DNA of 64,000 nt, from positions 372,001 through 436,000 of the forward strand of contig JAQGDQ010002377.1 of the NCBI GenBank assembly GCA_030141605.1, written 5' to 3'. How positions within the stretch are numbered: position 1 is the stretch's first letter; each line of letters opens with the position of its first letter. The notes below the pieces were generated by a model. That model saw only the letters and a list, made by a program, of their open reading frames with translations, searched no databases and was not told the DNA's origin. Positions 1 through 64,000 of this stretch are shown piece by piece. This DNA is from Tubiluchus corallicola (Eukaryota; Animalia; Priapulida). The position numbers and the translations under genes were made by a program.

Positions 1-22
1 CTACCTAGTTCACTATTCACTG

Positions 23-37
23 TAATAGTAGTAGTAT

Positions 38-73
<36 letters not shown>

Positions 74-209
74 TGGTAGTGGTAGTGGTGGTGGTGGTGG
101 TGGTGGTGGTGGTGGTGGTGGTGGTGGTAGTGGTAGTGGTAGTGGTAGCGGTAGCGGTAGCAGTAGCAGTAGCAGTAGCAGTAGCAGTAGCAGTAGCAGT
201 AGCAGTAGC

Positions 210-277
<68 letters not shown>

Positions 278-345
278 CAGTAGCAGCAGTAGTAGCAGTA
301 GCAGCAGCAGTAGTAGTAGTAGTAGTATTAATAGTAGCAGCCTTA
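23..345. repeat. Compound microsatellite (GTA)n/(GTG)n/(GTAGTG)n/(GTAGCA)n
   Basis: Directly visible tandem tri- and hexanucleotide runs. It explains the poly-Val/Leu ORFs 17..382 and 67..528. Confidence 0.97.
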
Positions 346-1079
346 GCAGCAGCAGAGATAAACAAGATTCTGGTTCTGCCATTAAGTATCCCTGTCACCG
401 AGTGCTTGAATCCAGCTTGCAGAATGCTGAACTGTAAAACATGTCCGGAATGCGAAGGGTTGTGTTGCCTGCTTACCACATACGTGCACGTATGCACTAA
501 TGTACATTTTGCTTGCACTTATTTGTAAAATGTACAAATTCTAATGACATGGTATGTGTTAAATGATATTTCATTTAATACTTCTGCAATAGCTCTCCAT
601 TGTGACTTCACAATATTAAAAAACCTCTTCACACTACCCACATCAAACGGTACCACCCACGCCAGTCTGTTGATGCGCTATCCGAACATCAATAGTGCAC
701 GAACGTCCTGTATACAGGTAGTCTTTGCTTACTGCTTGCAAAATGATGGTAATAACCATAACAGATGGACGTTTATAGTTGTCGTAGAACCATTTTTTGT
801 TAAACTTTAAAACGCATTGTTTACCGCAAAATGAGTAAATGACAAACTTTTGTATTACACGAAGTAAAACCAGGCCGGCATCACAGCAAAATGAACGGCT
901 TCATAGAGTTAATCACAAGCGAGTAACTTAAACATCTAAATCCTGCAGTTACTTAACTAAAGGAAATTAAAATCTACATTAAACATATTGTATTAGTCAT
1001 TGTTGTTGCGAATGCCGAGTTTCTCTGATGCACGCTTTCAAAAATGAGGCGCAATTATGCATTTGTTATAAAACATATA

Positions 1080-2606
1080 CATAGAATAGGAGAAGCCACG
1101 CAGGCACATGGCGCTTACGTATTGTAATTTAATTAAACCATGTTCTATTACAATTAAAAATGCATTTATTTAACAGTCCACTATAATTCTGTTGGGCACC
1201 CTGTGTCAATCCTCAGAATCTTTGAAAATCATTTAAATGCGTTTTTGCATTTTTACGTTAGCAGCTTATTTACATTTAGACTTACTTATTACTCAAAAAT
1301 TACTTATTTCTTCAAAATACCCTGAGTTCAGGCATTCTGGAAATATTTAGAAGTTGTCGAAGACACGGTAGACTCAATAGAGCTGGCATCCTATTATACA
1401 CTGACTATGACACAAAATGAATAGAAAGAAATCCAGGAGAAGAACCAACAAGCCATGAAAAGGCATGTAATTCCCCATAAAATCTGCTCCAAACAGAGTC
1501 TTGAACTGAAACAAACCTGTATATGTAAGCTTTGAAACTTGAAAGGTGGTAGATACCATCTTTTAGCATGTACATCAAACGCCATTTTCCTATGCCAATG
1601 GACATATAACTCAATTATTACTGTTATGCTTGTTAATCAGAGTAAAAAATTCCCTTTATTGTATGCTTGTTAAGCTATTTTAGCTTAATATTTGTAATTT
1701 TATGACTAGTGTGTTTTAAATTGCCATACCTGGTGTAATAAAATATATGAATTAAAAAAAAATCATTTATTATTGAGAACTTTACTAAACAGTGAAAAGG
1801 ATGTAACGTAACAAGCGCGGAATGATCAATGAGCATAGTGGACGTTTTAATTAAATTACTTCATACTGCTGTTTCCAATGCTATGGTATTAGTCGTATAG
1901 AAGTGGAAAAGATTTCTAATTACAAACAGACTTTCTCTTCCCCTTTCATATAACCGCCAAATGAAAGGGTAGCCTACAACATGATAGAGCAGCTAATCGC
2001 CCAGAAAATATTTTCTTTGCATTCCTACAAACGAATTTCATTAATTCGCTTTTCTGACATCAAAGCGTTTGAGAAATGTTTAGCGTCACAAAACATTCGT
2101 TTTTTCTCCTCTGCGTAGATTAATGCATTCAAGACATTAATCACTAGCATTCAGGAAAACGAGTACGTTTTTTAAAGTTCAAACGAGTATTAAACTCCCT
2201 AATTTGTGGACTGGCCGGATGTCTGATACACTGAATTGGTCTTTCTGGAGTTCTCCGAACTGGCGATGCTTTAGATGTTGACAGGCGATTTAGATCGAGA
2301 ATTCCGATGCGTTTTGATGAAGTTTTGATGAAACTGATCAATACTGGTGTTTTTACTTTCGCCAGTAAATAAGTCTCAATGTAAATAAGCTGCCGCTAAT
2401 TTAAACACAGTAAAATATAAAATACGACAATAATAAAACAAAACGTAGTGTTATTCAAAGATTTTGATGATCGATATTGGGTGCTTGGCAAAAATTATAG
2501 TACAGACAGTTATATAATTATGTTGTAATAAAACAAGTTTTTAGTTAAATTACAATTTTTAATACGTAAACGCCCCGTGCCTGGGTGACTTCTCGTATTC
2601 TGCATG
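1080..2606. mobile_element. Putative degenerate non-autonomous DNA transposon bounded by ~50-bp imperfect inverted repeats
   Basis: catagaataggagaagccacgcaggcacatggcgcttacgtatt (from 1080) matches the reverse complement of aatacgtaaacgccccgtgcctgggtgacttctcgtattctgcatg (ends 2606). No clear target-site duplication (TSD). Confidence 0.45.
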
Positions 2607-3654
2607 TTTTATTCAAGATTTCATAATTTGTAAATCATGTAAATACGTAAGTATTTTGGAATGAATAATATAATGATAGTGAGGCACGCTGCCACCTCCA
2701 GCACCGTTGGTCTTTTATTTCGGTTTTCTGTATGATTTAATACGTACTTACTCTTCCTATGCAAAGTAAATTACTCTCCAGCGAAATTATACCTTGTACT
2801 TTGTAAGCCAACAACTGAGAGGAGCTTGTGAGCCCTCCAGCCGGTATTCCGGGGAGCCCACCGGAACTCAGAAGTTTGCTTCGTCATAAAGAAATGGCAT
2901 ACACCCACCTCTCTGCCACGGAAATATTTGTAAGTGAATTTTCGAAACAATGCGTGCTTTGATCAAGTAGTGTTTACTATCAACATTGATTCGTGACACG
3001 AGGTTTGACTGGCAGCTCTGGAATGCTCGGAACGCAACAACCTGGCTTCAAACTGGCTTCCCTTGTTTGCATGATGATATACTAAGTAAATAATCACATT
3101 GCACCGGGTCAAGCTGCAGCTTTAACTACATCTGAACTCATCTTTTTTGCACAAAAATGGAGCTCATACTCACTGGTAATGTTCAGAATTACTTCATTAC
3201 AAGGCATTAGGCATCAATAATATGGTTCTAATTTTATTATTTCATTAATGCTCATTGAAAGTACAATAATATTAATGGTGACTTATACCAGTAGATTTGT
3301 TTATTGGCGCTGCTATGAGTATTATAAGCTACTATTTATAATTATGTAAAACTATTACATTTAATTCGATTCTGTTCTATTTTTTTCATTTGGACTAGTT
3401 CAGTCCCATTGTTACTTATTTGATTTTATTAGATAACTTTTTATACTTAAGTTGTAATGGTGTGCGGTTGGTGAATACTAAGAATATTAAAGTGTGTCAC
3501 AGTCAACTTATAGCAATTCAGATTAAGTTGACAGCGACATACTTTCTAACTGATGAAGATCGAGAAACTGAAAGCTTCTGGTCTGAAATAAACTTTAAAC
3601 TACAAAGCAATTTTGTGAACTTTATGGAAGAATTTTCATTAATTGTTTTAATTT

Positions 3655-3805
3655 CTAATCTAATATAATATAATCTAATCTAATCTGATCTGATCTGATC
3701 TGATCCGATCCGATCCGATCCGATCCGATCCGATCCGATCCGATCCGATCCGATCCGATCCGATCCAATCCAATCCAATCCAATCTAATCCAATCCAGTC
3801 CATTC
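3655..3805. repeat. Compound pentanucleotide microsatellite AATCT>GATCT>GATCC>AATCC
   Basis: Directly visible 5-bp tandem units. Confidence 0.97.
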
Positions 3806-5399
3806 TACATGATTCTACTACCTCTACAAATCAAATAACGTGCTCTAATAACGCGAATGAGTTAGCAATACTCTGAACTCAAAATCGCTTTGCCTTCAAA
3901 TTTATTGTACTTGTGTGTATTGATTAATAGTAACTAGAGCTATAACAGCCGTAAACTTAATGCTGTTTGCGTGTTGAACGCGTTAAGTACTAGTGCCACA
4001 TTATAATTGTAGGAGAGGACTGAAACGCCTACACTAATCAGTAATGGCTGCTTGAAATCTTCATATCTGCACAGGCAAGCATGTTTATGGTAAAGTAAAA
4101 AGTAACGTGCAAATTGAAAGGAAAACGGGACGATTGGTTAAACCCAACTTCCTTTTTACGGTCCAAAATATACATTTTCTTGTCTATAACAGTTTCTTAT
4201 ATTTTCTGTTTCTTAAATTTCAATAATTCGCTTGGAATGTTAATTAATGGCAACCGAACACAGCTATCGGTTATGTCACAAACTAATCACAATTTGTGCG
4301 ATGGTACACATCTTCCCTAAGCACGTTTGCGTAAGCGAAGATTGCTATAAGACGCCGACGTGATGTCACGAAAATTGGCTCTACTGATAAAAAGGGAAAA
4401 CACTGCTGTTCATGATCATGCTTATTAAGGTGCCGCGCCTATCTGTCGGCCACGCGAAAGGTGACAAGAAGGCGCCATTACCAGTCTTAGTCGATTCACT
4501 GAGCCAGGCATAGCTTTGAACGTTTAACACAATGTAACTGTCCGAGGTAATTATTATTTAATATGAGCTTTGGTTTAAAAAGCTATTGCAGTTTTCAGTA
4601 TTTTAGAGCATACGTTATTTTTAGTCAAATGTCTACACAATGACCCGGTTTTCCTTTAATTATTGCGACGAGCATTATTCAAAGCTATTTATATTTCCAG
4701 AACTATTTTGCTTATGTGACACTAAACCCGCGTGTTACAGTCCATACACGACAGTTTAAGCTTAGCGCGAATGCAAAAATCTCTAGCATGACGTATTGTT
4801 TCTTAATACAACAATTAGAAAATATCATAATACTCTCTAATATAAATGACAGTGTTGCACAGTTTGCAATGGAATTAATCGATAGAGATAAAGAAAGACA
4901 TTGATGTCTACTTGAAACGCTTGGTATACACTATAATCGTAGTAGATGAGTTGATACGGTCTACGTCAAGGATTCTTGATATTTTGAGGCACGGAGGACA
5001 GAAACACGACATTTTGCTTGTAAACAAGGAATGTTATTTTATGTTACTGAATGATGATTGTCTCGCACACAACGTATAAGTATCCTTACAAAGTGATGAT
5101 TGCCTCAAACACAAAGAAAAAGATTATTCTCACAAACATTATGTATATGATCTATTCTCACTTTTTTCATGCAACTGTACCCAACTTCTTCAAATTAAAC
5201 ATTTTGCATGACTTTCAAGGGCACGTTGGTGCCTGTGCTTGTACTCCAAAGTGGTCCGTAAACAATAAGCCAAGAGTTCCTATCGGATAGAAACTACGTG
5301 TTAGCGTCACGTCATGTCTGATGGCAGGGTTGCTAATGTACAGGCTGGAAATTCTCCTGTTTCTGTAAGTTTTGAAGTTAGAAATTTGGGAATTAGCCA

Positions 5400-6008
5400 T
5401 GATTTGGCCCTATGAAAGCTCACATTAATAACATTTGTAAATCGTTTAGTTTACTTCTTCGCAGAATTGGCGTAGTTCGTAAATTTATAACATTATCTGC
5501 AATTGAGCAACTTGGCTTGACTATTGTATTTTTTATAAATTAATATTCCTGCTTAAGAAACTAATCGTTTACAACGTCTTCAGAATACTGCTGCAAGAAT
5601 TGTTACTAAAACTTGACGTTTTGATTATATAACTCGAATCTTAATGGACTAGCTTCCTGTCAAATAACGTATTATTTTTAAACTATTGCTTATTATCTTT
5701 ATACGTGCTTTTACCAGTGCAGCTCCACGTGAATGGAATAAATTCTCTTTTAACTTGCGATCACACACTGATTTTTACTGTATTAAAATTAGTCTCAAAT
5801 CTTACCTTTTTACCGTTTTTATCGTTTAATTAATCTGCCTGGTGAATTTTTTAGTATATATATGCTTGCATTATTGTGTGTTTATAAATTTATAGTAGTC
5901 ACTAATTCTAAACCTAAATTTTATGTATTATTGTGTACTATAGACACTGAACTATTCTGTCGATTTTTGCGCTCTACAAATGATTTATCATTATTACTAA
6001 ATTATTAT
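5400..6008 (+). mobile_element. L2/CR1-group LINE 3' fragment (degenerate)
   Basis: Broken translation RLQRLQNTAARIVTK...LPVK.RIIFKLLL...RAFTSAAPREWN...LKSYLF is typical of the L2-type ORF2 C-terminus. It ends in gcgctctacaaat...ttattatta. Confidence 0.75.
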
Positions 6009-7809
6009 TGCCACTACGTCGTGAATGTGTCAGCTTGTCTACGAGTGAGATTCTAGTTTTAGAGTCCGCCTAGTGCTTCGTAAATTGTACTCTAACAAAA
6101 AACAATTAGTAATATTTAACGTTCAAAGCGAAACCAAATATATGAAGCCATAGCAGATCCTGTAACGTTAAAGAATAAAGCAGGAAAGCTCATATGTTAA
6201 AGATAAATTACTCATACCTTTACTTAAAAGAACGTTGGGCAATGTTCACAGCAGGAAGTAAACTTCAATCAATGATATACGCAACGTAGAAAAAATTGTC
6301 GTGTCAAAAGAGTTAACGTTTTCGTCCAGCAGCTGGCTTCACTTGCAGCTAGTGCGCGGTTGTTGTATTCAAATACCACAGCATCTTCCAACGTTACCAC
6401 TCATGTTATAAAGCATGAAGCCAAGGCATGCGCTGTTGGTTTTTAAACGTATTGTGACATGGTAAATTTATGCGTAAAGAATGCGCAACCAAAGGGGCAG
6501 TTTAAAAACTAAACAGGGGCTGCTTGAGTAGGGATTCCGGTCGATAATTGTGGACTTTTAGCAGAGAAAACCCCCGAGGTGCGTTTACAGTTGCTGACTA
6601 CGCATTGAAGAGAACTAGCATTTTTGTTTGAGATTTCTGCATCCATAATAACCAGTAATTTGTACGCATGAAGTGGTACGTCTACACAAAGAATGGCACA
6701 CATTAACATAATTTTAAACACGGGAATTACAATAATAAAAATTATATTATAATTATAAAATGATCTATAAAAATGATATTATAATTACATACTCAATACG
6801 ACACGTCAGTGAGTAAACAAATGCCTTTAACATTTTATTGCACTTGTGATAGATTGTGTAATAAAAATAAATGTTTTTATAGGTTATCTTACAGATGTAT
6901 AAAATACGGTAGACCAAGGTCGACACAATATCCTTTGTAAATTCCTTTCATACAAAGTGTGTGTGAACATCTGAATCTGCCTACCTTATCTCAGCCGGTT
7001 CATTGTTTTTTGTGGAATCAACCTTGATTATCATCCGTGTTCTAGTCACGCATTAGTAATAAGCTTGGTGTTGAAAACTGGGTTAAGGCGTGCACAGTGT
7101 GTCGCATCGCACTATATAAAAAAGAGATCTGACCTACATGTCCTGACAATTTGCAAAGATTCCAGTGATTTTATATTGTTAAGTAGCCCTCTATCAATAA
7201 CAACGAGTGGGTTTTGATGCTTATTATCCATCTTGTCTGCAGATAAGCGCCTACGGTGAAATACCCAACGTAAGTTTGCTTTGGATTCTGAAGAGCGTTG
7301 GCAGTAAATGCTTCCATGCACATTTCATCTGCGTAGATAAGCTGATTGACGCACATAACAACAAAATATCCTATTTTAAATTCAGTAATTGTTAATTATT
7401 AGATGAGTTAAAATACAGGCGACATTTTACTGCCTTGTCTTGAACCATTTGTAACTCTAAAATTATTTCAAACGACATTTTCCCCTCTGACGGACACATT
7501 TTTTGCAACATATCGCGCACAAAAATTTTGATTTTAATTACTATAAATTTAGTTTTAACATCATTTTAATTTGATTAGTCTAGTTTGCCTTTTAGTGTGT
7601 TTTGTCTTCAATGCTTCAAGGCTGTTACAATGAGTACTAAGTAATCATATTAAAAACTGCATTGATTTTAGTGTGAGCGATCTAACATTGGAAATTCAGA
7701 ATTTGGTTGGCCAGTTATAAGCGATAGAGCTATAAGAGTTTAGACGACTGCCTGGACCACTGGGGAGTACAATGGCCTACTGGTCTAAGGCATCTGCCCT
7801 AGAAGTGCT

Positions 7810-9572
7810 CTCATGCTCTCATTATTAACAGGACTTAAGGGTAACAAAGCCCCTGGTGCAGATGGTGTCAGTAATTTTTTTTGTTCAAATTGCCAGTTCC
7901 GTCATTTCCAAGCCATTAACTTTAATATATAGTCAATCATTTAATACTGGTATTTTTCCTGAACAGCTTAAACTCACTAAAGTAATTCCTGTTTATAAAT
8001 CAAATAATAAAGCTAAGTTATCTAATTATCGACCAATTTTGCTATTAAGTGTTTTTTCTAAAATACTTGAAAAAATCGCATTTAATCAACTGTCCTATTT
8101 TCTTCTACAAAACAAAATTTTATATGACCATCAATTCGGTTTTCGTAGAATCGCATTCAACAGCATTAGCATTAATTAAAATAACTAATAAAATTGCAGA
8201 GGCGGTTGATAATGATCGGTATGTCTGTGGTCTGTTTATAGATTTATCAAAGACATTTGATACGGTAAATCATTGTATTGTTCTAGACAAATTGCATTAT
8301 CATGGTATAAGACATTCAGCTCAATCATGGTTCAAAAGTTATCTTTGTGATCGTCTCCAGTATGTGGAATTAAATGAATGTAAATCCAATACACTTCCAA
8401 TTAAGCACGGTGTTCCCCAAGGTTCTACTCTAGGGCCACTTTTATTTCTTCTATATATAAGTGATATGCCACTAAGTTGCTCAAATTTAATCTTCAGACT
8501 TTTTGCAGATGATACAAACATTTTAAGCCATTCAAATATAGATAACTTGGAGATTTTATGAATACCCAGTTAAATAAAGTATCAGAATGGCTGAATGTAA
8601 ATAAACTCTCACTGAATAATATAAATCAAATTTCATGATTCTAAAAAAAAGGAGAACACCATCAAGAAATATCACCACAGTTCTTAGTAATGTTACTGTT
8701 GAAAAAAGTCACATGTTAAATATTTGGTAATATTTCTTGATGAGCACCTAGACTGGAAGTACCAAATAAGTATAATAAAGGAAAAATTGAGTAAAACCTT
8801 GGGAATCATCTATAAATTAGCAAGTTTATTAATAGAGAAACATTGATGAAAATCTATTACAGTCTAGTTTACCCATATCTAATATATGGCGTCACGTCTT
8901 GGGTGGTGTGTATAAACGTAATCTGGAAGCTTTACAAATTACTCAGAACAAATTTCTCAAACTAATATATCATGTAAGGTATGACCATCCCTCAAATATA
9001 ATTTACTTGTCTGTTAAAACTCTTAAAGTGAAAGAAATATATGACATGTATTGTCTTCATTTCATGTATCAACATCATAATTCACTACTTCCACCAGCTT
9101 TCAGTCATACTTTAGTCCAGTTTCAAAGCAACATGGTCATTACACAAGATAGTCTGTCGGAAACTATGTACTCCCTCTTCCAAAAACAAATATAATGAAA
9201 TAGTAATCAAAATATGACGCTATTTAAATATGGTCATCAATTCTGCGTGAAATGAAAACTTAGTCTTTATCAATTTAAAAAAGCATCAAATAATTACTTA
9301 CTACAACGGTTATAATTAATTCACAATTTTACTCATCCTGATCTTAAGTTACTAATAAAACTTTTTTGTTCTAATGTACTACTATGAAAATACTATGTAA
9401 TGTTAATTGCCAATTGTTTCACTTATCTGGAGGAGAACTCGAAAGCTTAATGCTCCTTCCTCTTCCTCACAGTAACTCGTTTAGTTTATAATTCTTTTCA
9501 GTGTAATAACAATTTGTATGTATGTTTATGTGTTGCTGTGGAATAAATTCATATTATTCATATTATGATTCA
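7810..9572 (+). mobile_element. 5'-truncated CR1-group LINE with frameshifted reverse transcriptase
   Basis: RT motifs NKAPGADG, NYRPILLLSVFSKILEK, QFGFR, FIDLSKTFDTVNH, GVPQGSTLGPLLFLLYI and LFADDTN across ORFs 7856..8179, 8049..8561 and 8899..9195. Tail aataaattcatattattcatatt. Confidence 0.92.
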
Positions 9573-10447
9573 TGTAAGGAAAAGCCATCTGATTCAAATT
9601 CAGACTATATGCCAACCATTCATATTTCCTGTCTTTCAAGATCAAAGTTAATTAATTTTGGGTTTGTACTATTAATATTACGATTATAATGATTAATTAA
9701 AACTGCATCTTTGTGTACAGAAAAATTGAAATAATTGAAAATGAAAGTCAAGTTTGAGGCATCATTGTTCCCATCTTTCTTTTCTTACATTCCCTCTATA
9801 TAAATTCTATATAAATATTCTACTGAATCCGTTCATTACTAAACAAATATTAAGCTTTAATCGTTTTTTTCTTAACATGATGGTGACAAATATGTTCCTG
9901 GAATTCTGCCTTGTGGGATTGCATGTTTCTCGCTGACAGTTTTATGTTTTCGATTTTTCCACAAGCGACTAATATAAAAAAATCAAATACAAAGAAGAGC
10001 AGTTGATTTCGCACAGTCTATTAAATTGCTGAACGTAATCGATACATCAATTGTGTCAAACATTAATTTTGATATAATTTCATATAATTATTAAGTTTCT
10101 TATAACTAAAACACCAAGTGCTTTGCCTGCTTTCTCCAGGCGGATTGTTTTTTAAATTAGTGTGCTATATATGATTGGCTATGCCAGGAGGTTACCAGTG
10201 TTTTTGTGATTTTAATAAACTTTTTTCTTATAAGCTATAAGAAAAGTAACTACGATTTTGCAAACTTCAGCCAATTAAACAACTATCCTCAAATACACGT
10301 ATTAATAATCCTAAATGGTGAAACGATGTGCAAAATGATCTTTTTTAAGACTTTAAAAAGCAATCTATTTGTATTGGCACTGCGCGAAATTTTGCAGAAA
10401 AGCAGCCTTCAACATAAATATAAGTATCGAAAAAGACTGGAAGCGAG

Positions 10448-11155
10448 CTAAATGAGTCTGGAGGGCTACTAAATGTGTCTAAGAAAAGTCTCACATACTA
10501 ATATGTCTAGCACGGGTCTCCTATATTAAATGAGTCCATGAGGGATTACCCATACTAAATGAATCCAGGACGGGTCTCCGATACTAAAGGAGTCCAGGAT
10601 GGATCTTCCAAACTAAATCAGCCCCGGTTTCTCATACTAAATGAATCCACGATGAGTCACTCATACTAAATAAGTCCAGGATGAACCTCTCATACTAAAT
10701 GAGTACAAAATGAGTCTCTTATGCCAAATGAGTCCAGGATTTCTCTTTCATATTAAATGAGTACACGATAAGTCACTCATACTAAATGGGTACAAGATGA
10801 GGCTCTCATATTAAATGTGTCCTGGATAACTCTTTCACACTAAATAAATCCAGGATGAGTCTCTCATACTAAGTGAGTCCAAGATGAGTTTTTGATACTA
10901 AATGAGTCGAGGATGAGTCTTTTATAATAAATTAGTCAAGGATGAGTCAGTCGAACTAAACGAGTCAAAGATGAGCGTTGCATACTAAATGAGTCCACGA
11001 TAAGTCACTCATACTACATGAGTTCACGTGAGTCTCTCATACTAAATGAGTACAGGATGAGTCCTTCATACCAAATGAATCTAGGATGTTTTTTATGCTA
11101 ATTGCGTCTAGGATGAGTCTCTCATACTAAATGAGTCCAGGATGGGTCAGTGATG
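10448..11155. repeat. Minisatellite, 29-bp unit (consensus ~CATACTAAATGAGTCCAGGATGAGTCTCT), ~24 diverged copies
   Basis: catactaaat recurs at 10691 and 10981 (10 x 29 bp). There are no unique spacers. Confidence 0.93.
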
Positions 11156-11944
11156 ATAAATGGGATTGAAAATGCGCCTTTTTGGCGATGTAGTGAGATG
11201 AGATTGTTATTTAATATGCAGTTATGGTCTTCTTGGTGTTTTGTTTTACAAATCCTTTTTACACGGGACATGTAAAAAGTGGGACATTGAACAGGAATTA
11301 GTGCTAATGTGAAAGGCTTATTATCTCTTAAAAAGTCCTCGGTTTTTTTTTACTTTTTCAATTTCATTTTTCGTTTATTATTAAGTATAGTTAAAATATC
11401 CGTATCTAGTTTATAAAGAATTATCAGGAAATTACTTGATTTATTTTTTCTTTGGTATCAAGGAACTTAGAAAGTTGTATTCTACAAATACATGTTTTTG
11501 GGAATTCGGCCAGGTGCGGCAGCAAACCATTTCCAGGCTTCAGCTCTAGACATCCGGGTACATCACACCACTGAAGTTTTTTGTACACTTTTCACAATCA
11601 CGTAACAGATCGCACAAGTTTGTAGAAGGAATAAATCACCAGAAGAAGGTGATTTTCCTTGCTTCACAAAGAGTCTGACACGTCTTAATTTACAGCCGGT
11701 TGAGTTTCTGTTGCTGAAGCCAAAGCTAAGCTTCCATTCATCATTTTATATTCTATGAACTACCCGCAGTTAACCAGGATAAAAGAAGCCAAGTAAAATA
11801 ATGTAAGGAAAGCCGTGCAGTGATTGCAATAATTAAAGATGTGTAATACAATGCCGAATGCGTGACCGTGAACAAGCAGCACGTTCATGCACATAGAAGG
11901 GCTCGAAATAAATTGAATAGAAATCAGTAAAGTGCAGTCGTGTT

Positions 11945-12310
11945 AGGGTGTGCGATGATGCAAGCATGATGTGGCGTGAGGACTGCAGCCAGATTAGGGT
12001 GGTGCAACAGTGCTGGGATGGTGCAATCGTATTGGGGTGGTGCGACAAAGCAATTGTGTTAAGTGGCGCAATGGTGCAATAGCCCTGAGAAGGTGCAACC
12101 ATGGAATAGCATTGGAGTACGACAGGGAAATTATGGTGCGATGCACTGCAACCGTATTGGGAAAGTGTGACCATGTAATCTCGAAAGCACAACTGCGTTG
12201 GGGTGGTAGTGTAATCACTGCATTGAGTATTGGTGTCGCACCACCGAAATACACTTGCAACACACTTGCACTATTGCGCTACCTCAATACCGTTGCGACT
12301 ATTGCAAATG
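11945..12310. repeat. Degenerate repeat rich in GGTGCAA(T/C)/GGTGCGA motifs, partly inverted at its 3' end
   Basis: Recurrent ggtgcaac/ggtgcaat/ggtgcgat motifs, followed by ttgcac/ttgcga motifs near 12255-12310. Confidence 0.45.
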
Positions 12311-13244
12311 CTGCACTGTTATGTACGTCGTAAACACAACACTCTTCAAAACACCTATGTTCGTTGAGTGGCAATTAAGGAGATAAAGGCAGATGTCACT
12401 GCTTATTTCTCTCGCGCAGTGACATTCATGTTCACATTAGATAGAGCGGTCCCAGCAAAAAGGAGGGGGCTCCTTCCTGTTAAATTTGGTTATGTAATTA
12501 GTCTTTTTAAAAATGCTATAGATAATGCAAAATTTACTAAAGTTGACTACGACTTTGACTTTTCAGCCTCATCAGGAACTAGCAGTTTAGGGCGAAATTT
12601 GAATACATTTTCGCAGAAATCTTTGTTTTGTTTTTAACATGTGTTCACGATGAACAGACAAACAGGCAGGTAATGATTGTTGCTGCAAATCTAATCTACT
12701 CCCCAATGCCATTAGTGAAGTGAAACGAACGTTCTTCAGTATAATCTTCTCCAAGTCTGATTTGAAAAAGTTATCATCAGTACAATGTTATAATGCTTTG
12801 AGTTTAACAAAAATAGTGTTACGGCATCTAACTTAACAAATGCTTATCGATTTGCCCTTTTCTCTGCATTATGTAATTTACACAGTTTGACAATGATATG
12901 GTTACACATAAAAAGAACTTTTACAAGGCAAACACGCCTGAGCTGTTTATAATTGATACAGGTTTGCTTTGTTTGTTCCAGAACAGGTGTTGTTCCTAAT
13001 GGATATTCTCATGGAAGTTGACAGTGATGGTTAAATACAGAGAAACTAAACTGCAGTTTAAATTGGCGGAAAGGCCGAGCCTTCTGTGAAGTTAGGATTA
13101 TCTCAATGCTTGCGAAAAATGTTAGAAGGATTTAGTCTATTCTTCCACTAATGGTCATTCATCGGTTGAAGAAAAGCAGCCCACTGTGAATTCTTGTCAC
13201 ATCATTGGTACTTATGGGAAGCCACAATGCGCTTACGGAAAGTC

Positions 13245-13583
13245 ACGAAGTCCACCAGTTGTCAACATTTGGGGATAGGACTTTCAGTGTTTGTGGAGCA
13301 CATTTATGGAACTGGTTGCCTATGAATCTGAAATTGGCTACAAATGTTAAATAATTTAAGAAACTCACTTAAAACTCACCTGTTTCAGCAAGCATTTACG
13401 TAATTTTAACACTTTATCATTTTATGCTAGAACTTTTCACTAGTGTGATAACATAATTTTTACCGATGATTTTTCTTGTGATAACTTAAAGTAATTTTCA
13501 GATTTTAAGTGATTTTCTTTTATTTCTGTACAGCACCACTGATAGTACAGTATGCCTATAAATAATAAACTGTAAACTGTAAC

Positions 13584-13584
<1 letters not shown>
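13245..13584 (+). mobile_element. L2-type LINE 3' end
   Basis: Translates TFGDRTFSVCGAHLWNWLPMNLK...LKTHLFQQAF, followed by a short 3' UTR and tail. Confidence 0.75.

Positions 13585-13585
<1 letters not shown>

Positions 13586-13676
<91 letters not shown>
13586..13676. repeat. Palindromic microsatellite (TAA)~17(TTA)~13
   Basis: Directly visible. The centre of symmetry is at 13636/13637. Confidence 0.95.
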
Positions 13677-14626
13677 GTATCTGTGACAAATGTTCAAAGA
13701 TTTTTAACAGTAATACACACTTAAAACTACATGTAATTTAAAGTCAACACTATTTATTCAGCATTCAGATTTCTCTCCACAACAGGACAAATTTATCTGT
13801 ACTCTAACACATAATATTACTTCATAACAGTTACATATGACTTAAAAAGCAATATATACATGATATTTAGTTCATAAGAAGAAATATACACAACTCTAAA
13901 GCAACGTTAATGAAAAAAACTTCAAGTTTGGAGTGACCTCTGTGTAACAGTTAAACAAAGTAGGGACAGCAATACACAATTTTTTGGATTGCAAATAACA
14001 GAGATTCGCACATGCAGTTTTTCAGTCCACAAAGAGTGGTTCCACAGACCGATGCCATGTGATTCAACCGCCACTGAGTGGATCTGGTATAAAAAATCAA
14101 TAATTCTTGCAGCTGAAATGCATTGATTTTAATTTTATTAAGTCCTTTGTGTTCACCATACCATTTTTTCGGGGGGTATGACGATAGCAGATGAGCAAAT
14201 AACGTGCAAGTTTTTGGTGGAAAACTTTTGATTTTCGGCTAACTCATACCCAATATGAAATTCTGAGAAAAATCAGTGTTACGTAAACATATGTAATCAT
14301 ACTAACCATACTTCTCATCATTAATTCACAGCAATATTTCAGGTGTCGGACATAGAACTTAAACAAGATAGAGATACTGCACACATAGTTGCAATACTAC
14401 TTACACAAGTTAAACAAGATTGGCTGTAAATTGATAAAAACACTTTTGTTTGAGCTTAGGGCTTCCAAGCTCACAATTGGTCAGAAAAAATTCTACATTT
14501 GATATATACCACATTTTAAAAATAATTATTTATGGTCCTTTGAAACTTAAGGTATGTTGAATATTTGCAAGACATATTTACCAATAATGAATTAAAGTTT
14601 TTACAAAGTAGTATAAACAGTTCTAT

Positions 14627-17600
14627 CTACTTCTTATATTCTATCCGTTCCACCTTTACTTCATCACCAATGAGTTGATACACGTAAGTGACAACAGTCG
14701 AAGCTTGTATATCCATTAAAACAAATGACGGTGTTACTGTACTGAAATACAAATATAACTATAATAGATATTTGTAAAATTTGTATGACTAAAGAAGTTA
14801 AATAAAATAGAGACAAAAAAAATTTTAGTGAAAGCCATTTGTAAGAACGGCAACACTTATGCAGCTAAGAAGACGATGTAAATCTTCTTTCAAGTTATTC
14901 TGCAGTGAACACTGACAAACTTTATGCATTCTTAAGGGTTTTAAGTAGCTTAATTTTTTGAAACGACCGGAAATCTAAATTCAACAGCTACCAAAAAATT
15001 CATTCGACTTTCTCTTGTTACAAGGTCACAAACATACATGCGAAGTTACATATAATTTTGTACTAGCATGATTTTCGGCTCTCTTTTCGTGAATTTTAGG
15101 CTTTTTTTCCTCAGGCATAAATTGCCTTTTCAAATCGTGCGACGACTTTTGTGATACTTATGCAACAGGGCATCAAAATGTTGAAAAATAGTAGCAAAGT
15201 CGACGTAGCATTCTCACAAGCATCTCAAAATGTTCTCCAAGTTTTCGCAAATTTTGAAAGAGTTGGCAAATGTCATAAATAATTGGCGACATATATACAC
15301 AGGTTTGGAGCATGACCAGACAAAATAACGACACTTTGGAGAAATTTTGGAAAGGTGGAAAGTTTTGCAACTCAGTAACAAACCTTAAACATTTTAAAAA
15401 ATCCTACCAAATTGCCTACGACCTTTTGGAGACATTAGCATGTTTGGCGACCATGTGGGAACTTTTGGCACTTCTGTTCAGTGACTGTTGGACTTAGAAA
15501 TTTTCGGACAGTCGCCAAAGTTGCGAAAACTGTGAAACCTAGGCTTCAACAAAATAAAATTAGTTACCTATCCGAGGGATTATATGCTCCTGTGGCAGTA
15601 CCGGGGTTGATATAAAATTTGCCTTCATGTTCAAATGCCTCGAACTTGTGGGTGTGTCCGCTAATTAAAATATCAACGTCAAGCTGTCTCTGTAAGAAAA
15701 TTGATAATTAATATGGAAGTTCACAACGAATGGAACAAATGACAAGGTAAATAACTGCTACAGTTTAAAATGTTACTAGAAAGTCGTAAATTATTTCTTT
15801 CAGTAAAAGCGTACTATAGTTATACATGCAAGTCATTTTGTACACTTACTTTTATTAATGCTCGAGTATTCTTCAAAATATTAATAAGCCAATTAATTTG
15901 TTAACCAATTAATTAATCTAAGCAAGTAACTAATTAAAAAATTAGTGCTTTGTATTTAAAATTTTTGCAAAACCCACATTCTAACGATTACGATAGCATT
16001 AAGCACATTGCTAAGTATTCAAAACACGAATGTTTGAAAATCAAAAGTACATCATTTATATACAATGTACTTTGCAATGTACAAATATATCTGTTGTACT
16101 GGACTTTTTCTATCATCATTATTACAGTTTTCTAGAAATATCTACCTTGGCTATTTTAAGTGTTTTCTGATGCCATCAGGGCTAATTCATTCAATCAAGA
16201 ATCGATCTGACCAAAATTAAAACCTCATTGCTTTCCAAATAATAGGCTGATGCTATCACAAGTGATAGACTAGTAACATATGCACTATATGCAGAAACAA
16301 AGTTTGTACAGAAGCCTACATATGTAGATCACTACTATGTATAATGCACATTTTGGGTGTAGTATCAGGAACTACTTTAACTATAAATCTTAACAACCTT
16401 TGCAGCATATGCAGTTGTCCTCTTCTCTTCAGTGTATTATAAAATAATGTAATAAGGGCTTGAAAGATGCTATACCTACCAGGACAATATGTCACTCAAT
16501 TTCTTAGTGCGTAGAATATCTTAAATTGCAATTAGCCTTTTCACAGTTTCAGCGATTGATGAAGATTGTGAAACAGTCAAAGGGTAAGTGAACCTAACAA
16601 AGTTATCTGAACCAAACAACGCATTTGCTTACACTTGACAACACCTTGAGGCCCATGCTGTTGTAGCAGCAGTTCTTGGCATCAATATTTGTTTCCCTTA
16701 TTTCATTAAACATGGATTGTTGCTGCTATTTTGTTAGGTGTTTTCATATAAGAATAAAATGCTAGTTTAAAACTATACACGTGTAGTATATAATAAAAAT
16801 AACCATGTATTTCACCAGTTTCACCTACATATTGACACATGCATAAGGTCATGTGACCGTTGCAGTTAAGTAAGATGCTCTGGGTCCAGTTAACTTTTGA
16901 TGTACAGTAACTGGGTGCGCACATAGCGAAACAGTGAAAAGGCTTATTGCCATGAACTAATTGATATGTAGCCGGGTTTGAGGTTAGAGGTGCTTGAAGC
17001 CCAAACCTTGATCAGGTTCCTCTCAATGACTTCAGATGTGGTGTGGTAGTGTGCGGTGTGGATAAGGTGTGTGGCTCAACGAGTTTGCAGTTGTTTTGAT
17101 TCAATTACATTGAAAACCACTTAACTAGTATCATAATTGTATTGTTGTTATAATTATGAACAGCAATTTATTATTTCAAAAATACCGAATGCATTGACTC
17201 ATCAGTTCTTTAAGCAGATGATCCAGAAACATCATTTTTCTGCTCCTTGAAAACGGGTCCCTAACAACTAAATTAACACCAAGCCAGGAATAAACAAACA
17301 AATGAAATGAATATAATTTTGGGTATAAATTTTAGTTTTATTCCTACCTGAATTATTGCTAAACTTTCTGTATCACCCCACGGCACGACTTGATGTCCAT
17401 GACAGAGGCCAATCCTAAACTGACCTACAGTCACCACTTTCTGTTCAGGATAATTCAAATTCTGAAAAAAGATATTCGTCAAATTGTCACTATAGCTGGT
17501 TAAATAGTAATGACTTAGAGACTCTGAGATTAGAATATATAGATAATAAAACAGTACAGAAGACAGTAAAATAATGTTAGGCAAAAAGCTATACTGTTTG

Positions 17601-18228
17601 TTAATTCGCATCGTAAATTTCGAACATACCTCGTCAAAATCACCTCGTACTACATGAACATCACTAGCAAGTGTTTTCAAGTAATCAAAAGACTCCTTTG
17701 TGCACAGATTACCCGTGCAAAGAATGTGCTGAATCTTTCCAGGAACTAGTAGTTTCTTGAACTTTTGAGGTAGACTGTTGCATCGATGTGGAATGTGCAG
17801 GTCTCCTAATACCAACACCAACTGAAATGTTAAAAACACATTTTGCACCAGTAATAATAATAATTATCATGTACTAATTATTATAATATTAATAATAATT
17901 ATTATGTAAGAAGAATAGTGGTACTGTTCTTCTGATCAAAAAAGAACTCACTGCACACAAGTTCATCTGGAAAGTATTGACTCTGTGTGAATGTACTTAA
18001 ATTACATCACAGATAAAACTGAGAACTTGAGTGATTTACCATCTTAGTGGTGCTAACGGTAAATAACATCTGTGGCTAATCTCAAGATTTTTATGTATCA
18101 CTACTAGCTGGTGCTAAAAAAGGCCGCGGGCGATAGTACTTTTAATATAATTTTTTTAGAAAATAAGGCACATGTGAACAAAATATAATTAAAACAGGCG
18201 AATTATCTAACTAAAATAAACTCACCAT
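14627..18228 (-). CDS. VPS29: Vacuolar protein sorting 29 (retromer subunit), 181 aa. Exons 18226-18228, 17630-17821, 17348-17461, 15568-15689, 14627-14741
   Basis: Spliced product [41 protein letters not shown]...[20 protein letters not shown]...[30 protein letters not shown]...[34 protein letters not shown] is near-identical to animal VPS29. All introns are GT-AG, phases are consistent, total 546 nt. Confidence 0.97.
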
Positions 18229-19498
18229 AATTAAAAACGTTATAACGTTCAGTCGGTAGAGAACACGTTATGCTGTATGAAAACACCCACGTCTAACGTA
18301 ACAGTGTTGCCGTCAAAATATCGTTTTCTCGCCAAATCATAACTAAAACGTCGCCAAGTTTGGCCAAAATTTGGCCAAAATTTTAAACAATCATAAAAAC
18401 TTTCAATATAAAAAACAACATATTAATTTCTTCGTGTCTTTTTCTGCGTAATATTTGTGCAGACTGCGTTACAAAAAATAATGAAATAGTTAAATAAAAA
18501 AAATTGATAAAAGACAGACGTGCTGTATATACCTATTGAAGCTGCAGCAAAATTAAATATTGAAAGAATACTGACTTCAATATTAATTGATTATTAACAT
18601 TTTCATTCATTGAATTTCTATTTCGAACGGAAATATTCATAAATTATTTCTATTAAAACACTTGGATTGCAACAACTTAACTGTTTTACAGCAGATATAT
18701 AATATAGCTGGTGTATCCTGTATGTCAACGACAGTGAACATCTCATCTGATGTCGGAATGATTTATGTAGTAAACGATCCAAATCTAGATGCCAACTTTT
18801 CTGTTTGAGAATTAACTGAAACTATAAATAGATTATTTTAGAGTCTGTACTATATTTATTGCCCCCAGTAGGCATCGTTCAATATGCAATAGCATACATT
18901 CCTAAAGTGAATCGTAATTATGTGTAACAGAGTTCTAAAATTAAGGTAGATAGGTTGCACTAGATTATTAATGTTCTGTGTCTATCTGACAGATAGTGTA
19001 GACACAAAGGAAACAACAATTGAGTTGCATTACTTTTTTATTCGTACTGAATTGTTATACAATTGAGCCAAAGTAAAATTTATTTCACTCTAACTTAGTC
19101 GAACTCAAGTTTCGAATAGCTTCTTTCTCAAAATGTATTATAGCCTTAACCTCCTAACTCTAGCAATTAATAAAAATCAATAGAATCGAACAATCAATTA
19201 AATAGCGCTAAAAGAGGCTAATTACCTAATATTACCTACTTGGCAATACTTGAAGAAAGTTGTGAAATTGAACTATAGATGGCGCAAACGTTGCAAACAC
19301 AGAGCTCATTGCTCACTGGGTACAGTACGATTATCGTACACTTTATTGATTTAGAAATTTGTCAGTGTATGTCTTTACGTCGTGTCTTGTTGTCAATAAT
19401 TACATCGTTTTCTTGTGTACTTTAGCAAAAGTTTTATGTAATTAATCCATTATCTGGGATCTTCTGGTGTTGTGTGTATCTTGCTGTATGCGACAAAA
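18229..19498. promoter_or_regulatory. Divergent promoter/5' UTR region between VPS29 and the SEC14L2-like gene
   Basis: The start codons are 1.27 kb apart head-to-head. A TAGATGGCGC motif lies near 19276, and GTTGCC (18305) and GGCAAT (19242) half-sites are present. Confidence 0.55.
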
Positions 19499-22400
19499 AT
19501 GAGTGGTTATTTTGGGGACTTAAGTCCTACTCAATCTGAAACTTTAGCGGAGGTATTCGTTCAATTTTTCTTTTTCAGTGCACGATTATTAATTTACACC
19601 GCCAGGTAGATACTATCAGTTATTATTTTACACCGCCAGGTGTTTGTAAATTATGTAGCTATCGCGCGGACGCTACAATATTGTCAATAATTATGTTTTA
19701 GGCTACAGTTCTATGTGGTATTGGTGCTAACACCTAGTAATAGCGGTTTATGGGATGTGTGTGTGTTTCACATTATACAATTCGTCATTTGGTTCGCCAA
19801 GTAGCTGAAAATATAATTTATTTTAAAATGTTCCGTAAAACATTAACTAATTTAAGAAATTAATTAAAATGCCAAAAATAAGCTACTGTCTAGCAGTATA
19901 TAAGAAAGTCTGACCTTGGTAGAGAGGTGTGGGCAATATGATTGTCAACACGTAAAACACTTTTTAGAGAATTTGCATTTAAACTTGAAATTCGCTAATA
20001 TAGAAAGTGTCGTCTAATTTGTCAATCATTATGTCAATCATTTTCGTTGACTGTCCAATCAGCGTGCAAGTTATTTCACGCACCTGCAGAGCTTAATTAA
20101 CGCAGGTACGTTCAGGACATTTAACCACAGCACTGTCTAACACTGTTATGAAAAATGCTCAACTTTTCATTAAGTGGGAGAAATATTGGCCTGGTTCTAA
20201 GTGTTATTATTGTCAATTGAAATTGCAAGTGAATTAGTGGAAATATATAGTCTAGTTTCATTTATAGGAAGAAATGCACAACGCTTACGTCTGTGAGTTG
20301 TTGATTAAATCATTTTGCAATGAAGAAAATATGCAGTTTAGTTTAGTTTATGGCTTTGCAAGTTAGATAAAAACAACTATTTGATTAACTATAAATAAAG
20401 GCAAAACAAAATGTTCTCTTTTCTGGCCAGTTTTTATAAACCTCAATGAGATCGTCACACTCAAAATTAATTTAAATGTGGTCAAAACCTATATTATACA
20501 TCAATGTAATATTAGTTAATTTTACGCTATTTTTCTGGTTGTAATCATGGTTAAAAGATGCCATTGGGACTCATGTAACTCGGACATTCAATATAAGGGT
20601 CGTCGATGGAATGGAATAATCAAATTTATTCTATTTCTGTAGCCTAACAAACGGAAAAATACAAAAACTGAATAAATCTTGCAGATGAGCACATGATCAG
20701 TTAATATAGAAAAATACATCGCAGGCATGATGGTATTCAAAGGCAAGAGAGACTTTTAATATTTTTGTTGCTCATTTATTTTAAAGCCATGCTAGCTGGC
20801 TTAGTCTCTTTATTATACTTATGTCTCTGTGTTTTGTAGTGCTTTAGAACTTCGTCTCTACATTCTGTTTAAATTTAAAAGTCATTTCCTTGGCTACTTG
20901 AAGTGTTAATTTTGTGTTAAAATAGCTGCTGCTTTGCAAATTTGTGTTTATGAAAAAGAGCAATCAGTTTATCTGCTGATTAGACATTAGTTGTGACTGT
21001 CACGTTGTTCAGGTCAGTTTAGTTTAGTTTAGACAGTTGTTATCCAGCGTGAGCTGTTTTTCCAAATGCCGCTGAGCGTGCTTACGTTACAGCGGAGGCA
21101 GAGCGATAGACCAATATGTTTGACGTCAATTGTGAAGGTGTACCGATTGTCCTACTATAGCGAGATGTTGTGAAAATATTTTGCATAGCGAGAAATATAG
21201 TAAGTTCTCGCTTAACAACCACTAATTTGGATTAATGTGTTCCAGTAAAAACACGAAGTTAGGCAAAACGTCTTTAAATGATGCATATCTTCTATAGAAA
21301 GTAATGTAAAAGTGTTGAGATATATTCAATGGAGAAAATTAATGAGGCTTAACTCAGGTAAGTTAAACGTTTTGAGTTTTATGAGTTTTTGACTTTTCTG
21401 AAAATTTTCATAAAGACGCTAGTTGCTATAGCTACAGGTTGTAGGCAGAATTCCTGTGCATAAAGTTTCACACAGGTGCCTGGAGACGTAACTGTAGGTA
21501 AAAATGGTTTTAACATTTGGCAGCGTGTTGGGAAGCAAAAGCAAATAATATTGTGCTATTGTACTTTACTAGCTGTGTTTTAGAATAAAGATTTAAAAGT
21601 TTTAGATTTAAAACTACAAAGTTGATATGATGCACATCTATGACATTATTTGATACTTTTCACCTTCTTTGGCTTTTATGGATTTTTTAGATGCCTCTAT
21701 TTTTGTGCTCGATTTTCATTTAGTTAGTGTATTTTCTTATCATAACAGCACTTGCTTATGCCACTGGCATAAATTTGGAGTTTAACCTTTTAGTCTGTGC
21801 TGCTGTGTCAACAAATCAGTTGCTATTAATTTGCATTGACATTCTTAATCTTGATCGGGAGATACTGATGGTGTCTGAAAGTGCGAAAATCTTGCATGTG
21901 ATTATGACCAAAGATCAACAAGTTCTTCTTTGACGTTCTTAAGCTGCTAACAGCCTAAATACATGACACAGGAAGTGGTTTAGAACAATGCATGTGTTTG
22001 AATTGTCATTGCAAATATATTTACAAACAGTAGTACCACAGTTGCATAATAGCATTATAACTTTTATAATTTTCATTACAGTAGAGATTTTAATAACAAA
22101 TAATGATGAAAAATTTCCTGAAATGCAAAATATATGCAGGTAAATGATGAGGGAAATGTGGTTACTAATCGTATGACGAGCATTAGGTGATTCATGTGTC
22201 AAATTATCAGTTACTCTAAGAGATAATCAAATCTAAAGCGTAACTTTGTTTTTGTGTTGGAAAAGCAACATGTTGTGATAAACCAAAAGAATCTTTAAAA
22301 AAATACAAAGGTAGCAGCAGTTTTGCCATTTGTACAATCAACATGAAAGTTAAAATTGCCCACTATTAAAGGTCTGCACTAGCTTTATGAAGAAGGTGGG

Positions 22401-25400
22401 AAAACTCGTCAAAAATCAGAGTAGGTGAATATCTGGTATAAGTTAGATGTCCATAATCTAGATACAATCAGTAATCAGCACAGATATATTTTTACACATC
22501 ACAAGTGCTTCCAAATATGCAATGACTTGACCTTTGTTCTCAGAAAAGCTTTATCTGGTGTTAACGTTGAAAGATTGTGGAGTGCAAAAATGCATTACTC
22601 TGTAAACTGTAAAATTGTTCACAGGTCGATACAAAGTGGTCTCTAAAGCGTGGTCATCTTATCGTCACATTTATCTTTGAAAACTACTGGAGGCCACAGT
22701 TTACACTGTAGGAGGCTGAAGTTTGCACGAAGTTGGTGCGGACCATTGTGCAGAGCCCGATTTTTCAATTTTGAGGATTCTCTCAAATAAATGGTTCTTT
22801 TTAACGTTATTACGTCGTTGGGTTTTTTTCGTAAATGGATCTCCTTCAACACTGTTATTAATTTTTTTGTGAAAAACTGATTCCACGGTAACCATAAATG
22901 CTTTCTATGATTTTTTTATTGTAGCTATCAAATTTTACGAGAAGTAACTTTTGTTTTTCCTTTGACACGGAATTAGTTTTTTAGTGGTATAATATTATTG
23001 TTATATATCATTGTGGATAACTATGGAAAACACTAGAAATAGACTCTTGTTAGGGGGGGGGGGGAGTTGAGCAATTAATATTTGTGTTAAAAAACTAAAC
23101 ATGTGCCTACGTATCCAGATAACTGCACAAAGAAAGTATCTGCTTTCACATATAGGAATGTTCAAAGTATAATAATGTAAACATACATTTTTAGTTTCAG
23201 CAATTTAGTCTAAACGTTTCATGCGTGCCGGTATCATTAAGCTTTAATTTGTGTTTTTCTGAGATCTTGAATAGGAGGCTTGATTTTCCACTAAAGCCCC
23301 AGTTTTCCAAGTTTCTTCAGTTACGTATGGGCTACTCTAAACTTAACTATACCATCTTCATAAAATTGGAGGCGCTAATTCTTCACTCTGTGAGTGTGGT
23401 TTAGTGAATTCTAGCTTTAGTGAACATTTTTTGTCCGAGTGTGTGCTTTATTCTAATCAAAGGGATATACTGTTATACAACATTGCCAGGCATACTGGCT
23501 TGTCTAATTTCAAGCTAGTAGATATATTGTCAGATATAGAAGATGCTGACCCAAGAGATTTTGATTTTGAAGCGATAATTGAAGGTCTTGTTTTATAGAC
23601 AGCACTGAACGTTTAAGCAAACGGACACCATTTCAGTGTTAGAGTCACATTGCCATGTACTCCTTTTTCAGTTTTTGTGAGGAAATTTTCCCTTTTGATA
23701 AATAGCTCCTATTGTGTTGATTGAAACATCTGCGTGAACATTTCGTCCACAGATTTTGATGTGGAGAAAAAGCTTTATATAAGAAGCTACCTGTTATTCT
23801 TTTTTCAGTTTAAAACTCAAGTAAGGGATATAGCAAGGCCAGAATGGGATGACTACTATTACCTTCGATGGCTGAGAGGTATGCTAATAATTAACGAATA
23901 CCAATAATAGATGACATCACTTTTATTAGTTTCACATCCTGAGTTTAAAATTAAAATAAACTTTGTTTTATACAAATCGTGGTTGAAGAATCCTTAGAAG
24001 AATTAGTTAGAATATGTATAAATGAAAAAGTTATTTCTCCCATTGACCATCATTTTGCTACCTTATGAAAGTTTGTGATTTGACTGGCAGTGGTTTTGTC
24101 TATTATGACTGACACGTTACCCGCTAACTAATATCGATAATTAGGTTTTAGTGAAACTGATGTACCTTTGCTATATTCAGGTATCTATTTGACGAAAATG
24201 ACTGACGAAATGACATCAAAAAATGTTGTCCATAATTTGTCCATTGATCCCTTTAGTTGTAAAAAACTCATTTAATTATCATTAAATCCACTTCAAAATT
24301 TCTATTTCAGCACGAGACTTTGAACTGAAGAAATCGGAGTTGATGCTTAGAAATGTAAGAATTCCACTTTTTAATATGGTGTCTGAAGATTGTAATGACA
24401 CACATTTAATTCTTAATGATAGGTAGATAAAACCACCCTAAAAGCAGCCAAGGTTTTAATAATTATATACACGATGTACCTGCTTAGTTTATATTATCTT
24501 ATAGAAATGTAAACATGTTTCAAAGGTTTTGGACCTACAACCAAAGATTAAGATTAAAATTGTTTATTTATCAGCTTTAAGTTTGACAGTGCATAATAAA
24601 CAAAACAGTAATTTTGACAATTTTACATACTAATCAGTATTTGCTAGTAGCTTACTTCATGTTAAAATTAAAGTTAATCATATGGAGAAAGGGTGGTGAA
24701 CAACCACACAGTCAACTAAGTCAGCCACCCCAAAGTCGGCCTTATTTTGTAATGTACTGGTAATATGGTGTATGAAATGGCATTTCATAATATTGTTTAT
24801 GTGTTTGTAACAATAGAAAATTGCACTACCATTAGTAGCTTTGTGATATACATTAACAACACACAGTATGCATTATCTGTCTAACTTATATGTAATAAAC
24901 ATTCAGCTTTCCTTTGTAGGATGTCATTTGGCGAAAGCAGATTAATGCTGACAAACTATTGGAAGAATACAAAGTTCCAGAGGTACTGATCTTTGGGCAT
25001 TGATAAATATCTTACATAATTTTCATATCATTTCTCTTGCTAACTGCAAAGACTGGGCCTTAATGCAGCATTACTGTGTGTGTAAGAAAAATGTATTATG
25101 GTCTGTGAATAGAAATTCTAATTTTTTTAAAATGTTGTTTTCTAGATAAACAGTCATTAAGGGTGCTGTGTTACTCTGAGTGGTTTAACGTTTGTTCCTT
25201 AAATTTATTAAAGTTATCCGTGTATTACTTGATCGTTAATGATTGATAGTACCATAAGTATTATGACATAGCTTTCCATTTACTCTTCCACGTGTTATAC
25301 ATTACTATTTACAATGTTGCAATAATTGCTAAGCTTTACATCAAGTGGACTTAGGGGATTAGCTATCGCTGCTTGTGTTTTCTCAGGTACAAAACATAAA

Positions 25401-28400
25401 TTAGGACATAGAGGATAATGCAAATGCCAAGCTCGCTTAACACCCAAATTTTTAGCAAAACAAAATATCCGTATTTGCATAGACACATATGTATCAATCA
25501 ACTCATTAGAATATCGGATTCGCTATTATGCCAACTTTTTTTTAGTCCCAAATAAGGTGTAAAGATTTCTGAACGTATATGTTTCTGCTCAATAAATAAC
25601 GGTATAATGCTTCTGAATTACCAGTAAACTATGACCAGTCAGCAACGTCATCCGTATTTCGATAACGGACATGTGCAAATGCAACCCAAGTCGAGCTGAT
25701 GCTCATATGCTGGCAACTTGAAGTGTAGGGCAAATAACCATGAATAGTTTTGCTTTGAGTTGACAAGCAACCATTAAATGTGCAGCATTTTGCTGAGGAA
25801 TTAGTATTTCTTTTGCTAAAGATCTAAGAGAACAAAAAAAAGTTGCTGCTTGAAAAGTTACTCCACTTTTCATTTTACTATAAGTTTAAGTTACAACACG
25901 ATCACATTCTACTGTGAGTTGATTGCTTGTACAGTAGTGATGTGTCATGTGAGCAAGTTGCTTACGACTGTTCCTGCTTTCCGTAATAAAATTTCTCATA
26001 ACAAAATGGAGTGCCCATTCTTATGGTCTGCAGCAGCTACAAAATCAGAAGTGACAATCTCAATATTAATTTGCTGCCACACAAGTGAAGTTCAGTGGAT
26101 AAGATGTCACTTAAGCGACAAAATCTTTAACTTGTGAAAAAAGCGTAAAAGTTATTATATGAGTAGTTTAAATTTTGGGCTTTCTATTCGAAAGTATACC
26201 TGTGTCTAGTCAGATGCCATCACACGTAAATTCTTACCAAATTTATGAGGGATAATGGGATTACGTTATATGTGCCAAGGCGATCTTTGCAGATATCCTA
26301 ACATGCGCAATTATAAAATTATCGGTTCCAGCTGTCAGTCCTTCTGTCTCCATTTTTTCTTGGCTCTGGAGTAATGTTGGAAGTTGATACTTTGCACAGT
26401 GGTAGGGCAAGGTTCAAGCTTAGAGCTTGTAGATTTTGGGGTCATGTGGCACAAATATGAATTTTTTTACTCTTCACATTTATCGATGTTCTACAATATT
26501 ACCTATCACCCAGGTATATTTGATATATAAATTTTAGTGACATCAAAATTGATTTATGATTCATTAGCAACGCAGTCAGTAAAATATATTAAGCCCTTAC
26601 AATGGTGTCTACGTTTCTTCACAGTCATTACTATAATGTCTTTTGGATTAATATTACAATCCAATGCAGAAGATACATTTTAGTTAAAATAAATTTTGAA
26701 TCTGGATCTAGATTTAACGTGAAATATATTATGATTATGATACCATATTGTGATAGTGGCTGTACAGAGGTTTAGTACATTTTAAGTGGAGGCCACTATA
26801 CATGTCAATTGCAGTACCTAGCCTCGACGTACATTGATTTCATCGGGCAACTATGCCTATGTACTGAGACTCCAGCTAAAGATGCTGTTGTCTTAAATTT
26901 TGTAAAACGAATGTATTTGACAATTATTTTGCATTTCAATCACGAATGATGTCAATTCTCAACTTGTGTGTAGTTTCTGGAAAGCCTTGTTATATTTCTT
27001 GTGATAGGACATAGGAAACTAGAACTAATTTTTCCATTTAATTTGTCACTACAGTATAGTATAATATGATTATCAATGTAACATAGGGTAGCACCTGATT
27101 ATTGTTTTAAGCTGTGTGCATAGGCTAGTGATAAATCCATTTTTCAAGTATTTTTCTAAGTTGTGGGTACAAGGCTACAAGCACTTCGTTTGCTGAATAA
27201 ACTGTCATGTAAACAGTTTGGAATTTTAATATAAGAAAGTCGGATTGATTTCTTGATACAAAAATTAATGATTTCTGCAGGTTTTGCTAAAATACTCTCC
27301 AAAAGGAATATGCGGAGAAGATAGGGAAGGCCATCCTGTCATGTACTATTATTTTGATCTGGATCTAAAAGGTAAACGCAGGCATGTCCATTAGTTAATT
27401 GCATTGCTTTGTACTATTTTAATAGCTGCACAAATAAAGATGCATTAGCTGAAAGCTTGAGCTCAGTCTTGAAGTCCTGTTCGAATTCTTTCTTTGGCAT
27501 AGAGGAGTATGCCATAACTATTGTCATAATTAAGGATAACTGTCTCGGTCTAAATATGAGTTAATCCAATTATACAGTGTTGTGTTGTGCTATTACTGAT
27601 TGGATTGATTTTTTTCCTACTGCTGCTGAGTAAATTGTGATTTTGGGGTTTGTGTGTGCATGCGTGAATGAATGAATGAATGAGTGAATGAATGAACTAA
27701 AACTTGTTACTAGTTAAATTACTTTTAATATTTTAAGGTTTTTGAATGACTGAATTTATAAAGGAATTGAAATTTGTTATTGATCAAAGTATGTTTATGC
27801 TAGTACTGGATAATATGTGAAAAGTGACATAATATTATAATGTGTTTTGCATGAAATATACAGTCTGCTATAAGGAATCATTCTATATTTTAGTGGATGC
27901 ATTATATCAATTAGTTCATAATTTTGCATTTATCTTAGGCATGGTACACTCTGCTACTAGAAATGATGCACTAAAGTCCATGGCTCATGAACTTGAAAAA
28001 ATGTACAAAGCCATGGAAGCGCAATCAAAAAAGGTAGGTGTATATATGTTGGAATGAAAACATTTTGTAAAAAAATTCCCTGCAACATGTTGTATTTTTG
28101 TTTATACCTGCTAAGTAACCTCTTACTGAATATTCTAAACCATGTATAAGTCAGTTCTTTACCTTAATATGCCAAATGTTTTGTTTTTAAGAGTGTTAAG
28201 TATCAATAAGTGTTTTAAACATAATTAATATAATTGCTCACATATAAATTTTTATTGATAAAATTACTGTCAGTATGTGGAATATCTGAAATGACATTTG
28301 CCAACTACTTACTTTCGTTATTGCAAAGTCATACGTAACCTGTATCATATTCTTTGTTATATTTTTTTCTTAGCACGATAAGAAAATAGAGGGCATTACA

Positions 28401-31400
28401 GTTGTGTTTGACCTAGAGAATCTTGCCCTGAAACATGTTACATACAAGCCTGGTATGTATGATGTCTGAGGTAGATGAGTGCAAAAAGTTCTGTGTATGT
28501 GGTCATTCTATTGATGTACAATCAGTGATCATCGTTTATTATAAGGGTGGGAATTTCGAATAATTTATTCTTCGAAGATTCGAGGAAAACATTTTTGAAT
28601 AATCGAATGTTCGCCCCTGAGATATTTGACCTCGGTAGTCCACTCATGGAAATAGACAAACGCAAAATACAGGGCAGCAGTTACTGTACCACTGTAGATG
28701 TTAACAGATGAACTGATATGATAAATTATGCATACCACACTCTTATCTGGATTGAACTGTGGTGTTAATTACTGCAATATCACTGCATTACTTAGGGCTG
28801 TACATGATTGAATATAGGGCTTGTTGATTTTTTAATAACTTGTTTTTGCATAATAAACATTTTACTGTGTTTGAATGGGACTTTTTCGAAATGTTCCCAT
28901 ACCGAGTTCTGCTGTTTGTTGTCATATGGACAATTAAATATATATCCAACTTCCCAGTGAATTAGTATTGCCCAGGCAATGAGCTGACATTGGTGTAATT
29001 GTTTTTCGGCTGTATGGGAGCAAAGACAGCAGATTCTTTTCATCGGGACAATGATGTTCGCTTAGTGCCAAGGTTTTTGTCTCCGCAAATGTGTGGGTGG
29101 TATTCAATATGTGGTCAATGCAGTGTGTAGCAGAATTGGATAGTATTTTATTTGAAGCTTCAAATTATCGTTATTTGTGTACACCCCTAGTTTATTATTC
29201 GTTCAAAACAAGCTCTGAGAAGTGGTTACAGTCCCATTGACTACAGGTTGATACTCGAGGTATATTCATGGCTTTCAGAAGCTACTTACTGCCGACAACT
29301 GAATTTAGAAATGACAATGTCTTAGATATTGCCCTGTATCAATCTTTAAAAAACCTGAACACTAATTTATTTACATATGATTAACGTTTTTCTTCGTGTA
29401 GGTATAGATATGTGCCTAGATTTACTGCGGATGATGGAGGATCATTATCCAGAGACTTTGTACAAACTAAATGTTGTAAATGGTAAGTGTAGCTACCTGA
29501 CTCTAACCATAGATATTAAACACATTGTGTTTTGTACTTAATTTGTAGTGTAAGTTTTGTCTTTGCTTTTACATATCATCGTATAACGTGTTTTCTAAAC
29601 TAGTAAAGTAATACTCGATTTACACCATTTAGAAAATTAGTTTGTACCTAGACTTATTGTTCTGAATTAGTTTATACCTAGACCTATTGTTCTGAACTAG
29701 TCTGTACCTAGACCTATTGTTCTGAATTAATCTGTACCTAGACCTATTGCTCTGAATTAATCTGTACTTAGATCTATTGTTCTGAATTAATCTGTACTTA
29801 GACCTGTTGTTCTGAATTAATCTGTACCTAGACCTATTGTTTTGAATTAATCTGTACCTAGACCTATTATTCTGAATTGGTCTGTACTTAGACCTATTGT
29901 TCTGAATTAGTCTGTACCTAGGCCTATTGTTCTGAATTAGTCTGTACTTAGACCTATTGTTCTGAATTAGTCTGTACTTAGACCTATTGTTCTGAATTAG
30001 TCTGTACTTAGACCTATTGTTCTGAATTGGTCTGTACTTGGACCTATTGTTCTGAATTAGTCTGTACCTAGGCCTATTGTTCTGAATTAGTCTGTACTTA
30101 GACCTATTGTTCTGAATTAGTCAGTACTTAGACCTATTGTTCTGAATTAGTCTGTGTCTAGACCTATTGTTCAGAATTAGCCTGTGCCTAAACCTATTGT
30201 TCTGAATTAGTCTGTGCCTAGACCTATTGCAGTTAAATGGTAAAGTTACAGATCTGGCTATTTTCTGCATTGTTTTTGTTTAATAACTGTAAACAGGGAT
30301 CATGAGACAATTCTCTTTACACTATCTAATTTTGAATTAGTGTAGTTGCTGGACTAGAATGAGTAGTGTAAATAAAAATTTTCACGAAGTACTATTTTGT
30401 TTTACAGCACCAAAGATTTTTCCTATTGCCTATGCTATTGTGAAGCCATTTCTAACACAGCACACACGAAATAAAATTCGAATACATAGCGGTAAGAAGT
30501 CTATAAATATGTAACAGAGGCTGGAAGATAATTTTGACTATATGATTGTTTAAAGTGTAAATATGAAATATGTAATTAATGTAATTACTGTATAAAGCTT
30601 TATTTAGTTAATTTGACTGGAGAGCAAACTGCTATTACAATTTGTGCAGAATAATAAAATAAGTTTAATTTCAAAGACTTATATGTTTTTTGGATTTCCT
30701 TAATTTTAACTAAAGAAGTCATTTTTTCAGATTAGATTACAAACTAATTGCTGAGAGAATCAGTCATTAATGTTAAGATGCTTAATCATTTCGTGTAATA
30801 GAAAATTATTTAAAAATTCTGAAAATTAGGCATGCTCACTAATTGTGGCCAAACATTTTGTGTGTTTGGCTTGTGGCAGATGACAGTTGGTTGTTCTTTA
30901 ACAAGACAGTGCTGTTGGTTAGTCAGCTCCAACATAGCAGTTTTAGTTGATGAAATCAAGTTATTGTTAAACTCATACAGTCTTACCTCATTATAATGCC
31001 AACCTCGCTTAATGCTCATATTTTCAGCAAAACAAAATGTCTATATTTGTGCAGATGTAAGTATTAATACACCTTGTTATAATGCCAAATTCACTTAATG
31101 CCAACTTTTTTGCAGTCCCAAATTGGGCAGTAAGAGGAGGTTTGATTATATTATGGAACACTTTAATTTTTCAGATAACTGGCAACAGCTAATACTTGAT
31201 GATATAGCAATGGAAGAGGTTCCAGTGTTCTTTGGTGGTCAGAACAGAGGTCCAGATGGTGATCCCAAGTGTTCTCATCTTGTATGCAGCACTTGTTTGT
31301 TTGTTTATTTTTCTTCTTTAAATTAAAGATCACAGTCAAACCTTAACAGCCTGGTCTTCATTAATATTTGTTGCCGTAACTTAAATGCAACGGTGGGTGG

Positions 31401-34400
31401 CTGCAGTATATTGTATCATATTCTGTACTGGACTGCAACGTTATAGACAAAAGTTTGGAGTACTTTTTGTTAACTCTAGATTGCCTGTAATTTAGAGAGA
31501 GAAAATGTCTATGTTTTGCAAGTTACTCTTAACAGTACAAAGAAGAGATTTCTTACTAGCCAGTATGTCCCACGTAAACAGATAATTTGCATGCTATCAT
31601 ATTTTGTACTGGACAGCAACGGTCTAGACAAAAATTTGGAGTAGTTTTTGTTAACTCTAAATTTTTATTATTAAAAAAAAGAGAAAATGTCTCTATGTTT
31701 CTTAATAGCACCAAAAGAGAACAACTGCTGCTGAGAGATTCCATGTAATCAAAGAATTTACCCTCCATTTGTGGGATATACTAGTTATTCTCAGTGCTGT
31801 TAAAGAGTGTAAAAATTCTTGTTGCTGTTTAATGTGAATATGAATGATCAAGTCCGATCCGCCGGCAGGTTGATAATGTTAGTATAATATAATGTATGCA
31901 GATTAGTGAGAATATTTTGACTATGAGAAACCAATATGTCATTCAAGAGCTGAACATAATTGCACATTTGTTTGTTGATAATTATTTAAGAATAAATTTG
32001 CATTTTGGGTGCCTTGTGGTTTTGCTCAGTGTTCTGATTGGCTGTATTAGAGGTTTCATTTTGATGAATTTGTTCATCAGTGAATTCAGTTAATGAAACC
32101 GTTAAGTCAAGGTTGCTTTTCGTTGATATGTTTACCGTATATACTCGCATATAAGCCTACATCGCATATAAGCCGACCCCCTAACACTGCTTTAAAATGG
32201 CCAGTTTTTGCAAAAACCCGTATATAAGCCGACCATCAACTTGTCTAATTTGACTCCATACCCAATCAACAAAATTCATCCCTTTTTGTCACATTTTGTT
32301 ACATTTTCTTTTTTCTCCAGGCATGGTGTATTGCACAAATAATTTTACAACTAAAATTATCAAAATTCAGCACACTTTTAAATTCTGTGGCCGCGTGCTC
32401 ACGTTTGCCTCATTGGTTTGCTGTTCCTCTATAAGCCACGTGACCCTCGTCTCCCCACGCGCTGCCTACCAATTGGCTGATGACGTCGGCTTGGTTACGG
32501 CTCGCAACTGGTGACACACAGTGGTGTATTGCTAAATAAAAAGTAGGTGGACGGCTAGTCTCAAGACTTACCATTTTACATTCACAAATTTGAAAGAAAT
32601 TGACATTATTTAAAACCGTTTTTTGAAAAAATGAAAACAAGTAGATTTAATATTAAACCTGTATACATTTTTAATGTTTTTTATCTAATGAATACAAAAA
32701 GCAGACATTTATTGAATTGTGAATTTTTTCTAAAAAAAAAAGTGGGTGGACGGCGATCCCCCACGATCCCCCTCCAATACACCACTGGTGACACACAACC
32801 AAATAAAGAGTCAGATAGCGATGAAAATGTGTGGCTGGAAAATTGGCATTAGTGTCTGTCCTTGTGTTCATTTTGTTTCATGTGCATATAAGCCGACCCC
32901 CTGATTTCAGTATTGTATTTTACAGTTCTAAATTCGGCTTATATGCGAGTATATACGGTATGTTTCGCTTTTTATTTGTCAAAACAGTTAAATCATTTCA
33001 ACTGCAAGGTTTGTTTTACTTAATAATTTGTATACTTTTCAATTAATTTTTCATATACACTAAGTGCCTTATTAATTGTGGTGTTTCTTTTGCAATATTT
33101 CAGATTTGTTATGGAGGGGAAATCCCAAAAAGCTATTACCTTCAAAACAACAAAGAAGCTATAGATAAGACTAAGATGGACATGGCTGTTGTGAACAAGA
33201 GGGCAAATTTTTATGTTGAACATCATGTAGGAAAGGCAGGGTCCATAATCAGGTAATGAATGACGGACTTTAAGTAGATTTCTGATTTTCTAGTAAAACA
33301 GCAAATCGTGTTTTCAAATAAAATTGAAAGAGCCCTGTTGACAAAAAGAATGTCCGAAATAAGGAAGGTGTCATTGTAGATTTTTATACTCATCCTTCCC
33401 ATTATTTAAAGAATTTATGCATATTATCAGCCATAGTGACAAAATTTCTGCAGAGTAAAGTGGTCTTTTCTTTCTACCAATTAGCAATCTGTTCTAGTCC
33501 TATATTTCCACATTTCTCTATGTCATGTTATGTCTGCAAACAAAAACTCTCAAATATATGCATTTTTGTACCCAAATTAAGTTAAATTGCTTGGAGAAGT
33601 ATTCTGAGAAAATTTTGTCTGCAAAAATATAACAGTGTTGTACTGTTTGACTAATAATATTTTATATTTTGTCCTGACATGTAGGTAAGTTTATAATCAA
33701 GGGCGGATACTGGCTTTTGAAAAATGGTGGGCCCAACAAAAGGCAGTTAATGGGTCTGGGGAAGCATTGTAATATTCAGCAATATAGTGGTATACAGTGT
33801 ACATGGTGTACTTAAATTTCATGTGTTTTGAAAAGTAGAACTCTTGTGATATAGGATTTTTATAGGTATTAAATTTTAGTAAAGCCACTGCTAGGATTTA
33901 GCAAATCGTTCTAATGCTTATAATCCAGAGAAAATATTTATTTGATGTGTTGTAAGTGCTACTGTGAAAGGGGAGCAGGTTTCTTAGACCCATCCTCTAA
34001 ATCTGCAACTGATAATCCATAACCTGATCCTGAAAGGTATGGCTAGGTAGTTGCTAATTGTCTCTAAGCAGCCCTAATCAGAAAACATTATAACTGCAAA
34101 TGTTAAACATTTGGTGGGTTTTCTGTGTTTTAAATATTTAGTATAACTGATTTGTTATAATTGTTTAGGTTAACGCTTCTAGTGGACCAAGTCATTTTCT
34201 TTAAAAGAGATGCACAGATAGATCTTGTTTTGATGTCTCACCAGCTTTGCTTATCACTAGTATATCTGTATTAACAAAAAGCAGGCAACCTTATAGATTT
34301 TTTTATAATGCTGTCACACTGATCTGTTTGCAATAATTAAAACTGTCGATGTCTAAAATAAGCACTGTAAAGTAGCTTTGGTTGAGCCATCGTTCTTCAT

Positions 34401-35900
34401 GGGTATTGGCCATTTATAAACGTCTTTGTTTCCTACTACAAGTTAATTTTGGTTTGTTTGCAGGTGGGAGTTCATCACAGACGAAAATGACATTGGCTTT
34501 GGCTTGTACCTGAAAACGGATGGCACTCCCATTGAAAAACTCAAACCGTCTGATTTAACGAATGTGCGAAGCTTGCAGCGGTGTAACTGCCATCTAGTGC
34601 CAGAGACAGGAAGTTTCATTGCAGAAGTTCCAGGCATATGTAAGTATATGATTATGCATTTGTGCAGCCCATCTTAGTTTTTTTAGCAAACACTATTGTT
34701 AGCCAGTTTCTGGATGAGTTAGTGCTTGTCACATAGTTCTTCTAGTTAGTTGAAAAGCATCTTTAATGTTATTTATAGAACAGAAGAACAGAGGACAGAG
34801 ATGCTTATCTATGCAGTGACAAGTAGGAGTGAGCATCGAATGTTCGAGTTTGAACATTCAAATCAAATTCGAACGAGTTTTTTTAGTTTGAATTCGATTC
34901 GAATGTAAAACTATAGATTCCAATATTCAGCACTTCAATCACATACATTCTTTATCATTAAAGTGATTGAAACATCATGCAATTAGCATAATTCAGCTGT
35001 GATTTCTGTGCACAATTTTAAACAAATTATTAGTGTTTTTTCAAATTCGATTCTATAGATTCGAATATTCATCACTTCAATCACATACATTTTTTATCAT
35101 TAAAATGATCGAAACATCATGCAATTAGCATAATTTAGCTGTGATTTCTGTGCACAATTTCAAACAAATTATTAGTGGTTTTACTGCAGAACAAAATCGA
35201 GTAATATGTATGATCCTTGTAAGACTATTTTACTGGTGATTCGAAAACTTGTTTGAAAATCTTTCAATTTGAATTTGAATTTGAAATACTGAAGCTCGTT
35301 TCGATTCGAATTTGCTTTCTGGCAGAGAATGCTCACCCCTAATGACAAGGTCGTTCAACCCTGTAGGGGATGTTAGTAGATCTGGTATTTCAGAAAATTA
35401 TTTCAATGGTAGTCTAGTCCTCGTCTGGAGCTTAGACTACAAAATGATCTAATTAAATTTCAAAGAGTAAGCTCTTTACAGACAGTAATTTAACATAAAA
35501 GTTACAAGGCATGAACAGAGTGAATTTTTTCAGACTGATTTTTTTTCATCAGTTATTTGACAATTATGCATTAAAAATTGATATATAATTAAGCTATTTG
35601 CGCAATCGATGATTAGATTGCTCTAACTGTTGCTGTATGCGACTTTCCAGATATGGAAGAAAGCTGTTTTTTTGTTTAAAATGCTGAAGAACAATTGGAA
35701 GCATATTGTTATAGTACTTTACAGCAAATGAATATTGCAGGTATTCTGTTTCGTGCAGCAAGCCACACTTGTAAAATTTCTTAGCGGAGTTTATTGTATT
35801 GTTTTTAGATGTCACGTTATTCGACAATTCGTACAGTTGGACAAAGAACAAAACACTATGGTATAAGGTTGATGTTCTTTCGCCTGATGATCGCTTGTAA
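19499..35900 (+). CDS. SEC14L2: SEC14-like protein (CRAL-TRIO + GOLD; SEC14L2/3/4-like), 394 aa. Exons 19499-19552, 23809-23878, 24311-24354, 24920-24982, 27281-27371, 27939-28033, 28374-28452, 29402-29482, 30408-30491, 31175-31281, 33104-33252, 34464-34639, 35809-35900
   Basis: MSGYFGDLSPTQSETLAE-FKTQVRD...DDYYYLRWLRARDFELKKSELMLRN...[31 protein letters not shown]...FGGQNRGPDGDPKC...YGGEIPKSYY...WEFITDENDIGFG...CNCHLVPETG...FDNSYSWTKNK follows SEC14L2 along its length. All 12 introns are GT-AG and phases sum to 1185 nt. Exact paralog assignment is uncertain. Confidence 0.93.
23270..23790 (+). mobile_element. LINE ORF2 C-terminal CCHC zinc-knuckle fragment plus probable 3' UTR in SEC14L intron 1
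   Basis: QLRMGYSKLN..HLHKIGGANSSLCECG...SEHFLSEC motif. Confidence 0.7.
28542..29189. mobile_element. Non-autonomous hAT-type transposon
   Basis: Ends TAAGGGTG...CACCCCTA, with a perfect 8-bp TSD GTTTATTA at 28534-28541 and 29190-29197. Confidence 0.8.
29636..30229. repeat. Minisatellite, 30-bp unit GACCTATTGTTCTGAATTAGTCTGTACTTA, ~20 copies, in SEC14L intron 8
   Basis: Directly visible, highly similar tandem copies. Confidence 0.97.
30978..31148. mobile_element. Tc1/mariner-type MITE (related partial copy near 25420-25555)
   Basis: TA-CAGTC..ACCTC...GAGGTTTGATT-ATA ends. The internal aatgccaa.ctcgcttaa...agcaaaacaaaat...tgccaacttttt..agtcccaaat sequence is shared with 25420-25555. Confidence 0.6.
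31421..31705. repeat. Local diverged direct duplication (~100 bp, ~180-bp period)
   Basis: tgtactggac.gcaacg...tagacaaaa.tttggagta.tttttgttaactcta...gagaaaatgtct occurs twice. Confidence 0.7.
32135..32958. mobile_element. Non-autonomous Tc1/mariner-pogo (Tc2-like) transposon
   Basis: Perfect 23-bp terminal inverted repeats (TIRs) CCGTATATACTCGCATATAAGCC, TA TSD on both sides, and subterminal catataagccgaccccc repeats. Confidence 0.9.
34824..35341. mobile_element. Non-autonomous hAT-type transposon with an internal ~130-bp duplication
   Basis: TIRs TAGGAGTGAGCAT / ATGCTCACCCCTA, TSD GTGACAAG/ATGACAAG (7/8 match), TTCGAA-rich subtermini. Confidence 0.82.
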
Positions 35901-38900
35901 AGTCTGTTCATTGTCGAGTCTTCCAGACACTTTCAGGCTTCGAGTAACAGGTATAAAGATTTGCAAAGGATATGAATTTTTGCATTAACCAAAGACCATT
36001 GCTTGTCTTTATGGCAAGTGTCACTGTGGTATGGTTGTATACATACAGGGCAGTAGCGTGACAAAGTTATTACAGTAAAGTCTCAGTTAACCAGACTGAT
36101 AGTCAATTATGGCAAATAACTGATTCTTGGCTAATTTGCCATAGTTATAAATCACACTACATTTATTTGTTGCATTGTATGTAGGGTTAATTGGAAATGA
36201 TGAATGTTTGAAGTATTCAGGTTTTAAGGGTCAAAAACTTCGAAAAGCAGTGCTTGACCATGTATTTAAACACAAGGTATAAAACGTGCTACAAATAAAA
36301 CACGAACTCGTTCGTTTGGTTAATAAGTGTTCGAGTAATTGAGATTCTACTGTAAGTGCAAGATGAGCGGCAAAACAATAGGTAAAACATCTTCAGTCTT
36401 TCCTTTAAGATGGAAAATGGTTGACATTATATTAGATACAATGTGCAATATAAAAGCATGATTATAGCATTATTTAAGGTTATTTTAGCAAAATAAACTT
36501 GTTTTACAACATGAGGAATTACTATACTTAATTTTTAGATGTTATATTACTTGGAGTGATAGCTTTGAGGCTTTCCAACTGCATAACTACTTGCAGATCG
36601 TTTTAAGCAATATTATTTAACTTGATGCTGATTTTGTTATATTTAATATTTTATGTTTTAAGTGCATTTGCTTATAACTTTGTTAATTGTTAAAGTACAG
36701 TCTAAGCTTACTTGCTATTAGTTCATTGATTATGCACCCAGAAAAGTTGTGGTGTATTGATAAGGTTGGCAGTAAGACAAGATGTGAATGTAATTGCTGT
36801 TGCACAAAAGCTTTTTGTTCAACCAGTGCATATTGAATACTATGCAACAATAATGGTAGTCAGTAATTTGTTCATATAATTTTAAATATTTACCTCACTG
36901 AGGTCATGTAATTTATTCTAGAAGCATTGTAGGTACTATAGGTGGTTACTTTGCCATTGTTAATGTTGTATTTGTTAGTCTGTAGCACACTGGTTGTAAT
37001 TGTCATTAGAGATGTATTATTAGGTGTTATTTTTTAATTTTATAGTGATTTTGTTAGTCACAAAAGCCAAAGAGTTAATGCAGTTCTTGCAGCAATGCCA
37101 AATTCTTGCCCTCGTTAGTAGTCTATTTTGTGCATTTAGGTGTTTTAGTGATACATGTGTCCATTATGATTTATTAAGTTATAATTTGTTTGTGATTACT
37201 AATGTCTGAGTATATTGTTACGTGTTAAGGCTGAAAAGTTGTTTAAGTCATAATTATTATAAAATTACGTTTGGCCTAGTCACCTTGCCATTATGCAGAG
37301 GTAAAACACTTTTGTTCTTTTGGTTTATGATTTCATTTAGAAGCTTTTGCTTGGTATTCCTAAATTTATTTTTGCTTAGTGATATTATACATTTTTGCAA
37401 GTTTTCTTTTTTTACTTTTGACTGTATTATGATTGCAAATGCTTAATTGGCCCTGACAATTGATGCTAGTGTTGCTATTGCACTTTATTTTCTCTATTTT
37501 TCGCAGCATTTGTAATAGCTAAAGTTTGCCAAGTATTCCATTCCATATATTGTATGCCCAGCCAACATTTATCTCAATACTATAGCTTGAGCAATAAGTG
37601 ATTGGCTGAACTTTAATTTGCACAATTAGTTGCGAGAATTTGTGAATCATTTAGTGTATTGTTTTTGTAGCCATCTGTAATTACGCTGAGAATTTTTTTT
37701 GTCGAGCATGTATAAATTGCACACATTTTCAAAAACTCTTTATTCTCTTTCAAGCTCAACTCATTTTCGATTAAACAGCAGATAAGTTACTTATGTGTGT
37801 TTGTGAACATACTAACATGGTTTTTCATTTTTTTAGTTTTAAGTATGTCATAGCCTTCAGAATTTGATGTATAATCACAATTTGACATACTAGTAATTAT
37901 TCAGACTGGTTTTAAACATCATTCATGGAGCCTTTCTATAAGGTATCTTTAACAACGAGTATGCTTAGACATATATGTAATGAATTATTACTTTTATTGG
38001 CCTCAGTTTTTCATTACTTTACATTTACTATTATTCCTAAATTCCTAGCATTCATTTTGTTTAATTTGTGATTTGACTGTTTGGTAGGTATTATAAACTA
38101 TGCTTATAATGTCTGTCATTTTCAGTATCATATTTTATTGGCATGAATGTATTACTATGATAATTTACTGTCTGTGGACTGATGAATTAATAACAACTGT
38201 TAACATCACTAATCATACGTGAAAAAAAAAATAAATGATTTAATTTAGTTTATTGATCTAGTCATAGTCGTTTTAATACGAGTTTTTTTTGTTTAGATGT
38301 TATTAAAATTATTATGTGATTAAGTGTTAAATTATCCTAAGTTGCCTACTAATTGTATTGATGTTGTTTGTAATTAAAAGTAATAACTGTGTATAAATAG
38401 TTGGTGTTTATAATCTTGATTTTGCATTACATGTATGTTGTTAGCAATTAGAAATTTTTCACTATGTGGCAATAATCATGAAGTCATGGATAACCTTGTC
38501 AAATTTTCATTGTTATATAATTTAGTTGTTTAGCAGGTGATGTGCAATATACATTTTCGTGTTTCAAGTTTATTGGTGTGCAGTTTTGCATTAATTATAT
38601 TGTTGATACAGTTAGAAATTCTACATTGTGGAATAGTCAGTAATTGTAGATAGTACTGTTAGATTTTCATTATAGTAAATGCACAGAACTTTTTTTAGCA
38701 AGGGATAGTTATTGATACGTTTAAAGTTCATAGATTTGCATTTATCATGTGCTAATGTGATGAGACTCGTTAGTTATAATTTTTAATGGTTATTCATTTC
38801 ATCTGAATAATCTGTGATTGAAATATATTTGATTTGTTTGTTGGGCTATGGCCAGTTCTCGTAAATTTGTTCATAACGGGTAATCAGTGTTGTTATGTTT

Positions 38901-39532
38901 TATGCTTTGTTATTATTATTTGTTTTGATTTGTTGATTTGATGACCATTCCAACATAAAATCACAAAGATTTGTGCTTTCATTAAGATTTTACTTGTAAG
39001 CACGTTTTGGCATTCCAGAAATGAATTCACTGAACACACTAGATAAATGAGTTATTGCAGTTTTATTTTGGCTGTTTTTTTCATTGGAAATGCATTAAAA
39101 ATTAGCATTGCAATGGACAAGTAATGATTATTAGATAGTACATAAAGTGATAATTAACTTGTAGAAAAAATATAGATATTTTAAGTATATGAAAGAAAGA
39201 CTTGAAGTTGATTAGTTTGTAAGTCATTCTTAAACAGTACAATAGTTTACTGCAGAGATATACAATAAACAAGTATGAGTAAATAGACAACTGTCTGTAA
39301 CATTTTTCAGCATGTTGATACACGTATGTACAACTACTCCATTCAGTTATTCAATCGGCTGGAGGTATGAGGTTCAAACATATGTTAAATTATGAGGTTC
39401 AGACATACTTACAATTGAAAATATTGTTTCAGTCCACATCTTAAGCACATCTGTTGCTACTATATATCGTGTACATAGAATCATGGTGCACAGAACCTCA
39501 TTTGCCACATGCTGTGAATCGGTGTGGACTAA

Positions 39533-42500
39533 TTATGTTGTTGGCTTGTTGACTTTATAGGAGAAGACAAAGCTGACTGCATTGCCAACAGCTTGCAAAT
39601 GGCTGCCCTGTAATTAGTTGCAAATAATAGTAACTTATACGTATAACTTTTTTAGTGAAATTAGAAAGACTCGTAGATTACTTTCGTCGAGATAATATTA
39701 ATAATTTTAATACGATTGATGCTATTATATTGCTTATGGTGAACACAGCCAGGCATTTTATAGTAGCTAATTCTGTAAGTGGTATTTACTCTGCTTTGGC
39801 ATTTAAGATCTGTTTTTATTTAATTTAAATGAGAAGTATCGTTCATTAAAATACTGGACAGCTGAATTGGGACTTGGGAGACAAAAAGAAAAAAATGCTT
39901 AAAGTCAAATTTTGTGATCTCACCAATTTATGGTAAAGCAGTAGGGGCAGATGTTAAAGGAAAACCAGTTCTTGAATTAACAAAATTTATTGCATTTTAA
40001 TATACACTGAGAAGTACTGAATTCACCGCACAATATATGCACATAAGATGCCTTGCTTAAAAATGCAAAATAATTTTTTATGTTCCGCCAAACGAACCTC
40101 GCTGAGGACAAACACAAAAAATGATGTAAGCTGGTAAGTAACAGGAAAGCACGCTTTTCATCAAATAGCAAAAAATGGTATTATTAATATCTACTATTAT
40201 CGTGGGTAACTGATTTTATTATATAGTGGGCAATAAAGATTCATCAAACAGCAAAAAAATGGTATTATTAATCTCTCGTTTTATGTTTTGGACTGCTTCT
40301 AAGTAATATAACAGCAAATGCAGCTGCAAAAAAGTTTGCTGAAGCACCTGGCAGGATAGGTGTTTATACTGAACGGCAACCATATGACGTCATTTTTCAT
40401 TCAAAATGAGCACCCCAAGTGTGAAATTATCATGACTTTAAATTGACTTTACTAATTGCACCAGGCTTTAAACTGAACGGCAACCATATAACGTCATTTT
40501 TCATTCAAAATGAGCACCCCAAGTGTGAAATTATCATGACTTTAAATTGACTTTACTAATTGCACCAGGCGCCTGTAAACTAAAGCTGAAGTTACTGCTG
40601 AAACTTTCTTAACATTTTCCCCCCAAATGTTAAAATAAGTTCAACTTCCTAAAAGTCCTGATTTTTCCTTTAATGTATCCAGCATGACGCAAACAGGGCA
40701 CTTTTTTTATTTTTTCGATAAGTTTTTAACCACTGATAAATTTAATGTGTGAAGCTTAAGAACGCGTCCGCCAGAAGACCATGCAAATTCGAAAAATTCC
40801 GGCACAAGGTTAGGTAAACCGATTCAGACCAAAGTTCGGGTATGAGGTCCACTAGTCACTAGTATTCACTATGTGAATCTGCTTGGTCCAACTCCTCATA
40901 GTAGCAGAGGTACGACATAGGCCGATTTTCATGAAAAAGTGCCTATTTTTCTCTATTTTTTTACACATATTTGAAGGATTAACCATGCAACAACCACTGA
41001 GTTTGAATAAATCTGACTCTGCACAGTATTGGGTCTTGTTATCTTCTCCAAAATGACTTTTCGACTTTTGTCCCAAACCCCCCTCTTTCAGCTCGCATTA
41101 CGCACAAGATGCAAATACTCCGTCATTTCAAAGTCTTATATCTTACCCACTGCGGGGGCGGGAACAAAAATATCGATATGTATGTGAACAGAGCATCCCA
41201 TCCCACTATGTTGCAGTGACAATTTCGATGGAGCGAATTTCCACCCTATTGTAAATGACCCTTGAAAGAGGCATGTATCAGGGTGAAAATATAGGTAACA
41301 ACGTTCATCAAAAAGCTTCGTGTAGGTAACATGAGTTGTCAAATCCTGTCAAAATACTTCAAAACGTCATAAATATTCATCTTTGGCAACTAGGGGCCTG
41401 GACAGCACATTGGTTAAACTACCGACAGGACTGGACTCTAGCATTCAAGATGGCGGCCACTGCTGGACTAAAATGTTCGTTTTCTGGGCTGTTTACCAGC
41501 GTTAAATGCGGTATTCTGACTAGTTATCCGCACAAAACGAATATTGCGAATCTGTTAGCCTGTACTAAAGACACTGGAGCGCATTTAGAGCGCTTCCATC
41601 TTCAAAAAATGAAATATCTACGGAATGGAAATTGCTTCTTGCAGGGACTGGAAAATGTTTTATGTACTGTTTATTTTCTATGCTTTGTAAATGTTATGTA
41701 CAGGTTATTGCCTAGTTATTACTCATTGTCTTACGTAGGCGTACAAGCCAGGACACAAAGAAAATTGCCATAAATCTGAGCGAATGCCCAAAAAGTAGGG
41801 GACAGATGGTTACCCACCTCTGGTCTCATTGACCTACAGTTATCTCATCTCTTTGTTGCAGGATGCCATTATGCAATATTGAAAGGGTCGGTTAGTTGCA
41901 CAAAGTTACCCTACCTACATCTGTATATTAAGTCACTAGAGTTTCTGTGCTAAATTAAACTTTCACTTGCACTGGCCTTTAAAAGCTTTTATCGATAAAT
42001 TAACTTTTACCAAATAAAATTTACAGTAAATAATATTAATTGCTGTAAAAACATCGTTACAATAAAACTTTAATTCTCACTTGAAGAACGCAGTTCTGTA
42101 TTGGTCCTTTGTAATGCTCCCACTCCATCAGTTGATCCATAGATAAGTGTTTGGCTTTCACATTCATAGGTACCATACTGTCAATTTTGGAAGATGAAAT
42201 GGCACCACATAGTTGGTCACACACGCAGTTCAGCAAGTCATGTGTAGCACAGGTTTCACTTTTCACCAGAGTAAATAAATCCTGCGAACAATTTGTCATA
42301 ACATAAAGACAGATAGGAAAATCCTATTAATAAAATACCATTAGGCATTGTTGTGGCAAGAAATTTTTAATAAAAAAGGAAATAAAAATAAATTTCATCA
42401 ATAATGCAAGTATTTACACATTACCTTGTGCATTACCACATTTGTTTATGGTGTTGATGCTGCAAACCAGCATATCGCACAAGCAGACTTGAATGTTTGT

Positions 42501-45500
42501 CTCTGATTTTCTTTAATAAACTTCAGTATATTAGCTCAAAAGTCATTGTAATAATAATAGCAATTTATTTCCTTAATACTCATGGTACAGTTCAACCAAT
42601 TATGAAGTTGAAGTTTCCAATTGCTGCTTAAAAACAATTATCGTGATTGACAGTTTGTTTCAAAATGCAGACTCACACGAGTTACTCATGCATTCCCTTT
42701 TTTACCAGAAATTCAACTGATCAAAATTTGCATATACAACCTTTAATTCCTCTTGAGAAAAAGTGACAGTGCTGCTGCAGCTGCTGGCATCGACTATGGC
42801 ACTGCTCAAGCCTTGTTTCATTACTTGCCGCTGATAAATCTTTTCTTCTATGGTGCCCTGTATAAGACAAAATAACTAACACACCTGCAAATAAATATGT
42901 AATGCAACAGTAACATTGGTTAATACATATAGACAGCTAGGTAACAGAACCATCTCAAAACAGTATTGTAGGCCCCCAGAAAAGCAGTGTATTGGGACCC
43001 CCTACCTACACAACCATTCTGGAACAAAAATGTAAATGTCGATAAAATTAAACATATATTTATTGTATTGGTACTTCCAGTATAGTATAGTATAGCTTAG
43101 CATAGTATTTATTTATTGACAGCAAATCACAACATTCATAGATTAGCATGGGCCCGATGCACATCGAGTCCCGGGGCAACTGCCCAGCATGCCCATGCAT
43201 TAGAGATGCCTCTGCCATGCAAGGCTAATAGTACAACAGTTAAAGGTCTACATTTACTAGGAAGTGAAATGTGAAAGCAGGTTTAGAGAAAACAGAATTC
43301 CTACAATTAAGCTGTTACCGAATTGAAATATTTTATAACATATTTTCCTGAAGCAAAAGGTACAATGTAAGTACTGCCAACAAGTTGTTGGCATTTAGCA
43401 ACCAACAAACAAGGATCGTGAATGCATCTTCTCAAGCGGAGCAATAAGCGGCTTCATGTAACAATAAACCTTCGTTGTACAAAAGACTGCAGATCCCAAG
43501 TCAGATGTCACTAGAATGGTTATTTGCAATCTGCCAAGTGCTTTACAGTAAAAAAGACAATGACACCATCCCAGACACGGACTCCATAAGTGGTCCAATG
43601 GTTGAACTGCGCAGATAGAGTACAGTATCAGGAATTAGGTCTTTACAAGTGAGAACAGGCATATTCCAAGTTTTTTCACGTACTCCCAGCCACTAATGTG
43701 AGCTACTTTTCTTGTCTAAGAGTCACACCACAAGTTGAAAAAGTGCAAGGAAAAGATTGGAAGATTCATCTAGTAATACAACATCTACATTCATCAAGAT
43801 TAAGATTATGACAGAGGTTCGGCAAAACGTTTGTCAGTAATACGGTCATGTATTTGAGTGGGCCGGCTGACACTTTAAATGAGATCCTGACCTCCCCAGA
43901 CAATGTGATACTTGCTGAAAGACGATGTGATCAACCTGACAAGACGTTGTCCAGGACATGTGGGTCTCCCGCTATGATTCATCACAATTCAAATCAACAA
44001 CTCTTATGCATATAAAAAGCTAACAGTGCATTTCTGTAACTATCTACATAGTAGATGACAATGAGTGCAAGTTTTCTTGAACAGCTTGAACCACTTTCTG
44101 TCTGCAGAAGCAGAGAGTGGAGTCCTTTTGTTAGACATGTACAATTGTGCAGGCATTAGTATCCACATCATTTTACATCATTCAGTCAATTATAGGCATG
44201 ACATCAATACCATGGGACACTTCCAGCACCTGTGCCATAGTGGCCAGTATGCTGTGGATGCCTGTAATAAGCAGCATGCTAGGGTTCCCCGTTTGTGCAT
44301 GGTTAGTATGCATTATCATAATCTATAATTACATAATAATTCATAGGTTTTTGTTACTATTTTTACTAGGTGGCATTTAGCTAGCATGGCACATTACTGG
44401 GAAAGGGGAGACCAGAAAAGAAAAGCAGCAACCGCTACCTGCCAATTTCATGTGACGGGCAAATGATCCAAAAACTGTATCTAAACTAATTGCGTTATGG
44501 TTAGTAAATAAAACGATATTGTAGAAGAAAACACCTAAAAATGATTCAATCCAATTCTAAGAATAAAATTGCTTTTAAAAGACAGTAATAAAATACCACT
44601 GTGAGCAGACGATATATGTGCACTGTTCTTTTCTGTCCATCTCGCCATACACGAGCCATGGCCTGCAGGTCATTGGCCGGATTCCAGTCAATGTCGTAGA
44701 GAATAAGCCTCGAAGCTCCGATCAGGTTTAATCCTTGTCCGCCAGCTTTGCAGCTTAGTAAGAATACAGCTAGAATGCGAATACAACAGAATTTAATTAA
44801 TAATTTATGCAAGTCATGGATCGAACTCATCGTTGACAAAGATATCAAGCAGTTTCTTCTAGTATTAGTATTTATAAAATTTCATGTCCATAAGCTTAAA
44901 TAATGATGCCAAATTTAGGTGTGTTTGAAGTGACATATACCAACAAAATTACCACCTTTTTAGCCATTTCTAAATATGAGCAAGAATGCAAAACCAAACT
45001 ACATCACGATTTCACTAACCACATAAACAACTAAAACTCTACATACTTTCTGAAGCGTTCCTGTTGTTAAACTGATCTACCAGTTCTTGCCGTCTACTGG
45101 AAGGTGTTGTCCCATCCAGTCTCAAGTAACGATAATTGCTTTTAACGCACACTTCTTGTAAAATATCTAACGTCTAAAAACATTAACCACTTGATTACAA
45201 ATACATTTCAACTGCATCGATGTACAACAAATTTAGGACGAGGTTTCTCAGGAATTTACAAAATAAACAATTTAGTGGTTGTAGTTTACAAATAGTGGTA
45301 ACTTTTAACACAATTTAATTACGGTGTAACAATTAATACTCATAGTATATAGTATAATAATAAGTGCTATTAATACAATTATGAATGCATGTTTAAACTT
45401 TATTGCATTTTCTTTATGGCATATTCAGACGTCGAGACTTCTCCCGCAACTTCTCTCTGAGAGTACGCCACACGTGTGAATGGTTGGCAACTTTTCTTGC

Positions 45501-45812
45501 AGCTTATTGCAAACCCAGAAGGAAAAGAGAAAAGTTGCACAGCAAGTTGCGAGAGAAGTTGCCAAACCACTCACACCTGCAACTACTCTCAGACAGAAGT
45601 TGCGCAGCAAATTGCGAGATTAGTCTCTACGTCTGAACGTGCCAGTAGCATACCTCAGTATAATTTGAAACAACAACAGATTTCTCTACATTTTTGTTTG
45701 TTGCATGAAAAGAGTACAGCAAGCTAGATAACACAAGGAGTTTCCCTGAATGTTCTGCCAGTGACACGTGCTCTCCAGAAAACAATGACAGTATATCGTC
45801 AAAAAGGCACAA
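39533..45812 (-). CDS. RAD54B: DNA repair/recombination SNF2-family ATPase RAD54B, 3' part only. Exons 45654-45812, 45047-45173, 44597-44769, 42741-42857, 42081-42281, 39533-39607
   Basis: [12 protein letters not shown]...[17 protein letters not shown]...LRLDGTTP...[46 protein letters not shown]...[11 protein letters not shown]...FSQEELKDLFTL...CATHDLL...[12 protein letters not shown]...[14 protein letters not shown] and LSMxQLxxWxH favour RAD54B over RAD54L. GT-AG introns with consistent phases; 5' exons not seen. Confidence 0.92.
40368..40570. repeat. Near-perfect tandem duplication of ~100 bp
   Basis: actgaacggcaaccata...ctaattgcaccaggc occurs at 40368-40466 and 40472-40570. Confidence 0.9.
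40756..41760 (+). mobile_element. DNA transposon relic: putative left end plus frameshifted Cys-rich transposase-like N-terminus
   Basis: TTAA-GAACGCGTCC end, then caagATGGCGGCC start giving [12 protein letters not shown]...KCG...P...LLACTKD..AHL, and after a frameshift [12 protein letters not shown]. Family assignment is from recall only. Confidence 0.4.
42945..43214. mobile_element. hAT-like MITE
   Basis: Ends CAGAACCATCTC / GAGATGCCTCTG with GGGCCC-type subterminal motifs; TSD is degenerate. Confidence 0.55.
45417..45644. mobile_element. Palindromic MITE (PIF/Harbinger-like)
   Basis: Long imperfect inverted repeat TGGCATATTCAGACGTCGAGACT...AGTCTCTACGTCTGAACGTGCCA, flanked by TTA/GTA. Confidence 0.7.
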
Positions 45813-46559
45813 CTGTATGGAATAACAGACAGCCAAAATTAATATGCCATAAGAGTAATAAAACATAAGTTACATGCAGAAATTTAGTACAGTTAACTGT
45901 GCATGCTTGCACAGACAACAGTAATCAGAAAAATAAGGATTTTGATCAAGAAGTTGATTGACTAAGATACTAAGCTGGCGAATTCAGACTCAATTTGTGA
46001 AAGGAAATTTATCTTTTTTGAGAGGGATTACAATATTTTGTTTACGTACAGTATGTAGATTTAACAGTACTGCTAATTTACAACAGCTAGTGTTCTTGTT
46101 GGTAAGACAAAGTTAGTTTCAATTGTAGAAAAGTCATGTTCAAGACTACAGAATGTAAAATACCAAAAGCAAAATCAACATCAGAAATCAAAATTTTATA
46201 AGACATAGACAATTTATTTTTCTTCTCTTAAGCATAATGCAACAAATCAACAATTGACTGGATGTATGTTCCTTCCATTTCAGGACTGTGAATTTATAAC
46301 GATATCATTTTGAAGTAACTTTAAAAAAAATAAAATCTATAATACTAACTAACATGTACCTAATAATAGGCCCAGATCTATAATAAAGTCACAGGAAAAA
46401 AGTCACGGAAAAAGCCACAGTTCTGGCTAAGGTCAGGGTTAGGGTTATTTTTTTTCCAATGCATTTTGTCAGCAACTTTTTTACCTGGGATCAGATAACC
46501 AGTAATGATAGTAATGCTAGTTGTTACAGTAGTCAGCTATAAGACTAGATCTTAACTTT

Positions 46560-47205
46560 AATAATGTTTATATTTTAGATTACGATAGGAAGCAGTTTTC
46601 ATATCACTGGGAAGGCTATTCCACAAAATAGACCCTGGAATTTCAGTGACCTGTCTCAAATTTGTGTTGAAACGTTCTATGTCATAATTGCTGCTGCTTG
46701 CAAATCTAGAGTTGTAATCATGTGTTGTGTCTATAGAGTGATAGTAATAAGAAAACAGTACTGGATGAGTGTTATGTTTGAATCTGTAAACAAAATTGTT
46801 TAATTCTAATTTATGTATGTTTTAGTTTTAGCAGGTTTAATTCATAACACAACGATGTAACATGAGCTCTTCTACTGGCAAATGTCATTAATTAAATAAA
46901 TTTATTTTGATTGATTGTAAGGGGTTTCAAAGCTGAATTAGGGGCAATGCCATGAACAGTCAGAAATGAGTTTCATTGTATCTTTATTGATATTATGCCC
47001 AATTTAAAAAAAGACATTCCATTAATTTTGCTTATTTTGCTGTTAACATGTTGGAATGGGAATGCCATGCCAATTAATAGTCAATTATTATTCCCAAGTG
47101 TTGTTCCTATATCTGTAATTGTCATGTGGCCTAAAACCAATTATTGCACCAAAATAATTGAGATTCTTTTATCATTTGTCTGGGAATAGTTTGTTCATCT
47201 AGCCC
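46560..47205 (-). mobile_element. CR1-group LINE 3' fragment
   Basis: Minus-strand LGIIID..LAW.. and FVYRFKHNTHP...HDYNSRFA...GSILWNSLPSDMK motifs, interrupted. Confidence 0.7.
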
Positions 47206-47957
47206 TGTGTTTAGCTACAACTCTGGCAAAGATGTAGTAATCGGTAATTTATGCTACGTATCGTCCATTGTTAAAGATCCAACATGCCAGATAATACAGA
47301 AACAATTTGTATAACGACTATAACACAAAGCATGGTAAATGAGCAAGCATTCAGTAACTCAGCGAGCGTCTGCTTGTACAGTGAATGAGGCGCATGCGCA
47401 TTTTTCCCACGATCTTGTGCTGATAGGCAAGCCTGTTCGAGTGCTTGTTGCTGGAGCTGATGTACAAAGGAAAAGTACGGCAGAAAATATTGCCCTCAAC
47501 GCGAAGCACAATGTAGCAATGAATGATTTCAGTGAATTAGTTGAGGAACGTACTGATCATTACAAAACGAATCGGAGAATCATCATGTGAAAGAAATTGC
47601 CACAAATACCTTCAGTAATGCAAGTTATGAAGATTACGAACCGGCTGTGCCGAGGAGCTTAATGAATGGAAAGCAGTTCAAACGCAATTCGATACTCGGG
47701 TAAGACGTATTACAAACATATTCGCTCCGCCATATTGACCCCATACTAATGCGATAAATTAGTTAAGGACTGCAATTAGAAACGTTTTTTCCAATAACAA
47801 GAAACGTCTTATGATACAACAAAAAATTGCTATACGGGAAGAATGTAGCAACATAGTTTATGAGACATTGAGTTTAATTTAATAAATGTACCGGCAGTCC
47901 ATAAATGCAAGTACATTTTTGGTGGGGAGGGGGTTTGAATCTCTCCAAACTTAGATC

Positions 47958-48176
47958 GTGAGAAACAATTTTAAGTTGAGTGTAAGAGTGAAGTCATGTG
48001 AAAGAAGCTTTTCAAAGCTTAAACAAACCAAAAACTGCTTGCGATCCACAATGGAACAGTCAAAGCTATCTGATCTTTCGGTTTTATCTGTTAAAATTGA
48101 CTTAGCAAAAGTAATTGATTTTGATGAAGTAATTGACAACTTTGCAGCAGTGAAATCCAGGAATGGAAAGTTCTGA
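47958..48176 (+). mobile_element. hAT transposase C-terminal dimerisation domain fragment
   Basis: SCERSFSKLKQTKNCLRSTMEQSKLSDLSVLSV...IDFDEVIDNFAAVKSR motif. Confidence 0.85.
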
Positions 48177-48544
48177 TTGCTGACATAAATTATAATTAGT
48201 AAAATACTGAACTGTTTGTGTTTTAATGCCAGTTTCTTTTGATACTTCAACTAAGAAGTGTATTTTCATATGATTAAAAGTGCTGCTTCAATGTGCAAAT
48301 ATATCATAAAAATTAAAAATATTAAGTTTTCAATTTAAAATAAACATTGTCAGTATACTAATGTGTGCTTAGCACTTTAACTCAGTAGGATGGAAAATAA
48401 AGTGATGTTGTCTAGATGATGTTTCTCCTAATCGCCATGCAGCAAGTACTAGCTATGCACATAAGATCATACTAAAGGATACAGTATATAAGCTCCAATG
48501 CACGTTTGATACCATGAGTACTGCACCGAATGACACCAACCTTG

Positions 48545-48666
48545 TGGTTGCCAGATTAGAAAATTAGAAATATGGGACACTCTTATAATCTCTTTCCATA
48601 CACACACATATATAATATAAGAGATTATAAGTGTCCCATATTTCTAATTTTCTAATCTGGCAACCA
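48545..48666. repeat. Short fold-back element: ~47-bp near-perfect inverted repeats with a ~26-bp spacer
   Basis: tggttgccagattagaaaattagaaatatgggacac(tc)ttataatctct followed by its reverse complement. Confidence 0.85.
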
Positions 48667-49491
48667 TAGGGCAACTGTATATATATATATATAGACATAA
48701 ATTTAAACACGCCTAACACCCAGATCAATATATTATATAAAAGTAGAGACATAAGTTAAAAACATTAAGCAGGGATTTTAATGGGTTATGAGGAAAACAA
48801 AAGTAAAATCATTTGAAAATATTTATTTAATACCGAAAATGGAGAAATATTATGATTATTTAATAATTACATTTGGGATATTTTCATCAAAAGGATCTGA
48901 GAAAAGAAAATACAATTATTCATAAAGTTACTAGTAAGAACCCGTAAGAAGGTAGTAAAAATGCATTTTTATCACGAAATTTGAAAATGAACTAAATACG
49001 CCACGGGGGACAAAATTATCAAATATGGGACATGTCCTGTATATAAGGGACGTCCAGCAACCCTAACCCTAGCGAAGCCCCTGTTCACCAGACAGGCACA
49101 CCTTAGACGTAGATATTTTTCTTCTCCGTCAGTATATGATTAAATTATTCGTGAGGCAAACAAATAATAAATTTATTTAGGAGATGGGCTAGGAAAGAGC
49201 TCAATGAACAACTTTTAGCTCCTTTGATGATTTTCAAAATTTATAGTAATTCTTTTCAATGGAAGGCATCTGTTACATAATAGCAAAATGTTTACTACAA
49301 CAATGTTGTGAGATACATAAGTTATTAATAACATCCTAGCATTTTAGGAATAACTCATCATTTAAATTTTTGACAGGACAAAGTTTATAGGCTTCAAAGT
49401 AAAATATCCTCTAAAATCTAATAAATCTTAACAATTTTATGCATACTAAAACTGCTGTGATGCCCAGGTATTGCCTTTTCCACAGTTTTTG

Positions 49492-49578
49492 TGTGGCACT
49501 CCAGCACTCAGCCTTGGCTTATTTAATACCAGTGATTGTGGCACACCAGTACTCAGCCCTGGCTTATTTAATACCGGC
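49492..49578. repeat. Short tandem duplication (~45 bp)
   Basis: tgtggcac.ccag.actcagcc.tggcttatttaatacc occurs twice. Confidence 0.8.
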
Positions 49579-51343
49579 GGTTGTGACAGGATCTGGCAAA
49601 GGATTCTGTGATAATCAGGAATTATCAAGGATAATCCTTTAGATGAAACAGTGAATTGGCAGAAGTGTCTCAGCCCGGTTGGGAAGATGAATACACTCCC
49701 TGAAGGAGATAAGCAGCCCGAATCAGTGTAGTAAGTGAAACAGTTTAAAGTTCATATAGAATCCAGTGGTCATCTATATCGCATTCACTGACCAGTGCTA
49801 GGTTGCGGAGTTGAGCCTAAAAGCACATCAATGTGGGTTCCTGATTGATGAAAGTCGACCCCAAACCTGACTCTTGAGGCCTGACTCCCAGAAGTTCTTA
49901 AAATTTTGATTTTTGAGGCATTTTATTAACCAGACTCAAACCATTAGATGATAGATATTATATTATGAACCTTAAGTAAAGGTACTGCTTAATATTTATG
50001 TTTAAGGCAGGAGTATTTTATTATCAACAGACTGTGGCTTTTCTTTACCTGAAGATCTAATCAGCAAAACATTAGAACCAATGGAATTTTAAATGCATTG
50101 TTTTAAGCTGCAGACCCTGCATTGATCAGCTTCAGTATTGTTTAATTTTACTTATCTAAGCATATGCCATTATAATTCGGCTATCACCCTTGCCACAGAG
50201 ATACTAAAAAGTATTATTATACTGTATTAATAGCATGTAATTATATAAAAATAACTTCCTGAAGTTTTTCTAGACAATAAAAGAGTAGCTATAAATTGTT
50301 GATATTATGATTTATAAATTATTGAACATGTTTTATTTGTTTTGACTTAAAGATTTGAAAGACATGGGGAAGCATTTTGCAATTTTTTAACTCATTATCA
50401 TTGAATATTAGAGCTACATTTATAGCCGAATGACTGTTATAAGTCTGTTGCTACTAAGCTTTAATTATCTGACTTTTTTGGTGAAACAGTTGTCTTAGCT
50501 ATCAAAACTGACTAATTTGTTGCTAAAATAGAACATGTGACAGCAATTTTTGCAAAAAGTTAAAAGTCAAATGAAAACTAACATGAGAAAACGAATAATT
50601 TTTAAGAACAAGAAACAAAGCCATTAGAAGTGCTATTTAGTACACCGCTGTGCGCTATCTTCCGATATGATTTATTGAAGACATTTTATTTTGTTTTCCA
50701 AACTCTTAGCATCGACTAAGCACGGCATCGAATTGCACCAAGGAAATTCTGTCCTTTTGTCCGTTATGCTACAGATTTTGTTATGTTACTTTTGTTTTCT
50801 ATATTATTGTGTTATGGTTTTGAAGTAGTTTTGCAAGGTTGTCTCTCATACCAGTTCAGTTCTTTGGTGTCTTGATCATCTTAGGCGTGTATTTTTTGTT
50901 GCCTCAGATGTGAGATATCAAAAGCCGACAATATACCTTTAGTCTGTTCCCGCAAAATTCAGTTACTTTTTTAGTCACTTTTCGATTTATACATGCCCAT
51001 TAAAAAATTTTACGAAACGAAATTGTGTAAATACATGGCAACAATTTCAAAATAGAAAGCATGAATTTTTTTTACTCGAGAGAGGTACTCTGACTTTTCA
51101 GACTCAGAAATAAACACTTGTACTTCAATTACTTGTGTTGGATAAGTAATCCATGTTGTTTATGTTGGGAATTAGGGTTATGATTCTATTTAATTTTACT
51201 GTAGCATTATTCTTCGAGAAAAATCATTATTTAATGTTTTTAATCTCGAATTTTATATTAGTTAAAGTTAACGTTTTATTCACAGGTGAACAATTTGATG
51301 CTAGGAAAGCAAGTGAATAGTCTGCACAATCCCTTGTTCAATC

Positions 51344-54300
51344 ATGAATGCTTATGAAATGAACGAAGAGCTGCAAGCTGCCATTGAACAGTTAGAACTT
51401 GAGCAAATCGATCTGTGTGGAGAGCAGGCTGGCGAAAGCTCTATTTCAGAACTGGTTTATACTAACAGCATCAAAAATATTACTAGCAGCGTAACAGATG
51501 TGGGCTCAGTACAGCAGCAGCAAGCAGGCAGTCAGACTCGTTCAGCTGTGACTCATGCTACGTATCAGCAGCAGGCTCTATCCAGAATAAATGAGTTTAA
51601 TGTCAGCCTTGAGCTTATGAATACAGCCTGCGTTGATAGTAGAGATGGTTTGTGTGCGCTGGGTACCGGGACCGCTGTAAAAGATTTTGTCACTTTGGAC
51701 GAATTCCAAGCTCTGCAGCAGAATCAAATGAAAGAATCATTTTCTGCTAGTGGGTTACTAGAGAGTTTAAACAATAATGAAATAACTAATGGTACACCAG
51801 AGCATTTAGACAATAATGAAAATGTTTTTGACACTCTACAGAGTGAAGGGTACATTGAAACTGCTATTGATTCATTAGGGACATTAGAGAATAACGACGT
51901 TGCTGTGACTATTGGCAGCAATGCATTAGATATAAATCTACTGCCGTTCAGCCAGCAAGACTCAGATCATTCGTTGTCTAGGCAACAACACACTACTTCA
52001 CAAAAAGTAGAAATCAATAAGCAATATGAATTGGATCTGCCCATAGAAGATGTTACGGAGCAACGTCTTGCTAGTGATGTTACCAAGCAGATGTGCAGTG
52101 ATTATGGTATTGATGTGAAATTCAGTGTGGAAAATTTTACAAGTATGCCTGTAAATAATCAGGATAATGACTTGAATCGTGATATAGATGATTCTGATTC
52201 TGATTCTTCAGATTCAGATTCTAATTCTGACGACTTTGATAATCAGGACAGTATTCAGAATTCAGTTGCTCCTTTAAATGAAAAAACTTCTGATAGCATA
52301 ATTAATGGTTCGGTTTTCGAACGCAATGAAGCTAAAGTGATAAGTGGTTTTCCCATTAGTCTAAACAGTGATAATGTTGAACAATTACAAGTAGAATGTA
52401 AAATCACAAATTCTCCAGTAAATATTGAAGAATGTCAAAAATACACAATAGAAAATTCCTGTAAGACGATCTTATTCAAAACTGATGAACAGTGTGAATG
52501 TCTCGACTGTGGTGCATCACTGAGTAATCTTCTGAGTTCACAAGAACATCTTGGATTAATGACAGCCGTTGTGAAGTTGTGTACATGCTTACAGGAAGGT
52601 AGAAAATGTTTACATTATGCAAATGAAGTAAGCACCTCTAAGTTACATGTGAGTGAACTATACAGTTGTCATATGTGTGAAATAACTTTTCACAGACTGT
52701 CTGCATTAACAAATCACATGGTTATGAAACATAATGATGAGGACTCAACTGACAATCAAAGTGTTGCTGCTAATTACATACAACCACCTGCTAGTTTGCA
52801 AAAGACCCATAAATGTGGAATTTGTCCAGCTTCATTTTCCAATGTTTTTAATTTGCAAAAGCATGGTAGAGTTGTTCATAGTGCAATACCAAAACAGTAT
52901 CGATGTACTAAATGTACTGCTTCTTTTCAAGCCTTGAAGAATTTAACATTACATCTTCGGCTTCACGAAAATGAGCAGCAGTCATTTGAGTCTCAGCGAA
53001 TAGATAAAATAGCGACAAAAACCCCAACAGCAGGAACTGATGAAGCCAGTAAGCCTGATCAAGCTAGTAAGCCTGACAGTATTGACAAAATACCAGTGAA
53101 TGGCATTAAGAAGGCTGGGAATACAGATGAGAAATCAATAAAGTGTAGAATGTGCCCGGCTGCATTTAAACATACAGCAAGCCTTAAAAGGCACATACAA
53201 ATCACTCATAACAAGATAAAAATGTATTCATGCAAACTCTGCCCAGCTAGATTTGGAGTTAAATCAACAGTTAAAAAACATATGAGTGATGTGCATGGGG
53301 GTGTGCCTAAAAAGTATAAATGTCAACATTGTACTGCTTCATACAGAGCCCTGAAGAATTTGCAGCGGCACATGAAACTTCATATTGCTAAATTACAGCC
53401 TGTACAGGAAAAAAAGAAAAACCAGTACCTCTGTTTTTTGTGTAGCACAAGATGTTCATCAGCGGATGTTCTTAAAGAACATATTAAAACCCACTCTGAG
53501 ACGAAAGAGCCAACGGCAGATATAACAACTACACCAAGAAAAGCACTTCTGAAGATATTTAAGTGTAATGTCTGCTCAGTTAGTTTTCACAGTCGACTAG
53601 ACAGGGATGTGCATTTGCAAACTGCTCATGAGAAGGCAAAATCAACACCTGAGCAACAAAACAGTAGCTTGGATTCCAGTATATGCAGGGTATGCAAAAA
53701 CAGTTTTAATTCTAAAGCTCTCTTGGACCAGCACATGAAGCAGTATAAGAAGCTGTATGAGTGTAATGCTTGCCCTGCTATGTTCAAAGTATCCACTAAC
53801 AGAAATAAACACGTGAATAATGTGCATTCTGGTGCATTAAAGGCTTTCCGATGCGATGTTTGTGGAGGTGGATTTCACAGAGAATATAGCTTGCAAAGCC
53901 ACATGCTACTGCATAATCAAGCCCACAAAGAGCAATATAAGTGTGATAAGTGTGATTTCAATTGTAATTCGTCAGAACAGCTGAAGACTCATATCATTTG
54001 CAAGCATTCAGTAACTGCACAAAGTCCTGGAATTATCATAATGGACACTCCAACTGTAAGCCTGCAAAAAATCAAAGTAGAAGATTCACATGCCGAGGCT
54101 ATTACTATTCAGGAGTCTGCAGACATGGATTTTTGTGAAGATATGGAGCACTGTTGTGACATTTGTGGAAAGTTTTTCATGAAAGAGTCAGAGTTACTAG
54201 TACATGAAAAAGTACACATGGCACTAAAACCTTATAAATGTGGAATTTGTGGTCTAGACTTTTGTGACATGAGTACACTTGACATCCACCAAACATCACA

Positions 54301-57300
54301 TACCAACAAGTCATATGAAGCATACACAAAAATGGTTGCCGAGACTTCAAATTCAAGCTGCTATGTTGACTTCCAAAATATTGGTATGCGAGAACTACAC
54401 AGCAGTGGTAATGAAAATCTTAGTAATGAGAGAAAAGTGCCATTTGGGAAGAAAAGAGAAAGAGTTTATGAGTGTGACACGTGCAAGAAAGTCTTCAAAG
54501 ATGGAGGAACTCTGAAAGTTCATAAGCGCATACACACAAACGAAAGGCCATACATTTGTCACATTTGTCAAGCAACATTCAGACAACACCACCATCTAGT
54601 CAGACATGTAGCAAGCCATAGTGATGATAAACCATTTTCTTGTGATGTGTGCGGAAAAAGATTCAAATTAAGCGAATACCTCACAACACACAAGGCTGTG
54701 CATTCACAGGCTAAGAAATTCAAATGTGGAGTATGCGGCAAAGATTTTCGCCTATACAGCGATTTGAGAGCTCATCAGAAAGTTCATGCATCAAAAAACG
54801 CAAAGACTGATGGTATGTTTGACAATAAGCTTGCTTTTGATAGTCATGATACTAGTCACTCTAGGCTTAAACCCCACAAATGTCCCGTTTGTAAGAACGG
54901 TTTTAAAGTGGTTCGCCACATGAAAATTCATTTGTGGTCACATTCTAAGAACAATATGCACTATTGTCTCACTTGCGGAAAAAAATTTCAATCTCAAGTT
55001 GGCTTAGCTGTCCACAAAAGAATTCACATTGTAAAAAAAGAACTTGAAGAGGTTGTGAATGCAAGCACTAACTTGACGCAGTACGTGACCAGCACTAGTA
55101 AAGGTAAACAGTACCAATGTCCCGTATGTGAAGTGAAATTTGCACAGTCTACCTATCTGAGTGTACACTTGCGAGTTCACACAGGCGAGAAGCCATATAA
55201 GTGTGAGGTTTGCAATAGTCGTTTTCGACAAAGAGCCCATCTTAAATGTCACATGTTCACTCACACAGACCACAAACCTTTTTCTTGCAAAATATGTGCT
55301 GCATCTTTTAAGCAACTTTCAGCTTTAAAAAAACATGGTTTAGTACACACTGACTTAAAGCCATACAAATGTGATTCTTGTAGTGCAGAATTTGCACAAT
55401 CAACCGACTTGCTAAATCACATTATGGTACATAACGAAAATAGACCCTATACTTGTCAAACTTGTTTCGCTACATTTAAAACTGAATCATTCTTCAATAG
55501 CCACATTAAAGTACACACCCATCTTAAACCTCACGTTTGTGATGAATGTGGAAAAGACTTTCGAATCGCTGCAAATCTAACAGTTCATAAGAGAACTCAC
55601 TCTAACGAAAAGCCATACCAGTGTCAAATCTGCTCAAAGCGATTTAAACAAACAGGACACTTGAAAGTTCATTTGTCAATACATGCAGACTCGAAACCAT
55701 ATAAATGTGATTCTTGTGGTGCCAGTTTTAGGCAACCAGGAAACTTAAAGAGTCACCAAACCGTTCACACAGATGAAAGGCCACATGTATGTGACATTTG
55801 CCAATCAGCTTTTAAAACGTTTAGTTATTTGCAAAGCCACAAGCGAATACATACAGATTTGCGTCCATATAGCTGTACATGTGGAAAAACATTTAAAACA
55901 CCAGATGGATTGAAAGCGCACGAGAAAACTCACACAGATGAAAAGCCATATGAATGTCGCCATTGTCATGCACGCTTTAAGCAGCAGCCTCACCTCAAAA
56001 CTCATCTACTTACACATAGTACTCACAAACCTTATTGCTGTGACACTTGTGATGCACGCTTTAAACAGTCATCCCACTTGAAAGTTCACATGGCTGTTCA
56101 TAGCGATGTGCGACCATTTCCTTGTCATATTTGTGGTGCGGCATTTAAAACATCAACTTCACTCAGTAGTCATAAGCGCATTCACACGGACCTGAAGCCA
56201 TATGTATGTGACGTATGCAACAGAGCCTTTAAATTTTCGGAAGGACTAAAATCTCACAAGAAAACACACTCAGCTGACAAACCTTTTTCATGTGACCAGT
56301 GTGGAGCATGTTTTAAGTTGGCTGGTTATCTCAAAAGCCATATGCTAGTTCACACTGAAATACGACCCTATTGTTGTTCTACATGTGGAGCTACTTTTAA
56401 AACAGCCAGTTACCTCCATAACCACAGCAAAATTCACACAGACATTCGACCTCATATTTGCCACATTTGTGGAAAAGGTTTTAAAATGTCATCAAACTTG
56501 CGAGCTCATGCACGAACTCATTCAAACGAGAAACCATATTCTTGTGACCAATGCTCTGCACAGTTTAAGCAAATTGCTCATTTAAAGATGCATGTCAGAA
56601 CTCATTCTGATTTGAAACCCTATAAATGTGATTCCTGCGAATCTCGTTTCCGACAGTCTGCGCATTTAAAAGTTCACATGGCTGTTCACACTGAATCACG
56701 ACCATTTGCTTGTGAAATTTGTGGAGCTGCATTTAAAACACAATCATCATTAAACTCACACAAGAAAATCCATACAGACATTAAACCTCATTCATGTGAT
56801 GTATGTGGGAAATCATTCAAATTTGCTGTTGGATTAAAAACTCACAGGCGAATTCATACAAATGAGAGACCTTTCTCTTGCGATACATGCCATGCTAGTT
56901 TTCGACAGGCTGGCAATTTGAAAAGTCATATGGCAGTGCATACAGATGTTCGACCGTACGCATGCCCAACATGTCAAGCTGCCTTTAAAACATCATACTA
57001 TCTCCAGAATCACATTAGAATACACACGACTGCTCGTCCATTTCAATGTGATGTCTGTGAAAAATCTTTTAAATTTAAGGAGGGATTACAATCTCACAAA
57101 AAGACACACACAAATGAACGCCCATTTGAGTGCGATACATGCCATGCACGATTCAAGCAAGCTGCTTATCTCAGAAGTCACATGCTTGTACATTCAGATG
57201 AAAGAAATCATTTTTGTGACATTTGTGGATCAGCTTTTAAAACTGCTGTTTATCTTGCCAATCATAGGCGCATTCACACTGATATGAGACCATACAAATG

Positions 57301-60300
57301 TGATATTTGTTACAAGGATTTCAAGCTGCCCGATGGCTTAAAGGCACATAAGAAGACACATTCCGATGAAAAACCATACTCGTGTAATATATGTGGTGCA
57401 AAATTCCGGCAAACAGCCCACGTAAAGGCACACATGTTAACCCATTCAGATGCTAAACCTTATAAGTGTGACACCTGTGATGCTTGTTTTAAGCAGTCAG
57501 CTCACTTAAAATCACATCTTGCTGTACACAGTGAAGAAAGAAAGTACTCATGTGATATTTGTTATTCTGCTTTTAAAACATCTACTGCTCTAAACAGTCA
57601 TAAAAGAATACATACTGATATAAAGCCTTATATATGTGCTACATGTGGCAATGCTTTCAAAACACCAGACGGATTGAAATCTCACCAGATTAGTCATATG
57701 GATGAACGTCCGTTTGAATGTGATACATGTCATGCTAAATTTAAGCAATCCACAAACTTGAAATATCACATGGTGGTGCATTCGGAAGAAAGAAATTATA
57801 CATGTGATATATGTGACTCTGCTTTTAAAACTATGGCATATCTTACCACACATAAGCGTATTCATACAGAACTGCGTCCATACATTTGTGAATGTGGAAA
57901 AGACTTCAAGACACCTGATGGACTGAAATTGCATAAACGTACACACACAGGTGAGAAGCCATACTTCTGCAGTTTATGTGGTATGAGATTCAGGCAGTCA
58001 GGACATCTTAAATGTCACATGCAAACTATACATTCCGATTCTAAGCCATTTAAATGTGACACATGTGATGCATGTTTTAAACAGTCAGCAAACTTGCGCA
58101 GCCACATGGCCGTACATTCTGATATTCGTCCTTATCCATGTCCTATTTGTGAGGCCACTTTTAAAACATCTACTTCATTAAGCAGCCATAAACGAATACA
58201 CAGTGATATTAAACCACACATTTGTGACGTATGTGAAAAAGCATTTAAAACATCAGAAGGACTGAAGTCACACAAACACTCACACACAGATGCTAGACCC
58301 TTTGAGTGTGATACATGCCATGCCAAATTCAAGCAAGCAGGAAATTTAAAGAGCCACATGGTAGTGCATACTGAAGAACGTCCATGGACTTGTGATGTTT
58401 GTGAAGCCTCCTTTAAAACACAAGCATACCTTCATAGTCACAAACGTATCCACACTGATATAAGGCCTTACATTTGTGAATGTGGAAAAGATTTTAAAAC
58501 ACCCGATGCATTAAAACTTCATAAACGTACACATAGTGATGAAAAACCGTACGCTTGTGAAATTTGTCATTCAACATTTAAGCAGCTTGCCCATGTACGA
58601 GTTCACATGGCTACACATTCTGATCTCAAGCCATATAAATGTGACACTTGTAGTGCTAGCTTCAAGTTGGCAGCATATTTGAAAACCCACATGATTGTTC
58701 ACACTGAAGAAAGACCATGGATATGTGACGTTTGCCAAGCTGCTTTTAAAACGTCTAGTTATCTTAGCTCACATAAGAAAATTCACACAGATTTGAGACC
58801 ATACATTTGTGATCAGTGTGGAAAAGACTTCAAGCTTCCTGATGCCCTGAAACTTCACAAGAGAACACATTCAAATCTAAGACCGTTTTCATGTGATGTA
58901 TGTGGTCAGAAATTTCGGCAAACTGCACATGTTAAAGCACACATGCTTACGCATTCAGATTCAAAACCATTCAAATGTGATACTTGTGATGCTTGTTTTA
59001 AACAGTCCGGGAATTTGAAATCTCATATGACAGTACATTCTGATGTTCGGGCTTACTGTTGCCCCATATGCGGAACAGCTTTTAAAACAACCACATCATT
59101 AAACAGTCACAAACGGGTTCACAGTGACATTAAGCCTCATATCTGCTCCACTTGTGGCAAAGCTTTTAAAACTAGAGAAGGGCTAAAGTCACACAAATAC
59201 ACACACACAGATGAACGTCCATTTGCATGTGATACATGCAGTATGAGTTTTAAGCAATCCTCCAATTTAAAAAGTCACATGATTGTGCATACTGATGTAA
59301 GACCACACGTTTGTGATATATGTCAGGCAGCTTTTAAAACAGTTAGTTACCTCACTAGTCATAAACGAATTCACACAGATTTGAGACCATATAACTGCGA
59401 AATATGTGGAAAAGATTTCAAGTTACCAGATGGATTGAAACTCCATAAACGAATACACACCAATGAAAAACCTTTCTCGTGTGATACATGTCAAGCTGCC
59501 TTCAAGCAGTCTGCTCATCTCAAAGTTCATATGACAGTTCATACAGACGAGAGAAATCACATTTGTGATATATGTGAATCAGCTTTTAAAACTGCATCAT
59601 ACCTAGCCATTCATAAAAAAACACACAGTGATGTAAGACCTCATATCTGTGATATCTGTGGCAAGGGATTCAAGTTTACAGATGGGCTGAAAGCTCATAA
59701 AAAGACTCATACATCTGAGAAGCCATACCAATGTGAGATATGTTTTAGACGATTTCGACAAGGAGGACATTTAAAAATACATCTTCTTACACATTCTGAC
59801 TCAAAACCTTTTAAATGTGACACATGTGATGCATGTTTTAAACAGTCTGGCCATTTAAAGGTTCACATGTCAGTACATTCAGATGAAAGACCTTTCCCTT
59901 GTGCAGTGTGTGGTGCTGCATTCAAAACATCAACATCTCTGAGCACCCATAAACGTATTCACACTGACCTGAGACCCTATTCCTGTGACTTGTGTGACAA
60001 AGCATTCAAGTTTTCCACAGGCTTGAGAGCTCATAAAAAAACTCACACAGGAGAAAAGCCATATAGCTGCAAGATTTGCGGTGCTCGATTCAGACAAATT
60101 GGTCATGTGAAGGTACATATGACAACTCACTCAGACCTGAAGCCATATAGCTGTGACACATGTAACGCTTCTTTTAAATTAGCAAGTTACTTGAGAAGCC
60201 ATATGGTTGTCCATTCTGAAGAAAGAAAATGGACTTGTGACGTTTGTCAAGCATCATTTAAGACAAATACCTACCTTAATTCGCATAAGAAGATACATAC

Positions 60301-63154
60301 AGATTTACGGCCACACATTTGTGATATATGTTCCAAAGATTTCAAGCTGCCGGAAGCACTGCGCTTACATAAAAGAACACACACTGACATTCGACCTTAT
60401 TCATGCGAGCTGTGCAATGCAAAGTTTCGCCAAACAGGACATCTCAAGTGTCACATGCAGACAAGGCATTCAGATTTGAAACCATTTAAATGTGATACCT
60501 GTTCTGCATGCTTTAAACAACCTGCAAATTTAAGAACTCACATGCTAGTGCACACTGATGAAAGACCACATCAATGTCAGATATGTGGTGCTGCTTTCAA
60601 GACAACTACTGCTCTTAATTCTCACAAACAGGTGCACAGCGATGTACGCCCATTCATTTGTGCAAGATGTGGTAAGTCATTCAAAACCCGTAATGGGCTG
60701 AAATCACATAAAATCACTCACACTGATTCTAAGCCCTTTGAGTGTGATACATGCAGTGCCTGTTTCCGACAATCAGCACATTTGAAGGTTCACATGACTG
60801 TTCATTCTGACTACAGAGGATATCCTTGTACAGTATGTGGTGCTGCTTTCAAAACAGGTACTTCTTTGAAAAGTCACAGTCGTATACATACTGACATCAA
60901 GCCCTTTATATGTGATGTGTGTAACAGAGCATTTAAGTCAAAAGATGGGTTAAAACATCACAAGATAACTCATTCTAATGAAAGACCATTTGCATGTCTA
61001 CAATGCAGTGCTAAGTTTAAACAAGCCACTTATTTGAAAAACCATCAGTTAGTTCATTCAGATGTAAAACCATTTCAATGCCAAGTGTGCTCAGCTGCTT
61101 TTAAGCTGCCGGCTTATCTTAGGTCACACATGATGATTCACGGAGATTTAAAACCGTACCAGTGTCAGATATGCAATAAGCAATTCAGACATTGGAGCAC
61201 GCTGAAGATCCATACAAGAACACACACAAATGAACGGCCTTATGAATGTGAGACCTGCCATAAGATGTTCTCACAAAATGGTCATCTAAAGTTGCACATG
61301 ATGATTCACTCGGGCGAAAAGCCTTACTCGTGTACCGTGTGTAATAGGCGTTTTCGACAACATAGACACTTATTAACGCACAAAGTAAAACATGTAACTG
61401 ATCGACCATACCAATGTAATAGTTGCCAATCTGCTTTTAAAACACATACTTCATTGCAGTCTCATAAACGAATTCACACTGGTGAAAAACCGTATGAGTG
61501 CACCACGTGTTGCACAAGTTTTAGACAGCTGAGTCACTTAAGGAGGCATCAACAATGCCACAGAAACCCGGCTTCAAGGTTGAAACCATTTAAATGCACT
61601 TCTTGTCCAAAAGCATTTAGAAAGGCCACACATCTCCGAGCACATGAAATTGTCCATACTGATAGTAAGCCTTTCAAGTGCCCAATCTGTGATGCAGAAT
61701 TCCGTCACGGACGTTCGCGTAAAACACATATGAAATGTCACCAGCCTACACTCATGCATCAGTGTGATGTGTGCTTACAAAGCTTTAGTGAAGAGGAAGA
61801 ACTAAGATCACATTCTGAAAGTCATGTACAAGAAAGTGCATATACATGTGAACAATGTGGCGAAAAGTTTAAGAGAGCATCGCTTTTGTCAGCTCATACT
61901 GCATTACATGAGAGAGAGAAATTATCTGCTGATGGCTACATTGAATTTGATAGACCGTATCCTTGTTCACAGTGTAGTGCACAATATGAATCAAAACAAG
62001 GATTAGCAAAACATATGCTTGTTAGACATGCAACACTTGAAGACCTGCGTTGCAACTTGTGCCACAACACATTTACCTCATTGCAGTTACTACGTGAACA
62101 TATGAGAACTCACAAAGAAAAAGAACACATGTGCAATGTATGCAACAACACTTATACCTCAAAACATTTATTACGTATACATATGAAAATTCACAAACAT
62201 ACTAGTAAAGAACATGTTTGTAATGTGTGTGGGAAAGTTTTTAAAAATGCTAGTAGCCTTTGTCATCATAGAGAAATTCATGTTGAAGGCAGACCTCATG
62301 TGTGCACAAAATGCAATGCGTCTTTCAAAACAAAGAAAACTCTTTGGGCACACAGTAGGATTCATACAAGGGAAAAAGTGTTTTCTTGTAATAAATGCGG
62401 TGAAAAGTTTTCAGTAAAGGAACAGCTACTGCAACATAAGCAAAGTGCTCATTCAGTTGGTAAGACTAAGAAATGCTCTACTGCCAGTAAGAATTATGAC
62501 TGCGAACAATGTGCTGCCAGTTTCAAGTTCCTGACACTTTTAAAACAACACAAAGAGGCCCACAAAACTGCCATATGTGACAAAACACAACTTGTGAAAG
62601 GAACTGCCAGCAAACCACGAAAGACACACAAGTGTCCCGAGTGCAACAAATTGTTTACTCATTCGTGGAATTTGAAAAATCACCTGTATTCTCATCGTGC
62701 AAAACCCGTTTACAAATGTAATCTTTGTCCAAGTACATTCAGTAGGGAAGCACATTTAGTTAGGCACATAGCATGCCATAAAGGAAAAGAATTGTCAGTA
62801 AGTGTCAAAGTGCAAAGAATTCCTCATTTGCAAGAACAGCGCAATATGTCACAGACAGTTAATGATGCCCCAATACCAACTCCTGAATTCAATTATTTGC
62901 ATAACACAAACGAAATAGTTTTAGACAAAATTCCTATTAAGCAAGAACCCCTAGATTACTCCCTTGTGGAGGATGATACCTCCAGCCCTGTGCATGAAGA
63001 AGGTAGTAATGTAGATGATGCTAACTTCTGTATTGAAGAATGTAACATAGAAGAGTTTTACCTTTCACCATATTTGGGTGAAAGCAACAAAGAGACAGTA
63101 GGTGAAGGCTGTTCTGCTATCACCATTAAGAAGGAAATGTCGCACTTCTTGTAA
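51344..63154 (+). CDS. Giant poly-C2H2 zinc-finger protein, 3936 aa, ~110 fingers, CDS in one uninterrupted ORF
   Basis: 11,811-nt open frame. Acidic N-terminus, ~20 scattered fingers, then ~81 nearly contiguous fingers (55112 to ~61910) and ~9 more. A splice acceptor ttttattcacag lies at 51285 with in-frame stops before the ATG, supporting this start. Confidence 0.95.
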   Translation: MNAYEMNEELQAAIEQLELEQIDLCGEQAGESSISELVYTNSIKNITSSVTDVGSVQQQQAGSQTRSAVTHATYQQQALSRINEFNVSLELMNTACVDSRDGLCALGTGTAVKDFVTLDEFQALQQNQMKESFSASGLLESLNNNEITNGTPEHLDNNENVFDTLQSEGYIETAIDSLGTLENNDVAVTIGSNALDINLLPFSQQDSDHSLSRQQHTTSQKVEINKQYELDLPIEDVTEQRLASDVTKQMCSDYGIDVKFSVENFTSMPVNNQDNDLNRDIDDSDSDSSDSDSNSDDFDNQDSIQNSVAPLNEKTSDSIINGSVFERNEAKVISGFPISLNSDNVEQLQVECKITNSPVNIEECQKYTIENSCKTILFKTDEQCECLDCGASLSNLLSSQEHLGLMTAVVKLCTCLQEGRKCLHYANEVSTSKLHVSELYSCHMCEITFHRLSALTNHMVMKHNDEDSTDNQSVAANYIQPPASLQKTHKCGICPASFSNVFNLQKHGRVVHSAIPKQYRCTKCTASFQALKNLTLHLRLHENEQQSFESQRIDKIATKTPTAGTDEASKPDQASKPDSIDKIPVNGIKKAGNTDEKSIKCRMCPAAFKHTASLKRHIQITHNKIKMYSCKLCPARFGVKSTVKKHMSDVHGGVPKKYKCQHCTASYRALKNLQRHMKLHIAKLQPVQEKKKNQYLCFLCSTRCSSADVLKEHIKTHSETKEPTADITTTPRKALLKIFKCNVCSVSFHSRLDRDVHLQTAHEKAKSTPEQQNSSLDSSICRVCKNSFNSKALLDQHMKQYKKLYECNACPAMFKVSTNRNKHVNNVHSGALKAFRCDVCGGGFHREYSLQSHMLLHNQAHKEQYKCDKCDFNCNSSEQLKTHIICKHSVTAQSPGIIIMDTPTVSLQKIKVEDSHAEAITIQESADMDFCEDMEHCCDICGKFFMKESELLVHEKVHMALKPYKCGICGLDFCDMSTLDIHQTSHTNKSYEAYTKMVAETSNSSCYVDFQNIGMRELHSSGNENLSNERKVPFGKKRERVYECDTCKKVFKDGGTLKVHKRIHTNERPYICHICQATFRQHHHLVRHVASHSDDKPFSCDVCGKRFKLSEYLTTHKAVHSQAKKFKCGVCGKDFRLYSDLRAHQKVHASKNAKTDGMFDNKLAFDSHDTSHSRLKPHKCPVCKNGFKVVRHMKIHLWSHSKNNMHYCLTCGKKFQSQVGLAVHKRIHIVKKELEEVVNASTNLTQYVTSTSKGKQYQCPVCEVKFAQSTYLSVHLRVHTGEKPYKCEVCNSRFRQRAHLKCHMFTHTDHKPFSCKICAASFKQLSALKKHGLVHTDLKPYKCDSCSAEFAQSTDLLNHIMVHNENRPYTCQTCFATFKTESFFNSHIKVHTHLKPHVCDECGKDFRIAANLTVHKRTHSNEKPYQCQICSKRFKQTGHLKVHLSIHADSKPYKCDSCGASFRQPGNLKSHQTVHTDERPHVCDICQSAFKTFSYLQSHKRIHTDLRPYSCTCGKTFKTPDGLKAHEKTHTDEKPYECRHCHARFKQQPHLKTHLLTHSTHKPYCCDTCDARFKQSSHLKVHMAVHSDVRPFPCHICGAAFKTSTSLSSHKRIHTDLKPYVCDVCNRAFKFSEGLKSHKKTHSADKPFSCDQCGACFKLAGYLKSHMLVHTEIRPYCCSTCGATFKTASYLHNHSKIHTDIRPHICHICGKGFKMSSNLRAHARTHSNEKPYSCDQCSAQFKQIAHLKMHVRTHSDLKPYKCDSCESRFRQSAHLKVHMAVHTESRPFACEICGAAFKTQSSLNSHKKIHTDIKPHSCDVCGKSFKFAVGLKTHRRIHTNERPFSCDTCHASFRQAGNLKSHMAVHTDVRPYACPTCQAAFKTSYYLQNHIRIHTTARPFQCDVCEKSFKFKEGLQSHKKTHTNERPFECDTCHARFKQAAYLRSHMLVHSDERNHFCDICGSAFKTAVYLANHRRIHTDMRPYKCDICYKDFKLPDGLKAHKKTHSDEKPYSCNICGAKFRQTAHVKAHMLTHSDAKPYKCDTCDACFKQSAHLKSHLAVHSEERKYSCDICYSAFKTSTALNSHKRIHTDIKPYICATCGNAFKTPDGLKSHQISHMDERPFECDTCHAKFKQSTNLKYHMVVHSEERNYTCDICDSAFKTMAYLTTHKRIHTELRPYICECGKDFKTPDGLKLHKRTHTGEKPYFCSLCGMRFRQSGHLKCHMQTIHSDSKPFKCDTCDACFKQSANLRSHMAVHSDIRPYPCPICEATFKTSTSLSSHKRIHSDIKPHICDVCEKAFKTSEGLKSHKHSHTDARPFECDTCHAKFKQAGNLKSHMVVHTEERPWTCDVCEASFKTQAYLHSHKRIHTDIRPYICECGKDFKTPDALKLHKRTHSDEKPYACEICHSTFKQLAHVRVHMATHSDLKPYKCDTCSASFKLAAYLKTHMIVHTEERPWICDVCQAAFKTSSYLSSHKKIHTDLRPYICDQCGKDFKLPDALKLHKRTHSNLRPFSCDVCGQKFRQTAHVKAHMLTHSDSKPFKCDTCDACFKQSGNLKSHMTVHSDVRAYCCPICGTAFKTTTSLNSHKRVHSDIKPHICSTCGKAFKTREGLKSHKYTHTDERPFACDTCSMSFKQSSNLKSHMIVHTDVRPHVCDICQAAFKTVSYLTSHKRIHTDLRPYNCEICGKDFKLPDGLKLHKRIHTNEKPFSCDTCQAAFKQSAHLKVHMTVHTDERNHICDICESAFKTASYLAIHKKTHSDVRPHICDICGKGFKFTDGLKAHKKTHTSEKPYQCEICFRRFRQGGHLKIHLLTHSDSKPFKCDTCDACFKQSGHLKVHMSVHSDERPFPCAVCGAAFKTSTSLSTHKRIHTDLRPYSCDLCDKAFKFSTGLRAHKKTHTGEKPYSCKICGARFRQIGHVKVHMTTHSDLKPYSCDTCNASFKLASYLRSHMVVHSEERKWTCDVCQASFKTNTYLNSHKKIHTDLRPHICDICSKDFKLPEALRLHKRTHTDIRPYSCELCNAKFRQTGHLKCHMQTRHSDLKPFKCDTCSACFKQPANLRTHMLVHTDERPHQCQICGAAFKTTTALNSHKQVHSDVRPFICARCGKSFKTRNGLKSHKITHTDSKPFECDTCSACFRQSAHLKVHMTVHSDYRGYPCTVCGAAFKTGTSLKSHSRIHTDIKPFICDVCNRAFKSKDGLKHHKITHSNERPFACLQCSAKFKQATYLKNHQLVHSDVKPFQCQVCSAAFKLPAYLRSHMMIHGDLKPYQCQICNKQFRHWSTLKIHTRTHTNERPYECETCHKMFSQNGHLKLHMMIHSGEKPYSCTVCNRRFRQHRHLLTHKVKHVTDRPYQCNSCQSAFKTHTSLQSHKRIHTGEKPYECTTCCTSFRQLSHLRRHQQCHRNPASRLKPFKCTSCPKAFRKATHLRAHEIVHTDSKPFKCPICDAEFRHGRSRKTHMKCHQPTLMHQCDVCLQSFSEEEELRSHSESHVQESAYTCEQCGEKFKRASLLSAHTALHEREKLSADGYIEFDRPYPCSQCSAQYESKQGLAKHMLVRHATLEDLRCNLCHNTFTSLQLLREHMRTHKEKEHMCNVCNNTYTSKHLLRIHMKIHKHTSKEHVCNVCGKVFKNASSLCHHREIHVEGRPHVCTKCNASFKTKKTLWAHSRIHTREKVFSCNKCGEKFSVKEQLLQHKQSAHSVGKTKKCSTASKNYDCEQCAASFKFLTLLKQHKEAHKTAICDKTQLVKGTASKPRKTHKCPECNKLFTHSWNLKNHLYSHRAKPVYKCNLCPSTFSREAHLVRHIACHKGKELSVSVKVQRIPHLQEQRNMSQTVNDAPIPTPEFNYLHNTNEIVLDKIPIKQEPLDYSLVEDDTSSPVHEEGSNVDDANFCIEECNIEEFYLSPYLGESNKETVGEGCSAITIKKEMSHFL

Positions 63155-64000
63155 GTGGCTAATGAAAACTTTTATATTTACAAAATTGTCTGCAAAACTC
63201 ACTTATACTTATACTGCACAGTGTAGTGTACTATATTGCTAATTTTGTTTAATTGTTTGAACCTTGCACCACTTCTTTATTAAAATGTAGCGTAATTTAT
63301 CCATATTTGTTGCACAAGTTATGGAAGCATGTTAAGACTATCGTATAACTCATGATAAGCTTTGGGTAAACCTTTGTAAAATGAGTTACTTGCTGCAGAT
63401 GTTTTGTCACATTTTGAATACAAAGATATTTATGGTTTCTTGCAGCAAAAATGTAAGTCATGTATCTATAAGATAAAAGTTGCTGGAGCTACATGTACTG
63501 CTTTTCGTTTGCTAGCAATTGGGTATTCCCAGCTCTAGTTCTGCTCAAGTGATATATAACGGGCTTCATGAAGCCAAGTGACCTGAATGATAAAGTCCTT
63601 GCTGCTTCAACCTCAGAAAGCATTGATGAGATAGTCTCCAAAAATCATCACATTAGTGTATTGTTTTACTCAGTATTAGTAATAGAGTTAGTGTCACTAA
63701 CACTGTGTGTAATTTCAATATTATGTGTAAATTCAATCTGATGTGTTGTCTGTGTAAATCCAAGGTTAGTCGTTATGGTGCATGCACATTTGCTCTTCCA
63801 AACTATAAGTATTATTCAATTCACTTTTTTTTATGTTTTACATCTCGTATTGCTTCGATTTCCTAAAGAAAGGTTCATGGATGCGTGTATATTTGTCAGC
63901 TAAAGTTGCCTTAAGAGTTGATAAAATATGAATGAAATTATTGTAGGGTTATGTTATTGCTAGTATGTTAGTACCATTTACTCGATGTGACTTGATATTG

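Follow-up and report, generated by a model that had tools for sequence, protein, structure and literature searches.

What kind of protein is encoded by an open reading frame (ORF) with 109 C2H2 zinc fingers, and why do the fingers at its center recur in modules averaging about 3.5 fingers, close to one turn of the DNA helix? The question is raised by a locus of the priapulid Tubiluchus corallicola, located in a window (the whole stretch of DNA analyzed, 64,000 nucleotides of contig JAQGDQ010002377.1) of AT-rich animal DNA (GC, 29 to 40%) that also holds genes interrupted by introns and the relic of a LINE-type reverse transcriptase. The dominant ORF of the window runs from 51317 to 63154 on the plus strand (3,945 codons, stop to stop), with the first ATG at 51344, and from that ATG onward it is probably one coding exon. 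The gene and its parts are as follows.

51270 to 51285, plus strand: candidate splice acceptor (T-rich tract, CAG at 51283-51285), 58 bases before the ATG, recognized from sequence only
51344 to 63154, plus strand: ORF from the ATG, 3,936 amino acids (aa), uninterrupted, 109 C2H2 fingers
51344 to 52666, plus strand: acidic N-terminal region, 441 aa with 74 D/E versus 24 K/R (Pfam scan)
52667 to 55027, plus strand: fingers 1 to 19, small clusters with variable spacers (finger scan)
55118 to 61561, plus strand: fingers 20 to 96, 77 in an unbroken row (spacing analysis)
55364 to 60973, plus strand: 67-finger ABC(D) core, fingers 23 to 89 in 19 modules (clustering, tree)
61595 to 62779, plus strand: fingers 97 to 109, degenerate spacing, not part of the grammar (finger scan, tree)
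62780 to 63151, plus strand: acidic C-terminal tail, 124 aa, two hydrophobic-K-x-E motifs (sequence)
63279 to 63284, plus strand: candidate polyadenylation hexamer, likewise read from the nucleotides alone

An in-frame stop at 51314-51316, directly 5' of the ATG, lies between that ATG and the candidate acceptor; this rules out that a coding exon further upstream is joined at 51286 in the same frame, and the acceptor would imply a noncoding exon there. Six pieces of run X6, whose RNA origin is only guessed, match the ORF and its 3' region, which does not amount to evidence of transcription. The fingers are tandem C2H2 fingers of the Kruppel type (C-x2-C-x12-H-x3-H, conserved Phe and Leu, 28-aa spacing), with zinc ligands intact in all of them and a start-to-start spacing of 28 aa in 71 of the 76 steps of the 77-finger array; the uninterrupted run thus extends beyond the 67-finger core. 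No Pfam family was found in 51344-52666 (KRAB, SCAN, BTB, ZAD, and SET were all without a match), so that this region lacks the N-terminal effector domain by which the KRAB, SCAN, BTB, and ZAD zinc-finger families are defined; a SET domain was not found in the three scanned flanking segments of the protein either. A search of the ESM Atlas with the N-terminal 762 aa (51344-53629) returned generic C2H2 clusters only, with low recognition value. Besides the two hydrophobic-K-x-E motifs of the tail, two more are present in spacers near 54071 and 55031, and all four motifs match the SUMO consensus.

According to the initial annotation, four finger types (A, B, C, and D) follow each other in a fixed order across 19 modules. 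Unsupervised k-means clustering (k = 4) of fingers 23 to 89, performed without labels, yielded four types in the order ABC(D) and a list of module lengths identical to the one proposed (4,4,3,4,3,3,4,3,4,3,4,4,3,3,4,4,4,3,3; 19 modules, 67 fingers), with AB (19), BC (19), CD (10), DA (10), and CA (8) as the sole transitions between types; the silhouette was almost equal for k values of 3, 4, and 5 (0.224, 0.233, and 0.216). Mean finger identity peaked at lags 3, 4, and 7, the three at which a signal had been anticipated, plus lags 11 and 18 (0.39, 0.43, 0.46, 0.44, and 0.47, respectively, versus 0.29 to 0.33 off-peak, at lags 1, 2, 5, and 6), and the lag-7 z-score, relative to permutation of all 77 fingers, was 6.9. 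A recount also bore out the claim that helix position +3 of finger B tracks module length: the four-finger modules have Y/F there in 9 of 10 cases, and the three-finger modules have S/A in 7 of 9 (Fisher P = 0.0055).

To what ancestral unit does this grammar go back? In a maximum-likelihood tree of all 67 core fingers (26 columns, with many forks unresolved), types B, C, and D were each confined to one side of a branch and type A required three changes, because D nests inside A. The four clades that had been foreseen were consequently rejected in favor of three lineages, plus a D finger derived from A. A single clade (95/91) unites the eight B fingers of the S/A type, and another (95/88) unites the eight ABC modules that carry them; since seven of these eight modules come after a D, the unit is D-ABC-ABC. 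The seven-finger ancestor of the initial annotation therefore stands, while its phasing, given there as ABCD-ABC, is better written as D-A-B(S)-C-A-B(Y)-C. The core descends from an ABC triplet by way of this unit; in detail, the triplet would have been doubled and joined by an A-like finger, D, to give D-A-B(S)-C-A-B(Y)-C, which block duplications and deletions would then have turned into the present array. The best-matching seven-finger blocks lie 7, 11, and 18 fingers apart, and three pairs of two-finger blocks (31/76, 47/65, and 63/81) differ by at most 5 edits per finger, so that at least two adjacent fingers match a second block, as in known internal array duplications. Five complete units remain.

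55934 to 57109, plus strand: two complete D-A-B(S)-C-A-B(Y)-C units, fingers 30 to 36 and 37 to 43 (tree, unit parse)
57362 to 58534, plus strand: two complete units, fingers 47 to 53 and 54 to 60, the closest pair (70% DNA identity)
58871 to 59458, plus strand: fifth complete unit, fingers 65 to 71 (unit parse)

The repeats are old. Like fingers share 57 to 63% DNA identity on average and 81% at most, and Tandem Repeats Finder (TRF) did not find a DNA-level tandem array in the core; since pS between like fingers is 0.75 to 0.90, with synonymous sites saturated, and pN is 0.25 to 0.31, the repeats must have been held at the protein level. Contigs of run X1, which possibly comes from the same source and is thus not independent, are colinear with the assembly across 52395-62791; run X4, which belongs to a different study, gives piecewise matches, most of them at ≥99%; and run X5, about 5 to 6% diverged, is colinear and gap-free over 56449-57290 and 60143-61225. 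Two opposite-strand joints in X5 (61225/61653, depth 11, and 55711/56350, depth 2.55) are probably library chimeras. Comparison of fingers 80 to 87 with X5 revealed 28 silent and 5 replacement differences (dN/dS, ~0.04; one X5 contig, depth 11, with 33 of its 35 differences used and 8 of the 67 core fingers covered). The five replacements (R>K twice, T>S, S>N, and D>H) are all but one clearly conservative, and none falls at position -1, +3, or +6; in this one comparison of 8 of 67 fingers, the positive selection on base-contacting residues that characterizes KZNF and FiNZ-ZNF proteins is thus not seen. The N-terminal stretch 52725-53260, compared with one X5 contig, carries 14 silent and 19 replacement differences (dN/dS, 0.33; Fisher P = 0.0007 versus the core). 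The spacers among fingers 1 to 19 evolve fast, and the core array, judging from these substitutions, appears to be under strong purifying selection. On the basis of the TRF result, the colinear contigs, the saturation, and the dN/dS of 0.04 across fingers 80 to 87, we rejected an assembly artifact, a recent minisatellite expansion, and positive selection.

Is the mean module length, then, a consequence of this descent, or was it selected to fit the DNA turn, as had been proposed? C2H2 fingers step about 3 bp along DNA, and B-DNA has about 10.5 bp per turn. The best-fit period of the core, 3.53 fingers, amounts to 10.6 bp at 3 bp per finger; at 10.5 bp per turn, the A fingers lie within an arc of 154 degrees (phase coherence R = 0.74), and drift from a 3.5 lattice is at most 1.5 fingers throughout. 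Permutation of module order, however, gave P values of 0.086 for coherence, 0.32 for alternation, and 0.15 for drift (0.05 at the fitted period). In neutral block-duplication simulations starting from one or two 3+4 units, a mean of 3.42 to 3.58 arose in 24 to 66% of runs, and the observed coherence was reached in 3 to 24% of runs across 12 settings, so that neither the mean nor the phasing calls for selection. Finger-bound DNA is underwound to about 11.2 bp per turn (a published figure for this was not found in the literature searched), and R falls from 0.74 at 10.5 bp per turn to 0.26 at 11.0 and 0.22 at 11.2; the suggested alignment of like fingers on one DNA face is borderline and gone at 11 bp per turn or more. 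Moreover, a step of 3 bp per finger places like fingers at distances of 9 or 12 bp, never 10 or 11, so that a sequence with a 10.5-bp period would be half a triplet out at each step. Of the 18 module junctions, seven join modules of equal length (3-3 or 4-4). Compared with the strict super-repeat of ruler proteins such as nebulin and titin, which matches the period of a partner, the 7-finger register here is kept by 36 of 60 lag-7 finger pairs (phase P, 0.03 to 0.24), and a 21-bp register spans at most 24 of the 67 fingers. Among 59 control arrays of at least 15 fingers, 13 are periodic (z ≥ 3.5), with periods of 2 (three arrays), 4 (two), 5 (one), 6 (one), 7 (three), and 9 (three); 7 is thus not singled out. 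C2H2 repeats have been described as growing mostly by 2, 3, or 4 domains, and their patterns of duplication as the most diverse (PMC1553488). Inheritance from the 7-finger duplication unit is the simplest account of the mean of 3.5, and the helical-turn idea is not needed to account for the array.

The chemistry of the fingers bears on what the array might bind. Compared with 5,950 control fingers (from arrays of at least 6 fingers in 342 retrieved proteins), the core stands out by what its helices lack: Arg or Lys at -1, +3, or +6 occurs in 0 of 67 core fingers versus 47% of control fingers, and at +2 it is absent from all 67 as well. A basic residue is found at -2 in 66 of 67 fingers (17% of controls) and at -5 in 20 of 67 (83% of controls). 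At the second linker position, 60 of 67 fingers have D/E/N and 2 of 67 have Gly, versus 68% Gly in controls, so that the linkers are not of the TGEKP type, of which Thr/Ser, Lys/Arg, and Pro are mostly retained. None of the 59 control arrays has D/E/N-majority linkers, and three have R/K at -1, +3, or +6 in at most 7% of their fingers, one of them in 0 of 17. A binomial P value of 2e-19 for the absence of Arg/Lys was discarded, since fingers are not independent and such Arg-poor control arrays exist. The flanking fingers of the same protein carry R/K at base-reading positions in 10 of 22 and 5 of 20 cases. Facing the bases, B -1 Thr (19/19), D -1 Gln, and D +3 His (both 10/10) are invariant, and A -1 Gln (16/19) and C +3 Gly (14/19) are likewise type specific; off that face, the Asp after the first Cys of A, A +10 Val, and an Arg in the B linker are each found in 19 of 19 modules. 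Overall, the core is net basic (296 K+R versus 170 D+E). A model of one 7-finger unit (fingers 47 to 53), built from a ten-row internal alignment, contained seven canonical fingers (mean pLDDT, 86.8), with a pTM of 0.44 that leaves the geometry between fingers unsettled; a single-sequence 14-finger model reached a pLDDT of 29.5. The best Foldseek matches of the 7-finger model were the DNA-bound arrays of ZFP568, CTCF, and PRDM9 (5v3g; TM, 0.48 to 0.64), a likeness that confirms the fold only and reflects AlphaFold's learned finger geometry, and is thus no evidence for DNA binding.

With somewhat better than even confidence, we favor the reading that the core consists of 19 homologous three- and four-finger modules, under strong purifying selection, that bind a short DNA motif present in many copies, with a few modules engaged at once and not the whole array as one 200-bp spiral. 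Each ABC(D) module would be a weak binding unit for such a motif. Under the zinc-finger recognition code, the base-facing Gln, Asn, His, Thr, Tyr, and small or hydrophobic residues would favor G-poor, A/T-rich sites. Grip may be provided by the near-invariant Lys/Arg at -2, together with Lys at +5 in types A, C, and D, while linkers with D/E/N would weaken the latch between fingers and so permit separate engagement of modules; affinity might then stem from avidity, bridging, or sampling of repeated sites by the 19 copies. The acidic ends and the four SUMO-consensus motifs would fit a chromatin regulator and may serve to recruit chromatin factors. There is precedent for such piecemeal binding: in GHT-SELEX data, alternative engagement of subarrays is reported as the norm, 140 human proteins have array duplications, and the duplicated subarrays of ZNF775 and ZNF721 work as separate binding units (PMC13541613), and backbone contacts can hold fingers whose base contacts are weak (PMC5588721). 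Against this reading, specificity tends to diverge in human duplicated arrays (PMC13541613), unlike here, where that of the modules looks conserved. The absence of R/K from the base-reading positions (0/67), the loss of K/R at -5, and the loss of the linker Gly argue against DNA as the ligand, that glycine being described in a review as permitting, and as needed for, latching onto DNA (PMC8084297); furthermore, phase coherence is borderline rather than absent, and outside the sequencing runs no ortholog was found among the matches listed.

Other ligands have to be weighed as well. Could the modules be a multivalent basic scaffold for RNA, structured or double-stranded, or for nucleic acid regardless of its bases? 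We regard this as unlikely, since the invariant Gln, His, and Thr at -1 and +3 are of the kind that typically reads bases and the canonical 28-aa spacing is retained. Such a scaffold would agree with the Arg-free base-reading positions, the shift of the basic residue to -2, and the noncanonical linkers, and C2H2 clusters able to bind RNA have been reviewed (TFIIIA fingers 4 to 6 and CTCF fingers 1 and 10; PMC8084297). The type-specific invariants off the base-reading face (A Asp, A +10 Val, and B linker Arg) could point to docking on a repeating protein partner or polymer, comparable to the supposed role of the nebulin 7-module super-repeat; C2H2 clusters are described as often protein binding (PMC8084297), and the duplication of nebulin in sevens has been taken as a likely functional constraint (PMC1553488). 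Since the same invariants may equally set the packing of finger against finger, we consider docking quite unlikely.

Selection of the 3/4 mix for a ruler or coat, in which like fingers line up along the same side of periodic or satellite DNA over about 200 bp, would draw support from the period of 3.53 fingers, the 154-degree arc, and the small drift, from those neutral models that reach the observed phasing in just 3 to 6% of runs, from the constraint on all fingers tested deep in the array, and from the run of 77 fingers without any long-linker break. We nevertheless judge it to be rather improbable, given the permutation result, neutral P values of up to 0.24, the loss of phasing at 11.0 to 11.3 bp per turn, the 3-3 and 4-4 junctions, the incomplete 7-finger register, the varied periods of the controls, and the usual expansion of C2H2 arrays by 2, 3, or 4 domains; in addition, a review states that short-linked fingers follow the groove continuously to a limited extent, DNA distortion restricting their joint binding, and that usually 4 or 5 engage (PMC8084297). 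We think it equally improbable that the protein is a nebulin-like DNA-binding polymer of 77 Arg-free, loosely linked fingers that would coat A/T-phased or satellite DNA, or measure it, over about 200 bp (a nucleosome repeat), its 3/4 mix holding like fingers to within half a helical turn on a single face; if true, the helical-phase reading would amount to a new principle in the recognition of DNA. That the grammar lacks a maintained function altogether, being the product of misassembly or of a recent expansion, either PRDM9-like or driven by an arms race with transposons, is very improbable and largely refuted. Large single-exon finger arrays do expand easily (PMC1553488), and finger arrays of invertebrates are reported to track transposons (PMC10547256), but the latter predicts positive selection at contact residues (PMC10547256), whereas -1, +3, and +6 are unchanged between fingers 80 to 87 and X5, at a dN/dS of 0.04. 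No finger pair exceeds 81% DNA identity, synonymous sites are saturated, TRF detected no tandem array in the core, and the contigs of X1 (possibly the source itself) and of the diverged X5 are colinear and gap-free over long parts.

Which known proteins, finally, come closest to the piecemeal-binding array favored here? Four protein searches for orthologs (near-length proteins, best 120 of 199; shorter ones, best 120 of 5,458; all representatives, best 150; and a 7-finger profile, best 120 of 216) produced only generic finger proteins, with at most 46% identity, among the matches listed. The longest unbroken array among the 462 proteins retrieved has 28 fingers, versus 77 here, in a set chosen by likeness to the query, from which long human arrays are absent and in which long mammalian arrays are undersampled. 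Scored against the ABC profile, the best of 6,836 control triplets attained 0.38 and the protein's own modules 0.42 to 0.58 (self included). Long poly-finger proteins among these matches, named Xfin-like, ZNF208-like, or ZNF850-like, share the many C2H2 fingers at 21 to 46% identity, the level of generic fingers, and the ZFP568 and CTCF arrays share the canonical fold and tandem arrangement but have 10 to 11 nonrepetitive fingers (27 to 34% identity). PRDM9, too, has single-exon tandem fingers that arose by internal duplication. Its units, however, are single fingers, nearly identical to one another and changing fast at their contact residues, and it carries a SET domain, whereas the units here are old, multifinger, conserved, and SET-free, with DNA identities of at most 0.81; the array is thus not PRDM9-like. 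More similar are ZNF775, with three homologous 3-finger arrays, where adjacent multifinger blocks were likewise duplicated within the array in an event that is old and conserved, and ZNF721, whose duplicated arrays have alpha-satellite sites (PMC13541613). Neither is orthologous to the present protein, which differs in having 19 copies instead of 2 or 3, a fixed order, no KRAB domain, Arg-free base-reading positions, and non-TGEKP linkers, and the best reading of the array is as an extreme case of internal array duplication of this kind. With nebulin, it shares a lag-7 autocorrelation peak, growth by blocks, and one large exon, but nebulin repeats in strict sevens (PMC1553488), as opposed to the 3/4 mix and the extra peaks at 11 and 18 seen here. 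Some human arrays exceed 30 fingers (PMC10287918), and it is plausible that the 77-finger run is of record length.

The suggestion that this architecture is without any description was too strong, since multifinger duplication units in C2H2 arrays have been published (PMC1553488, PMC13541613), and a poly-C2H2 protein grown by multifinger duplication is an already known kind. In the open-licence literature, neither this protein nor finger modules matched to the helical turn were found to be described, and the same holds for this scale and regularity (77 fingers, 19 modules, strict order, age, constraint, Arg-free helices, and acidic linkers). Why proteins have dozens of fingers when 4 or 5 usually engage has been called an open question (PMC10287918), and the gene lends itself unusually well to testing this, with 19 natural versions of a single module that are old, constrained deep in the array, and devoid of the Arg contacts and the TGEKP glycine, both thought to be central to DNA binding. 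Because a survey of 3,221 animal genomes limited ORFs to 10,000 bp (PMC10547256) and the ORF reported here measures 11.8 kb, such genes would easily have been missed.

Among the retrieved zinc-finger proteins that served as control arrays for periodicity, P0137 carries an Arg-poor array of 23 fingers (residues 591-1207), in which the autocorrelation of finger-to-finger identity gave weak peaks at lags of 3, 4 and 7 fingers (z of 2.0, 1.7 and 2.4, respectively). This array differs from that of the finger gene in that its linkers are canonical and its fingers do not belong to the ABC types of the 67-finger core; it is possibly an independent instance of the lag-3/4/7 periodicity found in the finger gene. 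Strong periodicity was observed in the finger arrays of P0136, P0006, P0164 and P0243, with periods of 5 (z of 8.5) and 9 fingers (z of 5.9-7.5).

At the 3' end of the finger gene (window 62762-63900), the depth of contigs from sequencing run X1 was about 278, compared with about 190 in the ORF. Elsewhere in the window, the following features were identified.

7829-9195 (+), LINE-type reverse transcriptase relic, broken and spread over several frames (PF00078 match)
10467-11148, minisatellite, 29-bp unit, about 24 copies
17273-17863 (-), exons of a metallophosphoesterase-fold gene (PF12850 match)
29635-30229, minisatellite, 30-bp unit, about 20 copies, 91% matches
31099-34677 (+), exons similar to a SEC14-like, GOLD-domain protein (weak match to PF13897)
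44546-45869 (-), helicase C-terminal exons (PF00271 match)
49492-49585, two-copy repeat of 45 bp, located some 1.7 kb 5' to the exon that encodes the fingers

Since the helicase exons, which resemble RAD54/RAD54B, are oriented away from the finger gene, the two genes may form a head-to-head pair. The motif in the metallophosphoesterase-fold gene looks VPS29-like. On its minus strand, the unit of the 30-bp minisatellite reads as an open decapeptide repeat.

Follow-up and report, generated by a model that had tools for sequence, protein, structure and literature searches.

An unusually long C2H2 zinc-finger array in the priapulid Tubiluchus corallicola contains 73 consecutive fingers without Arg or Lys at base-contacting positions

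How very long arrays of zinc fingers engage DNA, and with which of their fingers, is an open question. It is raised by a gene located in a 64,000-nucleotide stretch of the Tubiluchus corallicola genome (hereafter the window), for which the first-pass annotation had reported 67 consecutive C2H2 fingers devoid of Arg and Lys at the base-contacting helix positions −1, +3 and +6. The same annotation had proposed that the target is A/T-rich, or that the protein binds mainly the DNA backbone or DNA shape, RNA or protein.

The fingers are encoded within one open reading frame of the + strand (51317–63154), and the features of the locus are as follows:

51284..51285, + strand: putative splice acceptor (ttcacAG) ahead of the coding exon, called from the sequence rather than from spliced RNA
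51344..63154, + strand: coding sequence in one exon, 3936 aa when read from the first ATG; a pattern count gives 109 C2H2 fingers, with matches to Pfam zf-C2H2 families
51344..52666, + strand: acidic, Gln/Ser-rich N-terminal region with no Pfam families (0)
52667..55027, + strand: fingers 1–19, dispersed or in short clusters, several with Arg or Lys at −1 or +6; weaker constraint
55118..61561, + strand: fingers 20–96, 77 in succession without a break, no linker exceeding 8 residues
55370..61477, + strand: fingers 23–95, by pattern count 73 consecutive fingers without Arg or Lys at −1, +3 and +6
55622..60973, + strand: 64 fingers in 18 modules (10 ABCD, 8 BCD), delimited by comparison of finger identities
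60143..60790, + strand: stretch compared with a copy found in sequencing run X5
61595..62779, + strand: fingers 97–109, C-terminal and loosely linked, in which Arg and Lys are back at the contact positions
62936..62962, + strand: IKQE beside PLDYS, short motifs that could occur by chance

An in-frame TGA (51314–51316) lies between the predicted acceptor and the ATG at 51344, and therefore no upstream domain could be spliced in frame via this acceptor. A short frame opened by an upstream ATG (51298–51357) runs across the main start codon in a different reading frame. Pfam analysis of the N-terminal 450 aa revealed no KRAB, SCAN, BTB, ZAD or SET domain; with no such effector domain and with a stop before the ATG, the protein does not fall among the KRAB, SCAN, ZAD or BTB zinc-finger proteins, unless another acceptor further downstream is used. 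An Atlas search with the N-terminus gave a best score of 0.79, below the level of a lead, and nothing at 0.8 or above, and an orthologue search with residues 1–800 found no match among proteins of 2169–6904 aa. Near the C-terminus, we take IKQE to be a SUMO-consensus-like motif and the adjacent PLDYS to be CtBP-motif-like.

Contigs of run X1 tile the open reading frame almost without differences, and this run may itself be the source of the window; contigs of runs X4 and X5 cover parts of the frame independently. Since there is such independent coverage, and the repeats are too diverged to have been collapsed, an assembly artefact is unlikely. Some X5 contigs join opposite strands inside the array (61225–61653 and 55711–56350); these joins are probably fold-backs of the library or assembly, and possibly inversions. 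Run X6, which we guess to be RNA, yielded short contigs of approx. 91–95% identity at four places in the frame and at one just past its stop codon; we give these no weight as evidence of expression.

The genes neighbouring the zinc-finger gene contain introns. One of them is represented by exons for the C-terminal half of an SNF2-family helicase (Helicase_C matches; 42705–45869, − strand), presumably RAD54B-like by its motifs. As we found no N-terminal SNF2 motifs on the − strand from 45.9 to 64 kb, one of the helicase introns may harbour the zinc-finger gene in antisense orientation. The window also contains metallophosphoesterase-fold exons (17276–17863, − strand), VPS29-like in sequence, and exon fragments at 27833–34674 (+ strand; weak GOLD_2 match at 34447–34674), presumably of a SEC14-like protein. 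Repetitive DNA is represented by broken fragments of a LINE-type reverse transcriptase (RVT_1; 7829–9195, + strand), two minisatellites (10467–11148, 29 bp, ~24 copies; 29635–30229, 30 bp, ~20 copies) and a long GTA-type microsatellite (22–337).

Fingers were counted by the C2H2 pattern, which places 67 of them within 55364–60988, three with C-x-C. None of the 67 carries Arg or Lys at −1, +3 or +6, as had been claimed, and the run free of these residues proved longer than reported, at 73 fingers; position +2 likewise lacks them in 67/67. The residue preferences described for the helix hold as well: Q (26), T (26), L (7) and F (5) occupy −1 in 64/67 fingers; H (16), Y (14), G (14), N (10), S (6) and A (5) occupy +3 in 65/67; S (29), V (9), A (7), T (6), L (5) and N (4) occupy +6 in 60/67. 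Lys or Arg is nearly invariant at −2 (66/67) and common at +5 (46/67). Among the flanking fingers of the same gene, 15/36 have Arg or Lys at contact positions.

For comparison we used 249 proteins returned by similarity searches, 246 of them with 15 or more fingers; they were selected by likeness to the query, which makes the comparison conservative, and some are perhaps mis-joined gene models. Arg or Lys is present at one of the positions −1, +3 and +6 in 3674/7983 control fingers (46%), and the longest run without them among the 246 query-like controls is 23 fingers, compared with 73 here. The longest tight array among 247 controls (looser pattern) has 35 fingers, so that the run of 77 is about twice as long; one control has 109 fingers in total, in clusters of 7 at most. 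The array also differs from the controls in having Lys or Arg at −5 in only 20/67 fingers (77% in controls) and a net charge of +1.8 per finger (control median +2.6), which is the 5th percentile of 243 controls.

The modules are assembled from four classes of finger, whose signatures from −1 to +3 are Q..H (A), Q/L..H/N/Y (B), T..Y/S/A (C) and T/F/L..G/A (D). Position −1 is invariant in two of these, being Gln in all 10 A fingers and Thr in all 18 C fingers. The three fingers with the short C-x-C spacing (55874 CTC, 57887 CEC, 58475 CEC) belong to class D. Synonymous sites between repeats are saturated (pS 0.77–0.82, pN 0.26–0.29) and Tandem Repeats Finder reported nothing over the array, which indicates that the array is old and without ongoing homogenisation; the best internal finger pair is 81% identical in DNA.

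It had further been noted that D-type linkers replace TGEKP. TGEKP indeed occurs only twice in the 67-finger core, and 44/67 linkers have Asp in second place, versus 3.8% of 5407 control linkers; the five linkers that had been named as the main ones, however, cover just 14/67, and 42 distinct pentamers are present. The linkers are 7 residues long throughout the core, with +2 occupied by G, D or N in 53/67, K/R at +4 in 67/67, and T/S (+1), K/R (+4) and P (+5) together in 57/67. As these last residues are kept, the replacement of TGEKP is conservative and no evidence against DNA binding, and the argument built on it is weak. TDERP, for example, occurs naturally as a CTCF linker, and Asp and Asn are the next-best residues after Gly for the C-cap conformation. 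In the account given in PMC11327367, T, R/K and P are conserved linker positions in the DNA-binding SP/KLF proteins, and the structures considered there have Gly as the C-cap, so Asp may lower the affinity. We regard the core linkers as a conservative variant, possibly of lower affinity.

The AlphaFold2 model of a seven-finger unit shows seven canonical beta-beta-alpha fingers (pLDDT 86.7, pTM 0.44), and the modelled C-x-C class-D finger still folds as a finger. The consensus C-x2-4-C-x12-H-x3-5-H, F(−3), L(+4), the beta-beta-alpha fold and an H-C linker of TGEKP type, both in its short length and in its T/S, K/R and P residues, are those of the Kruppel/TFIIIA type. Judged from its sequence, the protein is a classical tandem C2H2 protein, for which sequence-dependent DNA binding is predicted.

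With moderate confidence, we propose that the array is a multivalent binder of A/T-rich double-stranded DNA, with low affinity per finger. In 24/67 fingers Q(−1) and H/N(+3) are combined with K/R(+5) and an uncharged, mostly small residue at +6, and Table 1 of PMC7317221 lists QLAHLRA against AGA and QRANLRA against AAA. The same two helices are found in Aart (PDB 2I13), with Q(−1), H/N(+3), basic +5 and small +6; Aart differs in being a designed six-finger protein with TGEKP linkers, Ser at −2 and also Arg-bearing fingers.

A natural parallel is offered by the ZFC4 cluster of SALL1/SALL4, which, as described in PMC9838217, also lacks Arg and Lys at −1, +3 and +6 and carries small residues, polar or aliphatic (S, T, G, A, N, V, I). 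According to this source, the two fingers of SALL4 ZFC4, which recognise AT-rich DNA, have S/S/A/I and T/G/N/V at −1/+2/+3/+6, and their close approach to DNA is due to small uncharged side chains. If the same chemistry operates here, selection would be expected to keep long charged side chains away from +6. The parallel that we propose would extend to the pericentric localisation, the micromolar affinity and the broad preference for AT-rich sequence reported there (PMC9838217). The differences are that ZFC4 is a two-finger cluster with a TGEKP linker that docks in mode 1 (PMC9838217), whereas here 77 fingers are joined, largely by D-type linkers, with a basic −2 residue at every junction. The protein is not a SALL/Spalt family member, since its 77-finger run has nothing of the dispersed double-finger clusters with a TGEKP-linked ZFC4; no SALL chain was among the best 60 PDB matches listed. 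What the two share is the use of small uncharged residues for base contact.

The basic −2 residue matches the one that defines the functional DNA-docking modes 2 and 6 in the description of PMC7293014, and backbone contacts backing weak base readers are presented as general in animal fingers (PMC5588721). Of the targets that had been suggested for the array, A/T-rich DNA is the best supported, by the 24 AGA/AAA-like fingers and the SALL4-type chemistry, and binding mainly to backbone or shape is not favoured, given the low charge, the scarcity of K/R at −5 and the invariance of −1 in classes A and C.

As a multivalent A/T-reader, the array would bind by modules of three to four fingers making many weak contacts, and not by one long code. 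In class A and B fingers, Gln(−1) and His/Asn(+3) would recognise triplets resembling AGA or AAA; in class C, Thr(−1) would recognise triplets that contain T; and class D, with Gly at +3, would add little specificity. The small uncharged residues at +2, +3 and +6 may bring the helix close to the thymine methyls, as in SALL4, and Lys/Arg at −2, +5 and linker +4 may contact phosphates in the role that normally falls to −5. With its 18 nearly equivalent modules, the array would then gain avidity on repeated or compositionally AT-rich DNA (a satellite, a repeat family or AT-rich domains), which would suggest a repressive or architectural role.

Several observations qualify this proposal. The low charge and the lack of K/R at −5 in most A, B and C fingers argue against strong DNA binding, and would imply weak modules used multivalently. 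The mode-1 docking of SALL4 also counts against the proposal, given the basic −2 residue at every junction of the array. His at +3 is a guanine reader and, as it occurs in 16/67 fingers, the target should not be purely A/T. Moreover, code-based predictions for natural fingers are characterized as error-prone in PMC7293014.

Binding of RNA, structured or A/U-rich, through Lys/Arg at −2 and +5 and through the aromatic residues Tyr(+3) (14/67) and Phe(−1) (5/67), is unlikely. Fingers that bind dsRNA (JAZ/ZNF385 type) are defined by long linkers between fingers, and those of the core are uniformly short. That classical fingers are able to bind RNA (as PMC5100589 describes) and that the −5 phosphate contact is mostly lost would agree with such a function, but the T/S-x-x-K/R-P linkers are of the TGEKP type described as predictive of DNA binding (PMC11327367), the net charge is low, and the fingerprints match DNA-selected helices. 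Nothing in our analysis points to either RNA or protein as the ligand.

We consider it distinctly improbable that the Arg/Lys-free pattern was merely inherited from approximately four amplified fingers, or reflects a species-wide habit, without any functional message. The 67 fingers are not independent because they descended from about four types, and a naive statistic is inflated because 64 of them fall into 18 modules from four classes; four independent fingers would all be free of Arg and Lys with P of about 0.085, a value that leaves room for inheritance. Arrays that are poor in Arg/Lys and modular also occur in the lizard and snake proteins P0046, P0063 and P0084. The presence of Arg/Lys in the flanking fingers, on the other hand, argues against a species-wide habit, as far as one gene can. 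In addition, the saturated synonymous sites imply ample time for change, and GC3 (0.29) favours Lys codons.

A sharper test is whether Arg and Lys were kept out while the positions changed, for which a tree of the 73 fingers was built without the contact codons. Parsimony requires 34 changes at +6 and 15 at −1 on this tree. In close control finger pairs, ~25% (+6) and 27% (−1) of changes lead to Arg or Lys; against this null, drawn from non-independent pairs, and with a tree resting on 72 bases per finger, their absence is significant at +6 (P 1e-4) and −1 (P 0.009), in simulations on the tree 0/3000 and 0.044, respectively, and not at +3 alone (P 0.18–0.20). Since this tree has poor resolution, a second count took only the fewest changes that each class requires, giving P 0.013 at +6 (at least 15 changes), 0.21 at −1 and 0.70 at +3 (joint 0.002). 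The signal accordingly lies mainly at +6, where none of the at least 15 changes introduced Arg or Lys, in contrast to +1, which gained them in 4/64 fingers. Tests allowing for descent thus still reject simple inheritance of the Arg/Lys-free state, and Arg and Lys are excluded from +6.

Run X5 contains a collinear copy of the gene, approx. 5–6% diverged and closer than any internal repeat pair, which on sequence grounds is an orthologue or a recent paralogue. Its comparison with 60143–60790, covering about 8/67 fingers, revealed 27 synonymous and 5 replacement codons (pN/pS ~0.05, with 33 of 35 differences listed). The replacements (Arg to Lys at +5 and at +11, Asp to His in a linker, Thr to Ser at +2 and Ser to Asn at −6) all fall outside −1, +3 and +6. 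In the N-terminal part (52688–53367) there are 11 synonymous and 19 replacement codons, a ratio of ~0.45 (again with 33 of 35 differences listed). Synonymous divergence from X5 differs between the array and the N-terminal region (0.22 vs 0.09, P 0.005). The 77-finger array is under purifying selection.

A role of the array as a structural rod or protein scaffold, its helix face contacting a repeated protein partner or neighbouring fingers, is very unlikely. The low charge would suit a rod, as would the hydrophobic patches that particular classes carry off the DNA face (H-M-x-V-H in class B fingers, I/L at linker +3 ahead of class D), but K/R at −2 and linker +4 occupy nucleic-acid-facing positions, and the model consists of independent fingers without fixed packing, which is expected in the absence of DNA and is thus a weak objection. 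Least probable of all is the wrapping of the array around one continuous tract of ~200–230 bp, with fingers of the same kind recurring at each turn of the helix: modules average 3.53 fingers, which at 3 bp per finger (~10.6 bp) is close to one turn, and finger identity peaks at lags 7, 11, 14, 18, 21 and 28, but phase-keeping is not significant against shuffled modules (P 0.22 for a period of 3.5, 0.09 for a fitted period) or under duplication of 2–6 modules from a 4+3 seed (P 0.11–0.28), and arrays of many fingers lose their register with B-DNA.

Among known proteins no orthologue came to light: searches with the core found generic finger proteins only, with 26–44% identity among the 120 matches listed and, in a 50%-cluster library, 29–42% among the 150 listed; the Atlas search with the core returned generic finger clusters only. 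The reptile ZNF91-like proteins named above have arrays of 24–30 fingers. These, Xenopus Xfin (37 fingers; PMC7614390) and the hemipteran ZF271-like/APEZ proteins (3–45 fingers; PMC6444547) share with the present protein a lineage-specific tandem array that grew by internal duplication, and the insect proteins, like ours, have neither KRAB nor any other effector domain. PRDM9 resembles our gene in having many related fingers in one exon, but here Pfam finds no PR/SET or KRAB domain, the repeats are saturated rather than homogenised and far from near-identical, and the contact positions are conserved, not hypervariable. Narrow phrase searches of the literature retrieved no description of an array so long or so devoid of Arg; subscription papers and supplements may hold longer examples.

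The feature is real, selected and unusual in scale. In a speculative and rather improbable extension of the A/T-reading proposal, a single polypeptide with ~18 SALL4-like AT-reading modules, whose 3.5-finger period is possibly matched to the helical turn, would coat or cross-link AT-rich satellite DNA over hundreds of bp and contribute to chromosome architecture. Its contiguous C2H2 array would then be the longest on record, and the protein would be a zinc-finger equivalent of the AT-hook chromocentre proteins.

The gene is under strong purifying selection and provides one module in 18 natural versions, with Arg and Lys excluded from +6 and a basic −2 residue common to all junctions. It permits a direct test of whether dozens of fingers can, by avidity, read base composition instead of a fixed motif, and of the effects of Asp-for-Gly linkers. 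As this array shows, long finger arrays need not be fast-evolving, arms-race genes.
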